Source: an uncultured Chloroflexia bacterium
GTDB taxonomy: Bacteria > Chloroflexota > Dehalococcoidia > GIF9 > UBA5629
Direction: 5' to 3'
NCBI GenBank assembly: GCA_963775935.1
Contig: CAVZKR010000002.1
Location: 16,929-80,928, forward strand
Length of the DNA: 64,000 bases
Position numbers and translations under genes: made by a program. Shown in pieces: positions 1 through 64,000 of this stretch (positions within the stretch are counted from its first letter, which is position 1; every line of letters starts with the position of its first letter). The notes under the pieces were generated by a model. The model ran no database searches, was not told the DNA's origin, and was given only the letters and a program-made list of their open reading frames with translations.

Positions 1-122
1 ATCTTTCCATGTCTGACCTGTAATCTTCTAGTGCCATCTTTGTCTCCTTCTGAGTCATTAGTTATCAGCGTTGGGAAGGTGTGTGAGGACTGAAAACTTA
101 AGACAGTAAACTTAAAACTATT

Positions 123-1601
123 TTAAAAACACAGCTTTCCTGGATTCATCACATTATTCGGGTCGAAAATATTTTTTATATTCTTCAGAAGCTTTGTACT
201 CTGTTCATCACGCTTGAACGCCATTTCAGACCATATGCCATAAGGCCTGCTGAAGAATGCTCCATGATTGATGAGAGCCTCACTGGCTTTGATGTGAAGC
301 GCCTGAATCTTCGATATTTCATTCTCAGGAGCATAAGGCAGGTTGAATTCGCAATGGCAATTTACGCCTTGGTGTCGAGGCTGAAGGTAAACGCCTATAT
401 CAGAGACCGGGTATTTAGACACTTCTGCAGTGGCGGTCATTACTTTCAAGAAATCGGGAGTTTTATCCAGAGTGGTAATGAAAAAGATATCCTGGCAACC
501 GCCCTTGTAGGCGAGTTTCCAGTATGGCTCCCTTGAGGGTCTGAGTATTGTCTCTAATACCTGCACTCCTTTCGCGCCTGGCACCTCGGAAACCAGCTTC
601 AGCCCGAATTGTCTGGCAATTTCTGCTATATCCTTTTGCATGAAGTCGACTCTCTCTTTAGGCAGTTCAGTTCGTCCGGCGATACATAGTATAACCATCC
701 ATGGCGGAAGCTGTTTCTTTAGCTTTTCGATTTGACTGGCATTTTCTCCGAGCACATATGCCAGGTTTGTGCCGTTCATAATAAAAAGCTCATCTGCATA
801 TCTAAATCTCAAAAGTCGAGAGGTAAAATCAGTCAATTCCTCAAGTTTCTTCGCCGGAACGAAGAAAAGCTTGTGGATCACTGGCAGGACTTCGCACTTT
901 AGTGATGCCCAGGTAGCGATGCCTATACTCCCTTGTGCTGCGGAGAGGAACCGGTAAAAGTCTGTCTGCGCCGGACCAGTCGGGTCAACCGGCCATTTCT
1001 CCTTCTTGCATAGTTCTTCGATGACACCACCGCTTTCCGTTGATAGATAGCCGCCCGTACCGCCTGACAGGAATTTGTTGCCGTCTCCAAAGATAATTTC
1101 AAGGCAGCGTAAAGGATCGAGGGATGACCACTGGTAACGGCAATTCAGCCTTGGCTCTCTTTCCAGCAGGCTAGCAATAACCGATTTGTTTGCCCTTGGA
1201 AGCAGTGAAGTCGAAAGTTGCATTCCCTCTTTAGCAAGCACCGGCTGGAGTTCGCTGTACGTGACACCCGTCTCAATGATAGCCAGTCGGTTCCTGCGAC
1301 TAACTTTCATTATTTTCTTCATGCTGCTCAGATCTAAGATGACCGCTCCGGGAACACCCGGTATCGTGTCTCCATGAAAATGCGGCGGGCCTGAACTTAT
1401 GGGTACAAGCGGAGTCTTGGTATTATTTGCCTGTACGATTATCTTCTGAATGGTGTCTGCATCCTTCGGTTTAACCACAAACTCAGGTTTCATACCCGGG
1501 GCAAAACTATTGTCCTTTGAATATTCCTTCAGGGTTTCAATATCATCGAAAACGTTACTTTTATCAACCAATCCAATTAAATCATTCTTTTTATCAGCCA
1601 C
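123..1601 (-). CDS. FAD-binding oxidoreductase (FAD-linked oxidase, GlcD / alkyl-DHAP-synthase-like family)
   Basis: 492-aa ORF. It has an N-terminal FAD-binding PCMH-type region and the C-terminal motif ...FDPNNVMNPGKL typical of the GlcD / D-lactate dehydrogenase family. Confidence 0.8.
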   Translation of the reverse strand: MADKKNDLIGLVDKSNVFDDIETLKEYSKDNSFAPGMKPEFVVKPKDADTIQKIIVQANNTKTPLVPISSGPPHFHGDTIPGVPGAVILDLSSMKKIMKVSRRNRLAIIETGVTYSELQPVLAKEGMQLSTSLLPRANKSVIASLLEREPRLNCRYQWSSLDPLRCLEIIFGDGNKFLSGGTGGYLSTESGGVIEELCKKEKWPVDPTGPAQTDFYRFLSAAQGSIGIATWASLKCEVLPVIHKLFFVPAKKLEELTDFTSRLLRFRYADELFIMNGTNLAYVLGENASQIEKLKKQLPPWMVILCIAGRTELPKERVDFMQKDIAEIARQFGLKLVSEVPGAKGVQVLETILRPSREPYWKLAYKGGCQDIFFITTLDKTPDFLKVMTATAEVSKYPVSDIGVYLQPRHQGVNCHCEFNLPYAPENEISKIQALHIKASEALINHGAFFSRPYGIWSEMAFKRDEQSTKLLKNIKNIFDPNNVMNPGKLCF

Positions 1602-1770
1602 GATGAATCCCCCTTTCCATGTTTGACAGTAGCTAAATATCCCTGTTAGTCCTTGAACAGTATTCTTTCAACCCTCCCGTATCAAGTACAGGACAGGCTC
1701 TAATTCTCTCATTTTCATTCATCGGGCCTAGGGCAGCTCTTTACCTTTATTAATATTGTGTAAAACGTTT

Positions 1771-2514
1771 TTACCGAAGCTTAGACAAAGCGGCAGATGC
1801 CTGTTTGCGTACCTTCTCGCTCTCATCTCCCAGTGCTTTTTCGAGTGGTGAGATAGCCTCGCGACTGCCGAGAAAACCCAGAGAAGAAGCGGCAACCGTA
1901 CGAACCATCTCTGTTTTATCACTTAAAGCTTCTATCAACATCTTTACGACCTGTGTGTCCCCGATTAAACCAAGTGAAGAGGCTGCTACTGCGCGCAGAC
2001 ACTCATCTTTGTCTTTGAGTATTTTTATCAAAGGGAGAACTGCCTCTTTAGTACGGAGGTCGCCAAGCGTGATAACTGCATTACATCTGACCTGGTTGTT
2101 GGTGTTTTCTAATGCCCTGAGTAAGAGGGGAACAACACTATCACCGCCAATTCCTCCGATTATTTTTATCATCAGGGCGTGCAGTTCTATTTTCGCTTGG
2201 CCTTCGAAAAGGTCTTTGAGAGCGGGAATCGCTTTCTCATTCTTTACGTCGCCTAATGCTAAAATCGCTGCCCGTGCTACTTCTATGCTTTCTTCCCTTA
2301 GGGCATTAATAAGTGGTGGTAATACCTCATCCCCCGAAATTCTTCCTAAAGCGATGGCCGCACAGGCTCTCAGCCAGTCGATTTCACTCTTGTTTTCAAG
2401 AATCGCAGTTAATGGTTTTATGGCGTCTTGCTGCCCACTTTTGCCCAGTCCAATTATGGCAGAAGCGCGGATTCTGATGTCTTCATCGTTCAGGACATCA
2501 GTGGCAATTTGCAT
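1771..2514 (-). CDS. HEAT-repeat (PBS-lyase HEAT-like) protein
   Basis: 247-aa ORF built from about seven tandem ~30-aa units (…AAxALGxIGdxxAvxPLixaLxD…), the classical HEAT/PBS-lyase repeat signature. Confidence 0.7.
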   Translation of the reverse strand: MQIATDVLNDEDIRIRASAIIGLGKSGQQDAIKPLTAILENKSEIDWLRACAAIALGRISGDEVLPPLINALREESIEVARAAILALGDVKNEKAIPALKDLFEGQAKIELHALMIKIIGGIGGDSVVPLLLRALENTNNQVRCNAVITLGDLRTKEAVLPLIKILKDKDECLRAVAASSLGLIGDTQVVKMLIEALSDKTEMVRTVAASSLGFLGSREAISPLEKALGDESEKVRKQASAALSKLR

Positions 2515-3005
2515 TTTATATCCGATACCCGACTTGCTTACGTTAATCTACCCGTTTGAAATGGCCATTTCAAATTTAAAATTTATTATAGGTTTTTGCA
2601 ACCTTAGAAGAGGGATTATACCATTTTTTTAATGTGAGGTACAGCCTATACACCAAAGCACTTTAGTCAAGGGTTATGCCTCTTTTTTGGGTGGAAGAAT
2701 CCGAGGTACTATTATTGAAGCTAAATAAAGCTAGCTAATTTCCCTTTTTGTTTGTAAAATTCAGTAATGTATCCGATTATGATAGAAATCGAATTAGGGA
2801 AGACCTGCAGAAATATTGTGGATTGGATTCCGAGGCAATGTCCCTAATCATAAATGAACTCGAAGCTCTCTCTTGTTAGAATCTATTATATTTGTTTGTT
2901 CACTTTGCCTCATATGTCACATTAGTAATTTTTAGAAACTGCATGCTTGTTTTTGGCAGGTGTTTAGCGGCTGCTATTGACCTTCGCCTCACTACCATTT
3001 AGAAT

Positions 3006-3434
3006 TTGACTGTGATGTGGTTTAAATCCCAGTCGAAAACCGTGATCGGATACAGCATTTATGCTGCTGTCGGCACGCTGCTGGAAGTAATAATACTACT
3101 CGTCGTGATACTCTGGGTATTACCCCTCCTCAATGTTTATGTTCCCTGGTGGATACTGGTGATTTTGCTGGTGGTGGAGCTGGGAGTTTCCTGGTTCACC
3201 TATATCATGGGCAGGCGGGCACTCAGTAAACAGCTGATGTACGGACCGGAGGCTTTGATTGGTAGCGTGGGCGTAGTAGCCACGACGCTCAATCCTATGG
3301 GCTATGTGAGGGTGAGGGGCGAGCTTTGGAAAGCGTCCTGCCAATTAAAACTCGAGGTCGGTGATGAGGTGATGGTGATCAAAATGGAGGGAATGAAACT
3401 GGTGGTGCTTCCCGCTATCGACAAGAAGCTATAA
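3006..3434 (+). CDS. NfeD-like membrane protein (small membrane protein with a C-terminal OB-fold-like domain)
   Basis: 142 aa. Two hydrophobic helices at the N-terminus are followed by a soluble beta-rich C-terminus (…GYVRVRGELWKA…VMVIKMEGMKLVV), which resembles the short form of the NfeD family. Confidence 0.45.
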   Translation: MTVMWFKSQSKTVIGYSIYAAVGTLLEVIILLVVILWVLPLLNVYVPWWILVILLVVELGVSWFTYIMGRRALSKQLMYGPEALIGSVGVVATTLNPMGYVRVRGELWKASCQLKLEVGDEVMVIKMEGMKLVVLPAIDKKL

Positions 3435-3498
3435 AGGTGGCAATAAGGAGATGCTGGGAAAGTCTAAGCCACGTAAATCGTGGCGAGATAAGTTGGCC

Positions 3499-3966
3499 TT
3501 ATTTCTGCCTTTCCCGAAGCCGTGCTTCTCGTCTTGCCTGCGCCTTCTGATTACGCTGCTTTTCCTCTTCTGTTTCCAGGATAAGTGGTGGCACTTCTCT
3601 AGGTTTACCTGCTCTGTCCAGGGCAACGTAGGTAAGGTAAGCTGAAGCTGTATGTCGGGGTTCTCCTGTGAGCAAGTTTTCAGTTTCTACTCTCACGCCG
3701 ATTTCCATTGATTTTTTTCCTACGTAATTTAAGCTAGCTTTGCAGGTGACCAGGTCTCCAGGATAGACCGGTGAAATAAAATCCAGTCGGTCAATCGAAG
3801 CAGTAACGGCATTACTTCGGGCATGTCTCACTGCTACTACTCCAGCGGCAGTATCGATAAACTTCATGATAACGCCGCCATGGACATTACCTGCCATATT
3901 GACGTCTTGCGGGGTCATCATTTGTGACATAATGACAGCGCTTGCCTTAACTGTTTTTCCTTCCAT
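3499..3966 (-). CDS. Acyl-CoA thioesterase (hotdog fold, YciA-like)
   Basis: The motif …MTPQDVNMAGNVHGGVIMKFIDTAAG… is a typical hotdog thioesterase core. It is followed by a Lys/Arg-rich C-terminal tail. The likely start is MEGKTVKA at 3966; the ORF track's longer 3999 start is less likely. Confidence 0.75.
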   Translation of the reverse strand: MEGKTVKASAVIMSQMMTPQDVNMAGNVHGGVIMKFIDTAAGVVAVRHARSNAVTASIDRLDFISPVYPGDLVTCKASLNYVGKKSMEIGVRVETENLLTGEPRHTASAYLTYVALDRAGKPREVPPLILETEEEKQRNQKAQARREARLRERQK

Positions 3967-4159
3967 TGCTATACTCCTTATGACGCCGTATTCTAACATA
4001 AGGTGTTATGCCAACAAAAGGCAGTTGCTCTGATAAAGAATGAGGCACCGATGAGAGGTTTCTATAAAGCTGAACGAGTAAATGTCCAGGGGTAAGCAGT
4101 GACTGAAAGGGTCGGCATGGGGGCAGCTTGTACAAGCTGCCCCCATGCAACCTCCTGCT

Positions 4160-5570
4160 TTATTTCGCTTTATTACTGGTAGTCGGAATAATTACCTTGG
4201 GCTTGATTTGAATTCGGGCAAAGTCGGGCAGATAACCGTCCTTGATCGCTACCAGGACATACTGACCCAATGCATTGAATGTATGCATCAGTAATCCGTT
4301 ATTATCGGTGGAACCGATATAGGCGCCCCTGGCAGTTACTGCTGCGGTGAATTTCTCTTTCGCAGTAGTATCAGCAGCAGACGGGTCTACCTTGAAGATA
4401 GCACCGCTGATTTCGTCAATTTCCTCCAGCCTCAAGGCAAAAAGTTTCGCCTGGGCTACTGCGTCACCGCTGGTTCTCTCTCTCACGTAGATAGGCACTG
4501 ATCCTCCGACGATCGCTTCGCCTGGTACTTTCATCAACAGAGCTTTTTGACCTGCTGGAACGATGGTAGTGCGGGCAAATCCTGGCATATATCCGGTTTT
4601 CACTGCAACCAGCAGATAGTGTCCTGTTTTTTCGAATGTATAAACCAAATGCGCATTCTCATTGGTATAGCCCAGGAAAATGCCTTTCGCTTTGACATCA
4701 GCTGCTTGTTTCTCTAACTCAGCAAGAGAGGCAGCTTCGGATTTCAGAATTGATTCTAGTGGTGCCGTGCTGGTATATTCGCCTATCCTCAGAGCATAGA
4801 CACCAGCCTGGGGTACCGGTCCTGAAGTATTCCTCTCGTATGTTACGATGGTGACAGGTTTACCCGCTTCAGCTTTCTCAGGCACTTTTATGCCTATGGT
4901 TTTCTGGTCAGCAAGGACAATGCTTATCCGGGCGAAACCAGGTTGATAATTATCTTTGACTGCAGCCAGAGCATAGCGTCCTATCTTATCGAAGCTGGGT
5001 ATTACCTGTCCCTTATCATCGGTATAACCGAGGAAAATACCCTTCCCCTTCACTGTCTCGGCGTTTATCGAGGCATCGAGGACAGCAGGTTCGGGAGTAG
5101 TAATTAAAGTCGTCGGTTTTTCGGCAGGTACGGCTACCGGAGTGATCAGGTCACCCAGTCTCAAAGCATAAACACCAGCTTTCGGTACTGTTTGGTTGCC
5201 GCTGCTTCCGAACACCGTGATAGTGACTGGCTGGTTAACTTCAGCCTTGCCAGGTGCTTTAATGCCCAGAGCTTTTTGCTGGGAAGTGGTAATACTTATC
5301 CTGGCAAAGCCGGGAGCATAATCGTCCTTAATCGCTGCCAGCGCATAATTGCTTGCCTCATCGAATGTGCAAGTTAACTCACCTTTATCATCAGTGTAAC
5401 CCAGGAGGATGCCCTTTTTCTGTACCTCATCTACATTCTGAAATTCTTTGGTAATTTCGACTGGTTCGGCTTTGGTAACTTTAGCGTCGGTTAACAGGCG
5501 TTCTGCCTGATCGTTTGAATATGCTGATAATTCTATCGAAAATGCTGGCAGTGGTGGGTTTCGCTTTAGG
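4160..5570 (-). CDS. Repetitive secreted/cell-surface protein, C-terminal part (3-4 further ~115-aa repeats). It is probably the same gene as 5481..6248, interrupted by a frameshift.
   Basis: The reading frame stays open upstream of the annotated Met (5215) back to a TAG at about 5571. The extension still encodes repeat sequence (…KGILLGYTDDKGELTCTFDEASNYALAAIKDDYAPGFARISI…) and overlaps the 3' end of 5481..6248 in a different frame. No ATG, GTG or TTG lies in the extension. Confidence 0.5.
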
Positions 5571-6248
5571 TAAACTGATGGTGCCTATTTTTCGGGCGTA
5601 GACAGCAACCTTGGCCACTGGTTCGTTGCTCGACCGCTCGAATACTGCCATAGCCACCGGATTACCCACTTCAGCCGAGCCTGGCGCCTTGAGGTATAAT
5701 CCTTTGGTATTTGATAACGTAACGGCGATACGGGAGAAAGCCGGAAAATGACTCGCTTTGAATGCGACCAATATGTAGCGTCCTGTGTCAGTAAATTTAC
5801 AGCTCACACTGCCTTCAGAATTCGTTACACCAAGGAAGATGCCCTGTGCATCAACTAAAGCTGCATAATCAGCAGTGGAAGTAGTATAATTTTGCTGGTC
5901 AGTCGTGCTAGCCATCTTGTCGGTCTTCAGCGCGTACACCTCAGCACCTGCAACCGGTTGATGGTTGTACCTGTTGAAGACGGTGATGGTTACCGGCTGA
6001 CCTACCTCCCCTTTATCCGGCGCTTTCATCGTGAGAGCCGGTCGAGCCACGAGCTGCGGCGTCACTTCTTTTTCTGAATCAGCCATGACTGCGGTAGCGC
6101 CGGGTAGAATCATAGCCAGTGATATCAGTGTTGAGAGAAAAATAAGAACTAATTTTTTCAAGGTAGAGACCTCCTTTTTCTGTTGTCCTTTCTGCTTACT
6201 AATTACCCCTCCTGAGCAATCAGCTATCCATTTCTTCCTCCTTAACAC
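5481..6248 (-). CDS. Repetitive secreted/cell-surface protein, N-terminal part (signal peptide or TM anchor plus ~115-aa beta-rich repeats, PEGA / carboxypeptidase-regulatory-like)
   Basis: An N-terminal hydrophobic segment (LVLIFLSTLISLAMILPGATAVMA) is followed by two copies of the same ~115-aa repeat seen in the downstream ORF. It stops at 5481 while the downstream ORF continues in another frame. Confidence 0.55.
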   Translation of the reverse strand: MLRRKKWIADCSGGVISKQKGQQKKEVSTLKKLVLIFLSTLISLAMILPGATAVMADSEKEVTPQLVARPALTMKAPDKGEVGQPVTITVFNRYNHQPVAGAEVYALKTDKMASTTDQQNYTTSTADYAALVDAQGIFLGVTNSEGSVSCKFTDTGRYILVAFKASHFPAFSRIAVTLSNTKGLYLKAPGSAEVGNPVAMAVFERSSNEPVAKVAVYARKIGTISLPKAKPTTASIFDRIISIFKRSGRTPVNRR

Positions 6249-6544
6249 ATTGGTACAGGTAAAACGGTGGACAAGCTAAAAGGTTTAGGAGGTCTGGCTT
6301 AAGAGGATTTCAGGACAGTATTACGGGTGTCTCGCAACGAACGAGCACGCGGCGAGGCCACAGTGATGGCGTGGTACTGCAATAACTATAATTGGCAGGT
6401 GGTGTAAAAAATAGCCTGTTGTTTCAGGAAATCTCGATGAACATGGAGCTATCAATACGGTTATCTACGACGACAAAAGGCTCCCATGATGTCAATTATC
6501 AAGATTGACTCTTTTCCGATTGGGAAGATGGCTCGTTTGAGGAC

Positions 6545-7030
6545 TTATGGGTGCAGTGTCTTCGGATATGGCGGAGTGGGAATATTAGCAAGTTTAAGTC
6601 CCTTATCTCTCAACTTCTTCAGGCGCAAAAAGAGTTGCTCGCGGTCTTCTTCTGTGATGGTCGCAATTATCCGTCGCATATATACTCTTTTCATAGCCTG
6701 GGTAAGAGCTTTTTGTCCCTTCGGTGTAATAGTAACTCTCACCATATTCTTTTTGGGCAAACTCTTGCTTTTAGTTATCAACCCATCTTTTTCCATTCTC
6801 TCCAGGAGACCGGAGACGGTATGCGATTTCCTTAATATCCAGCGTGCTATTTCGGCGGGTGTAGCCTCGCTGCCGATATTCTTGACAGCAAAAAGGACCA
6901 GCGCTTTCATTGGGGAAATACCGTATTTCGCCAGTTCCTTTTCCCTGGCAGCAAAGACTGAAGCTTGCGCCTGATCCAGCATGATACACAATCTGTATTC
7001 TGCTTCGTAAGGGTATTCTATTTTTTTCAT
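6545..7030 (-). CDS. MarR-family transcriptional regulator
   Basis: Winged-helix MarR signature (…SPMKALVLFAVKNIGSEATPAEIARWILRKSHTVSGLLERMEKDGLITK…). The start is taken at MKKIEY (7030), preceded by a G-rich ribosome-binding site. Confidence 0.8.
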   Translation of the reverse strand: MKKIEYPYEAEYRLCIMLDQAQASVFAAREKELAKYGISPMKALVLFAVKNIGSEATPAEIARWILRKSHTVSGLLERMEKDGLITKSKSLPKKNMVRVTITPKGQKALTQAMKRVYMRRIIATITEEDREQLFLRLKKLRDKGLKLANIPTPPYPKTLHP

Positions 7031-7071
7031 GTTTACGCCCCCACTATAGTCGTTTACAACTTTCTTAAATG

Positions 7072-7087
7072 TTACTCTGCTAAGTAA
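7072..7087. promoter_or_regulatory. Candidate MarR operator: palindrome TTACT-N6-AGTAA
   Basis: A perfect 5-6-5 inverted repeat (ttactctgctaagtaa) lies about 40 bp upstream of the marR start, in the divergent marR / CoA-transferase intergenic region. Confidence 0.25.
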
Positions 7088-7262
7088 AACGTAACACCAC
7101 TTATCATTATTGCAAAACTTTATCAAGATTTCAATAGGGTCTCTTGTGAACAAGGCATTTCGAACCTTTCTTTGTCTGATTTCGCGATTATGTTAGACTG
7201 TAGGGCGGGTGAAATACAAAGGAAAAACGTGGTAACCAAAATTTAAAATGACGAGGTGATAT

Positions 7263-8456
7263 ATGGCTGGTCCGTTACAGGGAATAAGAGTTCTTGATTT
7301 AACTCAGGTATTGTTCGGTCCATTTTCCACAATGATATTGAGTGACCTGGGCGCCGAGGTTATCAAGATTGAGAGGCCGGAGGCAGGTGATATCGCCCGT
7401 GGGAATGGTCCCTTTGTGCGGGAAATAAGCACCTATTTTCTCAGCCTCAATCGTGGTAAGAAAAGTATGACGCTGGATTTATCACAGGAAAAAGGCAGGG
7501 AGCTATTTCTCAAGCTGGTGGAAAAAGTTGATGTACTGGTAGAGAATTATGTACCGGGAACGATGGAAAAGTTTCGCCTTGACTATGAAACGGTGCAGTC
7601 GCGTAATCCCGGGATTATCTATGTCGCTGGCTCTGGTTTCGGTCAATATGGTCCTTATGCTCAGAAACCTTCCTTTGATGTTATTGTTCAGGCGATGGGT
7701 GGAGTACTCAGTATTACCGGTGAGCCTGGCCGTCCGCCGGTCAGACCTGGCGTATCCTATGGGGATATCAGTGCCGGGTTATTCCTGTGTATTGCCACCC
7801 TGGCGGCTTTACAGGAGCGCCACAAAAGTGGCAAGGGGCAGTTTGTGGATATCAGTATGCTGGATTGCCAGGTGACCGTACAGGAAAACGCCTTTGTTCG
7901 CTATCTCAATACCGGGGAGATACCTCAACCTCTGGGCACACGGCATCCAGTGATTACACCGTTCCAGGTTTTTCCCAGCAAAGATGGCTATATTGCGGTG
8001 GCTTTGAGGGGTGGTATTAAGAATCAATGGCCTTTGTTCTGCGCTGCTATTAATCGCCTTGACATCATGGATGATCCCAGGTTCGAGACTGGCTGGCTGC
8101 GCACACAGAACTATGAGGTGCTGGAGCCGATCTTAAACGAGGCAATGAAAGCCAGGACAACACGAGAATGGATTGAACAGCTGGAGCAGATGGGCATTCC
8201 CTGTGGTCCTGTCAATAAGATTAATGAGGTGGCGAATGACCCGCAGATTAAAGCAAGGGACATGCTTATTGAGGTGCAACATCCTGAAGCCGGTATGTTT
8301 AAAGTAGTGAACACACCCTTTAAATTCTCCAGGACACCATATAAAGCGGAACGTGCCGCCCCTGATTTGGGAGAGCACACTCAGGATATTCTCGTCAACC
8401 TTCTGGGTATGCATCAGCAAGAAGTTGAGGAATTAAGAAAGCTGCATATTATTTAG
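7263..8456 (+). CDS. Family III CoA-transferase (CaiB/BaiF/Frc family)
   Basis: The N-terminus MAGPLQGIRVLDLTQVLFGPFSTMILSDLGAEVIKIERP is the canonical family III CoA-transferase start. 397 aa. Confidence 0.85.
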   Translation: MAGPLQGIRVLDLTQVLFGPFSTMILSDLGAEVIKIERPEAGDIARGNGPFVREISTYFLSLNRGKKSMTLDLSQEKGRELFLKLVEKVDVLVENYVPGTMEKFRLDYETVQSRNPGIIYVAGSGFGQYGPYAQKPSFDVIVQAMGGVLSITGEPGRPPVRPGVSYGDISAGLFLCIATLAALQERHKSGKGQFVDISMLDCQVTVQENAFVRYLNTGEIPQPLGTRHPVITPFQVFPSKDGYIAVALRGGIKNQWPLFCAAINRLDIMDDPRFETGWLRTQNYEVLEPILNEAMKARTTREWIEQLEQMGIPCGPVNKINEVANDPQIKARDMLIEVQHPEAGMFKVVNTPFKFSRTPYKAERAAPDLGEHTQDILVNLLGMHQQEVEELRKLHII

Positions 8457-8623
8457 TGCCAGCAGAACTCTGGACATTTCTTCCTGGTGGCTTATGAGCT
8501 TCTCCTCTATAGCCGGAATCTCTATATAGGGGCAGAGTGTACCACGTCAAGAGATAGCCCTTGCATACTACTGAACATGGTATAATGGGAAAATTTTGTT
8601 GAGAAACTAACTACCGATTTATT

Positions 8624-9883
8624 ATGGCTGATAAAGAATTAAATCCATTCCGAGAGATTAAACCGCGATTCTTTTATGGTTATATCGTGGTTGTCCTTTG
8701 CTTCTTGATTATGCTGGTTTCGTTCGGGCTGATGGATAGCTTCGGCGTCTTTGTGAAGCCGTTGCTTAACGAGTTTGGCTGGACCAGGGCGACGACTTCG
8801 GCTGCTTATTCACTGTCCTTCCTGATATTCGGCTTTGTAGGTATTGCCATCGGGGCATTGACTGATAGGTTCGGTCCCAGGGTGATATTAACCGCGTGTG
8901 GTCTATGCCTGGGTATGGGCTATTTGCTCATGTCACAGGTTAACTCTCTGTGGCAGCTCTATCTGTTCGAAGGGATTATTATCGGCATTGGCATGAGTGC
9001 GCTTTACGCCCCTATCTTATCACTTATCGCCAGGTGGTTTATCCAGAGAAGGGGATTGATGACGGGCATCGTCTTAGCCGGTCTGGGCATTGGGCAACTT
9101 GTGGCACCACCGGTGATTAGCCGCCTTATCTTTACCTATGATTGGAGGATTACCTACATCTGTCTGGGGATCGCCGTTTTACTGGTTGTGGTAATCGCTA
9201 CTCAGTTTCTGAAACGTGACCCGTCTGTGATCGGGCAGTTGCCCTATGGCGCAGATGTAAATAAACAACAGGTGATGGAATCAGGTGATAAGTCCTATTC
9301 TTTGAGGGAAGCAGCTTCCACTATACAATTCTGGGTACTTGTCGGTTTGAAATTCTGCTACGGCTACTATATGTTCTCTATCGTAATACATATTGTACCG
9401 CATGCCACTGATCTGGGAATCTCATCAGTCAACGCTGCCAACATTCTGGCTATTAGTGGCGTGGCGATAGTCATTGGCAGTTTTGGACTGGGGAGATTGG
9501 GCGATAAAATCGGTCCCAGACGGGTTTTTATTATTTGTTTTATTGTGGCAATAGCATCTTTGTTATGGCTCATGATAGCCAGGGAATTGTGGATGCTTTA
9601 TCTTTTTGCCATTTTCATTGGTCTGGCTAACGGCGGTAACGTCGCATCAGATTCCCCTCTGGTAGCCAGGCTTTTTGGTCTCAAATCGATGGGTTCCATT
9701 GTGGGGATCTCTTCCTGTGCCTTTTCCATTGGAGCAGCTCTCGGTCCAATTATTACGGGATACGTATTTGATTCAACTGGTAGCTATCAGCAGGCTTTTA
9801 TTATATGTGTTGCCTTCAGTGTCCTCGGGATCGTCATGGCCGCAATAATGAGGCCAACTAAAAAGCTGCAGAATAAAGTCTAG
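8624..9883 (+). CDS. MFS transporter, oxalate:formate-antiporter (OFA)-like family
   Basis: 12 predicted transmembrane helices with a …TDRFGPRV… motif after TM2. It is paralogous to 10113..11354 and 47289..48542. Confidence 0.8.
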   Translation: MADKELNPFREIKPRFFYGYIVVVLCFLIMLVSFGLMDSFGVFVKPLLNEFGWTRATTSAAYSLSFLIFGFVGIAIGALTDRFGPRVILTACGLCLGMGYLLMSQVNSLWQLYLFEGIIIGIGMSALYAPILSLIARWFIQRRGLMTGIVLAGLGIGQLVAPPVISRLIFTYDWRITYICLGIAVLLVVVIATQFLKRDPSVIGQLPYGADVNKQQVMESGDKSYSLREAASTIQFWVLVGLKFCYGYYMFSIVIHIVPHATDLGISSVNAANILAISGVAIVIGSFGLGRLGDKIGPRRVFIICFIVAIASLLWLMIARELWMLYLFAIFIGLANGGNVASDSPLVARLFGLKSMGSIVGISSCAFSIGAALGPIITGYVFDSTGSYQQAFIICVAFSVLGIVMAAIMRPTKKLQNKV

Positions 9884-10112
9884 TTTAGTAACTCCTGCCC
9901 TAAACATATATACTGAACCGCCCTCAATAATTATATTACTTCTTAAATCAGTCTAATGAACATAATAACCTCAGGAGCAGAAGCCTTGTCTTAACGGGGA
10001 TTAGCGTGTGGCTTTGAGAGTAGGCAATAAATAACATTAACATAGAGATGGTTTGTATGGTCAAACGGAATAATTGTTGAGGACATGTAGAGATGGATTC
10101 TTTATGTTTACT

Positions 10113-11354
10113 TTAGCTTTTTTCCGGCCTGGTTAGAGCCACGAATAGAGCTATGGCAAACATAGCTAGTGCTCCTGCTAGGAACGCTATGAAATAGCTG
10201 TTACTGGCATCAAAAATGAGTCCCCCTATGGCAGGGCCAGCAAGTACTCCAATCCCCCAACTTACCTGCAGGGTGCCCATTATTATCCCGATTTTGTGAG
10301 TCCCGAAAATGTCTCCAACCAATGCCACTATCGAAGTGTCAAGACCCCCGTTAGCAAAGCCAAAGATCACTCCAAATATATAAAGCATCAACAAGTTTTG
10401 TGACCATATTAACCATATCATGGCAAGAGCTGCAAGTAGGGCGCAAGTTATGGCTGCCTGCTTTCTACCAATGCCATCTGAAACCCTGCCTATTACTATC
10501 CTGCCAATGATATAGCTAGCTCCTATCAGGCTGAGGATAGTAGCAGCCTCAATAGTAGTGATACCTGTATCTGTAGCGTATGGTACAACGTGAATTACTG
10601 CCAGGAAATAACAAAAGGCATTAAGCAACCAGATAGATCCAATAAGCCAAAAACTACGAGTTCTGGATGCCTCTCGCAGAGAAAAATCAGTCAAATGAAT
10701 GCTACCCTTATTTTTTGGTTGAGCTATGCCCGCATCATCTGAATTTAATTGTGCTGTATATCGTTTATCTTCACTTTCAGAACCTTTTTTTCTTAACAGG
10801 AGAGATAAGGGAACAATGATAAGCCAGGCAATTAAGCCCATGATGATATACGCCATACGCCAGCCAAAGTTAGAAATAAAATAAGTAGCCAATGGTGCTA
10901 TAACAACTGTTCCCAATCCTATCCCTGATCCCGCAATACCAAGGGCAATCCCTCGGTTTTTATCAAACCACCTTGAGACTGTGGATGTTATCATCGTATA
11001 TACGACACCTATCACAGAGAATAACAAGCTATAAGTTATAAATAGTTGCCAATATGCATTAGTTTGGCTGGTTAGTAATAAACTTAAGCCAGTAAATATG
11101 CCTGCAAGTAACGCTGTTAATCTTGGCCCGTATCTATCTACAGCCCAGCCACCTACAAAAGACATTATGGCACCAAATAGATTTTGCGCAGAGAATATCG
11201 TAGACGTTGCTGCTCGATTTAAACCAAATTCATCCTCTATGGTTTTAAAAAATACCCCAAAAGAAGTCAGTTCGCCAAACATAATGGTGCTGATAATGAA
11301 AAAGGATGCTACTATCACCCAGCCGTAAAAGAACTTGTCTGAGTTTTCCTTCAT
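10113..11354 (-). CDS. MFS transporter, OFA-like family
   Basis: 413 aa, about 12 transmembrane helices, with …VDRYGPRL… after TM2. Convergent with the preceding MFS gene. Confidence 0.8.
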   Translation of the reverse strand: MKENSDKFFYGWVIVASFFIISTIMFGELTSFGVFFKTIEDEFGLNRAATSTIFSAQNLFGAIMSFVGGWAVDRYGPRLTALLAGIFTGLSLLLTSQTNAYWQLFITYSLLFSVIGVVYTMITSTVSRWFDKNRGIALGIAGSGIGLGTVVIAPLATYFISNFGWRMAYIIMGLIAWLIIVPLSLLLRKKGSESEDKRYTAQLNSDDAGIAQPKNKGSIHLTDFSLREASRTRSFWLIGSIWLLNAFCYFLAVIHVVPYATDTGITTIEAATILSLIGASYIIGRIVIGRVSDGIGRKQAAITCALLAALAMIWLIWSQNLLMLYIFGVIFGFANGGLDTSIVALVGDIFGTHKIGIIMGTLQVSWGIGVLAGPAIGGLIFDASNSYFIAFLAGALAMFAIALFVALTRPEKS

Positions 11355-11550
11355 CTTAGGTCCATTTTTAATATGATTTTTTCAACTAATTTGCTCCCGG
11401 CGACTAGAAATTCAACCAGCGCTAGGTTGCTAAAGTGACCAGGCGTTTTCTGTATGCGCCTGTTATTCGTTTATTATCATTCTAGCAAATTACCAAACAG
11501 GGAAGGCTAGTCCATATGGTCTGCATTTGAACAGCTATTTAAACAGAAGG

Positions 11551-12339
11551 TTAAGTTTGTAGAAACATCTCAATTTTTACATCCCTGTAACCCAGTGACC
11601 GTGAAATTTGAAGTGCACAATTTTTCAGTAGTGGAGCAAACTGTTTTAGTTTCAGTTTATTTAACCGTACTGATGGCCCTACAATAGACACGGCTCCTAT
11701 AGCTTCTCTCCCGGCATTTCTTATTGGTGTTGCAATACTAGTTATGTCGATAAAATATTCCTCAATATCATAGGCAATATTTTCACGTTTGATAGTTTTA
11801 ATCTCTTTAATTAACCGAGCCTTGTCTGTAAGTGTATTATTTGTATAAGCAGTTAATACCCTGCTAGCAATTGTTTTTTTAAACTCCTCGTCTGGAAGAC
11901 AAGCCAAAAGCGTCTTACCAATTGCTGTGCAATGTAATGGAAATGGCTGGGCATTTTCAGTATCTGGAACTGCCTGCAAGAACTGTTTTGGGAAAATAGT
12001 AGCCATACTAAACAAATTAGATCCATCAAATAGTATCAAATCAACAGTCTCGGACGTCTTTCCACAAAGCCTTTCCAAGAATGGCAACGCTTGTTCTTTA
12101 ATGCCTGCAGTACGCTTATTAATACCATTAAATAATAAAAATTTTTGCCCAATTAAATATTTACCCCTTTTATATTTTTGATATAAGTAGCCCCGTTTAA
12201 CCAAAACTGAACAAATCCTATGAACGACGCTTGAATTCAATCCAGTATCACGGACAATATCTGCGACACTGAATCCTTCAGCATGTTTCAGTTTTACTAT
12301 CGATTCAAGAACGCAAAGTTGCTTTTCTATAGCTTGCAT
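11551..12339 (-). CDS. IclR-family transcriptional regulator
   Basis: An N-terminal helix-turn-helix (…FSVADIVRDTGLNSSVVHRICSVLVKRGYL…) followed by a C-terminal effector-binding IclR domain. Divergent from the acetylene-hydratase-like gene. Confidence 0.8.
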   Translation of the reverse strand: MQAIEKQLCVLESIVKLKHAEGFSVADIVRDTGLNSSVVHRICSVLVKRGYLYQKYKRGKYLIGQKFLLFNGINKRTAGIKEQALPFLERLCGKTSETVDLILFDGSNLFSMATIFPKQFLQAVPDTENAQPFPLHCTAIGKTLLACLPDEEFKKTIASRVLTAYTNNTLTDKARLIKEIKTIKRENIAYDIEEYFIDITSIATPIRNAGREAIGAVSIVGPSVRLNKLKLKQFAPLLKNCALQISRSLGYRDVKIEMFLQT

Positions 12340-12430
12340 ATTTTTAATCCCTCTAATAATAATATAAAAGTGCTAATTTCCTAACGAACAATACATACCA
12401 TTGCTTATGTTATGCAAATGAAAAAATTTC

Positions 12431-12459
12431 TTGACAAACTCAGATGATTGTGATATATT
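12431..12459 (+). promoter_or_regulatory. Sigma70-like promoter (TTGACA-17 nt-TATATT) for the acetylene-hydratase-like gene
   Basis: A consensus -35 TTGACA at 12431-12436, a 17-nt spacer, and a -10 TATATT at 12454-12459. An AGGAGG ribosome-binding site at 12571-12576 sits 7 nt before the ATG at 12584. A 10-bp perfect palindrome ATTGCGCAAT at 12512-12521 is a candidate IclR operator. Confidence 0.4.
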
Positions 12460-12583
12460 TCGCAATATGATTTTCTACTCCACATTATACATTATAACTA
12501 CTTAAACAGGCAATTGCGCAATAATTCTTTTCAGGATATATAAGAAAACCCGGTTCATTTTTCATCGAGAAGGAGGCTTGAAA

Positions 12584-15091
12584 ATGGTAGATACCAGACC
12601 AAATGAAATTAGGACATACTGTTGCCAGTGTAGTATGGAGCACCCAGTCATCTGCGAGGTACACATGGGTAGTTTTACTAAGGTAAAACCAGATCCAGAC
12701 AGTCCATACAGTGGCCATCTATGTGAAAAAGGTTTATGTGGACAGGAGTTAGTATATCATCCTGACCGTCTTAATTATCCCCTGAAACGAACCAATCCAA
12801 AGGGCTCTCGTGATCCCGGTTGGGTAAGGATTTCTTGGGACGAAGCCTATGATACGATTGTCAAACGCCTGAACCAAATTAAGAAAAAATATGGTGCTGA
12901 ATCAGTTTTGCAATTTGCCGGTGCTCCGGGTGGAGGCGCTTACATCGACGACCTCTTCTGGATGCATCGTTTCGCCAACCTTTTTGGAACACCGAACAGG
13001 GTGGAAACAGGAATAGCCGTATGCGAGCTTGGGAGAGATACCTATGCATCCCTTACCTGGGGCATGTCCTTTAACCCACCGCCAGGGAGCAACTTTTTTG
13101 GCATTCACGCTTACCCGGATTATGAGAATACCGCTTGTCTGATGGTTTTCGGTTTTAATGCGCGGCAAACCCAAAATGAGGACTATTTCCGTATGAAAGC
13201 TGCTGTAAGGAGGGGAGCCAAACTCATAGTCGTTGACCCACGGCTCACGGAGGTTGGTGAGATAGCCGATCTTTATATGCAACTACGTCCCGGAACTGAT
13301 GGGGCTATTGCTATGGGTATGATTAACCTTATGCTTAGCAGGGAGCTCTATGATAAGACTTTCGTAAGAGATTGGACAAACGGACCATTTCTGGTACGGA
13401 CTGATACTAATAGCCTCCTGACTGAAAAGGATTTATCCGCTAAAGGCAATTCGGGAAGATACATAGTATGGGACGAGATATCTAAAAGCCCAAAGGTTTA
13501 TAATCCAAAGACTGTAAAATATGAATCACCAAACGTCATCCCTTCCCTTAAAACTTCCCGTGAAATCAAATTGGCAAATGGTAAAGTTATAGTATGCAAG
13601 ACCGTGTTACAGCTCTTGGCAGACCGCGCTGCAAAATACACTCCCAAGAAGGTTGAAGAAATATCGTGGGTTCCAGCTAAAGATCTTGAGCAGGCAACGC
13701 TCTGGATGTGTACCCTAAAACGTTCCGCTGTCCATTCATTCACTGGAGTAGAACAAAATACCAACCAGTCTCAAACCGCTCGAGCTCTCCACGTGATGTA
13801 TACATTAACCGGAAATTTTGATCAGATGGGCGGCAATATTTCCTATCCATACCCAATTCCGATTGCAACTGATTATGAAGGCTCAGGGGACATATTACCC
13901 CCAGCACAGCATAAAAAGAGAATCGGCCAAGCCGAAAAACCCCTTGGTGTCTGTCTGCGCGGGTATATGACTCATTATGACGCTTACGAGGCGATTCTTA
14001 CCCAAAAACCATACCCTATTAAGGGTGGCATGGGTTTTGGTGCTAATCATTTATGTATCGGTAGTGATGCCCAAAAAGGATTCGAGGCTCTGAAAAGACT
14101 AGAATTTCTTTTCTGGGTAGAAATCTTCATGACACCAACCGCAGCGATGTCCGACATCGTCCTACCAGCGGCATCTACGTGGGAATCAGAGAACGTGGTT
14201 ACCTGGGGTGAAATTATAGGTTATCCAAATATTTTAGGCAATTACATGAGATATAGAAGGCCTGTAATTTCTCCATCTTACGAGCGCAGAGGTGACCTCC
14301 AGATATTGTGTGAGCTGTCGCAGGCATTTGGCTTCAAAGACCCGGTATTTGATAGTGGTGTTGAAGGTTGTTTGAACCATAAAATAGCACCCAGTGGATA
14401 TACTCTTGACCAGGTAAAGGCAAATCCGGCAGGCATATATTGCGAAAAAATTCTGCCGAGATATGCAAAGTATGCAGAACGAGATGAGAAAACGGGCAAT
14501 TACAAGGGAGTTATTACACAGACCAGAAAGCTAGAGCTATATTCTACTATGTTCAAGGATCATGGATATGATCCGTTACCAGATTTCATTGAGCCGAAGG
14601 TGAGCCCGATTAGCCAACCTGCACTGGCTAAGAAATTCCCACTCATTGTCATAGATGCTAGAAGAAGATATATGACACAGAGTCAGTGCGCTGGACTTCC
14701 GGCTATCCGGCAGAAAATGCCATATGCATATGCAGATATACACCCTGAGACAGCCAAAGCATACGGAATAAAAGATGGCGATATGATGTATATCAAAACA
14801 AAGAATGGGAGGATCAAACAACAAGCCCATGTTACCAATACTATTCACCCCAAAGTAATTTGCTGCACCTTTGGGTGGTGGCAGGGATGTCCGCAATTAG
14901 GCATACCTCAGCCAGACTTCTTGGGCAATGAATCCTCAAACTACTCGGTGATAATCAGTGCGGATGTTCATGACCCAATAAGCGGTTCTTATCCTCTCAA
15001 TGGATATCTATGTGCTATTAGTCCTGCTGGAAAACCAGACCCGATTCTAGGGGGGAAAATAGATCGAAAACTAGGGTTGACTACCGATTAA
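12584..15091 (+). CDS. Molybdopterin/tungstopterin oxidoreductase, acetylene-hydratase-like (MopB superfamily)
   Basis: An N-terminal Cys cluster (CCQCSMEHPVICEV…C) for a [4Fe-4S] centre, and blocks resembling Pelobacter acetylene hydratase (…KLIVVDPRLTEVGEIADLYMQLRPGTDGAIAMGMINLM…, …FMTPTAAMSDIVLPAASTWE…), with a C-terminal MGD-binding beta-barrel domain. The ATG at 12584 is preferred over the TTG at 12578. Confidence 0.8.
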   Translation: MVDTRPNEIRTYCCQCSMEHPVICEVHMGSFTKVKPDPDSPYSGHLCEKGLCGQELVYHPDRLNYPLKRTNPKGSRDPGWVRISWDEAYDTIVKRLNQIKKKYGAESVLQFAGAPGGGAYIDDLFWMHRFANLFGTPNRVETGIAVCELGRDTYASLTWGMSFNPPPGSNFFGIHAYPDYENTACLMVFGFNARQTQNEDYFRMKAAVRRGAKLIVVDPRLTEVGEIADLYMQLRPGTDGAIAMGMINLMLSRELYDKTFVRDWTNGPFLVRTDTNSLLTEKDLSAKGNSGRYIVWDEISKSPKVYNPKTVKYESPNVIPSLKTSREIKLANGKVIVCKTVLQLLADRAAKYTPKKVEEISWVPAKDLEQATLWMCTLKRSAVHSFTGVEQNTNQSQTARALHVMYTLTGNFDQMGGNISYPYPIPIATDYEGSGDILPPAQHKKRIGQAEKPLGVCLRGYMTHYDAYEAILTQKPYPIKGGMGFGANHLCIGSDAQKGFEALKRLEFLFWVEIFMTPTAAMSDIVLPAASTWESENVVTWGEIIGYPNILGNYMRYRRPVISPSYERRGDLQILCELSQAFGFKDPVFDSGVEGCLNHKIAPSGYTLDQVKANPAGIYCEKILPRYAKYAERDEKTGNYKGVITQTRKLELYSTMFKDHGYDPLPDFIEPKVSPISQPALAKKFPLIVIDARRRYMTQSQCAGLPAIRQKMPYAYADIHPETAKAYGIKDGDMMYIKTKNGRIKQQAHVTNTIHPKVICCTFGWWQGCPQLGIPQPDFLGNESSNYSVIISADVHDPISGSYPLNGYLCAISPAGKPDPILGGKIDRKLGLTTD

Positions 15092-15370
15092 TGAAGGGGC
15101 AAGGCCTAGACTGGTGATATAGTCGTAAACCGAGGAAAAATCGAGAATTATTTCGCGCGACAGGTGGTCGGAGCTAAAAACAATTTAGCTAATTATCGGC
15201 TTGAATTGTAATAACTTAGTTACTTAGTGATTGCGTGAAATTTTCAAGCAGATAATTAACAGCACTCAGCATTATCTTATTTGCCCAGTAACACAATATA
15301 ATGCCGCGATAAAGTTATTGATAGTAAGCTTGCTGCGATAGAATCATTGTATTGCTGTGAGGGATAATTC

Positions 15371-17962
15371 ATGGAAGAAAAAACATTCATAAAAGGGCTA
15401 AGCTGGTGTGGAAATGAGCCGTTTGCAGGAGCAAATGCCTCGGCGGTTGATGTTCAGGATGGACGTATAGTTAGGATCAGGCCATTTCATTTTGACTGGA
15501 AATATAAGCCTGAGGAGATGAATCCTTGGAAAATTACAGTGCGTAGAAAGACCCTTGAGCCGGGCATGAAAACATTATTGTCCCCTCTCTCACTTGGGTA
15601 TAAACAACGTGTTTATTCACCCAACAGGATAAAATATCCGCTGAAAAGAGTTGATTGGAATCCAAATGGGGACAGAAATCCACAAAACAGGGGCAGAAGT
15701 AAATTTAAGCGAATTTCCTGGGATGAAGCTACCGAAATCATAGTTAATGAACTCAAGAGGGTACGGGATACCTATGGTCCCTGTGCGATATATTCCCTTT
15801 CCCCAATACATGGCGAGACCAAGGTTTTACACTTTGCGCATAAAACGACGACCAGACTCTTCCACCACTATTTAGGGGACTATAGCAAGCAGGCAGGGGC
15901 TGGGCCTGATAGCTGGCCAGGATGGTTTTGGGGAGCAAAGCATGTATGGGGTATGACTCCTAATGTCGGTATGATGGTTCCTCTTACTAATTGTGTCAAG
16001 GATATAGCTGAGCATACAGATCTTATTCTATTCTGGGGATGTGACCCAGAAACCACCCCCTTGGCTTGGGGGGGGCAATTGCCGAACCGAATTTGCCATT
16101 GGTGGAAAGAACTCGGCATAAAATCTATCTATATCTGTCCGGATTTGAACTATGGTGCAGCTATACACGCAGATAAATGGATCCCCATACTACCCAACAC
16201 GGATGCTGCACTACACCTTGCCATATCCTACGTTTGGATAAATGAGGGAACCTATGACAAAGATTACGTAGCAACACATACATCTGGCTTCGAAGAATAT
16301 AGGAAATATGTCATGGGTGAAACAGACGGTATTCCCAAGACACCGGCATGGGCTTCTCCTTTATGTGGTATTTCAGAGTGGACAATAAAGGCATTAGCCA
16401 GGGGATGGGCATCCAAAACCACATCTATAGCACACGGTGATGGTGGTTCTATGATAAGAGGCCCTTATTCTCATGAGCCTGCCAGGCTTGAAGTTCTAAA
16501 TCTAGCTTTGCAGGGAGTGGGAAAGCCAGGACGTCACCAGATGAAAATGATCGAGTGGAATCATATAGGTCAGACTACAGCGACCAACCCGCTGCCGAGG
16601 CCTAATCTTCTTCCCAATGTCATAAAGGCACGCCGTGGAGGTATAACCGATCCAGTATCCCAGGTACTGCCTCATGATCTTTTTGCTGACGGTATTCTGT
16701 CTGACAAACCAGTTAGCTGGTATTTCTATACGCCTGCAATGCCATGGGTGGACCCAGCTGAGAAACAATTTGAAAAATTTCAATACCCGGCTAAGGGATG
16801 TCCAGAAATACACATGATCTGGTCTGATACACCTTGCTGGTTAGGAAGCTGGGGTGAGGGAAATAAAAACGTCGAAGCTATCAGGAATTCCAAGATTGAA
16901 TGCGTCGTAACCCAACATCCCTGGATGGAAAATGGTTGTTTGTATTCTGATATCATCCTGCCAATTAACACCAAATTGGAGGAGGAAGATATCGGTACAG
17001 ATATCCAGAGTGGCCAATATTGCCTCATTTTTCTTGAAGGTAAATGTATTGAACCGATAGGCGAATCAAAAAGTGACTTTGAGGCTATTGGCGAAGTAGC
17101 CAAGAAACTGGGAGTGTACGATAAATTCACGGAAGGTAAAACAGATGAGGAATGGATACGGGATGGTTTCGAACACTCTGGTGTGAAGAATATGATAAGC
17201 TGGGAAGAATTTAAGCATAAAGGGTACTATGTGATACCAACTGCTGCTGATTGGGAGCAGGACCCGGTTGGTATTGCCAAATTTGTTGAAAATCCTGAGA
17301 AGAATCCATTGGAGACACCAACCGGCAAAATAGAATTCTACGCTACAGCTATTGCAAAACACTTTCCTGACGATGATGAACGACCACCGGTTCCTCACTG
17401 GATTCCCTATGGCGAGTCACATCAGGAGAGTCTACTTCATCCTAAATCACAGAGGTATCCTTTGCTCCTCGTATCAAATCACGGGAAGTGGAGAGTGCAT
17501 ACCGAACATGATGATATATCCTGGTTACGAGAAATTAACATGTGTAAAGTTAGGGGGACAGATGGTTATATGTATGAGCCTGTCTGGATTAACCCACAGG
17601 ATGCAGCTGGGAGGGGTATTGTTGATGGTGATATAGTAAAGGTTTATAACGATTGGGGAGCTGTCCTTGGTGGTGCGAGGGTGATTGAAAGAATAATACC
17701 TGGTGCAATATCTCAGGATCATGGTGCCAGGCATGACCCCATAGCTTCGGGGCTTGATAGAGGAGGCTCCAATAACATGATTTCACCGCGAGGATTAACA
17801 TCGAGGAATTGTGTGGCTGCGGCAACAAGCGGGTTCCTCGTTGAGGTTGAAAAAGTTACCACGTCGCAGATGAATGAGTGGGAAAAACAATATCCCGAGG
17901 CATTTGAAAGAGAATATGATCCAGCTTCCGGTTTACTTTTCGATGCCTGGATTGAAGATTAA
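15371..17962 (+). CDS. Pyrogallol-hydroxytransferase (PHT)-like molybdoenzyme large subunit, paralogue 1
   Basis: 863 aa with no N-terminal Fe-S cysteine motif. It carries the PHT-family blocks …YSPNRIKYPLKRVDWNPNGDRNPQNRG…ISWDEA…, …DSWPGWFWGAKHVWG…, …FWGCDPETT…, …IYICPDLNYGAAIHADKWIPILPNTDAAL…. Confidence 0.8.
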   Translation: MEEKTFIKGLSWCGNEPFAGANASAVDVQDGRIVRIRPFHFDWKYKPEEMNPWKITVRRKTLEPGMKTLLSPLSLGYKQRVYSPNRIKYPLKRVDWNPNGDRNPQNRGRSKFKRISWDEATEIIVNELKRVRDTYGPCAIYSLSPIHGETKVLHFAHKTTTRLFHHYLGDYSKQAGAGPDSWPGWFWGAKHVWGMTPNVGMMVPLTNCVKDIAEHTDLILFWGCDPETTPLAWGGQLPNRICHWWKELGIKSIYICPDLNYGAAIHADKWIPILPNTDAALHLAISYVWINEGTYDKDYVATHTSGFEEYRKYVMGETDGIPKTPAWASPLCGISEWTIKALARGWASKTTSIAHGDGGSMIRGPYSHEPARLEVLNLALQGVGKPGRHQMKMIEWNHIGQTTATNPLPRPNLLPNVIKARRGGITDPVSQVLPHDLFADGILSDKPVSWYFYTPAMPWVDPAEKQFEKFQYPAKGCPEIHMIWSDTPCWLGSWGEGNKNVEAIRNSKIECVVTQHPWMENGCLYSDIILPINTKLEEEDIGTDIQSGQYCLIFLEGKCIEPIGESKSDFEAIGEVAKKLGVYDKFTEGKTDEEWIRDGFEHSGVKNMISWEEFKHKGYYVIPTAADWEQDPVGIAKFVENPEKNPLETPTGKIEFYATAIAKHFPDDDERPPVPHWIPYGESHQESLLHPKSQRYPLLLVSNHGKWRVHTEHDDISWLREINMCKVRGTDGYMYEPVWINPQDAAGRGIVDGDIVKVYNDWGAVLGGARVIERIIPGAISQDHGARHDPIASGLDRGGSNNMISPRGLTSRNCVAAATSGFLVEVEKVTTSQMNEWEKQYPEAFEREYDPASGLLFDAWIED

Positions 17963-18057
17963 GGCTAGAAAATTCAGATGAGCAATTAAAGAAAAGGGGT
18001 ACTTAAAGATTAAATTGTTTTAGAAACATTTTATGTACATAGCAAAAAGGAGTGAAG

Positions 18058-20715
18058 ATGCCGGCGAGTAGAACATCAAAAAATGGACTTGAAACACTGA
18101 TTAAAAGTACTGGTTTCTGCGCCTGTGGCGAAACATCAATGGTGGCATGCATCGATGTAAAAGATGGGAAAATAGTCAGAACTAGGCCATTTCGTTTTGA
18201 CTGGAAGTATAAACCAGAGGAGTTCAATCCCTGGAAAATCGAAGCACGTCAAAAAGTGTTTGAACCACCCATGAAGTCCATGATAGTTCCTTTTGCCTTT
18301 GGCTATAAAAAGCGTGTCTATTCCCCCAACAGGATTCTCTATCCATTAAAGAGAGTAGATTGGAACCCAGATGGAGAAAGAAATATTGAGACTAGAGGGA
18401 AAAGTGGGTACGTCAGGATATCGTGGGATGAAGCTCTTGACATCATAACAAAAGAAATTAAGAGAGTGATTAAACAGTATGGGCCTTACTCTATACTTGC
18501 ACAAGGGGATGGACATGGCGAGGGTAAGATGGTACATGCTGCACATGGATGTATGACCGGACTGCTTGAACTTCTAGGAGGTTACACACTACAACTCCGG
18601 AACCCAGATAGCTGGGAAGGATGGTACTGGGGAGCAAAGCATGTTTGGGGTATGGACCCTGTCGGTGTCCAATGGCCTTATCAAACCAATCTTATTCCGG
18701 ACATAGCTCAAAACACCGATGTTTTACTCTTCTGGGGGGGTGACCCGGAAACCACAACTTGGGGTTTTGGCGCTGGACATGGGGTGAGCCGACTGTGCTA
18801 TTGGTTCACTGAACTTGGTATAAAGCAGATATACATATGTCCAGACTTAAACTACGGAGCGGCAGTTCATGCAGATAAATGGATTCCTATACGACCCAAC
18901 ACGGACCCTGCGTTACAATTAGCCATAGCATATCAGTGGCTTACCCTAGGAACTTACGATAAACCTTATGTGGCTACTCATACATTCGGGTTTGACAAGT
19001 TTGAAGAATACGTTTTAGGAAAAGAAGATGGAATACCGAAGACACCTAAATGGGCAGAAGAGATAACTGGGGTTCCGTCCAGGATAATCAAGGCGCTAGC
19101 TCGGGAATGGGCTACTAAACGGACAACTGTAACACATAGTCTCGGGGGACCGTATATCAGGGGACAATATTGTCACGAACCTGCCAGACTTGAGGTTCTA
19201 CTCCTGGCTATGCAGGGGTTGGGGAAGCCGGGCGTAAACCAGTTTTTATTTAATTTTGGAGCGGCGTTTAACAATGCGTTTTATATACGTTGGAAACAAA
19301 AAAAACGGTGTCTGCCACCTAAGCCTAATGGAATTGTGATGCCAACAGCCATTGGTGCGTTTCGTGGCTATAATCTTCATTTTACTCCTATGCCCAAACA
19401 AGTCATTCCTAAAACCATGATACATGAAGCTATCTTGAAAGGCTCGTTTACTATCTATGGCAGTTCATTGCAGACATTGCCTGTCGAAGACCAGTTTAAA
19501 AAATACGAATATCCAGCTGAAGGTTGCTCTCCTATACACATGATTTGGACTGATACTCCCTGTTTAATGACCTGCTGGAATGACAGCAATAGTATTGTAA
19601 AAGCCTATCGACATCCGTCGATTGAGTTTATTTTAGCTCAGCATCCATGGATGGAGAACGATTGCCTCTTCGCCGATATTATCTTACCCGTTAGTACTAA
19701 ATATGAGGAGGATGATATTGGACAGGACTTACAGAGCTTACAATATGATGTCTTATATCTTGAAGATAAGTGTATTGAGCCTTTGGGGGAATCTAGGAGC
19801 GACTATGAAATAGTATGCGCAGTAGCTGAAAAATTAGGTTTATTAAAAGAATATACAAAAGACAAATCTGTTCATGATTGGATAAAAAATGGCTTCGACC
19901 ATTCAGGTCTTCCAGAAGCAGGCTTATGCACCTGGGAGAAATTTAAAGAAAAAAGGTATTTTGTCTCCCCAACCGATCCAAATTGGCAGACATATCCAGC
20001 AGGCTTGTACGAGTTCTATAATGACCCTGAGAAACATCCTCTGGAAACACCTTCAGGGAAGATAGAATTTTATTCCCAGAATTTGGCTAAGTACTTCCCT
20101 GATGACAAAGAGAGACCACCTGTACCTCACTGGATACCTTATGGAGAGTCACATAAAGAAAGCCTGTTGCTTCCCAGGGCCAAGCAATATCCTCTCATCT
20201 GTATGTCTAATCATGGTAGGTGGCGAATACATGCAGAACTGGACGATGTGAACTGGTTCCATGAAATCGAAACCTGTAAGGTCAGGGGGCCCGATGGCTA
20301 CTTGTATGAACCTGTGTGGATTAACCCCAAGACAGCCGAAGAGAGGGGTATCAAGAATGGTGATGTAGTCAGTGTCTTCAATGAGAGGGGTTCTGTCCTC
20401 TATGGCGCGTACGTAACAGAGAGGTTAATGCCCGGGGTTGTCTACGTAGACCATGGCGCCAGGTATGACCCGATAGTACTAGGCGAACTTGATAGAGGTG
20501 GTGCCATCAATACCATTACACCATATAATATCACTTCTAAAAACTGTGCTGGCATGGTCGTTAGTGGATTCCTGGTAGAGGTAGCACCGGTGAACTTGGA
20601 TGAATTAATAAAACAGTACCCGGAAGCGTTTAGCCGCCCCTATGATTATGCCTCAGGGCTGAAATTTGAAAGAGTATTAGTTGATGGAGGTGGACAGAAA
20701 TTACGAAAGCATTAG
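18058..20715 (+). CDS. PHT-like molybdoenzyme large subunit, paralogue 2
   Basis: Carries the same blocks as paralogue 1 (…DSWEGWYWGAKHVWG…, …FWGGDPETT…). The ATG at 18058 follows an AAAGGAG ribosome-binding site; the ORF track starts at a GTG at 18052. Its C-terminus (…GGGQKLRKH*) reads through the position where cluster II has its stop codon. Confidence 0.8.
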   Translation: MPASRTSKNGLETLIKSTGFCACGETSMVACIDVKDGKIVRTRPFRFDWKYKPEEFNPWKIEARQKVFEPPMKSMIVPFAFGYKKRVYSPNRILYPLKRVDWNPDGERNIETRGKSGYVRISWDEALDIITKEIKRVIKQYGPYSILAQGDGHGEGKMVHAAHGCMTGLLELLGGYTLQLRNPDSWEGWYWGAKHVWGMDPVGVQWPYQTNLIPDIAQNTDVLLFWGGDPETTTWGFGAGHGVSRLCYWFTELGIKQIYICPDLNYGAAVHADKWIPIRPNTDPALQLAIAYQWLTLGTYDKPYVATHTFGFDKFEEYVLGKEDGIPKTPKWAEEITGVPSRIIKALAREWATKRTTVTHSLGGPYIRGQYCHEPARLEVLLLAMQGLGKPGVNQFLFNFGAAFNNAFYIRWKQKKRCLPPKPNGIVMPTAIGAFRGYNLHFTPMPKQVIPKTMIHEAILKGSFTIYGSSLQTLPVEDQFKKYEYPAEGCSPIHMIWTDTPCLMTCWNDSNSIVKAYRHPSIEFILAQHPWMENDCLFADIILPVSTKYEEDDIGQDLQSLQYDVLYLEDKCIEPLGESRSDYEIVCAVAEKLGLLKEYTKDKSVHDWIKNGFDHSGLPEAGLCTWEKFKEKRYFVSPTDPNWQTYPAGLYEFYNDPEKHPLETPSGKIEFYSQNLAKYFPDDKERPPVPHWIPYGESHKESLLLPRAKQYPLICMSNHGRWRIHAELDDVNWFHEIETCKVRGPDGYLYEPVWINPKTAEERGIKNGDVVSVFNERGSVLYGAYVTERLMPGVVYVDHGARYDPIVLGELDRGGAINTITPYNITSKNCAGMVVSGFLVEVAPVNLDELIKQYPEAFSRPYDYASGLKFERVLVDGGGQKLRKH

Positions 20716-20770
20716 TCGTCGATACTACCAGATGCAATAGTTGTCACAATTGCCAGATCGACTGTAAGTA
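20700..20770 (+). pseudogene. Remnant of a PHT beta (Fe-S) subunit gene: first ~25 codons only, start codon lost
   Basis: The frame overlapping the alpha2 stop encodes …TKALVVDTTRCNSCHNCQIDCK…, which matches the N-terminus MKALVIDITRCNGCHNCQIACK of the intact beta at 49950..50768. ACG replaces ATG. The nucleotide alignment to the cluster II alpha-stop/beta-start junction is clear and ends where the 3' end of hyuB begins. Confidence 0.5.
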
Positions 20771-20794
20771 CGCAGGCAATAGGTGTCCTCCATT

Positions 20795-22558
20795 TTATCG
20801 ATGCTTGGCCCTGAGGCTTTGTGTCGCATTATAATCGATTTCAAGCCTATCAGGGTCCAAAACAACTTTATAAATATCCCGTGCCTGCTCTATTGAGACA
20901 AACTCCTTGATCACATCTTCCCTGACCTTTTCGGGGTCTCGCTCAATTGGATTACCGACTCCAGCCCCACCACTACAGATCTTAGTCAAAATATCTCCGG
21001 GAAATAGAGGGTATATCCTACCAGCTCTGTAAGGAATTTGCTCTTTCCCACGGGTGACATAGCATCGATTGAATGGTGTGGGATGCCCGCCCAGTTCCCC
21101 AGCGCCCTGTGTAGTCTCTCCCTGAGAATTCCCCATGGATATCATTGCTTCGCCACTCTCGTTTGCGATTTCCCAATACACCCCAGGCGAACCACGCCAC
21201 TTTCCAGCCCCACATAAATCCGGAGCAAATTCATACCGCCGGTAAAACCAGGGGAATCTTATTTCCTCTTCCTCTATGTCCGATTTGGCGGCGCTGCCTA
21301 ACGTAGTGATGCTCTCGCCGTTCTGGTAGCCATCGTATCCGTACACTGCGCCAGGACCGCCATCCATATTAAACGTAACATAGATATAAAATTTGTTTGA
21401 CCTGGAATCATTCCCAAAAATAAAATTAGAATAATGTCTGCCCCAGGCAGCTATCGCCTTCTTTGGTACGGCTTTTGATAGTGCCATTATTATCGCTTCA
21501 CAAATTTGAGTACCCACACTGACAGGGCACGCTCCTAATGTAGCGGGATATCTGGGATTTGTCACCGAACCCTCCGGAGCAATCACGGTAAAAGGCTGCA
21601 TGCTACCCCAGTTGTGATACTCGCTGAGCGTGGGGTCGCCGTAGAGGAAGCAAAAAGCCATGGAAAGACTATAAGTATTCGCAAAAGAGCTGTTGACAAA
21701 ACCCTTGGTCTGCGCATCGCTCTTTGACCAGTCCAGAGTTATACTATCGCCTTTTTTTATCAGATTCAGCCTGACCCAGACAGGGACATCCAGCACAGAG
21801 CCATCGTGATCTTGAGCCGCTTCCCCATAATACGTGCCGTCAGGTATCTCCCTTATCGCCGCCCGCATGCCCGTTTCGGTGCGCTTAAACATCTCTTCGA
21901 TGCAGGCAAACACAACATCCTTGCCATACTTGTCGAGCAGCTCGACAATCCTATTTTCGGATATTTTAGAAGAAGACATAAGGGCATAGTTATCAACACG
22001 CACCCCATCAGGATTGCGCGTGTTGCTCCAGATAAGCCGCATAAGTTCGGTATTTTCTTGACCTCTTTCTATCACCTTAATCGGCGGTATCTGGAGTCCC
22101 TCGGCAATGATGTCATAAGCGCCAGGGAAGTAGCCACCAGGATAGGCGCCTCCAGTATCAATCTGATGAGACCGGGACAGGGTCATGAACAGCAGTTCGC
22201 CCTTGTAGAAAATCGGTCGCATAAAGCCCCAGTCAGGCAGATGCAGAGCCCCGCCATGGTAAGGGTCATTGGTCAGAAAGAGGTCGCCGGGGTAGATTCG
22301 CCCCTTGTACATGTCCAGAATGAGCTTTATCCCGAAGCCACCGGCGATGAACTGACCCGGTAAACCCTCCGGGATGGCTATGGCCCGGCCTTGGGTATCC
22401 CATATCCCTACGGAAACATCGTGAAGTTTTGCCGTCAGGAAATTTGGCGAGGTTCGAAACATGAACTCGCGCATCTCCTTGCAAGTTCTATTAAAATAAT
22501 TCCATACTGTAGCCAGTGTAATCGGGTCCACCTGTGTTACCTTTGCAGCCTTTGCCAT
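20795..22558 (-). CDS. Hydantoinase B / oxoprolinase family protein (HyuB; acetone-carboxylase-alpha-like)
   Basis: 587 aa. Blocks …DVSVGIWDTQGRAIAIPEG… and …YPGDLFLTNDPYHGGALHLPDW… are typical of the HyuB / 5-oxoprolinase B family. Translationally coupled to the upstream hyuA. Confidence 0.85.
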   Translation of the reverse strand: MAKAAKVTQVDPITLATVWNYFNRTCKEMREFMFRTSPNFLTAKLHDVSVGIWDTQGRAIAIPEGLPGQFIAGGFGIKLILDMYKGRIYPGDLFLTNDPYHGGALHLPDWGFMRPIFYKGELLFMTLSRSHQIDTGGAYPGGYFPGAYDIIAEGLQIPPIKVIERGQENTELMRLIWSNTRNPDGVRVDNYALMSSSKISENRIVELLDKYGKDVVFACIEEMFKRTETGMRAAIREIPDGTYYGEAAQDHDGSVLDVPVWVRLNLIKKGDSITLDWSKSDAQTKGFVNSSFANTYSLSMAFCFLYGDPTLSEYHNWGSMQPFTVIAPEGSVTNPRYPATLGACPVSVGTQICEAIIMALSKAVPKKAIAAWGRHYSNFIFGNDSRSNKFYIYVTFNMDGGPGAVYGYDGYQNGESITTLGSAAKSDIEEEEIRFPWFYRRYEFAPDLCGAGKWRGSPGVYWEIANESGEAMISMGNSQGETTQGAGELGGHPTPFNRCYVTRGKEQIPYRAGRIYPLFPGDILTKICSGGAGVGNPIERDPEKVREDVIKEFVSIEQARDIYKVVLDPDRLEIDYNATQSLRAKHR

Positions 22559-22560
22559 TT

Positions 22561-24627
22561 CTACGTCCTCCTGATAATATAGTTACCACAGTTGTCCACA
22601 CGGCAACCCCATGACTTTGGAATAACTGCGGTGGTGGTCGGCACCTCAATTATGGCCGGCCCCGCGATGAAGTTACCTGCTTTTAGCTTCTCACTATCGT
22701 ATACCGGTGTCTTAATAAACTTACCATTGAAGAAGCATGACCTCTGACGCTTTAGCGCCTTTGATGGGTCTTTCGTTCCGGTGGGCAGTTTTTTAACCGT
22801 TATCTGTGCCTTCTTCTTGACCTTGGCTATTATGCGGAGGCTGCGAAGCTCTACATCATAGAACCGCAGAGAGAAGGTGTATAGCTCTTCATGCCTCTTA
22901 TGGAAAGCCTCCACCACTTTCTTGAAATCCGCAGAGGTCAGTTTCTTGTCAGGAATACTCCCCACTTCAACGTCATGGAACTGAGACCTATACCGGAACT
23001 CCATGGACTTAATGATTTCTACGTCCGCCCGGCCTGCCCCAAATGCTTTGAACTCCGATATAGCCTGTTTTATCATGTCTTGATATAACTGGTTGACGGC
23101 ATCAATATTAACCGCCTCAACCGGGGCAATATACGAACGAAGATAGTCCCGACCGACGTCGAGGGTGAACATACTCCAGGCACAGAACGAGGAGGCAAAT
23201 GGGGGAATAATTACTTCAGGGATACCGAGCGCTTCTGCCAGAAAAGCGGCATGGGTGGGACCCGCACCACCAAAGGCGAACAGAGTGAAATCCCTGACAT
23301 CATGACCATTCTTAGTGGTAACCACAGAGATGGCATCTGCCATATTGGAATTCACCACAGAGAACATGGCGTGCGCCGCCTGCTCTAAGGACATGTGTAA
23401 CCTGTCAGCCACTTTGCCCACTGCGGCTTTAGCCAAATCCATATCAAGTGGAACTCTTCCCCCTAGGAAGTAATCGGCCGGGATGTAACCTAAAATAAGA
23501 TCGGCATCGGTGACTGCGGCTCCCTTTCCTCCCTTGTCGTAACAGGCTGGGCCAGGGTCGGCGGCAACGCTCTTGGGGCCAACTCGCAGTAAACCCATAG
23601 AATCAAACCAGGCGAGGCTTCCACCCCCGGCACCCAGGGTAGTGATGTCCACCATCTTAATCGCCACCATCTCCTCGTCGACCCATCGGCTGTGGCTAAG
23701 GTTAATTACCCCGTCCTTTACGAAGCCAATATCGAGGCTCGTGCCACCCATATCTATAGTGACGAAGCTTTGCCTATCTATAAGCTTACCTAAGTAAACT
23801 GAGCCTGATGGTCCGGAAGCCGGCCCTGAGTTTATTAGATACACAGGCTTTTTAATCGCTTCGGACACTGACTGTACTAAAGCATCAGCTTGCATTATTA
23901 ATAACTGACCTTTGAAGTTTAACTGTTTTAACCTTTCTCCAAGGGTAGTAAAATAGCTGCTTACAATCGGACCTATATAGGCATTAAGGATAGTGGTACT
24001 TGCCCGGGCAAACTCACCCACAACAGGCATAACATCGCAAGAAGTGCAGATGTATGCCCCTTTAAGTTCCTGTCTGCATATCTCGGCAGCCTTTCTTTCA
24101 TTCTCAGGGTTAGCATATGAATGAAGGAAGCATATTGCTACCGCTCCCACCCTTTCCTCTTTTAATTTTTTGATTACATCTCTTAGTTCTCTTTCATTTA
24201 AAGTCGTACTTATCTCGCCGGTATAACGGGTTCTTTCCGCAACCGTAAATCTTAGCGGCCGGGGCACCAGTGGCTCATAGGGCGGAATGAACATATTGTA
24301 CATGGATGTTTTAATATTTTTAAGTCCCATCCGCATCTCAACAATGTCTCTGAACCCCTTGGTGGTGATTAGGGCCGTCTTAGTTCCCGATCTGGTGAGA
24401 AAGGCATTGAGTGCTACCGTCGTGCCATGTATTACCGTCCGGGTTTCACCAAGAAATTGCGGAATCGTTAGCTTATAATGAGCCGCTGCTCTCTCAAAGT
24501 TGTTTATTAACCCTGCTGACAAATCTGAAGGAGTAGTGGCAACCTTGGATTCAAATAAATTACCTTCCTCATCTAGGACGACACTATCGGTAAAAGTACC
24601 TCCTATGTCAATGCATACTTTAAACAT
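22561..24627 (-). CDS. Hydantoinase A / oxoprolinase family protein (HyuA)
   Basis: 688 aa. The N-terminus MFKVCIDIGGTFTDSVVLDE… is the actin-like ATPase start of the HyuA family. Confidence 0.85.
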   Translation of the reverse strand: MFKVCIDIGGTFTDSVVLDEEGNLFESKVATTPSDLSAGLINNFERAAAHYKLTIPQFLGETRTVIHGTTVALNAFLTRSGTKTALITTKGFRDIVEMRMGLKNIKTSMYNMFIPPYEPLVPRPLRFTVAERTRYTGEISTTLNERELRDVIKKLKEERVGAVAICFLHSYANPENERKAAEICRQELKGAYICTSCDVMPVVGEFARASTTILNAYIGPIVSSYFTTLGERLKQLNFKGQLLIMQADALVQSVSEAIKKPVYLINSGPASGPSGSVYLGKLIDRQSFVTIDMGGTSLDIGFVKDGVINLSHSRWVDEEMVAIKMVDITTLGAGGGSLAWFDSMGLLRVGPKSVAADPGPACYDKGGKGAAVTDADLILGYIPADYFLGGRVPLDMDLAKAAVGKVADRLHMSLEQAAHAMFSVVNSNMADAISVVTTKNGHDVRDFTLFAFGGAGPTHAAFLAEALGIPEVIIPPFASSFCAWSMFTLDVGRDYLRSYIAPVEAVNIDAVNQLYQDMIKQAISEFKAFGAGRADVEIIKSMEFRYRSQFHDVEVGSIPDKKLTSADFKKVVEAFHKRHEELYTFSLRFYDVELRSLRIIAKVKKKAQITVKKLPTGTKDPSKALKRQRSCFFNGKFIKTPVYDSEKLKAGNFIAGPAIIEVPTTTAVIPKSWGCRVDNCGNYIIRRT

Positions 24628-24685
24628 GTATATCTCCTTTCCAGAAAAATTGTCTCATATCGCACGCTTTAATAAGCGTATTCTT

Positions 24686-25366
24686 TTAAGCGGGCAGATA
24701 CCAGACTGACGGCTCTGTTCCGAGTTCTTCCAGTAGCCTATATCCTTTTCTTTCTCTAATTAACCTAGAAACCTCACTACCAGGCTCGTCTAAATCGCCG
24801 AAGGTTCTTGCCACCGTAGGGCAATTGATCACACATATGGGAGTTGCCTCTGGGTCTAACCCAGGTTTCAAGCCCATTGACATGCCACTGTTGATTCTAT
24901 CCATGCAGAATGTGCATTTGGTAGTTGTGCCAACTTTGAATCTCTGGTACTCTGCCCGTAATTCATACGGAAACTTATCGCGAAGCGTCGGCTCAGCATA
25001 ATAGCTTTTTTCCTCTTTATACTGAGTTCTTGCTTTATATGGACAAGCTACCACGCAGTATCCGCAACCTATACATTTGCTATAATCAACGTATACTATA
25101 CCGTCCTCCCTCTGAATAGATGCTCCTGTGGGACATACTTCTACACAAGACGGTTTCTCACAGTGCATGCAAGGTACAACTAGAAATCTTCTCGTGACTG
25201 AAGGATACTCCCCAATTTCATAGTCATATAGTTTGTTCCAAAAAATACCGGGGGGCGTGAAGTTTTCTAGCTTACAAGTCATGACGCATGCCATACAACC
25301 GATGCATCTTTTTAAATCGATAGCCATGCCCCATCTCGTTTTTGTTTTTAAAGTCTTCTCAGCCAT
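24686..25366 (-). CDS. 4Fe-4S ferredoxin-type subunit of a molybdopterin oxidoreductase (DmsB/PsrB-like)
   Basis: 226 aa with four Cys clusters (CIGCMACVMTC, CMHCEKPSCVEVCP, CIGCGYCVVACP, CTFCMDR…CP). Confidence 0.8.
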   Translation of the reverse strand: MAEKTLKTKTRWGMAIDLKRCIGCMACVMTCKLENFTPPGIFWNKLYDYEIGEYPSVTRRFLVVPCMHCEKPSCVEVCPTGASIQREDGIVYVDYSKCIGCGYCVVACPYKARTQYKEEKSYYAEPTLRDKFPYELRAEYQRFKVGTTTKCTFCMDRINSGMSMGLKPGLDPEATPICVINCPTVARTFGDLDEPGSEVSRLIRERKGYRLLEELGTEPSVWYLPA

Positions 25367-25444
25367 GATTCACTCCCCTTGTTTAATCGTTTTTCCTGCT
25401 TTTATATTACTGTCTGCAGTTATGCTCGGATTTCAGCACAGGCT

Positions 25445-28210
25445 CTAGGCTCTATAAACCTTCACTTTTATCTTGTCGTTAACCGAGCCCCCTATGGAAA
25501 GAGTTTCTAATAGGCTTGGCTCTATCTCGTTCGGGTTAGGGATACCTAAATCCTTAGCTACTGGCATTTTCCAGTGGCCATACATTTGAGTTGTTAAGAC
25601 GACGTCCGGTCTAATACCCTGGCGTAAAATAACCTTGCCCTTTATTTTCCTGTAAGGCGACTCAATCCAGATTTCATCTCCTTCTTTGATTCCGAGCCGC
25701 TCGGCTGCTTTCTTGTTCATTTGGACCGCATTGTGGCCCATTATTTGCTTTGTCAACTCATGTACCTGAGGAAGACTCATGGTTAAGCCCCAGGGCTGCT
25801 GCCCGCTCCTGGTAGAAAGTACCCAGAATGGATAATCCTCCGCCTTTTTACCGTAAACTTCGAGGTATTACTTTGTCCCAGACGTCACCGACAATTTCAC
25901 AAGGAGGCAGGAAATCCGTCTCACCAATTTGCTCATCCCACCAGAAGATATTCCGTTCGTGTAACCTTCTCCTCAATTCCTCGTGGATTTTTTTGAGCCT
26001 CTCCTGATAAGGTAGCTCAAATCTCATCCCCTTCTTCTTAAATAGCGGGTACAGAAACCAGGGACGTATTTGCATTCCTGGCGCCTTTCCCGCTGGGTAG
26101 ATGTCGTCCTGAGGCATGGGGCCAGAAATAGCCACCCGTTTGCTTGAAGTCTTCCAATGAGAGGCTAACTTTGCCTCCGCTAAACTTCTCCGACATAGCT
26201 CTGGCAACACGATCATAAATTTCCTCGGCGCTATATTTTTTATTGAGTTCCAACTCGCACGGTGTACCACCAAGTTCAAAGCCCAGCCAATTACCCTCAT
26301 TGATGAAGGCATTATACTCGGCCAGCATTTTGGTTCTGTCGGCTATCTCCGTCATGATGTCGGTCATATTCATAGTGTTATACAGTCTCTTAACAATGGG
26401 CTGTTTAATCGCGATCCCTGCTTGCTCCCAGTAGACATCGTGGTCCTTTACGCCGCCTGTAGGATACAGCTGGAGTGACTCAAAATCGCAGTCCTCTGGC
26501 AGGAGAAGGTCGGCATACCAGGCAGTTTCATCCATGGTATGAACAAAGCTGACCATGAAAGGAATCATCTTAAGCACTTCCTCAACTACGGGGGTATCAT
26601 GTTGAGATATCGGCAGATTGGACTTGTAGGTGATAAATACATCCGGCGGCGATGCTTTAGGCCAGTTAGGAAACCCTTTAATAATGTTCACGTAGGACAT
26701 ATGCAACGGCCCGTAGAAAGTAGCCGTCATTGGGCATAGCCCGGTACCGCAGTCACGCCTGCCCGTTATTTGCTGGTATTCCTCCTTGGACGTGGGATTG
26801 AAGGGGTATTGGGCAAATCCCTCGAGCGTTTTTGGCTCGGCTGGACCCGAGAAATGAATCCTGGCGCCAACAAGCCCCCCGGGCACTTCAAAAGCACCAA
26901 GTAACGTCAGGAAGGTTGAAGCTCCCCAAACTGCCGGCACTGAACCCCTGCCTGCGTTGACACCCTTGCCCAACTGTATGCACACCGGCCGCAGTGGCAT
27001 TTCCCAACCGAACATGTTGATTCTGCGGTTGCTGGCAGCGTCAGCTGTTTTTACCATGTCATCAGCTATTCTGCGGATAGTCTCGGCCGGGACATCGCAG
27101 ATTTCACTGGCCCATTCTGGCGTATTATTCTTGACATGGTCAGCTAAATGCTGAAATACAGGCTTAACCTTAACATCGGTAAACTCCACTGTCTCTTCAT
27201 CAGGACCTATGCTGATGCCGCTAACCGTGTATTCTCCGTCAAGGGCAAAGTCCTTTATATCCTCGTCATCCCACAGCTTTGCTTTATTGTCTACCGGGTC
27301 CCAGATCAGGGGCTTTTTGGTCAGCCGGGTCTCGGATATAATAGCCGTTGGGGGCAACCAGATAAGGGTTATTTGTCATTTGTTTAAGATAAGCCACGTC
27401 ACAGGCTTGCCTCCAGTTCAGCTCATGTAAAACGTGATGGAGCATGGCGTAGAGAAATGCCGCGTCTGTCCCCGGCTTAATCGGTACCCACTCATTGGCT
27501 ACTGCGCCCGTTGTGGTCAGCACCGGCTCGATTTGGATTCTTCTCATCCCTCTAACCCTGGCATCAGCTGTCCTGATAAAGGCGTGAGTTCCAGATGCGA
27601 CCATTTCACTTTTACCAAAGGAAAGTACCAGATTGCAACGCGGCTGATCGGTACCGGTGGTAAATGCTTTGTTCCACAGCTCACCGAAGATATGCTCGGT
27701 ATGATAGCATTTGGTTCCCCCGCCATGCCCCAGTGTATAATCAGCCGGGAATATGCCCAAGGGGAAACCTATGCAGGTTGAATTACCCCCGAATAACACA
27801 GCGTAGGTTCCATTAAAGCTGGGGCAGGTGCCATCAGACCCCTCGCAAGCAGCTATTCTGTAATACCCGTTTTCGTCAAACCAGCCCTTCTCTTTCACCT
27901 CCAGCAGCTTCTTGGCAAAAAGGTCTAAGGCTTCGTCCCAACCGATTTCTACAAATCCAGGGTCTTCTTCTCTGCCCTTCTTAGGGTTAGTTCTCTTCAT
28001 CGGGGCTTTAACCCGATTAGGGTTAAAGTGCCGATGTATCATCTGCATAGCCATAGCACACGGTCTCCAGCCACGTTCTTTAAACGGAGTAAGATAGGAC
28101 AAATCATAGTTTGGCTCCAGATTTACTGGAATTCCGTTCTTGACACGGACCTTTATCACATCAGGTGCGCCGCTGTTGCACATATAGCAATAGGTAGGGA
28201 ACAGCTCCAT
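25445..28210 (-). pseudogene. Molybdopterin oxidoreductase catalytic (alpha) subunit, Psr/Phs/Dms-like, split into four ORFs by at least three frameshifts
   Basis: Four consecutive same-strand ORFs (27284..28210, 26038..27357, 25848..26312, 25445..25780) together encode the N-terminal Cys region, the MGD-binding domains and the C-terminal molybdopterin-dinucleotide-binding domain of one ~950-aa protein. At least one junction (near 27350) coincides with a C5 run. Confidence 0.7.
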
Positions 28211-28464
28211 CCTTCTCTGTTTCTACTCTGGGCTTCGGTTGAGGCGCTATTTCCGAGCCCGTCCGTACTTTAGAGGCCGTCTCTTTTATGGTTACTTCTT
28301 TCTTATCTGTCATTGGCACTATCCCCTTTACCTGTTACTAGTAGCAGAAACTATCATAATATTATTCTGATAAGGTTGGCGCTAAATGATTACGACTACT
28401 AATTTTATCTATTAATCAAGATGTAATTTCAATACGAGTAAAATTAAAGACAAACTTTAAGCTA

Positions 28465-29355
28465 TTACTCAATAAATGAAATAGTTATTCCTGCTCTTAT
28501 AATGCTATACCTTAAGAATAGACCACCAGCTAGTAAAAAAACGCTGTTTATTCCGACTAAGATGCGAAGAACCAGAGCATCGGTCACGAAAATGTTGTAG
28601 ATCAGGAGTACAAGAGGTACTAGAATGCCAACGATTATGACTCCGATGAGGAAGAATGGTGTTTTTAGCAAGCGAACCGACTCTGCGGTGGTGACACTTG
28701 CTTTACGGGCTATTTCAATATAAGCTGCTAATACCAGCAGCAACAATACAATGAGTACTAAATCTCCTATTCCCAACAGGTGAAAACCAGCTATGTCAAA
28801 AGATGTCTTAAAAAAGAGGGCTGTTAGACTGAGCAGAGCTATGCCTGTGTCTAAGCCCGAAACAAAAAAAAGCACTGGTAGGGTGGAGGTATTCCAAAAT
28901 GGGATACCCTTGGCGACACCAAGAAGAAAGCCTGGATATGCGACAACCAGTACTGAGAGTATCGCTGCTGTTATACCGATGCCGAGCCCAGAATTCGTTT
29001 CTGGATTCCAGGGAAGCCACGCGAAGGCGGGGAATGCCGGCAGGGAATACAACAGTCCAAAAGCAATAAAGGCGGTCAAAATCCAGACGCCTTTGGTGAG
29101 CCATGATGCCCCGAACGTTGATGGGGTAATAAACAGTTTGTAAGCTTTATTGGCACTGCCGAGGTCGAGCAGTAAAAATAATGTACCCAGTAAGACAAGT
29201 AAAGGACCTACCAGACTGCCGATCCTGGTTACAGGTTCATACATATCTAGAAGGTCGAATATGAAGCTAAATAGGAAGACTCCTCCACCTAACCCGGCTA
29301 GGAATAAGTACCCTGCTACTGGCCAACCCCATGTCGTTTGTCTTTCTAATGTCAT
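28465..29355 (-). CDS. NrfD/PsrC-family integral membrane subunit (polysulfide-reductase-type membrane anchor)
   Basis: 296 aa, about 8 transmembrane helices. The N-terminus …TWGWPVAGYLFLAGLGGG… is characteristic of NrfD. It sits upstream of the Mo-alpha and Fe-S genes in the same orientation. Confidence 0.7.
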   Translation of the reverse strand: MTLERQTTWGWPVAGYLFLAGLGGGVFLFSFIFDLLDMYEPVTRIGSLVGPLLVLLGTLFLLLDLGSANKAYKLFITPSTFGASWLTKGVWILTAFIAFGLLYSLPAFPAFAWLPWNPETNSGLGIGITAAILSVLVVAYPGFLLGVAKGIPFWNTSTLPVLFFVSGLDTGIALLSLTALFFKTSFDIAGFHLLGIGDLVLIVLLLLVLAAYIEIARKASVTTAESVRLLKTPFFLIGVIIVGILVPLVLLIYNIFVTDALVLRILVGINSVFLLAGGLFLRYSIIRAGITISFIE

Positions 29356-29573
29356 GCAACCTCCAAAAAGATAGCTCTTAGTAATTGTCCAGCAACATAT
29401 GGCAATTCTAACAGGAAAGAGCAGTTTTCCCCTTGATCACTTGTATCAGAATTAATGCGCCGTATCTAAAAGTTTAGTTGTTAAATGCTGTAGTGCCTCA
29501 TAGCCAGGGTGGTAGATTTTCTACCGTTTGAGAGCTCTTACCACCCTGGCATCTGTTCAAATTCCGCTATATT

Positions 29574-30812
29574 TTATTTACCTGGTGGAGGTCCCGCACC
29601 CGGAGGAGGAGCAGGAGGTGGAGCGAAGCCAGCTGGCGGAACATCCTTAAAAGTATAGACGGGAGTCCATAAAAATTTCCCTTCTACCTTGTCATTCTTG
29701 CAAACATAAACATTCCTGATTCTACATCTCGTTCCCTTGTCAAAAACTACGCGACCTTGAACGCCCATAAAGTCCAAGCCTAGGATGGCGTCACGGAGCT
29801 TCGCCGGTGTGGTATCACCCCCGGTAGCCTTCAACGCATTGACAACTATGGTGCCTCCATCATAAGGGGTTGTGTCTGTATCATCCGGTAGATAACCGTA
29901 CTTCTTTTTGAAAATATCGACGAACTTTTTATTTTCCGCGTGGTCAAGCAAGGGCGAATAGGGTGTTACGGTAATTTCACCAAGGCAAGCATCAGCCGCT
30001 GCCGCTGGAAGCGCATGCAAAATGAAGTTTGCATAAAAGGACCCGAAAAATATAGATGTCACGGGCATCCTCTTGCGAACACCAAAGTCATGCACTTGAG
30101 TGAAAAACAGTACAGCATCGGAACCCTCATACCACGCAGCAAGGGCATCGGCATCCTTTAAGACTGTCAGGTAGGGAGCAAAGTCAGTACAGGGGTATGG
30201 CGTAAATTGTTCCTGTACCACCTTGCCACCCTTAGCCTCGAAGGCAGCCTTAAAGGCATCCGCAAAGCCATGGGAATGTATAAGGTCCTCTGTCAGGACA
30301 GTAACCTTCCGTAAACCTCTTTCATAAGCGTAGAGACCCGAGGCAGAGGCAAATTGCTGCTCCGAACCACCACCCGCAATGGACCAAGACATAGGCGGCG
30401 TGAGAATCGGCCAACTGGCTGGACTCGTATTGAGGTGAGGCAACCCCACTTTTGACATATACTCCGCTATCGCAATTTTAAGATTACCCATGATTGGCCC
30501 GAGTATTATTGACACCTTATCGTTTTCTACCATTTTTCTGGCTGTGTCCATAGCCATAGCGACCTGGGATCCATCGTCGCCCTGAATAACCTGTATCTTC
30601 CTACCGGCAACTGCATAGCCAGCATGCTCGAACGCCAGTTTGTTGGCTTCTAGCATTCTGGCACCAGTCATAGCCATGCCACCAGTTAGAGGATACAGCA
30701 GTCCGATCTTTATAGGTTCCTTTCCTGGTGCCACTGCCGGTGCCGCACAAGCACCAAAAATTAAGCCAGATACCAGTACGATCGACAATAGAATTAAAAA
30801 CAACCTTTTCAT
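29574..30812 (-). CDS. ABC transporter substrate-binding protein (branched-chain amino acid / LivK-like family), lipoprotein with a Pro-rich C-terminal tail
   Basis: Lipoprotein-type signal (…LVSGLIFGAC), a periplasmic-binding-protein type I fold, and the C-terminus …PPAGFAPPPAPPPGAGPPPGK. Confidence 0.8.
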   Translation of the reverse strand: MKRLFLILLSIVLVSGLIFGACAAPAVAPGKEPIKIGLLYPLTGGMAMTGARMLEANKLAFEHAGYAVAGRKIQVIQGDDGSQVAMAMDTARKMVENDKVSIILGPIMGNLKIAIAEYMSKVGLPHLNTSPASWPILTPPMSWSIAGGGSEQQFASASGLYAYERGLRKVTVLTEDLIHSHGFADAFKAAFEAKGGKVVQEQFTPYPCTDFAPYLTVLKDADALAAWYEGSDAVLFFTQVHDFGVRKRMPVTSIFFGSFYANFILHALPAAAADACLGEITVTPYSPLLDHAENKKFVDIFKKKYGYLPDDTDTTPYDGGTIVVNALKATGGDTTPAKLRDAILGLDFMGVQGRVVFDKGTRCRIRNVYVCKNDKVEGKFLWTPVYTFKDVPPAGFAPPPAPPPGAGPPPGK

Positions 30813-31445
30813 TAATTACCTCCCTTATTCATTTTACTTTAAAACCCTCTACCTAATTGTTTTGATTTGGCTATCATCTGCGGTGGAATATACTAACTGT
30901 CCAACCAGATACGATATCCAATTCATTATTTACTGTGCAATTCTCACCTCCCCTTTCCGCTTCGTAGTTTAACTTTCGATAGCCTCTCCTCAATCTGTTC
31001 GGAAAAACAAGTTATTCTAAGCCAATTAAAAAATCCCGACTGCCCTAGAAGCAAATTAAAGGCCGCCCGTTTCTCTCATCGTGACTATTGAAGATATTTC
31101 CAGCAAGTATAAATATTGATAGAAATTTACGCTATTTTATCTTCTTTGTCAATATAAAAGACTTTACCGAAAAATTGTATAGGTAGCTATCCCTTCGTTC
31201 TGAAAATCGCTATTATAATTCTCCCAGATTACCACGTTTCGCTCGCAATACAATTTTAGATACCCAGTAAGATACTCGCGTATCCACATAGGTCGCGAGA
31301 CTCACATGCCCCGCCGAGTCTAAAGCTAGAATAATCTTGTGGGACAACGATGTGTAAACCGTGATTGTTTACTTTCATATCTATCATAGTCTTCTCCTGT
31401 CAGCGGAGAGGGATAAAATTTCCCTGTTTATTTAATGGTCTTTCT

Positions 31446-32303
31446 TTACGGCTGCTGGTACTCGTAGAAGCCTTTGCCTGACTTGCGGCCGTACTGCCCT
31501 GCGGTGACCATTTTCTTCAATAAAATGGGTGGAGCGAAGCGGGAGTCCTTGAGTTCGTCGTAGATAGCGTTACAGATTGAGTAGGCAGTATCAAGTCCCA
31601 CCAGGTCAGCCAGCCTGAATGGCCCCATGGGATGATTCAGTCCAATTCTGATGGCTTTATCGATATCTTCTCTGGTAGCCATGCCCGATTCCAGCATTTT
31701 CACGGCTTCGAGCAGAAACAGCAGCAGCAGTCGGTTGACAATAAAGCCCGGTGCGTCAGGTGCCGTAACCACCTCTTTGCCAATCGACTCGCCAAATGCC
31801 CTGGCTGTTTTCAGCGTCTCTTCGCTGGTGGTGATGGTTTTCACCAATTCTAAGAGCTTCATCATGGGCACAGGATTGAAAAAGTGCATGCCCAGTACCT
31901 TGTCCTGTCGCCTGGTTACCGCCGCGATATCCATGACGGAGAGGCAGGAAGTATTCGTAGCCAGTATAGTCTGCGGCGGGCAGATGGTATCTAAATCGGC
32001 AAAAATCTTTCTCTTGAGCTCCAGGTTCTCGTTGGCGGCTTCGATGACCAGGTCACAGACCTTTAAATCTTCCATGTTGTTTGTTTCCCTGATGCGCTTC
32101 ATAATGGTGCCCTTTTCCTCTTCTGTTATCTTATTACCTTTCACTTCTCTTGAGAGGGTCGCATCGATTGCCGCCATACCTTTGTCCAGCATTTCCTGCT
32201 TTACCTCGGAGGCAATAACATCATAGCCGCCTCTCGCACATACCTCAACAATACCCCGACCCATCATGCCAAAACCGACAACACCCACCTTCTTTATGTC
32301 CAT
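31446..32303 (-). CDS. hbd: 3-hydroxybutyryl-CoA dehydrogenase (3-hydroxyacyl-CoA dehydrogenase family)
   Basis: MDIKKVGVVGFGMMGRGI… is an NAD-binding Rossmann start, and the rest is collinear with Hbd. Confidence 0.85.
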   Translation of the reverse strand: MDIKKVGVVGFGMMGRGIVEVCARGGYDVIASEVKQEMLDKGMAAIDATLSREVKGNKITEEEKGTIMKRIRETNNMEDLKVCDLVIEAANENLELKRKIFADLDTICPPQTILATNTSCLSVMDIAAVTRRQDKVLGMHFFNPVPMMKLLELVKTITTSEETLKTARAFGESIGKEVVTAPDAPGFIVNRLLLLFLLEAVKMLESGMATREDIDKAIRIGLNHPMGPFRLADLVGLDTAYSICNAIYDELKDSRFAPPILLKKMVTAGQYGRKSGKGFYEYQQP

Positions 32304-32493
32304 GATGAACCTCCGTTCTGTTTGCTCATAAATCCCGCTCTATTTTGCTTTAAAAGCAAGCTTTCCCCTTGAATTACTGGTGATTGTGACGATTGATGCA
32401 TTGTAACAGGCGAAATCGGTTTGTTCAACAGGAGGACGGTTCTTCGCTAAAGCGAACGGACAGACTTAAAAGGTCGCCCCTGCACTCCTTTCC

Positions 32494-32575
32494 GTCATTG
32501 CGAGCGAAGCGAAGCAATCGCCATGTCTTGCTGACAGCGATGAGATTGCTTCGTCACTTCGTTCCTCGCAATGAC
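32494..32575. repeat. Palindromic intergenic repeat element, copy 1 (arms GTCATTGCGAG…GAAGCAATC / GATTGCTTC…CTCGCAATGAC)
   Basis: A 26-nt left arm and a 32-nt right arm form an imperfect inverted repeat around a 24-nt spacer. It is near-identical, in reverse orientation, to the arms of the element at 35317-35397. Confidence 0.6.
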
Positions 32576-32660
32576 ATGGTCGGCGTTCCTTTTTGACTAC
32601 GACGATAGCCGATGCTATTATGAGTCGCATGTTTCAACCGAACAGCTTGTGGGGTAGGAT

Positions 32661-33938
32661 ATGCATAGTATGACTGGTATATATCTCATTCTCTTTATTG
32701 TCTGCCTGTTGATTTCAGCGTTCTTCTGCAGCGCTGAAACGGCGTTTATCGGCATGCAGAAGCTCCGCCTCCAGCATCTGGTACAGATTAACCATAGCAA
32801 GGCTAAGATAGTCGCCAGAATTCTGGAGCAGCCCGAGAAATTCCTGGCTACCGTGCTCCTGGGCATCAATTTTTTCGAGACGGCAGTAGCCACAGTGGGC
32901 ACATTGATGGCAGTGTCTTTGTGGGGGGAGAACCTGGGAGCCGCTATCGCTGCTATCGTGGTCACCATACTTACCCTGATCTTCGCTGAATTTATTCCCA
33001 AGACTCTGGCGGCACGCTATGGCGAAAAGCTAGCCCTTGCCTTTGCCGTTCCCATACAGTTCATATCCCTGGTGTTCTACCCCTTTGTCTATGTGCTGAA
33101 TCATATCGGTGTCAGGTTTTCCAGACTGGCCAATGATGACACAGAGTTGAAGCCGACCATTAGCCAGGATGAAATCCGCACCGCTATTACCGTCGGTGAG
33201 GCTGAGGGGGTCTGGGGGGAGCATGAGGCAGAGATGCTCCACAAATGCTTTGAATTCACCGACCGTCCGGTGTATGAGACCATGAAACCACGCACCGAGA
33301 TCACCTGGGTGGAGAAGGGAACTACGCTGGCTGACTTTCTGGCTATTTACCGGGAGCACCCTTATTCCCGTTTCCCGGTATACCAGGAAAACACTGATCA
33401 TGTGGTCGGAGCTCTATTCATAAAAGATGTGCTCATGGCTCAGGCGAATAGTACGCTGAAAAGTAGCGACCTTATCGACGAGCTGATTCGACCGGTCTAT
33501 TTTGTACCTGAGAGCAAGCCCATGGGGACATTGCTGCTGGAATTAAGGGAGAAGAATTACAGTATTGCCATAATTGTCGATGAGTTCGGCGGTGTCGCTG
33601 GCATCGTCACCGTCGACCAGTTGCTCCAGGAGATCGTGGGCAGGCTTGGCGATGAACTGACCTCACAGGATAAAGATATCGTCACCATTGACGCTAATAC
33701 CTTCGAACTCGATGGCGGGCTCAGGATAGACGAGGCGAATGATGAGCTGGGATTGGATTTACCCGCTGGCGAATATGAAACGATAGCCGGCTTTGTGCTT
33801 CATCACCTTGGTCGTATTCCTAAACAGGGCGAGCATTTGAAGTACCGCAATTTGAAGCTGGCTATCATCGAAATGCGAGGAGTCAAAATAGAGAAGATCC
33901 TGGCGACCAGGGAGGTGGATGCAGCGCCTAAGGGTTAG
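32661..33938 (+). CDS. CNNM/CorC/HlyC-family transporter (DUF21 transmembrane domain, CBS pair, CorC_HlyC domain)
   Basis: 425 aa. N-terminal DUF21 transmembrane helices, CBS-domain region and a C-terminal transporter-associated domain. Confidence 0.8.
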   Translation: MHSMTGIYLILFIVCLLISAFFCSAETAFIGMQKLRLQHLVQINHSKAKIVARILEQPEKFLATVLLGINFFETAVATVGTLMAVSLWGENLGAAIAAIVVTILTLIFAEFIPKTLAARYGEKLALAFAVPIQFISLVFYPFVYVLNHIGVRFSRLANDDTELKPTISQDEIRTAITVGEAEGVWGEHEAEMLHKCFEFTDRPVYETMKPRTEITWVEKGTTLADFLAIYREHPYSRFPVYQENTDHVVGALFIKDVLMAQANSTLKSSDLIDELIRPVYFVPESKPMGTLLLELREKNYSIAIIVDEFGGVAGIVTVDQLLQEIVGRLGDELTSQDKDIVTIDANTFELDGGLRIDEANDELGLDLPAGEYETIAGFVLHHLGRIPKQGEHLKYRNLKLAIIEMRGVKIEKILATREVDAAPKG

Positions 33939-34560
33939 CTTCAGTCGTGGTGAAGAGCTGAAGTTCCTGTCACATCTGGATTTGATGAGGTTCTGGGAGC
34001 GAGCTTTTCGCCGTGCCGGGCTTGACCTGGCGTATAGCGAAGGCTTCACCCCGCATCCAAGGATTTCACTGGCGGCTCCCCTCTCGGTGGGTATGACCAG
34101 CCAAGCTGAACTCATGGATGTCGTTCTGTCCCGCTGGATGTCACCCCAGTCTTTTTTCGGTCAGGTCAGGGGACAATTACCTGAAGGGTTGACAATAGCG
34201 AATACGATGTCTGTTGGTCTCACCGAGCCTTCATTACAAGCACTGGTCCGTTTTGCTGAATACAGGGTGGAGACAGAGACCACCATGACAGCAGTAGAGT
34301 TGGAGGCTGCCATACAATCTCTGCTTTCAGCCGCAGAACTACCCTGGGAGCATAAGCGAGATACGGGCATGCACCACTACGACCTGCGTCCCCTCATTGA
34401 CGACGTATGGTTTATTGACTTGAAAGAATCCTTCTGCACTCTCGATATGCGGTTGCGTTGCAGCTCCAGTGGCGCCGGCAGGCCGGAACAGGTGACCAGA
34501 GCGCTGGGGTTGGCACAGCGCCCTCGCACTATTCATCGCACCCAACTTATTCTCAATTAG
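33919..34560 (+). CDS. DUF2344 / TIGR03936-family protein (radical-SAM-associated)
   Basis: MQRLRVSFSRGEELKFLSHLDLMRFWERAFRRAGLDLAYSEGFTPHPRISLAAPLSVGMTSQAE matches the conserved N-terminus of this family. Confidence 0.6.
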   Translation: MQRLRVSFSRGEELKFLSHLDLMRFWERAFRRAGLDLAYSEGFTPHPRISLAAPLSVGMTSQAELMDVVLSRWMSPQSFFGQVRGQLPEGLTIANTMSVGLTEPSLQALVRFAEYRVETETTMTAVELEAAIQSLLSAAELPWEHKRDTGMHHYDLRPLIDDVWFIDLKESFCTLDMRLRCSSSGAGRPEQVTRALGLAQRPRTIHRTQLILN

Positions 34561-34673
34561 TCTGCCTTGTTACTTCATCATACTGCACTACTATTCTGCG
34601 ACTATTCCCCTTATAATATACGGGTATATGCAGCTTAGCGCCCAAAAATGAACATTATCTGAGGAGGCCGACG

Positions 34674-35276
34674 ATAAAACTTATTCTAATCAGGCATGGT
34701 GAAACGCCGTGGAACAGTGAACGTCGAATTCAGGGTGGCAGCAGTGACACTGCTATGAGCCAGCTTGGTAAAGAACAGGCGGAAAGCCTGGCGCTGACAT
34801 TGAAACAGGAAAAGCTCAGTGCTATTTACTCAAGCCCTCTGCAGCGGGCGCTGGAGACAGCCAGGACAATTGCCCGGTACCATGACCTGGAGGTACAGGT
34901 GGAACCGGAGCTGCGAGAGTTTGAGGTCGGAGAACTGGAAGGTGTGCTTGCCTCAACGTTCAACAGCGATTTCGGCCAGTTTTTAGTCCAGTGTAATAAT
35001 GGCGATTGTACCAAAAAGATGCCCGGCGGCGAAAGCCTTGTAGACCTGCAGCAGAGAAGTTGGACGACTGTGCAGCGTATAGCGGCACAGCAAGAGGGCA
35101 CAGTAGCGCTGGTCAGCCATTATTTTGTTACTCTCACCATTATCTGCGCCGCTCTGGGCTTGCCGCCAGGTGGTATCACCCGGTTCAGAATAAGCGTGGG
35201 CAGTATGAGCATACTCGACTTTCGTTACGGTTATCCCTGCCTGACGTCGCTGGGCGATACCTGCCATTTGGTATAA
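34674..35276 (+). CDS. Histidine phosphatase family protein (phosphoglycerate-mutase-like), apparently starting at ATA
   Basis: A GAGGAGG ribosome-binding site at 34661-34667 is followed after 6 nt by ATA AAA CTT ATT CTA ATC AGG CAT GGT GAA, which encodes (M/I)KLILIRHGETPWN, the canonical RHG catalytic start. There is no in-frame ATG, GTG or TTG between the upstream stop and the first ATG at 34755. Confidence 0.65.
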   Translation: MKLILIRHGETPWNSERRIQGGSSDTAMSQLGKEQAESLALTLKQEKLSAIYSSPLQRALETARTIARYHDLEVQVEPELREFEVGELEGVLASTFNSDFGQFLVQCNNGDCTKKMPGGESLVDLQQRSWTTVQRIAAQQEGTVALVSHYFVTLTIICAALGLPPGGITRFRISVGSMSILDFRYGYPCLTSLGDTCHLV

Positions 35277-35316
35277 GGGAAGATGTTGAGATCGCCTCGG
35301 GGAGGTGATACATCCT

Positions 35317-35397
35317 GTCATTGCGAGGAACGAAGTGACGAAGCAATCTCTATGTTTGATTATGACCAGAAGATTGCTTCGCTGCGCTCGCAATGAC
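35317..35397. repeat. Palindromic intergenic repeat element, copy 2 (reverse orientation relative to copy 1)
   Basis: A 32-nt left arm GTCATTGCGAGGAACGAAGTGACGAAGCAATC, an unrelated 23-nt spacer, and a 26-nt right arm GATTGCTTCGCTGCGCTCGCAATGAC. This is the reverse complement of the arms of the 32494-32575 element with one mismatch. Confidence 0.6.
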
Positions 35398-35447
35398 AGC
35401 GAATATAAGCTCTGCATTTATGATGACTGAAAAAGGATGTTCTCAAT

Positions 35448-36899
35448 ATGGTGGATAGACAAAAGATTTCTCTGGAGCAGCGTGTAATCCAGTTCATCAA
35501 GCAGCATAACCTGGTTTCGCCAGGCGATACTCTGCTGGTGGCGGTATCGGGTGGCACTGATTCGGTCTGCTTGTTGCATCTGCTGATGAAGCAGCAGGCA
35601 ACGCTCGGTGTGAAGCTCCATGTCGCCCATCTCAACCATAAGCTGCGCGGCGATGAATCTGACGAGGATGCCTGGTATGTCGTTGACCTGGCGAACAGCC
35701 TGGACATTCCGGTGACGATTGACGCTCGTGATGTCGCCGCTTACCGCGACCGGAAGCATTGTTCTCTGGAAGAAGCTGCACGGGAAGTAAGGTATAGCTT
35801 CCTGGCTGAGGCAGCTGCCATGGTAGATGCCAGTTGCGTGGTGGTAGGGCATACCCGTAATGACCAGGTAGAGACTATATTGCTGCACCTGTTGCGGGGT
35901 ACCGGCATTGCCGGGTTGCGCGGTTTGCAACCGCAGTCACGATTGCTGGTGGGTGACAGGAGAACGCCGTTAACAGTGATAAGGCCATTGCTCGAAGTGT
36001 CACGGCAGGAGACAGAGGACTATTGTCAGCGGTTTTCACTCGCGCCACGGGGCGATTCCTCTAACGAATCCACTGCTTTTCTCAGAAATCGCATTCGGCT
36101 TGAGCTATTGCCGATACTGAAAGAGTATAATCCCCGATTCGATGACGGTTTATTAAAGCTGGCGACGATTGCTGCTGATGACATTGCCTGTCTTGAGGAG
36201 CAAGCTTCACGCTTGTGGGATAAGGTGGCTGAGGTTGACACCAGCGCCGTGTATTTGGACAGGGACAAGATGTACCGTCTTTCGTCGGCGATGCAGCGAT
36301 ACCTGTTCCGTAAGGCGGCGGAGCAGCTACTGGGCAATCTCAGAGATATCGAAGCTGACCACGTTGAGGCGATGGTTCATTTCCTATCCAAGCCGGCCGG
36401 CAAGAGCCTGTGTCTGCCCCATGAATTGAGATTATCGGTGGAGTACGGTCGCCTGGTATTGTCCCTGGCGGGAACATCCGCTTGCCCCTTCCTCCCACTA
36501 GAAAAAGAGGTTAAACTCAATGTCCCCGGAGACACAGTTCTCTCCGGTTGGATAGTGAAAACGGAAGTAGTTCGAGGTAAAGCTGAGATTAGCCGTTGTG
36601 ACGTTGATAATTTTACAGCCTGTTTCGACCTTGAGAAGACTGGCAGTGAATTAATAGTGCGGCAGCGTCGGCGTGGCGACCGTTTTCAACCGCTGGGCAT
36701 GCGACAGCTCAAGAGTCTTCAGGATTTCATGGTTGATGCTCATATTCCGCGCTCCTGGCGAAATATGGTGCCTCTGCTCTGCTCACCAGTGCAAATCCTC
36801 TGGGTAACGGGCTGGAGAATCGATGACAGGGCTAAAATCACCAGAACGACACGGAAAACGTTGAAAGTGCAGTTTATGAGGTCATCATGCGGTTTGTAG
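35448..36899 (+). CDS. tilS: tRNA(Ile)-lysidine synthetase
   Basis: PP-loop motif LVAVSGGTDS, followed by the TilS substrate-binding and C-terminal domains. 483 aa. Confidence 0.85.
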   Translation: MVDRQKISLEQRVIQFIKQHNLVSPGDTLLVAVSGGTDSVCLLHLLMKQQATLGVKLHVAHLNHKLRGDESDEDAWYVVDLANSLDIPVTIDARDVAAYRDRKHCSLEEAAREVRYSFLAEAAAMVDASCVVVGHTRNDQVETILLHLLRGTGIAGLRGLQPQSRLLVGDRRTPLTVIRPLLEVSRQETEDYCQRFSLAPRGDSSNESTAFLRNRIRLELLPILKEYNPRFDDGLLKLATIAADDIACLEEQASRLWDKVAEVDTSAVYLDRDKMYRLSSAMQRYLFRKAAEQLLGNLRDIEADHVEAMVHFLSKPAGKSLCLPHELRLSVEYGRLVLSLAGTSACPFLPLEKEVKLNVPGDTVLSGWIVKTEVVRGKAEISRCDVDNFTACFDLEKTGSELIVRQRRRGDRFQPLGMRQLKSLQDFMVDAHIPRSWRNMVPLLCSPVQILWVTGWRIDDRAKITRTTRKTLKVQFMRSSCGL

Positions 36900-37144
36900 A
36901 TTCAGAGTTAGATTTACATCGTCTCACCATCGATGAAGCATTGCCAAAGCTGAACGACTACCTTTACCGGGGATTCATGTCAGGCATGACCAAGGTTTGT
37001 ATTAACCATGGCAGAGGCTCGGGAGCGCTGAAACAGGCAGTGCACCGGGAGCTGAAACATCATTCTCTGGTTAAGTCTTTCCGCGCCGGCGGTTACGGTG
37101 AGGGTGGTGATGGCGTTACCATCGTGGAACTGGCGGAGCACTGA
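36887..37144 (+). CDS. Smr-domain protein (small MutS-related)
   Basis: …DLHRLTIDEALPKLNDYL…CINHGRGSGALKQAVHRELKHHSLVKSFRAG… is the Smr consensus. It overlaps the tilS stop by 13 nt. Confidence 0.7.
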   Translation: MRFVDSELDLHRLTIDEALPKLNDYLYRGFMSGMTKVCINHGRGSGALKQAVHRELKHHSLVKSFRAGGYGEGGDGVTIVELAEH

Positions 37145-37229
37145 GATATGGTTGGGTGTGAGGTTGTAGTGATTAGCCTGTCATGATAGGATTGAGTATT
37201 CAAAAGAGGAGAAAAAACGTAAGGCTGTT

Positions 37230-38336
37230 ATGCCTATTGGAATCCTTTATCGAGACGAGCTGAAAGAATATGATTTTGGCGAAGGTCATCCCTTCAGGGG
37301 CAGTCGCTACGACCTGTTCTATCAGTTTCTGCGACAAAATCTGCCTGAGGATGATAACTACCGCATTGTTAAGGCAGAGCCGGCGAGCAATGATGATTTG
37401 CTGCTCATCCACCATAAGAACTATATAGAATTTACCAGAGGCTACTATGAAGCTGCCTATTATGGTATAAGTTATCCGGGAAAGTTCACCGACTTTCACA
37501 GCATAGACAATATGCCGACAGGTAAGCCTGGCAAGGTGGAGGAGGCGGCGAGATTGGTGGTGGGGCAGGCGAAGTTAGCCTGTCAGATGGTGCAGGCGGG
37601 CAAGTTCCAGAAGATGGTGTCCATCGGTGGGGGATTGCATCATGCCAGGTCAAGCTACGGCGAAGGGTTCTGCCTCTATAACGATGTTGCTTTCTGCGGC
37701 AAATATCTGCTGAAAGAGTATAACCTGGAGCGGATTCTGATACTGGACACTGACGCTCATACCGGCAATGGCACGAGCCATTATTTTGAGGAGGAGCCAC
37801 GGGTACTGTTTATTGACGTTCACCAGGACCCTAGAGGCCTTTACCCTTTTACTGGATTTGCTGATGAGATAGGCTCCGGCAAGGGAACCGGTTTCACTAT
37901 CAATGTTCCGCTGCCGCTCTATGCAGGTGGTGATGCCTATAAGCTGGTATTCGAGTCCATTATTGAGCCGGTCACTCGAGAGTTTAAACCGCAGATTATT
38001 ATCCACAATGGCGGCTCTGACCCTCATTACATAGATAGCCTTACTAACCTCGGTTTGACTATAGATGATTTCAGGATGATCGGTGACAAGGTCAGAAGCA
38101 TGGCTGAGATTTGCGGCGGCAAGGAAATCGATATGATTGCATCGGGATATACCAGGGCGGTGTTGCCGTATTGCTGGATGGCACTGATTGCCGGTCTGGC
38201 AGGTTTCAATATCAAGATAGAAAAACAGGTTCAGCTTCCCGAGGGAATGCGGCGAATACAGTCCATCGATAAGACGGAAAAGGTTATCGCTGAAGTGAAA
38301 ACCAACCTCAAGAATTACTGGAGTTGCTTGAGGTAG
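37230..38336 (+). CDS. Histone deacetylase-family protein (acetoin utilisation AcuC / acetylpolyamine amidohydrolase-like)
   Basis: MPIGILYRDELKEYDFGEGHPFRGSRYDLF… plus the …ILDTDAHTGNGT… block that binds the zinc ligands. Confidence 0.8.
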   Translation: MPIGILYRDELKEYDFGEGHPFRGSRYDLFYQFLRQNLPEDDNYRIVKAEPASNDDLLLIHHKNYIEFTRGYYEAAYYGISYPGKFTDFHSIDNMPTGKPGKVEEAARLVVGQAKLACQMVQAGKFQKMVSIGGGLHHARSSYGEGFCLYNDVAFCGKYLLKEYNLERILILDTDAHTGNGTSHYFEEEPRVLFIDVHQDPRGLYPFTGFADEIGSGKGTGFTINVPLPLYAGGDAYKLVFESIIEPVTREFKPQIIIHNGGSDPHYIDSLTNLGLTIDDFRMIGDKVRSMAEICGGKEIDMIASGYTRAVLPYCWMALIAGLAGFNIKIEKQVQLPEGMRRIQSIDKTEKVIAEVKTNLKNYWSCLR

Positions 38337-38342
38337 AAATTT

Positions 38343-39188
38343 CTAGTTGAAGTTTTCGGTCACGTAGACATCACCGCTGGTAGAGATGGCAATGCCGATT
38401 CCCTCGGTGTGCCAGTACGGCTTCAGAATATTTTCACGGTGACCCTGGCTCTTCATCCATCCCTGCACGGCAAGCTCAGCAATCTCGGATAAGGTATAGT
38501 ATTCAGTGCTGACCAGCGCTCCAGTCCTATCATACCAGTACACTTTTGCCAGGGTGCAGTAGAAAATATTTTCGGAGCAGCCGAGATAATACACCCCGCC
38601 TACGGGATTTTTACTGATAGCGATGCCTGCCAGCTTGCAGCGGTCGACGGCGTTTTGCCCTTCGGGGCTACTATGGTTGAAGTAGTTTCGCTTTGCCATA
38701 TCCTCGCTGTGATTCCGGGCAACGGCGCTTACGGCATCATCCCATGCCACGGCTGCCAGACCGTTTTTGGTTCTTTCCATGTTTACCAGGTTGTGAATCT
38801 GTTTCTCCAGTTCAGGGAGGCTGATTGCGGGAGCCTTTTCTGAGATAGGAACGCTGGGACTGCTTTGCTTTGGTGGAGACTGAGGTACAACGTTTGGGGT
38901 AGGCGAAACCTGTGGTATATCAGCAACGCTGGGATTGCTCGGTGGGGGTTCAATAACAGGAGGTGCAGGCGTCCGTTTGATCTCTGCGGTAATGACTTTA
39001 TCAGGCGGTGACCCGTCAGGGGGTGCGGCTAATAAACCTGTGACCGTATTTTTAGCAGATGCCAGTGGTTCGACACCGAGAAAGGCAAGCCCGATTACCA
39101 CACCTACAATAAAGAGGACCACCAAAACGGATAGTATGGTATGGGATGTATTTCGTTCCTGGTAATAGTATCCCATGCTCTGTTTCAA
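38343..39188 (-). CDS. CAP/SCP-domain (PR-1-like) secreted protein with an N-terminal TM anchor and a Pro-rich linker
   Basis: An N-terminal transmembrane helix and a Pro/Ser-rich linker are followed by a CAP domain (…NMERTKNGLAAVAWDDAVSAVARNHSEDMAKRNYFNHSSPEGQ…GCSENI…). Confidence 0.7.
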   Translation of the reverse strand: MKQSMGYYYQERNTSHTILSVLVVLFIVGVVIGLAFLGVEPLASAKNTVTGLLAAPPDGSPPDKVITAEIKRTPAPPVIEPPPSNPSVADIPQVSPTPNVVPQSPPKQSSPSVPISEKAPAISLPELEKQIHNLVNMERTKNGLAAVAWDDAVSAVARNHSEDMAKRNYFNHSSPEGQNAVDRCKLAGIAISKNPVGGVYYLGCSENIFYCTLAKVYWYDRTGALVSTEYYTLSEIAELAVQGWMKSQGHRENILKPYWHTEGIGIAISTSGDVYVTENFN

Positions 39189-39397
39189 TTCATTTACATG
39201 AGAATAACATATATGCGTACGATGCCATAAATTGCTGGTGCATTTAGATTGCTGCTCCTCTTCGCCTTGTCAAAAAAGCGTGACCAGGTTGTGATATTAG
39301 AGTAAGCAATGTGTGACCTCGAGGACTAGCAAGGCAGGCTGACTAAAAAATCACAACGCTGCCTTTTTCGGGTGGGCTTGTACGTAAAAAATAGATC

Positions 39398-39530
39398 TGG
39401 AGCGGGAGACGGGACTCGAACCCGCGACAGCCTGCTTGGAAGGCAAGATTAGTATTTTCCCTGGTTCCAGATTCATTTCCTAGTTTAAGTCCGAAGCTGA
39501 TTGATAACTAGGCAGGAGGTCTATTAATTG
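39398..39530 (-). ncRNA. tRNA-Gly(UCC)-like partial element A: anticodon arm, variable loop, T-arm, 3' acceptor strand and CCA. A homologous ~85-nt 5' extension replaces the D-arm and 5' acceptor strand.
   Basis: The minus strand reads …CTTGC-CTTCCAA-GCAGG-CTGTC-GCGGG-TTCGAGT-CCCGT-CTCCCGC-T-CCA, which matches the 3' half of bacterial tRNA-Gly(UCC) through to the encoded CCA. No GCGGGAG 5' acceptor strand or D-arm lies upstream. A conserved ~28-nt trailer (GATC..TTTT.TACGT.CAAGCC) follows the CCA, and a related copy lies at 48908-49045. Confidence 0.5.
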
Positions 39531-39794
39531 CTCCTCTTCTTGTTATTATTGCACCACCCAGTAAAACATGCAAAATACGTGATGGACGTGTGATATGTGT
39601 GTTAGGTTAGTACGATTTTAATTACTTACTTATATTGTTTACCTGAACATTGATTGAAATCATATACTTTATGCCATTTACCGAATAAAACTTAACCATT
39701 GCTTCGGTTCATCGGAACAATTCAGGTAGAGATATGTGAGCAATGCAAACCAGTAAAAGTATAAAATTCGGCTGAATATTTAGTCATGGGCTGA

Positions 39795-41618
39795 TCAATT
39801 TTGTGTATTACCTATTTCTGTGAGTAAAGAGTGCTCCCTAGTCAGTGATTGCTTTGCCCTGAGATTTATTGTCGCCTCATAATCAATTTCTAGAGTACTA
39901 GGATCCAGAATAACTTTATAGATATCCAACGCTGCCTTTATCGAGACTAGCTCATTCTTTACGTCTTTTCTTACAGCTTCGGGGTCTCGTTCTTCTGGAA
40001 AACCTACACCCGCACCACCACCACATTTGCTAACAATAACATCTCCTGCCTTTAGTTTTTGGATACTACGGGGGTTCTTGATCTCATTCTGCCTAGTCCC
40101 CCTCCGTATGTAACTTCTATTTAAGGGAGTTGGGTAACCGCCCTGTTGACCTTTGCCCTGAATACGCCATCCACTACAGGTGCCACTAATAGCAACACAG
40201 TCTGCTCCCTCATTTATTCCTTCCCACCATATTCCAGGTGCGCCACGCCATTTTCCTGGTCCAGCTGAATCAGTTGTAAACTCATACTTTATTACACGCC
40301 AGGGAAATCTCACCATTTCTTCCTCTGCATCGGTCTTGCTGACAACTCCCAATGTTGACATCTCGCAACAACACTGATATCCATCGTATCCATATACTGC
40401 TCCAGCGCCACCATAATGACTAAAAGAGACATATACATATAACTTATTAGATCTTCTATCTATTCCAACTCTCTGGCCTGGGCACGGTGGTCTGGCATAG
40501 GATGCAATAGCACGCTGTGGCAAGGCTAGCGATAATACTGATAAGACACTTTCAACGACTAATGCACCCGTTACTCCAGGTGTGGCTGCTGTTAAAGCTC
40601 CAGGTTTAGCATTTGTGATGGTACCCTTTTTTGCTACTATGTGAAAAGGTCTCAAGCTTCCTTCATTATGATAGGCGCTGAGTTCGGTGCCGAGGAATAG
40701 GAAAACCGTGCACAACGTGACGCTTAAGGTAACAGGGTAAACAGCATTAATGTTGCTCTCAACCTGTTCAACACTATCAGAGAAGTCAAAAGTAGCTTCG
40801 CCATCCTTAATAGTAAGCTTACATTTGACCGTTACAGGTACGCTTAACTCTTTGCCATTCTTATCTGTATGTTCGGTCTGTGCTTCTGCATAATATGTAC
40901 CTTCTGGCCATTTGATCACCTCGGCTCGCACTGCCTTTTCTGTTCGGTTCATCATTTCTTCTATGCTGGCAAATACTGTCTCCTTGCCATACTTTTCCAA
41001 CAATTCTATCATCCTTCGTTCCGCCACTGCAGTACTGCCCATGAGAGACTGTATCTCCCGCTGCATCATGTCAGGCAAACGATTGTTACACAAAATCAAG
41101 TCAAGGAGGTCTTCCCTCATTTGCCCCCTTTCTACTAATTTTATGGGTGGGATATTAAGACCCTCCGCAATAGAATCGTTGGCAAGGAACTGAGTACCAG
41201 CCTGAGCCCCTCCATTGTCGGGGACGTGGGTACCCATGCAGCTGAAGAAAACTAGCTCATCCTGATAGAATATCGGCCGTATAAAGACCCAATCTGGTAG
41301 ATGAACTGCACCAGCTAAGAAGGGGTGATTAGTCAAGAAAACGTCTCCAGGGTAAATTTGCTCGCCAAATTTTTTCAACACTGCTTTTATGGGAAAGGTA
41401 CTTGATATCAGCCGACACGGGAAACCCTCAGGAATAGCGATAACTCTAGATTTGGCATCCCATATTCCATAAGCGAGGTCATGAAGAGAGGTTGTCAAAA
41501 CATTGGTTGCTGTCCGTTCCATGGTCTCACGCATCTCCCGACAGACTCTTTGCAAGTAATGCCAGATGGTAGCAACAGTAATGGGGTCTATATGTATTTG
41601 TCTATTTACCGGAGGCAT
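39795..41618 (-). CDS. Hydantoinase B / oxoprolinase family protein (HyuB paralogue, no adjacent hyuA)
   Basis: About 85-90% identical to the HyuB copies at 53793..55544 and 59378..60664. The start is placed at MPPVNRQIHIDPITVATIW (41618), preceded by an AAGGAG ribosome-binding site. Confidence 0.8.
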   Translation of the reverse strand: MPPVNRQIHIDPITVATIWHYLQRVCREMRETMERTATNVLTTSLHDLAYGIWDAKSRVIAIPEGFPCRLISSTFPIKAVLKKFGEQIYPGDVFLTNHPFLAGAVHLPDWVFIRPIFYQDELVFFSCMGTHVPDNGGAQAGTQFLANDSIAEGLNIPPIKLVERGQMREDLLDLILCNNRLPDMMQREIQSLMGSTAVAERRMIELLEKYGKETVFASIEEMMNRTEKAVRAEVIKWPEGTYYAEAQTEHTDKNGKELSVPVTVKCKLTIKDGEATFDFSDSVEQVESNINAVYPVTLSVTLCTVFLFLGTELSAYHNEGSLRPFHIVAKKGTITNAKPGALTAATPGVTGALVVESVLSVLSLALPQRAIASYARPPCPGQRVGIDRRSNKLYVYVSFSHYGGAGAVYGYDGYQCCCEMSTLGVVSKTDAEEEMVRFPWRVIKYEFTTDSAGPGKWRGAPGIWWEGINEGADCVAISGTCSGWRIQGKGQQGGYPTPLNRSYIRRGTRQNEIKNPRSIQKLKAGDVIVSKCGGGAGVGFPEERDPEAVRKDVKNELVSIKAALDIYKVILDPSTLEIDYEATINLRAKQSLTREHSLLTEIGNTQN

Positions 41619-41920
41619 TTCCCGCGACTCCTTTAAATTTGACGCCACCTTGCACTTACTCATATACAGTCTTAAAATGCTAACACTTTATTGTGCGGTT
41701 AACTTTGCCAAAGTATCAGATCCTACAGCTTCATTGGGGTCAAGACATTTATAGAACCCTATATCATGTTTATAAACAAAGCATAGCATTTTCTTTGAAC
41801 CTTTCATAGGGTAGCTACCGACACAATGGTCCTTGACAAAATTTTAGTAATATGCGAGCATTGGCTAAGAATAATGTTAGCAACTAAACAAGTTGAATAA
41901 TTATAAGGGGAGGTGCTCTC

Positions 41921-43261
41921 GTGAAGAAAACACAAGTTGCTGGTTTCATTCTGTTCCTCTCGCTCGTAGTCATCTTGGCCGGATTCAGTAATGTCTCGTG
42001 TGCGGCTCCGCCCGCGCCTACACTGAAGCCCATCAAAATTGGCTGGGTTGATTCGCTTACTGGCATGTATTCAACAATAGGAATACCTGCAAAAAAGGGA
42101 GTGGATGCCTACGTCACCTGGCTTAATAAGCAGGGGGGGATAGAAAGACATCCTATAGAGTTAACCACCTACGATAATGAGAGTGATGCCAATAAATCAA
42201 TTCTAGCCCTTAAGAAGGCTGTTGAAGCTGATTCAGTCCATGTGGTAGTAGGTTGTAGTTCCACCGCAATTTCTATGGCAATGGCCCCGGCAGTCGGCGG
42301 AAGCAAAGTTCCTTTCCTCTCAACAACCGGCACGGAATCTTTTGAATTAGCCAATAGAAAAGTTGGTGGAGATCAGCATAAATGGAATTTCAGGCCACAT
42401 GCTGGTAACAGTATCGAAAAAACTTTGAACATAGCCGATTATATGAAAAAGAAGAACATGAATAAGATTGCCTTTTTTACACCAGAGACCAGTTTCGGTA
42501 AATCAAACCGCGATGCTGCACTGGTCGGGTTTCCCAAATGTGGTATCGAAGTTGTTCTTTCGGATACCTATCCTGGAGACGCTACCACATTCGGACCCTT
42601 AATATCGAAGTTGAAGGAAACACCTCAAGTCCAGCTGGCCTGTTGTTATGGTTCGGAAATGGCCAGTGCCCTCGCTTCAGTAGCTATTAAAGAGGCGGGC
42701 TTTGGTGATAAATTACTAATATTCAACACTATTACCGGGGCAGAACAATTGAAGTTAGAGAGAGTATTGAAGGCATACGATGGTCTTCCCGGCATCGTGG
42801 CGGCCGCTGATGTATACGAGAGCATTCCGAATGCCAACATGAATAAGCCTGTTCTTATCAAACTTAACAAGATTTGGGGAGAGATCTATCCAGGTGAGAA
42901 AATAAGAGGCACATTCGATGCAATCGTAATCCAGGGTTTAATCCCTATTGAGGACACTTTCCGTAGATTACTTAAAGCCCAACCCGATATCCTGGACAAG
43001 GATGTAGGTACAATTCGCTCAGCGTTCTGCGATGAGCTTGAGAAATCGCCACTTTACTCTAATGGTACCAATGTGATTGCTCTTTCGCCACAAGACCACG
43101 ACGGTTCGGTCCTTGGTACTACTGAACTACAGGGCAAGTTTACTGGAGGTAAATGGACCTATTTAGGCGGCGATATGTGTGATCCGGTATACGTAAACTT
43201 CATTCAAGACATGGGGCCTAAAGTAGGGTGGACAGGTCCTATTACCAAATTAATGAAATAG
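41921..43261 (+). CDS. ABC transporter substrate-binding protein (LivK / branched-chain amino acid or amide family)
   Basis: 446 aa with a signal peptide and a periplasmic-binding-protein type I fold. First gene of a five-gene ABC operon. Confidence 0.8.
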   Translation: MKKTQVAGFILFLSLVVILAGFSNVSCAAPPAPTLKPIKIGWVDSLTGMYSTIGIPAKKGVDAYVTWLNKQGGIERHPIELTTYDNESDANKSILALKKAVEADSVHVVVGCSSTAISMAMAPAVGGSKVPFLSTTGTESFELANRKVGGDQHKWNFRPHAGNSIEKTLNIADYMKKKNMNKIAFFTPETSFGKSNRDAALVGFPKCGIEVVLSDTYPGDATTFGPLISKLKETPQVQLACCYGSEMASALASVAIKEAGFGDKLLIFNTITGAEQLKLERVLKAYDGLPGIVAAADVYESIPNANMNKPVLIKLNKIWGEIYPGEKIRGTFDAIVIQGLIPIEDTFRRLLKAQPDILDKDVGTIRSAFCDELEKSPLYSNGTNVIALSPQDHDGSVLGTTELQGKFTGGKWTYLGGDMCDPVYVNFIQDMGPKVGWTGPITKLMK

Positions 43262-43319
43262 CAAGATAGCTATTTTGAATTGAGTGGAGCACTGAGAACC
43301 GCTGAGTTAGCGGTTCTCA

Positions 43320-44273
43320 GTGTGGTTTACCAGGTTTTTTAACTCATCCTTTGAATTAACCACTATTTATCGTTACAGGAGTGAGAGAAGACACGCGGTG
43401 GTTGAACGTATATTAGACCCTTTGTTCTCCGGGATTACCTTAAGTTGCATTTACGCGATTATAGGCTATGGCATGATGGTCTTCTTTAGTGTAACCAAGA
43501 TACTCCAGTTTAGTGCCGGCGAGTTTGCCATGCTAGGTGGGATGATTAGTGCTATTCTCTATGCTATCGGCTTACCCCTAACTGTGTCTATAACCCTTGG
43601 TATAATTACCAGTTGCCTCATCAGCATTATTATGTGGCTGGTTTTCCTCCAAAGGCCTGTTGCGCGCCATTATACCACTGATATCCTCATTTTCCTTACG
43701 GTAGGAATTCATCTTCTTATAGTTAGTGTTGCCTTTCTTGTCTGGCAAACAGAGTTTAGGGAATTGCCTTACTTTATCGATGTTGCTCCATTCAAGCTAG
43801 GAGGAACTACTATATCTCCGCAAGCACCATGGATCTGGGGAATAGTACTGTTAATGCTAGTTGGCTTAAGTGTGCTCTTTGGCAGGACACTCTGGGGTAA
43901 AGGGCTCAGCGCATGTGCTATACAACCTGTGGCAGCGAGATTAATGGGCATTAACCCACTGACTATGGCCTTTATCTCTTTTGTCCTGGTTGCCTTACTG
44001 GCAAGTGTTGGTGGTGTGATGTTAACGCCATTAGTAATGACTCAGTATTCTGTGGGAATGGGGTTTACCGTAAAAGGATTTCTAGCGGGGGCGGCCGGTG
44101 GATTAAACAAACCTCAAGGGCCTGTCATAGGTGGCTTGATACTAGGTCTGGTAGAGTCATTTAGTGGTGCTTTTGTTTCTTCTCGCTACATGGTACCAAT
44201 CTCATTAGGCGTGCTTCTTATAATACTGCTTATTCGCCCTCAGGGCATAGTAGGAGTAAAAGAAGAAGTATGA
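43320..44273 (+). CDS. Branched-chain amino acid ABC transporter permease (LivH family)
   Basis: About 8 transmembrane helices. The conserved LivH start region …ILDPLFSGITLSCIYAIIGYGMMVFF… suggests the true start is probably near 43395-43400 (GTG) rather than 43320. Confidence 0.7.
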   Translation: MWFTRFFNSSFELTTIYRYRSERRHAVVERILDPLFSGITLSCIYAIIGYGMMVFFSVTKILQFSAGEFAMLGGMISAILYAIGLPLTVSITLGIITSCLISIIMWLVFLQRPVARHYTTDILIFLTVGIHLLIVSVAFLVWQTEFRELPYFIDVAPFKLGGTTISPQAPWIWGIVLLMLVGLSVLFGRTLWGKGLSACAIQPVAARLMGINPLTMAFISFVLVALLASVGGVMLTPLVMTQYSVGMGFTVKGFLAGAAGGLNKPQGPVIGGLILGLVESFSGAFVSSRYMVPISLGVLLIILLIRPQGIVGVKEEV

Positions 44274-45275
44274 AATGGGACGCTGTCTCAAGTTATAGAC
44301 GACAGCTCAGCTGGGGTGCAGTATGTATTCTGCTAATCGCCCTCCCCTGGATTCTGATGAATCCTTATCTCCATTGTGTCCTAGTATTTATTGGAATATA
44401 TGCCTTGATAGCAACAGGGCTTGGTCTACTGACTGGATACACAGGGCAAGTTTCCTTAGGACATAGTGCTTTTTTTGCCCTCGGGGCATATATTTCAACT
44501 CTGACTACTATACATCTGAAAATTTCACCGTGGCTGGGTTTGCTTTGTGGGGCAGTGGTTACAGGCATTGTCGCTTATTTTCTGGGCAAACCCTTTCTTC
44601 GTATCCGTGGCTTCTATCTGGCTTTGGTGACTTTGACCTTTTCTCTGCTGGTTTATCATCTTATTTCCAGAATGGATTTCATAACTGGCGGTTATGATGG
44701 CATCACGGGTATCCCAAAGTTTTCCATAGGTAGCTTTATATTAAACAAGGATTATCATTACTATTACCTGCTCCTGATATTATTAGCTGCAGCTATTATT
44801 TTCGACAATAATTTGATCAAGGTCCAAAATAGGCCGAAAAATGCGGGCTGCCGATTTGTTTACCGGGGGTAGTGAGGCAGCAGCCAAGTCACTGGGGGTA
44901 GATATAGCCAAGTTCAAGACTCAGATATTTATTATTAGTTGTGTCTATGCCGCAATTGCTGGTAGTGTATTTGCTCACTACATGGGGCATATTCATCCTG
45001 AACCATTCAGCGTTAGTTACTCGATTATGTTTCTGATAATGATTGTTCTGGGTGGCCAACGAAGTATATGGGGTGGGTTAATTGGCGCTATTTTCTATGT
45101 TGTGACAAAAGAAATACTGTATTATGTTACAAAGGGAGCTATAGGGTGGGACCTGCTGATCTACGCCTTGATATTTTTGGCGATTTTAATTTTCTTACCT
45201 TCGGGCTTAGCAGCATTTCCCTCAAGGATATCTGCCCTGTTACCCAAAATACACCACAATAAAGATACAGGCTAA
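44270..45275 (+). pseudogene. Branched-chain amino acid ABC transporter permease (LivM family), interrupted by a +1 frameshift near 44830
   Basis: ORFs 44270..44872 and 44841..45275 are the two halves of one LivM-like permease. The conserved …NLIRSKIGRKMRAADL… sequence is restored by deleting one A in atcAAgg at about 44826-44832. Confidence 0.7.
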
Positions 45276-46060
45276 TGAAAGAACAGGCTAATAACAATCT
45301 GCTACTATCACTTAAGAACGTAACCAAAAAGTTTGGTGGATTGATGGCGATTAGAGATATGACTGTGGATATCCAGAAAGGAGAGCTGGTCAGTATCATT
45401 GGCCCAAATGGTGCAGGTAAGTCAACACTGATCAATGTGATCACCGGATTTTTACCAATAACCAGAGGGGAGATTTGGTTTAAAGGGAGAAAATTAAGCG
45501 GGCTTCCTGCCTATCGTATCTGCAACTTGGGAATAGCAAGAACATTTCAGGATATGCAACTATTTAGTAATATGAATGTGATCGAGAATGTCATGGTCGG
45601 TGCTGAGAGGTGGAGTAAATCCAGTCTGCTTGAAGTCATGGCTGGATTTAGAAAAGCCAGAAGAGAGGAAAGGGATATAGCTAACAGAGCTATGGAGAAA
45701 CTGGCTCAAGTAGGCTTGGAGAGCAAAGCTTATAGCATGCTCTCAACACTCACTGCAAAGGAGCGTAAGTTTTTGTGTATAGCCCGTGCTTTAGCTACTG
45801 AACCTGTTTTTCTTTTGTTAGATGAGCCAGTAGCCGGCCTCAGCACCGAAGAGATAGATGAGGTAGCTACATTTATCGTCAACCTTCAGAAGAATGGAAT
45901 GACCATTCTCTTGGTAGAGCACAGAGTGGAAATGGTAATGAATATCAGCCGTAGGGTGGTGGTGCTTAACTTCGGTGAAATGATAGCCGATGATATACCC
46001 GCCAAGGTACAAGAGAACCAGAAAGTAATTACGGCGTACCTTGGAGAAAATTTGCTTTGA
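45275..46060 (+). CDS. ABC transporter ATP-binding protein (LivG family)
   Basis: Walker A GPNGAGKST, signature LSTLTAKERKFL…, and Walker B LLLDEP. Confidence 0.85.
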   Translation: MKEQANNNLLLSLKNVTKKFGGLMAIRDMTVDIQKGELVSIIGPNGAGKSTLINVITGFLPITRGEIWFKGRKLSGLPAYRICNLGIARTFQDMQLFSNMNVIENVMVGAERWSKSSLLEVMAGFRKARREERDIANRAMEKLAQVGLESKAYSMLSTLTAKERKFLCIARALATEPVFLLLDEPVAGLSTEEIDEVATFIVNLQKNGMTILLVEHRVEMVMNISRRVVVLNFGEMIADDIPAKVQENQKVITAYLGENLL

Positions 46061-46827
46061 GCATGAGTACTGAACGCAGAGACGAGAATATCCTCGAGCT
46101 CCATAATGTAGGAGCAAACTATGGGCCATTATCCATACTGCAAAACATGAATATGTATGTCAGAAGGGCTGAAATCGTAGTCTTGCTCGGACCCAACGGC
46201 GCCGGCAAAAGCACCTTACTGCACACTATTGTCGGCCTTTTGCCTGCGGTTGAAGGAAGTATTGTATTTGATAAGCAACCCATTAATAGCCTTGGTACTG
46301 AGAAAATCGTTCAGTTAGGCTTGACTTTAGTACCTGAGGGCAAACTGCTTTTTCCGGTGATGAACGTTTTTGATAACCTTATCCTGGCTACTTATCACAT
46401 TGCCGGGCGTGGAAAAAAGGAGGCTATAAAAAAAAGATTGGATGTGGTTTTTAATCTTTTCCCGGTTTTGAAAGAGAGAAGGAGGCAGAGAGCTGAGACA
46501 CTGTCTGGTGGTGAGCAAGAAATGGTAGCAATAGGCAGAGGCTTGATGAGTATCCCCAAGCTGCTCTTGCTCGATGAGCCGTCCCTGGGTTTGGCCCCTT
46601 TACTGGTTAGGGAACTAGTAGATACACTGGCGCGCCTGAGGCGTGAATTGGGGATAAGTATCCTTCTTGCGGAACAGAATGTGGCTGCTGCTCTCCGCAT
46701 TGCTGACCGGGGATATGTGCTGGGGCAAGGCCATGTTGTTCTGGAAGGTTCTAGCGAACAATTGCGCACTTCAGAGACAGTAAAGCAAGCGTATCTGGGG
46801 AAGAGCATCAATAGCCAATTGAAGTAG
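46057..46827 (+). CDS. ABC transporter ATP-binding protein (LivF family)
   Basis: Walker A GPNGAGKSTLL, signature LSGGEQEM, and Walker B LLLDEPSLGLAP. Confidence 0.85.
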   Translation: MSMSTERRDENILELHNVGANYGPLSILQNMNMYVRRAEIVVLLGPNGAGKSTLLHTIVGLLPAVEGSIVFDKQPINSLGTEKIVQLGLTLVPEGKLLFPVMNVFDNLILATYHIAGRGKKEAIKKRLDVVFNLFPVLKERRRQRAETLSGGEQEMVAIGRGLMSIPKLLLLDEPSLGLAPLLVRELVDTLARLRRELGISILLAEQNVAAALRIADRGYVLGQGHVVLEGSSEQLRTSETVKQAYLGKSINSQLK

Positions 46828-46938
46828 CTAATAATCTGGCTATTTCTTCTTATACATAAGATACAATTCGATAAAACAGATAATCAATATAGATGATGGA
46901 ATAGCGGGTCATTAACCCATCGTGACCAGGCTGGGATA

Positions 46939-47133
46939 TTACAGTGATACATTGATGCCCAATTCATCCATCTCAACAATTCTATCCTTTTCATTAACTA
47001 TCGGCATTTTCTCTGACAACGCAGTACTGAGTACTCCTTTTTCTTTATCGATAAGAAGCTTATAGTGCGTGTACCTTGAAATTGCGTTTGCAAGACCTTT
47101 AGACGATAAATGGCAGTGCGTATCAACTATCAA
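46939..47133 (-). pseudogene. N-terminal 64-aa remnant of an amidohydrolase (metal-dependent hydrolase, DTHCH motif)
   Basis: MIVDTHCHLSS… is the first metal-binding His motif of the amidohydrolase superfamily. The ORF ends after 64 aa and no continuation exists in any frame before the LivF stop. Confidence 0.5.
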
Positions 47134-47288
47134 AAAGATGCCTCCTTTGCTAGGTATGATAATCTACATTTTATATACCTATAGTCTTCAAAACAAGAGG
47201 ATCACGAGCTTAAATCGCTGATTAAAACACGATGCCTCTGTGTTATACTTAGCTATTTAATATTCGAAAATGAGGTATAGGTCTTAGT

Positions 47289-48542
47289 ATGTCTGAATTA
47301 GAATTACAATCGACAAGAGAAACTGATCCTAGGAGTTTTTATGGTTACATAATTGTAGCAGCTTCGTTCTTCATTATGTTGCTAGGTATGGGCTTCTATA
47401 ATAGTTTTGGGCTTTTTCTAAAGCCAATGATCGCTGAATTTGGATGGACTAGAGCAATTACCGCAGGGGCATTCTCGCTATCCTGTTTCATAAGGGGGTC
47501 AATCGGCATAGTAATGGGTCGTGTTAATGACAAGCTTGGCCCTAGGACAGTCTTGTCAATCTGTGGGCTTCTCTTATTACTTGGTTATCTACTAATGTAC
47601 TTGGTTGATAACATATATCAGTTCTACTATACCTACGTACTATTAATCGGTATTGGTGTTGGTTGTATATACGTACCGCTTTTATCAACAGTAGCAAGAT
47701 GGTTTATGAAAAACCGTAGTACCATAACTGGCATTGTCACTTCTGGTTTAAGTCTAGGCACACTAGTTTGCCCGCTATTAGTTGCACAAATGATAATTTC
47801 TTATGGTTGGCGAATGTCCTACCTAATTATTGGTTTATCTTCCTTTTTCATAATAGCCATAGCTGCTCAATTTTTGAGGCGCGAGCCAAAGCAAATAGGC
47901 CAAATTCCATACGGGGCTAACATATACGAGCAAAGCTTATTATCTCGACAAAATGATGGTCTTCAGCTCAGCGATGCTGTGAGAACCATTCAATTCTGGA
48001 TACTGGCGGGAATTTTATTCTGTACGGGATTCTGCAGAATAGCCGTATCCGTCCATATTGTGCCGTATATGACAGACTTAGGTTTTTCAACAGCTGACGC
48101 AGCTAAAATTCTTGGTATAATCGGCGGTACCAATATTTTAGGCAATATTGTCGGCGGAAGCGCTTACGATAGGATTGGAGGTAAGAAGACTTATATCGTA
48201 AGCTTCGTAATAATATCAGCGACCTTATTTTGGCTGGTTAAGTCCACAGATATATGGATGTTTTATTTATTTGCAGTAACATTTGGTTTGGGACTTGGAG
48301 TCACCGCACCATTACCATCACCTATCATAGCCGAATTGTTTGGACTGAAATCACACGGGATGGTTTTTGGATCGACTAATTTTGTCTATGCAGTCGGTGC
48401 TGCTATTGGACCATTTCTTCTTGGTTATGCGTTTGATATGACCGGAAATTATCTCATCTCTTTTTTTATCTGCATCACCGTTAGTATCATTGGTCTCATA
48501 TTAGCCATAACAATTAAGCCTATTACTCGAATTAGCTCCTAG
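47289..48542 (+). CDS. MFS transporter, OFA-like family (paralogue of 8624..9883)
   Basis: 417 aa, with the same TM2 motif …NDKLGPRTV… and overall collinearity with the 8624..9883 and 10113..11354 transporters. Confidence 0.8.
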   Translation: MSELELQSTRETDPRSFYGYIIVAASFFIMLLGMGFYNSFGLFLKPMIAEFGWTRAITAGAFSLSCFIRGSIGIVMGRVNDKLGPRTVLSICGLLLLLGYLLMYLVDNIYQFYYTYVLLIGIGVGCIYVPLLSTVARWFMKNRSTITGIVTSGLSLGTLVCPLLVAQMIISYGWRMSYLIIGLSSFFIIAIAAQFLRREPKQIGQIPYGANIYEQSLLSRQNDGLQLSDAVRTIQFWILAGILFCTGFCRIAVSVHIVPYMTDLGFSTADAAKILGIIGGTNILGNIVGGSAYDRIGGKKTYIVSFVIISATLFWLVKSTDIWMFYLFAVTFGLGLGVTAPLPSPIIAELFGLKSHGMVFGSTNFVYAVGAAIGPFLLGYAFDMTGNYLISFFICITVSIIGLILAITIKPITRISS

Positions 48543-48782
48543 AATGTTCAGTACGTCTCAATTACAGGAAATGTTTTCACAATTAGTCATTATATTTCCT
48601 ATACTTTCACGCACGCACAACTTTTTCTGATCAATTATCTTTTCTATGTGATATGATAAAAACTGTAAAAACCGTAACTTCACTGTAATATCATTGTGAT
48701 TATCTTGTAGCTTTTAATTTTAACGAGGTAGGCACACTAATTTATTGTTTTGTGCTTAATCTGAATGCAGCTTTAAGACAGC

Positions 48783-48880
48783 CTGCCTTTTTGGCAGGAG
48801 GAACATTTTTCCTAGTTTCGGATTCATTTCCCAGTTAATACCCGAAGCTGAACGTTAACTAGGCAGGAGGACTCAAAAAG
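48783..48880 (-). repeat. Third, partial copy of the tRNA-like element's 5' extension (no tRNA-like part), ending in a hairpin CCTGCC-AAAAA-GGCAGG
   Basis: The minus strand reads CCTCCTGCCTAGTTAACGTTCAGCTTCGGGTATTAACTGGGAAATGAATCCGAAACTAGGAAAAAT…, close to the 5' extension of element A (CCTCCTGCCTAGTTATCAATCAGCTTCGGACTTAAACTAGGAAATGAATCTGGAACCAGGGAAAAT…). Confidence 0.4.
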
Positions 48881-48907
48881 TTTGGCTTGAACGTAGAAAA
48901 CGGATCT

Positions 48908-49045
48908 GGAGCGGGAGACGGGGTTCGAACCCGCGACAGCCTGCTTGGAAGGCATGCTGTCCTAAAAGGAACTGCTTAGATTCAATTTCAAATCGGAGCC
49001 GAAGCCGAGCACTTTCCTAGGCAGTGGGTCACTTTCAGCTCATAT
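48908..49045 (-). ncRNA. tRNA-Gly(UCC)-like partial element B (diverged 5' extension plus a near-identical tRNA-like 3' half and CCA)
   Basis: …CATGC-CTTCCAA-GCAGG-CTGTC-GCGGG-TTCGAAC-CCCGT-CTCCCGC-T-CCA. The 50-nt tRNA-like part is almost identical to element A. The 5' extension is homologous but diverged, with shared blocks CTGCCTAG, GCTTCGG and GAATCT. It has the same ~28-nt trailer. Confidence 0.5.
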
Positions 49046-49339
49046 TTATATATATTTTCGCGCAATTCCTTAAAAATTACAAGAAATATAACTATAATAA
49101 TCTTAGTAAATTTAAATAACATGACGTGGTTTCAAAATGCACAAAAGGATCCTATTGAACAATGCAGGCTTTTGCTACCTCAAGAACATGATTCCAAGGT
49201 AGACGCTTTTCTCAATCCAGTAAACCCCGTCGCTGTACTTAACAGTCTCCTTAATGCGAAGCAATGTCCACAATTATTCCTGTAATTTCCCTGTAGGATA
49301 TATAAAAACAACCTGAGGCTTGCTTTCAATGCATCATCA

Positions 49340-49893
49340 CGGCAGAGAAAAAGTATATAGCTCTTTATGTTTCTGGTGAAACTCACTTTTCATCTGCTCG
49401 ATGTCAGCGGACTTAGAATGACCGTCAAACTCAGAAAAAATGGCATGCGGCCCGTACTTTTTGATGACTCGTTTTATCTCGCTGGTTATTGTATTCAGAG
49501 CTACGTCCCACGATATTCTGACATAGCCGCTTTTCCCCCGGTTCTGCTGATTTCTATCACCTTTAGGGTCCCAGTCAACTCTCTTGAGCGGATAGAGAAT
49601 CCTGTTTGGTGAATAGATGCGCTTCTTATAACTCAGACTGAACGGTGGTATCAGTCCTTCATGGTTGGTTTAAATACTTTGCCACGCGCTTTACTCTGCC
49701 AGGGTTTGAATTCTTCCGGTCTATATTTCCAGTCATAATGCAGTGGCCTGATTCTGACAATCCTGCCATTCTTGATGTCAACCACGGATGAGTTGGCATC
49801 AGCGCTTACTGAACAAAAGCCCAATCCTATGGGATAAGACTTTATTCCATTGCCGGACGACTTCTGCTTTGTTTTCGCCTTAAGTATATTCAC
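49340..49893 (-). pseudogene. Chimeric remnant: PHT-alpha N-terminal ~150 codons (frameshifted at ~49650) fused to a ~25-codon internal fragment of hyuA
   Basis: ORF 49651..49893 encodes the PHT-alpha N-terminus (…DIKNGRIVRIRPLHYDWKYRPEEFKPW…). A +1 shift continues it as …PPFSLSYKKRIYSPNRILYPLKRVDWDPKGDRNQQNRGKSGYVRISWD…KKYGPHAIF, then SADIEQMKSEFHQKHKELYTFSLP*. The last ~70 nt (49347-49412) are about 90% identical to hyuA at 55847-55912. Confidence 0.6.
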
Positions 49894-49949
49894 CCTCCCT
49901 TGTTGTATCCGTATATCTTTTCGTAATTACAAGGCAAAGTAGTAAACGA

Positions 49950-50768
49950 CTATGCTGTTTTATACAGAGCGATATCGCCCACATTGATATCTTTGCTGGC
50001 GTCGATATCCTCCAGCTTCCTGGTAAGATATCCCTTCATCGATACCTCCAGGGAATACTTCCCTGGTTCCTGTCTCTCAAACCAGAAATCACCGAAGTTG
50101 TCTGTCTTCAACGTGGACTTCTTGCCTTTGGCTCCAATCAGGGTAACCGTTGCCCCTTCCAGACATTCATCCACCTCGGGGTCATAGACCGCACCGGCGA
50201 TGAAGTACTTGTTGGGCAGGCCGATGTAGTAGACCCGTGGCTTTGCCTTGTATTCGGGGTGAAGCACTTCACCCTTGGCTATCCACTCTTTGAGGTCTTT
50301 CTCCTCTCCGAAGCGCAGGGCATCGGTAGGACATGCGTCAACACATCTCGGCTCTTTCCAGCCATCATCGAGCAGATGGGCACAGAAGGTGCATTTCTGG
50401 GCGATGTTGAGGTCGCTATTGAAGTAGATGACGCCGTACGGGCAGGCATCGAGGCACTGTCTGGCACCGACGCATTTCTCCGGGTCGATGATGACAATAC
50501 CATCTTCCCGCTTGTAGATAGCCTTGCTCTTGCAGGCGGTGATGCAGGGAGCCTCGTCGCAGTGCTGGCAGATAGTGTGCATGTAGCGTACCCGTACCTT
50601 GGGCACTGTTCCCTGGACCACATCGATGACCTTCTGCCAGAAGTGTCCAGTATCAGGCTGTGGCTTGGCGTAGGGAGTCCAGTCATTGCCGACATGCTCG
50701 TCCTTGCAGGCGATCTGGCAATTGTGGCAACCATTGCATCGGGTAATGTCGATAACTAATGCTTTCAT
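49950..50768 (-). CDS. PHT-like molybdoenzyme small (beta) subunit: 3×[4Fe-4S] ferredoxin domain plus a C-terminal transthyretin/carboxypeptidase-regulatory-like beta-sandwich
   Basis: Cys clusters CNGCHNCQIAC, CQHCDEAPCITAC, CVGARQCLDACP and CTFCAHL…CVDACP. The C-terminal ~90-aa beta domain (…GATVTLIGAKGKKSTLKTDNFGDFWF…KYSLEVSMKGY…) matches the architecture of the beta subunit of Pelobacter transhydroxylase. Confidence 0.8.
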   Translation of the reverse strand: MKALVIDITRCNGCHNCQIACKDEHVGNDWTPYAKPQPDTGHFWQKVIDVVQGTVPKVRVRYMHTICQHCDEAPCITACKSKAIYKREDGIVIIDPEKCVGARQCLDACPYGVIYFNSDLNIAQKCTFCAHLLDDGWKEPRCVDACPTDALRFGEEKDLKEWIAKGEVLHPEYKAKPRVYYIGLPNKYFIAGAVYDPEVDECLEGATVTLIGAKGKKSTLKTDNFGDFWFERQEPGKYSLEVSMKGYLTRKLEDIDASKDINVGDIALYKTA

Positions 50769-50773
50769 GAGTT

Positions 50774-53398
50774 CTATCCACCTCCTAGTAATATTCTTTC
50801 AAGTTTCAAGCCTGATGCCGCGTCGTAGGGGCGGTTGAATGCTTTGGGATATTTCCTTCGCAGTTCGTCCATATCAGCTACTTTTACATCTACCAGGAAT
50901 CCACTCGTCACCATACCGGCACAGTTCTTGGAAGTGGTATTGTGCGGGCAGATGGTATTTATGGCGCCCCCTCTATCGATTTTACCTGGCACTATAGGAT
51001 CATATCGTGAACCATGGTCGACGTAAACAGTGTCTGGCATGATTCTCTCAGTCACGTAGGCTCCACAGAGAACCTCACCTCGTTCGTTGAAGATATTGAC
51101 GATGTCGCCATTCCTAATGCTTCTTTCTTCAGCTGTACTGGGATGAATCCAGGCTGGCTCATAGAGGTATCCATCCTGCCCCTTGACCTTACAGGTTTCG
51201 ATTTCATGGAACCAATTAACGTCGTCAAGCTGAGCATGCACTCTATGCCTTGGGTGATTTGACTGGCAGAGCAGCGGATATTTCCTTGCTCTTTCACTGG
51301 AGATTCTCTCGTCATGCATTTCACTCTTCTCGGCCCAGTGAGGTACGGGAGGCCGCTCCTCATCATCTGGGAAATGTTTCAATAAATCTACAGATTCAAA
51401 CTCTATTTTCCCCGAAGGTGTGGTTAATGGATTCTTCTCCGGGTCTTGATAAAATTCGAACATACCGGCCGGATGCTTTTCCCAATCGGCATCGCATGGG
51501 ACAACATAATACTGTTTCTCTTTAAATTGCTCCCATGTCAACAATCCCTTAGCGGGCACTCCACAATTATCAAAGCCGGTCTTAATCCAATGCTGAATCG
51601 ATTTGCCCTCCGTATACTCTTTCAATAATCCCAGTTTTTGGGCTATAAAACAAACTATTTCATAGTCGCTCTTAGACTCTCCTAGCGGCTCAATACATTT
51701 ATTTTCCAGGTAAACCGTTTCGTAAGTCATACTTTCGGTGTCATCACCTATGTCATCTTCTTCGAATTTGGTATTCACCGGCAGAATAATATCTGAGAAG
51801 AGACAATCGTTCTCAAGCCAAGGGTGCTGAGCTACAAAGAATTCGATTGATGAATGACGATAAGCATCAGCAATTTTATTGCTGTCATTCCAGCAAGTCA
51901 TCAAGCAAGGAGAATCTGTCCATATCATATGAATTGGTTTGCAACCCTTGGCAGGATATTCGTATTTAACAAATTGCTCTGCTGCTGGAGTACATTGAAG
52001 GGAACAGCCATGAATGGTAAATTTGCCTTTTAATATGGCATCATGCACCAGAGTTTTAGTAATAAACTGCTTTGGCAGCTTTATGAACGGGAACGGTGAA
52101 TATCCTCGAAAAGCAGCTCGCACATTAACTGGAGGATTATTGATAATGCTACCCGGAGAAGGTGGATAAGCCGGATGGTCTTCCGAACCGAACACAGCCC
52201 TGTTGATGATAGCAAATGAATGTACTCCGGGCTTACCCAATCCCTGCATCGCCAGAAGTAACACTTCCAATCTTGCTGGCTCGTGGGAGAAAGGTCCGCG
52301 GATATACGGTCCACCCAAGCCATGGATTACTGATGTGGTCTTTGAACCCCATTGTTTTGCCAGAGCAACTATAATTCTAGCAGGCACTCCCGTTTTTTCC
52401 GAAGCCCAATTTGGTGTCTTAGGAACACCATCATCTTTACCAAGTACGTAATACTTAAACTTTTCAAATCCCACTGTATGGGTCGCTATATATTCTTTAT
52501 CGTAAGTACTCTCTTTTAGCCACACGTAAGCAATGGCAAGTTGCAATGCTGCATCGGTATTTGGTCTGATCGGAATCCATTTGTCAGCATGTACCGCTGC
52601 GCCATAGTTCATATCTGGACAAATATAAATTTGTTTTATTCCTAGTTCAGTAAGCCAATAACAATATTTGCTCACCATATCTCCACTGCTGAATCCTCGG
52701 GTTGTTGTAGTTGGATCGCACCCCCAGAACAGAGTCATTTTACTATGTTTGGCAATATCCGAATACATATTTGTGGGATTGGGCATAAGCCCAAAAGGCT
52801 CTCCTCCCCAGGTATGCTTGGCACCCCAGTACCAGCCTTCCCAGCTGTCAGGATTTCTTAGCTGAACTGTACAACCTCCCAGAAGATTGAGAAGCCTGAC
52901 CTGGCAACCGTGAGTTCCATGGACTACTTTTGTCTCACCGTGCCCATCAGCCTGAGCAAAAATGGAATAAGGACCATATTTTTTGATTATCCTCATTATT
53001 TCCTTAGTGATGATATCACCAGCCTCATCCCAAGAAATCCTTACATAACCGCTCTTTCCACGGTTCTGAGGGTTTCGTTCACCTTCGGGATCCCAATCCA
53101 CTCTTTTTAAGGGATAAAGAATTCGATTCGGGGAATAAATGCTTTTCTTATAACAGAGACCGAAGGGGCCGATGGTTGATTTGAGCGGTGGTTCGAAAAC
53201 TTTACCCTTCGCTTTAATTTTCCAGGGTTTAAACTCTGAAGGTTTATATTTCCAGTCATATGGAAACGGTCGAATCCTAATTATCTTACCATCCTTAACA
53301 TCAACAGCCGCAAGATGCGAGCCAATACCCATAGCGCTGAATCCAGTGCTTTTGATTAACGTTTTATCTCCTGCTGTATAATTGTCTTTTTTTACCAT
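50774..53398 (-). CDS. PHT-like molybdoenzyme large (alpha) subunit, paralogue 3
   Basis: 874 aa. The closest paralogue is 18058..20715 (…DSWEGWYWGAKHTWG…, …FWGCDPTTT…, …IYICPDMNYGAAVHADKWIPIRPNTDAAL…). Its stop is 5 nt upstream of the beta-subunit start. Confidence 0.85.
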   Translation of the reverse strand: MVKKDNYTAGDKTLIKSTGFSAMGIGSHLAAVDVKDGKIIRIRPFPYDWKYKPSEFKPWKIKAKGKVFEPPLKSTIGPFGLCYKKSIYSPNRILYPLKRVDWDPEGERNPQNRGKSGYVRISWDEAGDIITKEIMRIIKKYGPYSIFAQADGHGETKVVHGTHGCQVRLLNLLGGCTVQLRNPDSWEGWYWGAKHTWGGEPFGLMPNPTNMYSDIAKHSKMTLFWGCDPTTTTRGFSSGDMVSKYCYWLTELGIKQIYICPDMNYGAAVHADKWIPIRPNTDAALQLAIAYVWLKESTYDKEYIATHTVGFEKFKYYVLGKDDGVPKTPNWASEKTGVPARIIVALAKQWGSKTTSVIHGLGGPYIRGPFSHEPARLEVLLLAMQGLGKPGVHSFAIINRAVFGSEDHPAYPPSPGSIINNPPVNVRAAFRGYSPFPFIKLPKQFITKTLVHDAILKGKFTIHGCSLQCTPAAEQFVKYEYPAKGCKPIHMIWTDSPCLMTCWNDSNKIADAYRHSSIEFFVAQHPWLENDCLFSDIILPVNTKFEEDDIGDDTESMTYETVYLENKCIEPLGESKSDYEIVCFIAQKLGLLKEYTEGKSIQHWIKTGFDNCGVPAKGLLTWEQFKEKQYYVVPCDADWEKHPAGMFEFYQDPEKNPLTTPSGKIEFESVDLLKHFPDDEERPPVPHWAEKSEMHDERISSERARKYPLLCQSNHPRHRVHAQLDDVNWFHEIETCKVKGQDGYLYEPAWIHPSTAEERSIRNGDIVNIFNERGEVLCGAYVTERIMPDTVYVDHGSRYDPIVPGKIDRGGAINTICPHNTTSKNCAGMVTSGFLVDVKVADMDELRRKYPKAFNRPYDAASGLKLERILLGGG

Positions 53399-53792
53399 CT
53401 TACCTCCCTGAGATATTTTAATTTATAGCTAGTTACAGAGCAGCATACGACTGCCCGATTTTATGGGCATTGTTATCAGAACATGCTCTGGAACTGAATC
53501 TGGAGCTGTAGTAGGCATGGAAGAAGGATTTGAGGCAGTACAATCATTGAGAATTATCCTATTTACCAATACCGTGACCATAAGTGGACATTAGAAGAAA
53601 TCATCGCTTTACTTGATGTTAAAATTATTTCAGATTGAAATTGACCCACTACCCAATTTCGACCAACTTTTAGTTCCTTTCTAGGGACTGCTAGCTTCAC
53701 TGTCGTCCCAAAAAAACCTCAAAACCACTATTATTTTAAACAACCTCGTATTGAATATTACTTCCTATGCCATGGTATGATGGAGTCTTCCA

Positions 53793-55544
53793 TCATAAGC
53801 GCTTAGCCCTTAGTCTTTTCGTTGCTTTAAAATCGATTTTCAGGGTATCAGGGTTGAGCACAACTCTATAAACGTCTCGCGCTGCTTTCAATGAAATGAG
53901 TTCATTCTGAACATCCATTTTAACAGCTCTGGGGTCACGCTCTTCCGGAGGACCTACCCCAGCACCACCACCACTCAAGCCAACAAAAATATCGCCACGG
54001 TTTAAATTTTTCTCGACATGGGGTTTCGTAATCTTGATATGTTTAGCCCTTTGTAGGATATAAGCCGTATTGAAAGGAGTAGGGCATCCACCCTGTTGCC
54101 CAGTCGCTTGAGTGTACCATCCATCGCAAGCACCCAGATTTAATATGCAGTCTTCCCCCTCGTTTATACCTTCCCAGATTATACCAGGCGCACCGCGCCA
54201 CCTCCCAGCTCCGACAGAATCAGTCATAAACTCATACCTTTTCACGTCCCAGGGAAATATCACCATGTCTGCCTCAACATCACCCTTGCTAGCGATACCC
54301 ATTGCTCCCAAGTTACAACAGCATTGATATCCATCATACCCTGATACTGCGCCCGCACCACCAGCCGGACCGAATTGGACATTTACATATAACTGTTTTG
54401 TCGTGGGGTCACGTCCAACGAACATAGGGTAGAATTGTTTACCGTAAGGCGTAATGGCATGCTGTGGCAGGGCTTGCGATAGCACCGAAAGGACACATTG
54501 AATAATTAAATTGCCAGTTTGTCCAGGCGCTGATGACATAAGACAGCCCGGTTTACAATTTACCACAGTACCCTCTCGAGCTATGACATGAAAAGGTCTC
54601 AGGCTTCCTTCATTGTGATATGCACTAAGTTCAGAACCCAGGAACAGGAAACTAGCACATAATGTGTCACTTAAGGTCATAGAATAGACCGAATTAATAT
54701 AGCCCTTGCACTGCTCATCGCTATCGGAGAAGTCAAAGGTCGCCTCATCACCTTTAATCGTCAACTTGCACCTGACTGTCACCGGTACATCCAACGTGGC
54801 ACCATCATCATCCAGCTTCGCTTCTGCATAATATATGCCATCGGGCCACTGGGCAATCTCCGCTCTCACTGCCTTTTCGGTACGATTTATCATCTCCTCT
54901 AGGCTAGCAAGTACCGTTTCCTTACCATATTTGTCCAGCAATTCTACCAGCCTTCGCTCAGCTACTACGGTACTTCCCATAAGAGAACGCATCTCTTGCC
55001 GCATGAGGTCAGGCATGCGATTATTACACAGAATGATGTCAAGCATATCCTCTTTCTCCTGGCCCCTTTCCATAATCTTTACTGGCGGAATGTTTAAGCC
55101 CTCCGCAATAGAATCGTAGGAAAGATGATGGGCACCGGGCTGGGCTCCTCCACTTTCCGGGACATGAGTACCCATGCAGCTGAAAAACACCAGCTCATCT
55201 TTATAGAATATTGGCCTAATAAAAACCCAATCAGGCAGATGAACCGCCCCAGCCAGGAAAGGATGATTGGTCAAGAACATATCTCCAGGATATATCTTCC
55301 CTCTGAATTTCTTTAACACCGCCTTGATGGGAAAGGTACTGGATATTAATCGACAGCAAAAACCTTCAGGAATAGCGATAGCCTGGGCCTCAGCATCCCA
55401 TATACCGTAAGCCAAATCATGGAGTGCCACTGTTAAAGGGTTGGTCGTAGTTCTTTCCATAGTCTCACGCATCTCCACACAGACTCTCTGCAGGAAATGC
55501 CATATTGTCGCTATCGTAATCAGGTCTGTCTTTATCATTTTCAT
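53793..55544 (-). CDS. Hydantoinase B / oxoprolinase family protein (HyuB), intact copy in tandem-repeat copy 1
   Basis: 583 aa. It overlaps the upstream hyuA stop by 4 nt, so the two are translationally coupled. Confidence 0.85.
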   Translation of the reverse strand: MKMIKTDLITIATIWHFLQRVCVEMRETMERTTTNPLTVALHDLAYGIWDAEAQAIAIPEGFCCRLISSTFPIKAVLKKFRGKIYPGDMFLTNHPFLAGAVHLPDWVFIRPIFYKDELVFFSCMGTHVPESGGAQPGAHHLSYDSIAEGLNIPPVKIMERGQEKEDMLDIILCNNRMPDLMRQEMRSLMGSTVVAERRLVELLDKYGKETVLASLEEMINRTEKAVRAEIAQWPDGIYYAEAKLDDDGATLDVPVTVRCKLTIKGDEATFDFSDSDEQCKGYINSVYSMTLSDTLCASFLFLGSELSAYHNEGSLRPFHVIAREGTVVNCKPGCLMSSAPGQTGNLIIQCVLSVLSQALPQHAITPYGKQFYPMFVGRDPTTKQLYVNVQFGPAGGAGAVSGYDGYQCCCNLGAMGIASKGDVEADMVIFPWDVKRYEFMTDSVGAGRWRGAPGIIWEGINEGEDCILNLGACDGWYTQATGQQGGCPTPFNTAYILQRAKHIKITKPHVEKNLNRGDIFVGLSGGGAGVGPPEERDPRAVKMDVQNELISLKAARDVYRVVLNPDTLKIDFKATKRLRAKRL

Positions 55545-57606
55545 TCTCTCCGTATAATATAATTTCCATATTCATCAACCTGGCAGTTAAATCCCTTAGG
55601 AAGCACCACAGTAGTTGTTACTTCCTCGACCACCGCCGGTCCTGGGATAACATTTCCAGATTTCAATCTGGAACTATCATAGATTGGCGTCTCTATATAG
55701 CTACCGTCGAAGAAACATTTCCTCTCTCGTTTCAGTGCTTCTGAGGGATCGCTTGTCCCGGCGGTTGTTTTCCTCAGCTCTATCTTTTGTGTCCGAATTG
55801 TAGCTGTTAGCCGTAGGTTACGAAATTCAACTGGAACCCACGGCAGAGAAAAAGTATATAGTTCTTGATGTTTCTGGTGAAACTCACTTTCCATCTGCTC
55901 GATGTCAGCGGAGTTAGTATCTCCTTCAGGAAGAACCATCTCGAGTTCATGATATTGCCCTTGGTATCGAACGTCCGCATATTTGTTAACTATTAAATCC
56001 TCCTTGGATATATGTAATGCCTTGGACTCGTCTAAGGCCTCTGTTGTCATTTCGTGGTATAGCTGGTTCATGGCCTCTGGTCTAGCAGCTTTGACTGGGC
56101 AAATATAAGACCGAATATAGTCACGCCCCATGTTCAGGAAGAACATGCTCCAGGCACAAAAGGAAGCGGCAAATTTCGGGACAATAGTCTTTCGCACGCC
56201 AAGCAGATCTGCTACAAAAACTCCACACAAACCACCACCACCACCGAATGACAGCAGGCTGAAATCCCTGACATCATAGCCCTTCTTGGTTGATATTGAC
56301 GTTATGCCATCTGCCATGTTATGGTTGACTGTGGTGAACATTGCATTTGCCGCTTCTTCAACACTTATTTTCAACGGCTCAGCAATTTTCTTCATGGCTG
56401 ATCTAGCTAACTCAACATTCAGTTTAATTTTGCCGCCACAGAAATTATCGGGTGCGATGTATCCCAGAATTACCGCCGCATCGGTAACTGTGGGCTCTTT
56501 TCCACCCCTTATTATAGCAAGCTGGACCTGGCTCAGCTCCAGCGCTGGACGGTCCAACACGGAGCAGCCCCAGTCGGGTCCAACCAGCCAATGCTCCCTC
56601 CTCCTGCCCCAATACTGATGACATCCGCTACCTTAATCCCTATCCTGTCATCATTCAACCAAGTCGCCGGCCTTTAAACTTACCTGGCCGTCTTTGACTA
56701 GACTGGCATCCCGGGTAGTTCCCCCCATATCACCGGTTATAAAGTTCTGCTCCCCGATAATACTACCAAGGTAAACCGCACCCGCTGGACCAGCTGCAGG
56801 ACCGGAACCGCTTAAGATAGATTGGCTTTCTTACTACCGCTGAAACTGATTGTATATACTGATTGGCTTGCACCATCAAAAGCTGACCTGTGAAGCCAAA
56901 TTTACCCAATTTTGTCTCAAGACTATTCAGATACTTGCCAACAATAGGTCCCAGACTCGCGCTAATAACACAAGTGCTCTCTCGCTCATATTCCCCCATC
57001 TTGGGAAGTATACTACTAGAATAAGTGACAAACACACCTTTGAGCTCTCGCTCACAGATCATGGGCTGCCTTCTTTTCGTTCTCAGGATTGACATATGAG
57101 TTTATAAAACATATCGCAATTGCTTTAATTTTCTGTTTCTTTATCTTCTCAATTACAATTCCAAGTTCATCCTCGTCTATCGGCTTGACTATTTCACCGG
57201 TGTGTTTGGTTTTCTCGTCAACGGTGAACCTGAGATAGCGGGGTACTATTGGTTCATATGGAGGGATCATAGCCTCATACATGGAATGTGTTTCAATCTT
57301 TAGGCAACGGCGCATCTCAATGATGTCTCTGAAGCCTTCGGTTGTAATCATTGCAGTGCGTGCTAACTTCCTTTGCACCAGGGCATTTGTGGCTACGGTG
57401 GTTCCATGCACTATCCATTCAGTTTGCTTCAAGAACTCCTCTGGGGATAGTGAAAAAGCAGCCGCCGCTTCTACCAGTGTATTGATTACGCCCTCGGAAA
57501 AATCGCTCGGGGTGGTCGGCGATTTGAATTCGTGAAGGTTGCCTTTTTCATCCATAACTATACTCTCAGTGAAAGTACCTCCGGTATCCAAACACACTCT
57601 GAACAT
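55541..57606 (-). pseudogene. Hydantoinase A family protein (HyuA), copy 1, split into three ORFs by indels relative to the intact copy at 60661..62721
   Basis: ORFs 57052..57606, 56763..57095 and 55541..56560 are collinear with the intact 686-aa protein from copy 2. Nucleotide differences from copy 2 are almost all single-base length changes in short runs: cccc/ccc at about 56507, cggg/cgg at about 56575, ctt/ct at about 56815, and ggg/gg at about 57065. Confidence 0.7.
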
Positions 57607-58898
57607 ACTATTGCTCCTTTACCTTATTTCTTTTATTGCTTTTCTGTGCTTGGCAATAATAACAAATGGTAAAATCCAGTTTCTCCGCTAAATTCACATC
57701 TATTTTCAGTTTGCGATATAACGTATTTGATCTTATTCCCAATATGTCTCATCTGTTTCCAAAATGCCTTCAAATACTGGTGGGATAGTATAAGCCATAG
57801 TTTTTTCTTATATCAAAACAAACTTTGCTATCCAGTATGGTCCAGTGGATGTCAATATCAATACTTCGTTTTCTGGCTCGCAACCTATTGTATTTTAAAT
57901 CATGCCTAATGCATTGTGTATTGGGTGGCTCCATTGGACAGGGCCGCCATTAGTATGCATACGCATCTGGATGATGCCGTTTTTCCGCTCCAAGATAAAA
58001 TGTTCCTTATATTGTTCCTTGTAATTGTCAAACTATGGTCTGGCAACAAATTGTGGTAATTTCATCTTTCTTTTCATATCATAAACATCCTTTTATGATT
58101 ATCTAATTTGACTCTTGCTTATGTTGGATATTTTTATTTCTTGGATCAGTCCCGCTAAAGTCATGAGATAAAAATACAGACTAGGAGTTTTGAAAGTATA
58201 AACATACTAATGAGCCTGAAACTGTCCAATGTTTGCATGTGTATGCTATTATATCATAAATATTGGAAGGGTCAATAGTTTGTTATGGTCCATAACATAT
58301 TGGCCTTTTGAGAGGAGGAGATAAAGTTGTCCAGATAATACTGCAGAGGTGGCAAATTGCCAATACACCCTATGCGGTTTTTCGGTATTTTACCAAATCA
58401 AGTACTCCATCAGGTTATGGTTAAGGATATCAAGCTCATCCAATTCATCGATGTGCAAGTTCACGAATTGTTCCGGATGCTCAGCTTTGATTGATTTAAT
58501 CCGTTCGACCACAGGTGAATTCCTCTCCACTACTAATGCTGATTCCTTACGTCTCATTCTAACAATATTGTGCAAAGAGGATCTTGTCTCTTATAAGCTG
58601 GACTTGATTTTTTGAAAGCAGATGACCCGACCCCCCAAAAGTGGTCCAGTTATAATGTTAGTCTGAAGATCACAAAACTCTCACTTCATGTGGACCAGTT
58701 TTTGGGGAGCAGATCATCATCACCAAAGTTATCGGTCTTGGCAGATATTTCTTTTGGGAATAAAATCATGGTGTTAATTACAAACCTATCTGAACCAGCT
58801 CAGAACTGTAAGTGTACATTTTATTCGCATTTTTGCTAATTATGAAAAAGCCACAAGAATCTATGTGGTACGGCCCATTTGTGAGTGTAAGGCCTGTT

Positions 58899-60664
58899 TT
58901 AGCTATTAATATGTTTGTTCTCACGTCTTAGAGCTTTTGTGGCTTTACGGTCAATTTCTAAAGTAACAGGTTTCAGGACTACTTTATAAATATCATGCGC
59001 TGCCCTCATAGAGACCAGCTCGTTCTTCACATCCATCCTCACTGCTTCAGGGTCTCGCTCCTCCGGAGGGCCTACCCCAGCACCACCACCACTCTCTGTA
59101 ACAAGTATATCTCCGGCCATCAATTTTTTTTCTAAATGCGGCTGTGTAATATCAATACGCTCAGTACCTCTCGTGATGTGTGATTTGTTGAAAGGAGTAG
59201 GGCATCCACCCTGTTGTCCATTCGCTTGGGTGTAAAACCCGTCAGAACCACCACTAGGGGCAATACAGTCCCCCGACTCATTTACACCCTCCCAGATTAT
59301 ACCAGGTGCACCGCGCCATCTCCCAGCTCCGGCAGAATCAGTCATAAACTCATACCTTTTCACGTCCCAGGGAAATCTCACCATCTCTTCCTCGGTGTCA
59401 GTCTTACTGGCGACACCCATTGTTGCCAAGTTACAACAGCATTGATATCCATCATACCCTGATACTGCGCCCGCACCACCATGTGAACAAAATGAAATAT
59501 ACATATACAACGCATTTGTTCTTGGATCCTTTCCAATGATCGGGCCGGGTCGGGTAACTTACCATAAGGTGCAATGGCATGCTGTGGCAGGGCTTGCGAT
59601 AGCACCGAAAGGACACATTGAATAATTAAACTGCCAGTCATTGCTGCATTCGCTAATGTCAGACAGCCCGGTTTACAATTTACCACAGTACCCTCTCGAG
59701 CTATGACATGAAGAGGTCTCAGGCTTCCTTCATTGTGATATGCACTAAGTTCAGAACTCAGGAACAGGAAACTAGCACATAATGTGTCACTTAAGGTCAT
59801 AGAATAGACCGAATTAATATAGCCCTTGCACTGCTCATCGCTATCGGAGAAGTCAAAGGTCGCCTCATCACCCTTAATCGTCAGCTTACACCTGACTGTC
59901 ACCGGTACATCCAACGTGGCACCATCATCATCCAGCTTCGCTTCTGCATAATATATGCCATCGGGCCACTGGGCAATCTCCTCTCTCACTGCCTTTTCGG
60001 TACGATTTATCATCTCCTCTAGGCTAGCAAGTACCGTTTCCTTACCATATTTGTCCAGCAATTCTACCAGCCTTCGCTCAGCTACTACAGTACTTCCCAT
60101 AAGAGAACGCATCTCTCGCCGCATGAGGTCAGGCATGCGATTATTACACAGAATGATGTCAAGCATATCCTCTTTCTCCTGGCCCCTTTCCATAATCTTT
60201 ATTGGCGGAATGTTTAAGCCCTCCCCAATAAAATCGTAGGCAAGATAATGGGCACCGGGCTGAGCTCCTCCATTGTCCGGGACATGAGTACCCATGCAGC
60301 TGAAAAACACCAGCTCATCTTTATAGAATATTGGCCTAATAAAAACCCAATCAGGCAGATGAACCGCCCCAGCCAGGAAAGGATGATTGGTCAAGAAGAT
60401 ATCTCCAGGATAGATCTTCCCTCTGAATTTCTTTAACACCGCCTTGATGGGAAAGGTACTGGATATTAATCGAGGGGGAAAACCTTCAGGAATAGCGATA
60501 ACCCGGGCCTCAGCATCCCATATACCGTAAGCCAAATCATGGAGTGTAGTTGTTAAAACATTGGTTGCTGTTCTTTCCATAGTCTCACGCATCTCCACAC
60601 AGACTCTCTGCAGGAAATGCCATATTGTCGCTATCGTAATCAGGTCTGTCTTTATCATTTTCAT
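58899..60664 (-). pseudogene. Hydantoinase B family protein (HyuB), copy 2, frameshifted / internally rearranged at ~59500-59580
   Basis: The N-terminal 59378..60664 ORF and C-terminal 58899..59510 ORF align to the intact HyuB at 53793..55544 but are joined out of frame. The junction region differs by more than simple homopolymer indels. Confidence 0.7.
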
Positions 60665-62721
60665 TCTCTCCGTATAATATAATTTCCATATTCATCAACC
60701 TGGCAGTTAAATCCCTTAGGAAGCACCACAGTAGTTGTTACTTCCTCGACCACCGCCGGTCCTGGGATAACATTTCCAGATTTCAATCTGGAACTATCAT
60801 AGATTGGCGTCTCTATATAGCTACCGTCGAAGAAACATTTCCTCTCTCGTTTCAGTGCTTCTGAGGGATCGCTTGTCCCGGCGGTTGTTTTCCTCAGCTC
60901 TATCTTTTGTGTCCGAATTGTAGCTGTTAGCCGTAGGTTACGAAATTCAACTGGAACCCACGGCAGAGAAAAAGTATATAGTTCTTGATGTTTCTGGTGA
61001 AACTCACTTTCCATCTGCTCGATGTCAGCGGAGTTAGTATCTCCTTCAGGAAGAACCATCTCGAGTTCATGATATTGCCCTTGGTATCGAACGTCCGCAT
61101 ATTTGTTAACTATTAAATCCTCCTTGGATATATGTAATGCCTTGGACTCGTCTAAGGCCTCTGTTGTCATTTCGTGGTATAGCTGGTTCATGGCCTCTGG
61201 TCTAGCAGCTTTGACTGGGCAAATATAAGACCGAATATAGTCACGCCCCATGTTCAGGAAGAACATGCTCCAGGCACAAAAGGAAGCGGCAAATTTCGGG
61301 ACAATAGTCTTTCGCACGCCAAGCAGATCTGCTACAAAAACTCCACACAAACCACCACCACCACCGAATGACAGCAGGCTGAAATCCCTGACATCATAGC
61401 CCTTCTTGGTTGATATTGACGTTATGCCATCTGCCATGTTATGGTTGACTGTGGTGAACATTGCATTTGCCGCTTCTTCAACACTTATTTTCAACGGCTC
61501 AGCAATTTTCTTCATGGCTGATCTAGCTAACTCAACATTCAGTTTAATTTTGCCGCCACAGAAATTATCGGGTGCGATGTATCCCAGAATTACCGCCGCA
61601 TCGGTAACTGTGGGCTCTTTTCCACCCTTATTATAGCAAGCTGGACCTGGCTCAGCTCCAGCGCTGGACGGTCCAACACGGAGCAGCCCCAGTCGGTCCA
61701 ACCAGCCAATGCTCCCTCCTCCTGCCCCAATACTGATGACATCCGCTACCTTAATCCCTATCCTGTCATCATTCAACCAAGTGCCGGCCTTTAAACTTAC
61801 CTGGCCGTCTTTGACTAGACTGGCATCCCAGGTAGTTCCCCCCATATCACCGGTTATAAAGTTCTGCTCCCCGATAATACTACCAAGGTAAACCGCACCC
61901 GCTGGACCAGCTGCAGGACCGGAACCGCTAAGATAGATTGGCTTTCTTACTACCGCTGAAACTGATTGTATATACTGATTGGCTTGCACCATCAAAAGCT
62001 GACCTGTGAAGCCAAATTTACCCAATTTTGTCTCAAGACTATTCAGATACTTGCCAACAATAGGTCCCAGACTCGCGCTAATAACACAAGTGCTCTCTCG
62101 CTCATATTCCCCCATCTTGGGAAGTATACTACTAGAATAAGTGACAAACACACCTTTGAGCTCTCGCTCACAGATCATGGCTGCCTTTTTTTCGTTCTCA
62201 GGATTGACATATGAGTTTATAAAACATATCGCAATTGCTTTAATTTTCTGTTTCTTTATCTTCTCAATTACAATTCCAAGTTCATCCTCGTCTATCGGCT
62301 TGACTATTTCACCGGTGTGTTTGATTTTCTCGTCAACGGTGAACCTGAGATAGCGGGGTACTATTGGTTCATATGGAGGGATCATAGCCTCATACATGGA
62401 ATGTGTTTCAATCTTTAGGCAACGGCGCATCTCAATGATGTCTCTGAAGCCTTCGGTTGTAATCATTGCAGTGCGTGCTAACTTCCTTTGCACCAGGGCA
62501 TTTGTGGCTACGGTGGTTCCATGCACTATCCATTCAGTTTGCTTCAAGAACTCCTCTGGGGATAGTGAAAAAGCAGCCGCCGCTTCTACCAGTGTATTGA
62601 TTACGCCCTCGGAAAAATCGCTCGGGGTGGTCGGCGATTTGAATTCGTGAAGGTTGCCTTTTTCATCCATAACTATACTCTCAGTGAAAGTACCTCCGGT
62701 ATCCAAACACACTCTGAACAT
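60661..62721 (-). CDS. Hydantoinase A / oxoprolinase family protein (HyuA), intact copy in tandem-repeat copy 2
   Basis: 686 aa, with the N-terminus MFRVCLDTGGTFTESIVMDE…. Full length relative to 22561..24627. Confidence 0.85.
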   Translation of the reverse strand: MFRVCLDTGGTFTESIVMDEKGNLHEFKSPTTPSDFSEGVINTLVEAAAAFSLSPEEFLKQTEWIVHGTTVATNALVQRKLARTAMITTEGFRDIIEMRRCLKIETHSMYEAMIPPYEPIVPRYLRFTVDEKIKHTGEIVKPIDEDELGIVIEKIKKQKIKAIAICFINSYVNPENEKKAAMICERELKGVFVTYSSSILPKMGEYERESTCVISASLGPIVGKYLNSLETKLGKFGFTGQLLMVQANQYIQSVSAVVRKPIYLSGSGPAAGPAGAVYLGSIIGEQNFITGDMGGTTWDASLVKDGQVSLKAGTWLNDDRIGIKVADVISIGAGGGSIGWLDRLGLLRVGPSSAGAEPGPACYNKGGKEPTVTDAAVILGYIAPDNFCGGKIKLNVELARSAMKKIAEPLKISVEEAANAMFTTVNHNMADGITSISTKKGYDVRDFSLLSFGGGGGLCGVFVADLLGVRKTIVPKFAASFCAWSMFFLNMGRDYIRSYICPVKAARPEAMNQLYHEMTTEALDESKALHISKEDLIVNKYADVRYQGQYHELEMVLPEGDTNSADIEQMESEFHQKHQELYTFSLPWVPVEFRNLRLTATIRTQKIELRKTTAGTSDPSEALKRERKCFFDGSYIETPIYDSSRLKSGNVIPGPAVVEEVTTTVVLPKGFNCQVDEYGNYIIRRE

Positions 62722-63235
62722 ACTATTGCTCCTTTACCTTATTTCTTTTATTGCTTTTCTGTGCTTGGCAATAATAACAAATGGTAAAATCCAGTTTCTC
62801 CGCTAAATTCACATCTATTTTCAGTTTGCGATATAACGTATTTGATCTTATTCCCAATATGTCTCATCTGTTTCCAAAATGCCTTCAAATACTGGTGGGA
62901 TAGTATAAGCCATAGTTTTTTCTTATATCAAAACAAACTTTGCTATCCAGTATGGTCCAGTGGATGTCAATATCAATACTTCGTTTTCTGGCTCGCAACC
63001 TATTGTATTTTAAATCATGCCTAATGCATTGTGTATTGGGTGGCTCCATTGGACAGGGCCGCCATTAGTATGCATACGCATCTGGATGATGCCGTTTTTC
63101 CGCTCCAAGATAAAATGTTCCTTATATTGTTCCTTTTCGGTACTTCTCCTGCTAACATTTTCAACTCCTTTCGTTTTAAACTTTTAACCTTGATCTGCTC
63201 CATCCTGATTACGTATAAGCCGGGGTCTCACCGGG

Positions 63236-63500
63236 GTGAATCTTTTTCCACTTTTTCAATATCTGCTCACGGCTCTCTTTATGATTCGGATCAGGAACAG
63301 GAGCATTTACCGGGCACACTCCATAGCATTGGGAAGACTCATGGGCACCTACACACTCGCTGCACTAATCTGGATCGATAACATAGATTACCTTTCCCTC
63401 GCTAATTGCTCCGTTGGGGCACTCTAACTCGCATGAACCATAGCTAACATAGTCCTCAGTAATTACGTTCTCCCCATTAACTCTCAAACGCTTCCATGAG
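63236..63500 (-). pseudogene. Degenerate 2×[Fe-S] ferredoxin-like ORF with an in-frame TAG and a partly lost first Cys motif
   Basis: The minus-strand translation is …ENVITEDYVSYGSCELECPNGAISEGKVIYVIDPD*CSECVGAHESSQCYGVCPVNAP…, with the stop at the position where Asp/Glu-x-Cys is expected. The second motif is C-x2-C-x8-C-x3-CP, as in Alvin-type ferredoxins. It is not in the ORF track because of the internal stop. Confidence 0.3.
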
Positions 63501-63584
63501 AGCTGCAATAAAAGTGCGCCCACTACTACTATCTTCTGCCAAAGCAGTGGCTGTTTTTAAATCACGCTTTTTCCTTTTTCATTG

Positions 63585-64000
63585 TTAATAGCCTGAAGGT
63601 GGTACTTGTTTGTATGCCTCCACAGGAATTGCTACGAACTTATTGTCGACCTTACTAATTTTACAAACATACGCATCCCTGATAGCAAATTTGGTCTTCG
63701 TATCAAAGCTAATCCTACCCTGGCAGGATGGGAAATCAAGTGCCAGAAGCGCCTGTTTGACTTTCTCAGGTGTGGTGTCACCACTAGTAGCTTTCAATGC
63801 TCTCAAAACCGTTTCGGCAGTTATATAACCTGTAGCATGCAATTCTTCCGGGAGGTTACTTGTTTTCCTTTGCCATGCCTCATTGAACTTTTTAGCTTCA
63901 GGAGTATCAAGTTGATAGGGGTAAATTGACAGCAAATATTCACCCACCATGGCATCGGCTGCTGCTGGTGGGAGACGGTTCAACAGAAACATCTGAACAA
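63585..64000 (-). CDS. ABC transporter substrate-binding protein (LivK-like), C-terminal part; the gene continues beyond the window end
   Basis: The C-terminus aligns to the C-terminus of the SBP at 29574..30812 (…NALKATGGDTTP…VYVCK…VPP.GF). No start codon lies within the window. Confidence 0.7.
   Translation of the reverse strand, partial: VQMFLLNRLPPAAADAMVGEYLLSIYPYQLDTPEAKKFNEAWQRKTSNLPEELHATGYITAETVLRALKATSGDTTPEKVKQALLALDFPSCQGRISFDTKTKFAIRDAYVCKISKVDNKFVAIPVEAYKQVPPSGY

Follow-up and report, generated by a model that had tools for sequence, protein, structure and literature searches.

PHT-like molybdoenzyme genes beside HyuAB genes in a paralogue-rich catabolic region of an uncultured Chloroflexota bacterium

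Genes for pyrogallol-transhydroxylase-like (PHT-like) molybdenum enzymes truly adjoin genes for ATP-dependent hydantoinase-type (HyuAB) enzymes within the 64-kb stretch of DNA analysed here (the window, to which all coordinates refer). With a probability of roughly 0.55, this adjacency is mostly the product of local events, a recent duplication and the shuffling of genes, in a catabolic region rich in paralogues. In other genomes the pairing is only occasional. HyuAB and bis-PGD molybdoenzymes may still share a pathway, but their association is not a general one, nor is it confined to PHT-like enzymes. These statements draw on gene identities, orientation, spacing, duplication and remnants observed in the window and on frequencies observed in other loci.

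Molybdoenzyme genes and the convergent HyuAB pair

An earlier note on this DNA described three clusters of PHT-like alpha and hyuA/hyuB genes. The genes that it named were recovered, in or close to the places assigned to them, as open reading frames with Pfam domains. Its clusters are not three independent observations: the first is a convergent pair, the second a same-strand pair separated by 394 nt and the third a duplicate. The molybdoenzyme genes, their remnants and the adjacent regulator are as follows:

11551-12339 (-): IclR-family regulator (Pfam IclR_C and HTH_IclR)
12578-15091 (+): alpha0, acetylene-hydratase-like bis-PGD subunit, cytoplasmic (Pfam Molybdopterin, Molydop_binding, weak Molybdop_Fe4S4)
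15371-17962 (+): alpha1, PHT-family large subunit paralogue (Pfam AhtL-like_1st, Molybdopterin, Molydop_binding)
18052-20715 (+): alpha2, PHT-family large subunit paralogue (same three Pfam domains)
20706-20801 (+): remnant of a BthL-type beta gene, residues 2-35 (tblastn/blastx)
49340-49426 (-): debris, hyuA fragment, residues 559-587 (tblastn, blastx, repeats D8/I3)
49409-49872 (-): debris, PHT-like alpha fragment, residues 2-156 (tblastn, blastx, repeats D8/I3)
49950-50768 (-): BthL-type beta subunit (Fer4_11, CarboxypepD_reg; PDB 4v4c_B, E 1.8e-57)
50774-53398 (-): alpha3, PHT-family large subunit (same three Pfam domains; PDB 4v4c_A, E 6e-147)

The closest characterised relative is the pyrogallol-phloroglucinol transhydroxylase AthL/BthL of Pelobacter acidigallici (PDB 4v4c), to which alpha3 aligns over its full length (E 6e-147) and the window beta over residues 4-256 (E 1.8e-57), the beta gene following alpha3 after 5 nt. 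Like AthL, alpha1-3 have an AhtL-like first domain in place of an FS0 cluster and retain both the His144 equivalent and the PDSW motif that contains the Mo-ligand Ser; like BthL, the beta combines an Fe-S part with a C-terminal barrel domain. Neither an FS0 cluster nor a Tat signal was found in alpha1-3. However, they fall in a large uncharacterised clade whose identity to AthL is only 34-38% (alpha1 34%, alpha2 37%, alpha3 38%), separate from a 60% clade in related contigs, and sequence comparison found no equivalents of Arg153 and Tyr404, which are reportedly substrate-site residues of AthL. Among themselves, alpha1 is 52-54% identical to alpha2 and alpha3, and alpha2 is 68% identical to alpha3. 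No intact beta gene adjoins alpha1 or alpha2; the beta remnant after alpha2, reported in the earlier note, is real (59% identity to the window beta, 44-47% to betas of loci L042, L043, L045 and L123) and is truncated, with the 3' end of hyuB1 overlapping it. An alternative start of alpha2 is the ATG at 18058.

The alpha0 gene had been missed. It was rejected as PHT-like, its best PDB match being acetylene hydratase (2e7z, E 1.1e-68) and its identity to alpha1-3 only 26-30%; it carries an N-terminal Cys cluster. The IclR gene is divergent from the alpha0-alpha1-alpha2 array, with a promoter-like site at 12431-12459 (+).

Downstream of alpha2, the minus strand carries the following:

20795-22558 (-): hyuB1, HyuB-type metal-site subunit (Hydantoinase_B, E 6e-123)
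22561-24627 (-): hyuA1, HyuA-type ATP-binding subunit (Hydant_A_N, Hydantoinase_A, Hydant_A_C)
24686-25366 (-): 4Fe-4S subunit, four-cluster type, 16 Cys (Pfam Fer4_11 and others)
~25448-28219 (-): PadB-like bis-PGD Mo subunit, frameshifted (homologues 50-54% identical)
28465-29355 (-): NrfD-type membrane anchor (Pfam NrfD)
29574-30812 (-): Liv-type periplasmic substrate-binding protein (Peripla_BP_6)

In this first cluster the genes and the beta remnant are thus present as described, but the alphas lie on the plus strand and hyuB1-hyuA1 on the minus strand, so that the two sets converge and co-transcription is impossible. Both hyu genes are intact. HyuA1 retains both D.GGT phosphate motifs and matches N-methylhydantoinase (E 1e-118), 6yra_A (deposited as 5-oxoprolinase; E 3e-118) better than acetone carboxylase (E 1e-83) in the PDB; the nearest NCBIfam of HyuB1, which converges on alpha2, is CapB, below its cutoff.

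The three genes directly upstream of hyuA1 had also escaped the earlier note. The Fe-S gene lies 58 nt from hyuA1 and its product is 29% identical to the BthL-type beta, with DsrO, ArrB, TtrB and NrfC as nearest NCBIfams, each below cutoff. The Mo subunit was rejected as PHT-like and is called PadB-like from its homologues, several of which carry the automated JGI name phenylacetyl-CoA:acceptor oxidoreductase. Its gene has three frameshifts (~27320, 26125 and 25858; frame order -1, -2, -3, -1), the third at a site where the L110 orthologue is uninterrupted, and is probably a pseudogene. As in the PadBCD type (Mo, FeS, NrfD-like anchor), Fe-S and NrfD genes flank it, but the window order is NrfD, alpha, FeS with a broken alpha, whereas the homologous loci L127, L128 and L129 have alpha, FeS, NrfD; no hyuAB was found in these three loci. 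The substrate-binding protein is of a family that other loci repeatedly show next to hyuAB.

Tandem duplication and remnants

The second and third clusters are one event, a recent tandem duplication of hyuA-hyuB. The features of this part of the window, together with a lone hyuB and the transporter genes next to it, are as follows:

39795-41663 (-): lone hyuB (Hydantoinase_B, E 5e-115)
41921-46827 (+): Liv-type ABC transporter with substrate-binding protein, permease, frameshifted second permease and two ATPases (Pfam)
53399-53792 (-): 394-nt spacer between hyuB-II and alpha3 (ORF coordinates)
53793-55544 (-): hyuB-II, 583 aa, intact (Hydantoinase_B, E 5e-112)
55541-57606 (-): hyuA-II, broken by five 1-nt insertions (56505-57063) relative to hyuA-III
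53809-63135 (no strand): tandem duplication, 53809-58020 matching 58927-63135 (blastn, 94.8% identity over 4226 nt)
57823-58065 (-): enoyl-CoA hydratase (ECH) N-terminal remnant upstream of hyuA-II (tblastn with ECH1 of L124)
58899-60664 (-): hyuB-III, frameshifted near 59510-59540 (ORFs 59378-60664 and 58899-59510)
60661-62721 (-): hyuA-III, 686 aa, intact (domain, NCBIfam and motif comparison)
63585-64000 (-): Liv-type substrate-binding protein, C-terminal part, upstream of hyuA-III (clusters with the same family), running off the window end

The copies lie ~5.1 kb apart and are ~100% identical over 55607-58020 (~2.4 kb); the identity profile, the indels and the repeat families D1-D9 also support duplication. 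Frameshifts are present in each copy. The second cluster, read earlier as a tightly spaced operon, is the sole place in the window with PHT-like alpha/beta genes on the same strand as hyuAB. There hyuA and hyuB overlap by 4 nt and alpha3 and beta lie 5 nt apart, but 394 nt separate hyuB from alpha3, and hyuA-II is not intact, being split into ORF pieces at 57052-57606 and 55541-56560. The spacer contains no gene remnants by blastx and no minus-strand terminator, just a weak promoter-like site (53580-53553). The third cluster has its hyuB-hyuA as described, but hyuB-III is frameshifted, with a divergent 3' part, and the unit is a duplicate of the second. A second copy of the ECH remnant lies at 62938-63132; in L109 an intact ECH gene precedes hyuA.

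Remnants (the beta after alpha2, the alpha and hyuA debris, both ECH copies) and frameshifted genes (PadB-like, LivM-like, hyuA-II, hyuB-III) are spread over the region, and the many remnants point to rearrangement. The alpha and hyuA debris, joined over 49340-49872 (-), had not been noted before. The lone hyuB is confirmed with a slightly longer extent; no hyuA match was found near it, and it is divergent from the Liv-type operon, whose second permease is frameshifted at ~44790-44870 (blastx). L122 likewise has a lone hyuB, near a Hist_deacetyl gene.

The window HyuAB proteins have Hyd-type lengths (HyuA 686-688 aa, HyuB 583-587 aa) and no gamma subunit. They share the two-gene layout of the ATP-dependent lactam hydrolases caprolactamase CapAB, N-methylhydantoinase HyuAB and 5-oxoprolinase, with hyuA overlapping or abutting hyuB, and this group provides the best PDB and NCBIfam matches, CapA/CapB being nearest. 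The D-H-D-H metal tetrad of HyuB (PMC8453981) is invariant (D43, H102, D105 and H127 in HyuB-II). The window proteins differ in scoring far below the equivalog cutoffs (610 versus 1000 bits for CapA, 272-290 versus 1000 bits for CapB), in one hyuB lacking a hyuA partner and in their neighbours, which are anaerobic aromatic/acyl-CoA type genes and Liv-type transporters.

Linkage in other loci

We searched 78 alpha-centred loci from different species for hyuA/B within 10 kb. Just three (L042, L043 and L045) carry one, which amounts to ~3 per 0.96 Mb of flank, a rate that a background of 1-3 per Mb can account for, so the proposed conserved adjacency does not hold as a trait of PHT-like loci. The usual neighbours are beta subunits and more alphas. 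No domain fusion of the two families was found among 120 listed alpha3 and 120 listed HyuB2 homologues, and a literature search found no paper linking them, in agreement with the earlier note.

Several observations nevertheless count against a mainly local history. Within the window, both PHT units touch a hyu unit, with p ~0.01-0.02 under random gene order. Among the closest alpha3 relatives (≥70% identity), hyuAB lies within 10 kb in three of six contexts (the window, L124 and L091, but not L123, L057 and L027). Tight same-strand linkage of hyuAB to bis-PGD genes was also seen on unrelated-looking contigs of 45-69% GC (L091, L097, L110, L124/L125 and L043). Lastly, a bis-PGD subunit is encoded in 5 of ~40 hyuB-centred metagenome loci, although their flanks add up to only ~0.1 Mb; this is above expectation unless the genomes are very rich in such genes.

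A proposed local history and its alternatives

The best explanation, which we favour at slightly better than even odds, is an actively rearranging catabolic region of an anaerobe in which HyuAB and PHT-like genes adjoin mainly through local history; they are not an obligate module. Two enzyme families are each expanded in it: PHT-family Mo enzymes (alpha1-3 with one beta) and two-subunit HyuAB of the hydantoinase/oxoprolinase/caprolactamase branch. The cytoplasmic alpha1-3, with their Ser-ligated Mo-bis-PGD site kept, may hydroxylate, or shift hydroxyls on, phenolic substrates other than pyrogallol. HyuA would use ATP to phosphorylate a cyclic amide or ketone in its lactim or enol tautomeric form, and HyuB would then hydrolyse it at the Asp-His-Asp-His metal site, the adjoining Liv-type ABC systems presumably importing the substrate. 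The (ECH')-hyuA-hyuB unit was duplicated in tandem (5.1 kb), recombination would have truncated the beta gene after alpha2, leaving hyuBA convergent with alpha2, and further recombination would have left the alpha/hyuA debris. We infer, as we do for substrates and catalytic roles, separate transcription units: alpha0-alpha1-alpha2, set off from IclR; NrfD-PadB-like(pseudo)-FeS-hyuA1-hyuB1; SBP-hyuA-hyuB (twice); and alpha3-beta. Both families probably contribute to one broad repertoire for breaking down aromatic and heterocyclic compounds.

Tentatively, HyuAB and interchangeable cytoplasmic or membrane bis-PGD enzymes (PHT-, acetylene-hydratase- or PadB-like) could instead share one pathway, in which the Mo enzyme would oxygenate an aromatic or heterocyclic substrate from water to a lactam or cyclic oxo tautomer for ATP activation and ring opening or carboxylation by HyuAB. 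This idea draws on the five-gene operon of L124/L125 (Pyr_redox_2, a 763-aa Mo subunit, FeS, hyuA, hyuB, with 4-nt overlaps), whose HyuAB are orthologues of those of the first cluster (83% and 69% identity; HyuB1 versus L124 HyuB 83%). In the window and in L110, where a PadB-like alpha is followed by hyuA, the same orthologues follow a different, PadB-like subunit, and such non-orthologous replacement argues for a needed redox partner. Further support comes from L091 (69% GC), where a PHT-like alpha starts 6 nt after the hyuB stop, from L097 (hyuB, 83 nt, Mo subunit), from L043 of a Desulfobacteraceae (hyuB, alpha, beta) and from the 5 of ~40 hyuB-centred loci. However, the link is absent from most informative loci (75 of the 78 alpha-centred ones), and hyuAB or hyuB occurs without any Mo subunit in L080, L081, L082, L085, L088, L089, L103/L104 and L122. 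The Mo partners are just 27-41% identical to one another and so define no module, hyuA1B1 is intact beside a partner with three frameshifts, and such genomes crowd bis-PGD paralogues into islands (L123, for example, has four PHT-like alphas within 22 kb), which raises the chance of adjacency. In L124 the AthL orthologue (alphaB, 60% identical) is part of a cluster that resembles a phloroglucinol pathway (SDR, cupin, 3HCDH, BKACE), and its operon has no hyuAB.

This logic has precedents in known pathways. In the anaerobic indoleacetate (iaa) route a Mo-cofactor hydroxylase is reportedly followed by a hydantoinase-like gamma-lactamase; hydroxylation beside the ring nitrogen would there give a lactam opened by a HyuAB-type enzyme. 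No other iaa genes (B12 mutase, IaaF-type dehydrogenase) were found in the window. For the metabolism of indoleacetate, gamma-lactamases resembling hydantoinases have been predicted (PMC5214803), and in Aromatoleum aromaticum ethylbenzene dehydrogenase and then acetophenone carboxylase place a bis-PGD Mo hydroxylase and a HyuAB-family ATP-dependent enzyme in one anaerobic pathway (PMC5214803), the same logic as proposed in the earlier note. Ethylbenzene dehydrogenase, however, is a type II enzyme of the periplasm that has an FS0 cluster and a haem subunit, unlike the PHT-, acetylene-hydratase- or PadB-like window enzymes, and acetophenone carboxylase is multi-subunit, with longer subunits and extra chains, unlike the Hyd-type window HyuAB.

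It is improbable that much of the second and third clusters and the apparent pseudogenes result from errors in assembling or polishing near-identical paralogues in a long contig, with true copies fewer or rearranged and the adjacency uninformative. In favour of this reading, the five hyuA-II insertions fall within 560 nt of DNA otherwise 99-100% identical and mostly lengthen short same-base runs, at least ten frameshifts are concentrated in four genes, and the exact HyuB-II sequence is absent from a protein collection that includes neighbouring proteins from its 801-kb contig. Against this, the copies have distinct flanks (a unique ~900-nt spacer at 58020-58927, and alpha3 downstream of one copy only), and their hyuB 3' parts diverge by 18-30%, a difference that would not arise from a collapsed or duplicated repeat. 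There is no general indel problem, since most genes, among them alpha1-3, hyuA1B1, hyuA-III and hyuB-II, are intact; the third PadB-like frameshift lies outside any homopolymer; and the layout of the first cluster recurs in an independent metagenome (L124/L125), with a PHT-like alpha again converging on hyuB-hyuA.

The earlier suggestion of a catabolic island holds loosely, since the surroundings of hyuAB in other loci repeatedly include IclR (homologues in L084 and L114), MarR, CoA-transferase III, 3HCDH and transporter families, but the region is broken up by housekeeping genes, TilS (35448-36899) among them. Recurrent hyuAB neighbours are Liv-type ABC transporters (9 loci), TRAP transporters, Amidohydro_2, CoA-transferases, ECH, IclR and MarR, and the window-type HyuAB clades are most often beside Liv-type ABC or TRAP transporters. 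The nearest relatives of several window proteins come from Dehalococcoidales/Chloroflexota, Actinomycetes and Clostridia MAGs.

PHT-like and HyuAB genes of the window

Every gene named in the earlier note was recovered by listing the ORFs and scanning them against Pfam, together with several that it had overlooked. Its observation as a whole, that genes of the pyrogallol-phloroglucinol transhydroxylase (PHT) family stand beside HyuA/HyuB genes in three clusters, is partly confirmed: the genes are real, but the clusters are not independent. Four molybdopterin (bis-PGD) large subunits (alpha0 to alpha3) and a small subunit (beta) are encoded, and are compared below with AthL and BthL, the large and small subunits of the Pelobacter enzyme (PDB 4v4c_A and 4v4c_B).

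Molybdoenzyme subunit genes and adjacent regulator
11551-12339, minus strand: IclR regulator, divergent from the alpha0-alpha1-alpha2 array
12578-15091, plus strand: alpha0, Cys cluster at the N-terminus, without a Tat signal; closest structural relative acetylene hydratase
15371-17962, plus strand: alpha1, AhtL-like first domain
18052-20715, plus strand: alpha2, AhtL-like first domain
49950-50768, minus strand: beta, a BthL-type small subunit downstream of alpha3, C-terminal barrel domain included (4v4c_B, E 1.8e-57)
50774-53398, minus strand: alpha3, AhtL-like first domain; full-length alignment to 4v4c_A (E 6e-147)

Alpha1-3 are 34-38% identical to AthL and contain PF21423, PF00384 and PF01568, with N-termini free of Cys clusters (no FS0 [4Fe-4S] motif). 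They keep a PDSW motif and a His that are invariant across 13 homologues. The AthL residues concerned, as reportedly assigned in the 2004 structure paper, are Ser175 (the Mo ligand, in an Asp-Ser-Trp context), His144, and Arg153 and Tyr404 (pyrogallol-binding). The equivalent of Arg153 in alpha1-3 is Ala, Ala or Thr and that of Tyr404 falls in a deletion, so these proteins are members of the PHT family and not AthL orthologues; both residues are retained by alphaB of comparison locus L124, which is 60% identical to AthL. A BthL-type subunit adjoins alpha3 (beta, 5 nt downstream, 16 Cys), and the beta adjoining alpha1/alpha2 is a 34-residue remnant only. The clade of alpha1-3 is very large (6776 database proteins at E <= 0.001 among 8000 candidates) and none of its members carries a specific name. 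Judged by their family, the alpha/beta enzymes would use a Ser-ligated Mo-bis-PGD site to hydroxylate phenols or to transfer hydroxyl groups on them.

Alpha0, an acetylene-hydratase-like Mo/W subunit, is the first gene of the alpha1-alpha2 array under the divergent IclR gene, and similar subunits of 700-780 aa accompany hyuAB or PHT-like genes in comparison loci L042, L043, L045, L084, L097 and L105. Elsewhere in the window, a HEAT-repeat protein (247 aa, 1771-2514) is encoded near CoA-transferase and MFS genes, as are three ORFs with no confident Pfam match (4160-5215, 5481-6248 and 6486-6974). Rfam and tRNA scans of the window returned no RNA elements, Moco riboswitch included.

HyuA and HyuB are of the two-subunit hydrolase type (688/587 aa and 686/583 aa, against a branch criterion of about 690 / about 580 aa from PMC5214803), and a gamma subunit gene is absent between or after them. 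Their closest relatives are N-methylhydantoinase, PDB 6yra (deposited as 5-oxoprolinase/hydantoinase) and, of the NCBIfam models, caprolactamase CapA/CapB, whose equivalog cutoffs they miss by a wide margin (610-613 vs 1000 bits for CapA and 272-290 vs 1000 bits for CapB). Among motifs taken from PMC8453981, the ATP phosphate motifs of HyuA were found (DIGGT/DTGGT and DMGGT), and the Asp-His-Asp-His metal tetrad of HyuB (D43, H102, D105, H127) is invariant in three HyuB paralogues. HyuA-III has GAEPGP, and the exact G..PGP pattern is missing from hyuA1. By analogy within the family, HyuA would use ATP to phosphorylate a lactim or enol tautomer, which HyuB would then hydrolyse at its metal site, following the scheme proposed for caprolactamase (PMC8453981). 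Acetone or acetophenone carboxylase identity was rejected given the lack of extra subunit genes, the HyuB length of 583-587 aa and Acx/Apc matches weaker than those to hydantoinase/lactamase. No domain fusions of the two enzyme families occurred in 120 listed homologues of alpha3 and 120 of HyuB-II.

The exact HyuB-II protein (53793-55544) is missing from a 15-billion-protein collection that does include alpha3, TilS and HyuA1, encoded on the same 801-kb contig; the source annotation may have handled its gene differently, perhaps by calling a pseudogene or choosing a different start.

Rearrangement and duplication of the clusters

In cluster I (alpha1-alpha2 with hyuB1-hyuA1), the alpha genes lie on the plus strand and hyuB-hyuA on the minus strand, so that the two pairs converge. 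We could confirm the beta remnant noticed between them (residues 2-35 at 20706-20801). HyuB1 overlaps it with its end, which indicates that a rearrangement cut the beta gene there. Promoter and terminator scans at this convergent junction were uninformative. The same-strand neighbours of hyuA1 lie upstream of it and include another molybdenum subunit.

Minus-strand genes upstream of hyuA1
24686-25366, minus strand: four-cluster-type FeS protein, 58-nt gap to hyuA1
about 25448-28219, minus strand: PadB-like molybdopterin subunit with three frameshifts
28465-29355, minus strand: NrfD anchor, upstream of the broken Mo subunit
29574-30812, minus strand: Liv-type binding protein, upstream of NrfD

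JGI annotates the small family of which the broken subunit is a member as phenylacetyl-CoA:acceptor oxidoreductase. We found no gene remnants at 24620-24700, 25360-25460 or 28205-28470.

Clusters II (hyuA-II/hyuB-II with alpha3-beta) and III (hyuB-III/hyuA-III) trace to one event and are not independent cases: 53809-58020 and 58927-63135 share 94.8% identity and are essentially identical over 55607-58020. The duplicated unit consists of an enoyl-CoA hydratase (ECH) remnant, hyuA and hyuB. Copy II has five single-base insertions that break hyuA within 56505-57063, and copy III a frameshift in hyuB near 59510-59540. N-terminal ECH remnants lie upstream of both hyuA copies (57823-58065 and 62938-63132); since an intact ECH gene precedes hyuA in comparison locus L109, the ancestral unit was probably ECH-hyuA-hyuB.

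The 4-5-nt spacing described for cluster II exists inside the hyuA/hyuB and alpha3/beta pairs, but hyuB and alpha3 are 394 nt apart. This spacer (53399-53792) contains no recognisable gene remnant, and promoter and terminator scans of it were uninformative; 58020-58930 is likewise free of gene remnants. Operon-like same-strand spacing of PHT-like and hyuAB genes is thus not a feature of the window, given the convergence in cluster I, the 394-nt gap in cluster II and the lack of an alpha in cluster III. Downstream of beta, an alpha fragment is joined to a hyuA fragment (49340-49872). The lone hyuB adjoins an ABC operon (Liv-type binding protein at 41921-43261) whose second LivM-type permease gene (44270-45275) changes frame at about 44790-44870.

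Adjacency in other genomes

We scanned one genome per species for PHT-like alphas (54-74% identical), giving 78 loci with up to 10 kb on each side. Beta subunits and further alphas were the usual neighbours, and hyuA/hyuB occurred within 10 kb in three loci (L042, Syntrophorhabdales; L043, Desulfobacteraceae; L045, Chloroflexi RBG_16_60_22). Three matches in 0.96 Mb of flank cannot be told apart from a background rate of 1-3 hyuB per Mb, which may not be these genomes' own; the source contig, 801 kb long, has six or more hyuB genes. For the closest relatives of alpha3 (the alpha3 orthogroup), hyuAB lies within 10 kb in 3 of 6 contexts. The converse scan, centred on hyuB in metagenome contigs (about 40 distinct loci), yielded a PHT-like alpha in one locus (L091) and any bis-PGD subunit in five, the others being L084, L097, L105 and L110. 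Several long hyuB loci (L080-L082, L085, L088, L089, L103/L104) have no bis-PGD subunit.

The tightest hyuB-alpha linkage seen here, with operon-like spacing, is that of L091 (69% GC; L091:293-2499), where the hyuB stop TGA (2066-2068) is followed after 6 nt by the ATG of a PHT-like alpha at 2075 that is 79% identical to the alpha3 orthologue of L124. A 722-aa ORF running across both genes is an artefact of the 69% GC, and a HyuB-alpha fusion was ruled out by the TGA stop and the separate ATG.

Of the five distinct contexts of cluster I-type HyuAB, three have a Mo/FeS redox module ahead of it, with modules from two unrelated subfamilies. In L124/L125 (60% GC; L124:738-8814), a five-gene operon with 4-nt overlaps encodes a Pyr_redox_2 flavoprotein, an FS0-type Mo subunit (763 aa), an FeS protein (178 aa), HyuA and HyuB. 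Identity to the cluster I proteins is 83% for its HyuB and 69% for its HyuA, and, as in the window, the operon is convergent with the end of a PHT-like alpha; no beta remnant was found at the L124 alpha/hyuB junction. The 83% identity of HyuB between a 60% GC locus and the 45% GC window suggests horizontal transfer of the cassette. In L110, the orthologue of the window's PadB-like subunit is uninterrupted and stops about 100 nt ahead of hyuA. PadB-like homologues elsewhere form alpha, FeS and NrfD trios without hyuAB, and as a source of further Mo-hyuAB operons they gave none in L127-L130. The Mo partners of HyuAB are only 27-41% identical to one another, and in these genomes bis-PGD paralogues are crowded into islands, as with four PHT-like alphas in 22 kb of L123.

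Clustering of all neighbouring ORFs placed Liv-type ABC transporters beside hyuAB in nine loci, three places in the window among them. TRAP transporters, Amidohydro_2, CoA-transferases, enoyl-CoA hydratases, an OYE-like reductase, and IclR and MarR regulators also occur there. Such adjacent transporters would bring in the substrates of both enzyme families.

Two further arrangements involve HyuB genes. A lone hyuB without hyuA lies close to a histone-deacetylase-family gene both in the window (37230-41663) and in L122:10001-14213, which suggests a conserved orphan HyuB arrangement. In L085 (L085:3990-13779) and L089, which come from Desulfosporosinus-type and other contigs, two adjoining ORFs that by eye read as putative 3-oxoacid CoA-transferase A/B subunits accompany hyuAB of the HyuB-II clade; in L085 these directly follow hyuAB and precede two ECH genes and two genes for family III CoA-transferases. 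HyuAB may accordingly yield a carboxylic acid that is passed into beta-oxidation-like steps.

Readings of the association

At a probability of about 0.55, we read the window as a paralogue-rich, rearranging catabolic region, in which PHT-family and HyuAB genes came together through duplication and recombination as separate transcription units, probably within a common aromatic/heterocyclic repertoire. Its contents are new members of known families, in an arrangement that is ordinary if unusually scrambled. The main rival is that HyuAB and interchangeable bis-PGD enzymes are truly linked in one pathway. The 6-nt junction of L091, the five-gene operon of L124/L125 with HyuAB akin to cluster I, the PadB-like subunit ahead of hyuA in L110, the recurrence of Mo/FeS modules before cluster I-type HyuAB and the alpha3 orthogroup contexts all argue for such a link. 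The interpretation given in the earlier note, an undescribed anaerobic pathway, is partly supported. The low identity among the Mo partners, the PadB-like trios that lack hyuAB and the paralogue islands argue against it, and we consider the link possible but doubtful. In a more specific form, which we think rather unlikely, HyuAB of these clades would be dedicated partners of lineage-swapped bis-PGD enzymes (PHT-like, acetylene-hydratase-like or PadB-like) in an undescribed anaerobic route, where a phenolic or N-heterocyclic ring would be hydroxylated in a water-dependent Mo step and then opened or carboxylated at the expense of ATP; the HyuB similarity across differing GC contents would then reflect spread of the cassette by horizontal transfer. 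An assembly artefact is a minor and improbable rival. The frameshifts are concentrated in four genes and most genes are intact, which favours real decay or local repeat assembly trouble over a general sequencing problem.

If the minority of tight hyuAB-Mo operons, as in L091 and L124, represents a real pathway, an ATP-dependent step would be added to anaerobic polyphenol or heterocycle breakdown and two very large uncharacterised enzyme clades would gain a testable function. Otherwise the window is still a clear case of paralogue duplication and recombination mimicking a recurrent module. Attention is redirected to operons in which Mo/FeS and hyuAB genes share a strand (window cluster I, L110 and L124), and the hyuB-alpha operon of L091 offers an experimental entry point.

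We found no link between PHT-like and HyuAB proteins in the literature searched, where genome surveys, including those of Chloroflexi, name both families separately; a paper on ATP-dependent steroid C26 hydroxylation makes no mention of the hydantoinase, oxoprolinase or acetone carboxylase families. Precedents are ethylbenzene dehydrogenase followed by acetophenone carboxylase, and hydantoinase-like gamma-lactamases in anaerobic indoleacetate degradation (PMC5214803). A real HyuAB-Mo coupling would be a new variant of this known strategy. The first step of anaerobic indoleacetate degradation is reportedly Mo-dependent, as Ebenau-Jehle et al. are said to have described in 2012.

PHT-like genes of sediment and aquifer Chloroflexi genomes are routinely taken as "pyrogallol degradation" (PMC3971608, PMC4959651). 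Given the 34-38% identity to AthL and the two missing substrate-site residues, this annotation is probably too specific for the abundant PHT-like clade, and we advise against annotating its members as pyrogallol transhydroxylase.

A separate stretch of L124 (L124:9075-20049) contains an orthologue of AthL, sharing 60% identity with the Pelobacter enzyme, together with SDR, Cupin_2, 3HCDH, Lactamase_B and BKACE genes, and an orthologue of the window's alpha3 between two enoyl-CoA hydratase genes. The SDR, cupin, 3-hydroxyacyl dehydrogenase and BKACE set resembles the phloroglucinol pathway, and the stretch has the look of a gene cluster for a pathway of that type, equipped with two distinct PHT-family enzymes.

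Follow-up and report, generated by a model that had tools for sequence, protein, structure and literature searches.

The question raised by this locus is whether two neighbouring copies of hyuA-hyuB, found in a window of 64,000 nt (the whole stretch of DNA that was analysed, from an uncultured Chloroflexia bacterium), have each lost one gene in a complementary manner, or whether the damage belongs to the assembly. At face value the locus looks like a tidy example of reciprocal gene loss following duplication, and this impression calls for caution. Single-base insertions also break genes under normal selection in the same window, and the locus probably holds two essentially intact HyuA/HyuB pairs whose frameshifts are consensus indel errors in the assembly. 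That each copy carries one intact and one disrupted gene, as stated in the preliminary description, is confirmed in the assembled sequence by ORFs and Pfam: copy 1 has a hyuB covering its full Pfam span beside a hyuA broken into three ORFs, and copy 2 has a frameshifted hyuB beside an intact hyuA with all three HyuA domains (Table 1).

Table 1. Coordinates, in window positions, of the features discussed in the text.
Feature	Position	Strand	Basis or remarks
PadB/ArrA-like molybdoenzyme gene (control)	25446-28313	minus	unique sequence
LivM-like permease gene (second control)	44270-45275	plus	two frames, split near 44820, direction of a +1 insertion
Fe-S subunit, downstream partner of copy 1	49950-50768	minus	Pfam
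AhtL-like molybdopterin oxidoreductase large subunit, downstream partner of copy 1	50774-53398	minus	Pfam
Copy 1 unit (upstream region, hyuA1, hyuB1)	53809-58020	minus	blastn self-alignment; boundaries from global alignment
hyuB1, intact	53793-55544	minus	583 aa; Pfam Hydantoinase_B PF02538 1-519/519, E 4.7e-112, 375.5 bits
hyuA1, interrupted by five 1-nt insertions	55541-57606	minus	ORFs of 184, 110 and 339 aa
Near-identical tract, copy 1	55450-58020		2571 nt, spanning the first 95 nt of hyuB, hyuA in full and 414 nt upstream of it
1-nt insertions, copy 1	56505, 56576, 56665, 56812, 57063		five
Transitions between copies	56713, 57073, 57209		three
Spacer separating the copies	58021-58926		906 nt, unrelated sequence, no recognisable gene
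Copy 2 unit (upstream region, hyuA2, hyuB2)	58927-63135	minus	blastn self-alignment, global alignment
hyuB2, one net frameshift near 59555	58899-60664	minus	split into 428 aa + 203 aa
hyuA2, intact	60661-62721	minus	686 aa; Pfam PF05378, PF01968, PF19278
Near-identical tract, copy 2	60570-63135		99.7% identical to the copy 1 tract

The two units form a direct repeat with 94.8% identity over 4226 aligned columns and a period of ~5.1 kb (blastn self-alignment, bit score 6567, E = 0, far beyond chance). A tandem duplication of 5.1 kb had been proposed, and the direct orientation and the period stand, but the copies are not arranged head to tail, given the unrelated spacer between them. This spacer showed no similarity to the rest of the window and its ORFs had no Pfam match; no mobile element or gene remnant that could lie behind the duplication junctions was found in the spacer or in the shared 414-nt upstream region. 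No Rfam family was detected across the whole window, the promoter and terminator scans returned generic consensus matches only, and the terminator scan placed a terminator-like hairpin after hyuB2 (58868-58851).

Identity between the copies changes in steps along the repeat. The hyuA-plus-upstream half had been described as more than 99% identical, and our alignment gives 99.7% over 2571 nt with 8 differing sites. The hyuB genes, for which 90-95% had been claimed, are only 87.1% identical overall, with values of 77.1% (53809-54560), 97.8% (54561-55277) and 89.5% (55278-55449) by segment, so that the reported divergence of the C-terminus holds for the 3' third of the gene. The edges of the near-identical tract are sharp (55449/55450 and 58020/58021). 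Synonymous divergence follows the same pattern: dS is 0.85 in hyuB from codon 400 to the end versus 0.047 in codons 1-330, and ~0.001 in hyuA, where the copies differ by 3 substitutions in 2061 nt. Abrupt discontinuities of identity and dS along a single alignment, reaching into non-coding DNA, are what gene conversion leaves behind, and the earlier suggestion that conversion homogenised the hyuA half is therefore supported. The stepwise identity and the dS contrast indicate an old duplication plus conversion, that is, old paralogs (dS ~0.85) that appear to have been partly homogenised. Two paralogous hyuA-hyuB operons in direct orientation would have had their 5' parts converted repeatedly: an older event would have reached about two thirds into hyuB, leaving the original divergence in the 3' third, and the latest would have left almost no differences in the promoter region, in hyuA or in the first 95 nt of hyuB, so that the near-identical tract may be taken as the most recent conversion tract. 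A simple recent tandem duplication is ruled out by the dS of 0.85 in the 3' third of hyuB and by the lack of a second spacer copy downstream of copy 1.

The three domains of HyuA2 (Hydant_A_N, Hydantoinase_A and Hydant_A_C) reach 160.4, 262.7 and 87.3 bits, the gathering cut-offs being 25.2, 22.9 and 21, and hyuA1 shows the same three domains only once its five extra bases are removed. HyuB1 covers PF02538 at full length in one frame, and hyuB2 spans the whole family in two frames. HyuA2 homologs measure 685-689 aa at 100% coverage, the best of them being 72% identical in a search of 5.8 billion proteins, and matches from relatives in a scan of genome contigs were 54-55% identical. Exact protein look-ups with HyuA2 and HyuB1 gave no match, nor did the exact DNA pattern across the 56812 indel in metagenome contigs. 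In both copies hyuA and hyuB overlap by 4 nt (ATGA, at 55541-55544 and 60661-60664) and are translationally coupled, and the relatives L006 and L007 each hold a single intact, likewise coupled hyuA-hyuB pair.

All 8 differing sites of the near-identical tract fall within 705 nt (56505-57209), 1055 and 811 nt from its edges, a clustering with P = 6.8e-4 in simulations with uniform placement. The differences had been described as single-base length changes in short runs, which is true of four of the five insertions, each extending a short run, but not of the insertion at 56665 (T[C]G) or of the three transitions. After removal of the five bases, hyuA1 matches hyuA2 except for T vs I at aa 133, R vs W at aa 298 and a synonymous difference at aa 178. 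Residue 133 is Thr in 61 of 61 homologs and in hyuA1, and Ile in hyuA2; the clustered differences therefore probably include one or more that truly distinguish the copies, unless copy 2 is in error here, and this would fit an unconverted island of real divergence. The indel to substitution ratio of hyuA1 is 5:3 and every indel is a +1 insertion. Curated real pseudogenes of bacteria, on the other hand, have insertions in 300 of 696 indels (396 are deletions), with variable sizes (PMC6054270). Under these proportions five insertions out of five have P ~0.015, and ten out of ten, taking all uncompensated +1 events of the window, P ~2e-4, so the indel spectrum of hyuA1 is not one of neutral decay. 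Several insertions do not duplicate a neighbouring base (T[C]G at 56665 and 25862, C[T]G at ~26124, G[A]G at 28206), which is unlike replication slippage.

Genes elsewhere in the window serve as controls. The control molybdoenzyme gene carries four uncompensated 1-nt insertions (28206, ~27324, ~26124, ~25862), as well as a compensated insertion/gap pair (28264/28256), and single bases inserted in the window are the only length differences from its ortholog L008 (81% nt identity). Once corrected, its product has 954 aa with no stop, the length of orthologs P0121 and P0124, and is 89.8% identical to P0121. Private amino-acid changes number 6 in the window lineage versus 12 in P0121, and among 313 invariant columns the product has 1 deviation, as has the comparison protein, so there is no excess of change. 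Four real frameshifts would not be expected to leave a gene this healthy, and the lesion type seen in hyuA1 is thus also present in an unrelated gene that is not decaying. The LivM-like gene is also divided between frames: one frame matches positions 5-146 of Pfam BPD_transp_2 and the following frame matches positions 151-268. These Pfam coordinates resolve the frameshift, which a tblastn search using the LivHM fusion protein from L006 did not. About 45 other genes of the window are intact, and counting the events in hyuA1, the LivM-like gene and the control gene, the apparent error density is roughly one per 5-9 kb. Two stretches near the repeat show decay that is real: a piece of a molybdoenzyme gene, truncated and joined to 79 nt of hyuA (49338-49872), with a frameshift at ~49655, and a ferredoxin gene (63212-63556) that contains a TAG in frame and has Tyr in place of two Cys residues.

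The lesion in hyuB2 differs in direction. It is a single net change of frame (YGK | VTRPGP), equivalent to -1 or +2 nt, and it sits in the diverged, non-repeated part of the gene. With one base added, the reading frame stays open throughout and the protein is full length. At 158 columns invariant among 8 outgroup HyuB proteins, the corrected HyuB2 has 0 private deviations and HyuB1 has 8. Judged by these columns, the intact hyuB1 is the more derived copy and the frameshifted hyuB2 the better conserved, and hyuB2 as the decaying copy is ruled out. Relaxed constraint, as expected of a pseudogene, is therefore absent from hyuB2 at these columns, and in hyuA1 one of the 3 substitutions keeps an invariant residue.

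Sequencing or polishing indels, one of three explanations offered in the preliminary description, are thus the best supported for the frameshifts, since the same +1 lesions occur four times in the control gene. The five hyuA1 insertions lie in the middle of the longest exact repeat, where reads would be hardest to place and polishing least reliable, and the hyuB2 frameshift would be one more sporadic error; we infer both this polishing mechanism and the absence of the lesions from the real DNA. The indel errors that persist in long-read assemblies once short reads have been used for polishing are known to cluster in repeats (PMC8812927), and indels of long-read or low-coverage assemblies that mimic pseudogenes have been described (PMC8812927, PMC12007338). 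Some observations fit this explanation less well. The frameshifts are unevenly distributed, five of them falling within 705 nt and four within 2.9 kb; this clustering rejects a model of uniform random error and requires a locally poor consensus. An unpolished repeat centre should also have affected copy 2, yet hyuA2 is intact, and the hyuB2 lesion is opposite in direction (-1) and lies in unique sequence. The difference at aa 133 can be read as real divergence, and genuine decay is present in the neighbourhood.

Reciprocal pseudogenisation, in which real frameshifts inactivated hyuA1 and hyuB2 after duplication and conversion, we consider unlikely. The lesions are there in the assembled sequence, several per dead gene are to be expected in real pseudogenes, and the remnants next door have decayed. 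The dN/dS of ~0.7 in the recently homogenised part of hyuB suggests relaxed constraint on redundant copies, and aa 133 would be real divergence within the cluster. However, a cluster of five indels, each of them +1, with only three substitutions departs from pseudogene spectra (PMC6054270), and the same lesion type strikes the control gene four times. HyuB2 is the better conserved beta subunit, with none of the private changes at invariant positions that the supposedly functional HyuB1 has in eight, and hyuA1 has only three substitutions besides its insertions. The cell would also have to rely on HyuA2 and HyuB1, whose genes lie 5 kb from each other and in separate transcription units, and such a split pair would forfeit the translational coupling of hyuA and hyuB.

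A mixed case, with the hyuA1 insertions and the other +1 events as errors and the -1 frameshift of hyuB2 as a real and very recent mutation, appears quite improbable; the copy 1 pair would be intact and the second copy would have a dead beta subunit. The hyuB2 lesion lies outside the exact repeat and runs counter to all ten +1 events; the frameshift of the molybdoenzyme remnant, which is certainly real, goes the same way as that of hyuB2. Yet the corrected hyuB2 bears no trace of relaxed constraint, which would date the mutation to the very recent past, an assembly prone to insertion errors can make deletion errors too, and at the apparent error density of the window a single frameshift within 1.8 kb is no surprise. 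Equally doubtful is a reading in which all lesions are real, one heteromeric enzyme is drawn from two operons, and the clustered +1 changes come from a conversion-associated mutation shower. If the lesions were real, the 2.6-kb tract would permit repair of hyuA1 by conversion, or deletion or amplification of the 5.1-kb unit. In yeast, frameshift-rich mutagenesis associated with conversion is documented, and its signature is mainly -1 in runs. A shower by itself, with error-prone repair synthesis during conversion placing clustered frameshifts and transitions in a ~700-nt recipient patch, would suit differences so tightly clustered within an otherwise perfect conversion tract, but it is very improbable, as the changes here are +1 and insertions of identical type in the unrelated, unique control genes are left unexplained.

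Consensus error in two essentially intact pairs is therefore the reading that we retain, and it has consequences for annotation. Because +1 insertions occur in normally selected genes, pseudogene calls in this assembly are not trustworthy without reads. The annotation would hold two probably functional predicted HyuA/HyuB pairs, and the near-identical tract is likely a recombination hotspot. The underlying biology would be ordinary, namely old tandem hyuAB paralogs partly identical through gene conversion.

The locus resembles concerted evolution of tandem bacterial paralogs, with the same sharp switches between near-identity and old divergence in one gene pair, non-coding upstream DNA included; nothing is unusual in this comparison, and at least 2-3 nested tracts of different ages are implied. 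It also resembles assemblies with residual indels, which likewise show single-base frameshifts in otherwise conserved genes, enriched in a long exact repeat, although the errors most often described in those are changes of homopolymer length, whereas here they are insertions, several of them outside homopolymers.

As for the enzymes, hyuA and hyuB are predicted to encode alpha and beta subunits of the ATP-dependent hydantoinase/oxoprolinase family. In the structure of caprolactamase CapA/CapB (PDB 6YRA), HyuA2 matches 6yra_A over its entire length (E 9e-129) and HyuB1 matches 6yra_B (E 2e-61), with the complete Pfam architecture (PF05378 + PF01968 + PF19278; PF02538) of two-subunit HyuA/HyuB enzymes, which also include N-methylhydantoinase (PDB 7HK5), and with adjacent alpha and beta genes overlapping by 4 nt as in relatives. 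The NCBIfam caprolactamase equivalogs NF050156/NF050157 were scored at 612.7 and 272.0 bits, far below the cut-off of 1000; by these scores the predicted product is of the caprolactamase superfamily but not the same enzyme. The region is rich in hyuAB and molybdoenzyme paralogs. Unlike classical hydantoinases, hyuAB here and in relatives is linked to AhtL-like or PadB-like molybdoenzymes, the AhtL-like enzyme being its neighbour also in L006, and this linkage points to a possible function in the anaerobic breakdown of an aromatic or cyclic compound rather than classical hydantoin or oxoproline hydrolysis. Acetophenone carboxylase (Apc, PDB 5L9W) and acetone carboxylase (Acx, PDB 5SVB/5M45) belong to the same superfamily, but their scores are much weaker than those of the caprolactamase/hydantoinase group (HyuA2 vs Apc gamma E 2e-93, vs Acx beta E 2e-72), matches to the ApcC/ApcA/ApcD equivalogs fall below their cut-offs, and no gene for a small gamma or epsilon subunit was found beside either hyuAB copy. 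In Apc and Acx, paralogous subunits coexist in one complex, and extra hyuB-like genes therefore need not be redundant.

Open reading frame (ORF) listing, repeat finding and self-blastn delimited a direct repeat of 53809-58020 against 58927-63135, with 94.8% identity over 4226 columns and a period of ~5.1 kb. All hyuA and hyuB genes of both copies lie on the minus strand, and the full-length Pfam architecture is Hydant_A_N, Hydantoinase_A and Hydant_A_C for HyuA, and Hydantoinase_B for HyuB. The preliminary description of a duplicated hyuB-hyuA unit, with an intact hyuB and a three-ORF hyuA in copy 1 and a broken hyuB and an intact hyuA in copy 2, was correct. Within the window nothing similar to the spacer between the copies occurs elsewhere, and the spacer has no recognisable domain.

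Features of the duplicated hyuAB region and of the genes compared with it (zones in copy 1 coordinates)
Feature	Position	Strand	State or content
hyuB1	53793-55544	minus	intact, 583 aa
hyuA1	55541-57606	minus	split: ORFs of 184, 110 and 339 aa
hyuA2	60661-62721	minus	intact, 686 aa
hyuB2	copy 2	minus	split: 428 + 203 aa
Spacer between copies	58021-58926		906 bases, unrelated to the repeat
Zone, 3' third of hyuB	53809-54560		77.1%, many indels
Zone, hyuB	54561-55277		97.8%, without indels
Zone, hyuB	55278-55449		89.5%
Zone, first 95 nt of hyuB, whole hyuA and 414 nt upstream	55450-58020 (vs 60570-63135)		99.7%
AhtL-like molybdoenzyme N-terminal fragment (aa 2-156)	49338-49872	minus	truncated, frameshifted
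Small 2x[4Fe-4S] ferredoxin-like gene	63212-63556	minus	directly upstream of copy 2
PadB/ArrA-like molybdoenzyme gene	25446-28313	minus	spread over four frames, unique sequence
LivM-like branched-chain amino-acid permease	44270-45275	plus	Pfam positions 5-146 in one frame, 151-268 in next
Third hyuAB pair	20795-24627		52% and 47% aa identity
Orphan hyuB paralog	39795-41663	minus	622 aa, 66% identical to HyuB1
Molybdopterin oxidoreductases by hyuAB	12578-20715; 49950-53398		three tandem AhtL-like large subunits; AhtL-like alpha/beta pair; also a PadB-like enzyme

Gapped alignment of the copies resolved four identity zones. The >99% identity reported for the hyuA-plus-upstream half holds over its 2571-nt tract; for the hyuB halves, given as 90-95%, the diverged C-terminus stands and the other zones take separate values. 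The tract holds exactly eight inter-copy differences, all within 56505-57209, and to either side of this cluster the copies agree throughout, over 1055 nt on the left and 811 nt on the right. Copy 1 carries five of the eight as single-base insertions, at 56505 (CCC to CCCC), 56576 (GG to GGG), 56665 (an extra C between T and G), 56812 (T to TT) and 57063 (GG to GGG), and three are transitions (56713, 57073 and 57209), so the differences are only in part the single-base length changes first described. In hyuB2, tblastn and three-frame inspection placed one net frame change near 59555 (APYGK/VTRPGP), which amounts to a single absent base in the zone that is diverged and not repeated; one added base restores a full-length HyuB without a stop.

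Between hyuB1 and corrected hyuB2, dN/dS (Nei-Gojobori) is 0.21/0.85 from codon 400 to the end and 0.032/0.047 over codons 1-330, and hyuA1 and hyuA2 differ by three substitutions in 2061 nt. The straightforward reading is that an old duplication of hyuAB (dS ~0.85) came first and that the 5' part, with sharp end points at 55449/55450 and 58020/58021, would then have been homogenised by gene conversion events, nested one inside another and at least two or three in number. Gene conversion, one of three explanations proposed earlier, is borne out by the stepwise identity zones, the sharp edges and the dS contrast; duplication and homogenisation are real, but ordinary. The 3' divergence is too old for a simple recent tandem duplication, which is also ruled out because the spacer does not recur downstream of copy 1.

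Of the other two explanations for the complementary disruption, sequencing or polishing indels are the most likely, and the disruption is probably an assembly artefact, as argued by the +1 spectrum, the central clustering and a non-decaying molybdoenzyme control. The chance that all eight differences fall within 705 nt of the 2571-nt tract is P = 6.8e-4, and the cluster sits at the centre of the window's longest exact repeat, a kind of position at which read assignment and polishing are known to break down (PMC8812927). Every indel is a 1-nt insertion, a spectrum unlike that of curated bacterial pseudogenes, in which 300 of the 696 indels are insertions, size is variable and deletions predominate by length (PMC6054270). 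The probability of five insertions in five is ~0.015, and of ten in ten across the window's uncompensated +1 events ~2e-4.

No close strain of the source genome was found in the sequence collections searched, and other split genes in unique sequence of the window served as internal controls. All frame changes in the molybdoenzyme and LivM-like genes have the +1-insertion direction, as do the five in hyuA1; the permease switches near 44820, in the context ATCAAGGTCC. The molybdoenzyme gene, flanked by NrfD-like (28465-29355) and Fe-S (24686-25366) genes, yields a reconstructed product with close orthologs at 91, 84, 83 and 80% identity. Against the ortholog at locus L008 (81% DNA identity over 2.86 kb), its sole length differences are single bases inserted in the window, four uncompensated and one compensated 8 nt away. 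Their removal gives 954 aa, the exact ortholog length, without a stop codon. The corrected protein is 90% identical to the metagenomic ortholog P0121, has six private amino-acid changes against 12 in that sister, and deviates at one of 313 family-invariant columns, like the control. Four real independent frameshifts would be expected to bring relaxed constraint, and none is seen, so these insertions are best explained as consensus errors. Several of the insertions, in this gene and in hyuA1, copy no adjacent base (T[C]G at 25862 and 56665, C[T]G at ~26124, G[A]G at 28206), unlike replication slippage.

Elsewhere in the window, the minus-strand ORFs 5481-6275 and 4160-5584 overlap by ~100 nt (5481-5584), and high coding potential in the downstream one extends upstream of its first start codon, possibly because of a further frameshift in the +1 direction, in a protein without assigned function. 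The Pfam match of a periplasmic binding protein (41921-43261, 446 aa) ends at profile position 252 of 343, and an FAD-linked oxidase (123-1601, 492 aa) matches FAD-oxidase_C at its last 32 positions only; domain divergence or compensated frameshifts may account for these matches. On a relative's contig, L009 (ERZ25039477 contig_18946), an AhtL-like molybdoenzyme gene (3621-6307) and hyuA (12932-14999) each appear as a pair of neighbouring ORF calls. These families thus have split genes in a second assembly, where error and mutation are both possible.

Genuine reciprocal pseudogenisation of hyuA1 and hyuB2, the remaining explanation, is unlikely but keeps some weight, because the error reading requires local concentration (five errors in 705 nt and four in 2.9 kb, with ~45 other genes intact), because hyuA2, which holds the matching repeat centre in copy 2, is intact, and because of residue 133 and gene decay nearby. 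Residue 133 is Thr in frameshifted hyuA1 and in 61/61 homologs, and Ile in intact hyuA2 (ATC, codon at 62324); since hyuA1 matches the homologs here, one or more of the clustered differences probably set the two copies truly apart, as would suit an island of older divergence that escaped conversion. The Ile would be either a real substitution in copy 2, possibly damaging, or an error there. Residue 298 is Arg in hyuA1 and Trp in hyuA2 and most homologs. As for decay, the AhtL-like fragment abuts a 79-nt hyuA fragment 95% identical to 55839-55917. The 71 nt at 48884-48954 share 91.5% identity with 39375-39445, a stretch lying downstream of the orphan hyuB, and the two sites probably mark the deletion of a further hyuAB/molybdoenzyme unit. 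The ferredoxin-like gene also looks genuinely decayed, with an in-frame TAG at 63365-63367 (IDPD*CSECVG), two cluster-ligand Cys replaced by Tyr (YVSYGSC) and no clear start codon.

Against reciprocal pseudogenisation stand the atypical 5:3 indel:substitution ratio in hyuA1 and the conservation of hyuB2. When hyuB differences were polarised against eight outgroup HyuB proteins, not one of the 158 invariant columns carried a deviation private to frameshifted hyuB2, which is therefore rejected as a decaying gene; its frameshift, if not an error, is extremely recent. A mixed case, with the lesion in hyuB2 as the only real one, is more doubtful still, although that lesion stands alone as a -1 event in a gene that is otherwise full-length. 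If real, the complementary disruption would amount to two young pseudogenes of no special note.

At the same columns "intact" hyuB1 has eight private deviations, including P63C, D130E, A365T and R429I, and is the more derived copy. Its zone 55278-55449 carries dense private non-synonymous changes at conserved positions, especially 55354-55358, and the PP to CC change (aa 63-64) needs four base changes within 5 nt. The derived state of hyuB1 could reflect neofunctionalisation, decay, or micro-conversion by a paralog not seen here.

Paralogs are abundant in this region, a putative catabolic island. The orphan hyuB has no hyuA partner upstream and adjoins a periplasmic-binding-protein/ABC-transporter cluster; relatives L006 and L007 each have one intact, overlapping hyuA-hyuB pair. 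Linkage of hyuAB to molybdopterin oxidoreductases recurs at 12578-29355 and 49950-63135 and in L006 and L009. The neighbours, which comprise molybdoenzymes (AhtL-like or PadB-like), transporters, and Fe-S and NrfD subunits, suggest a role in anaerobic catabolism. By sequence, HyuA and HyuB here belong to the ATP-dependent hydantoinase/oxoprolinase superfamily. They score 612.7 and 272 bits against the NCBIfam caprolactamase equivalogs, well below the 1000-bit cut-off. The caprolactamase/hydantoinase structure 6YRA is matched end to end by HyuA2 (E 9e-129) and by HyuB1 (E 2e-61), and their matches to subunits of acetophenone and acetone carboxylases are weaker.
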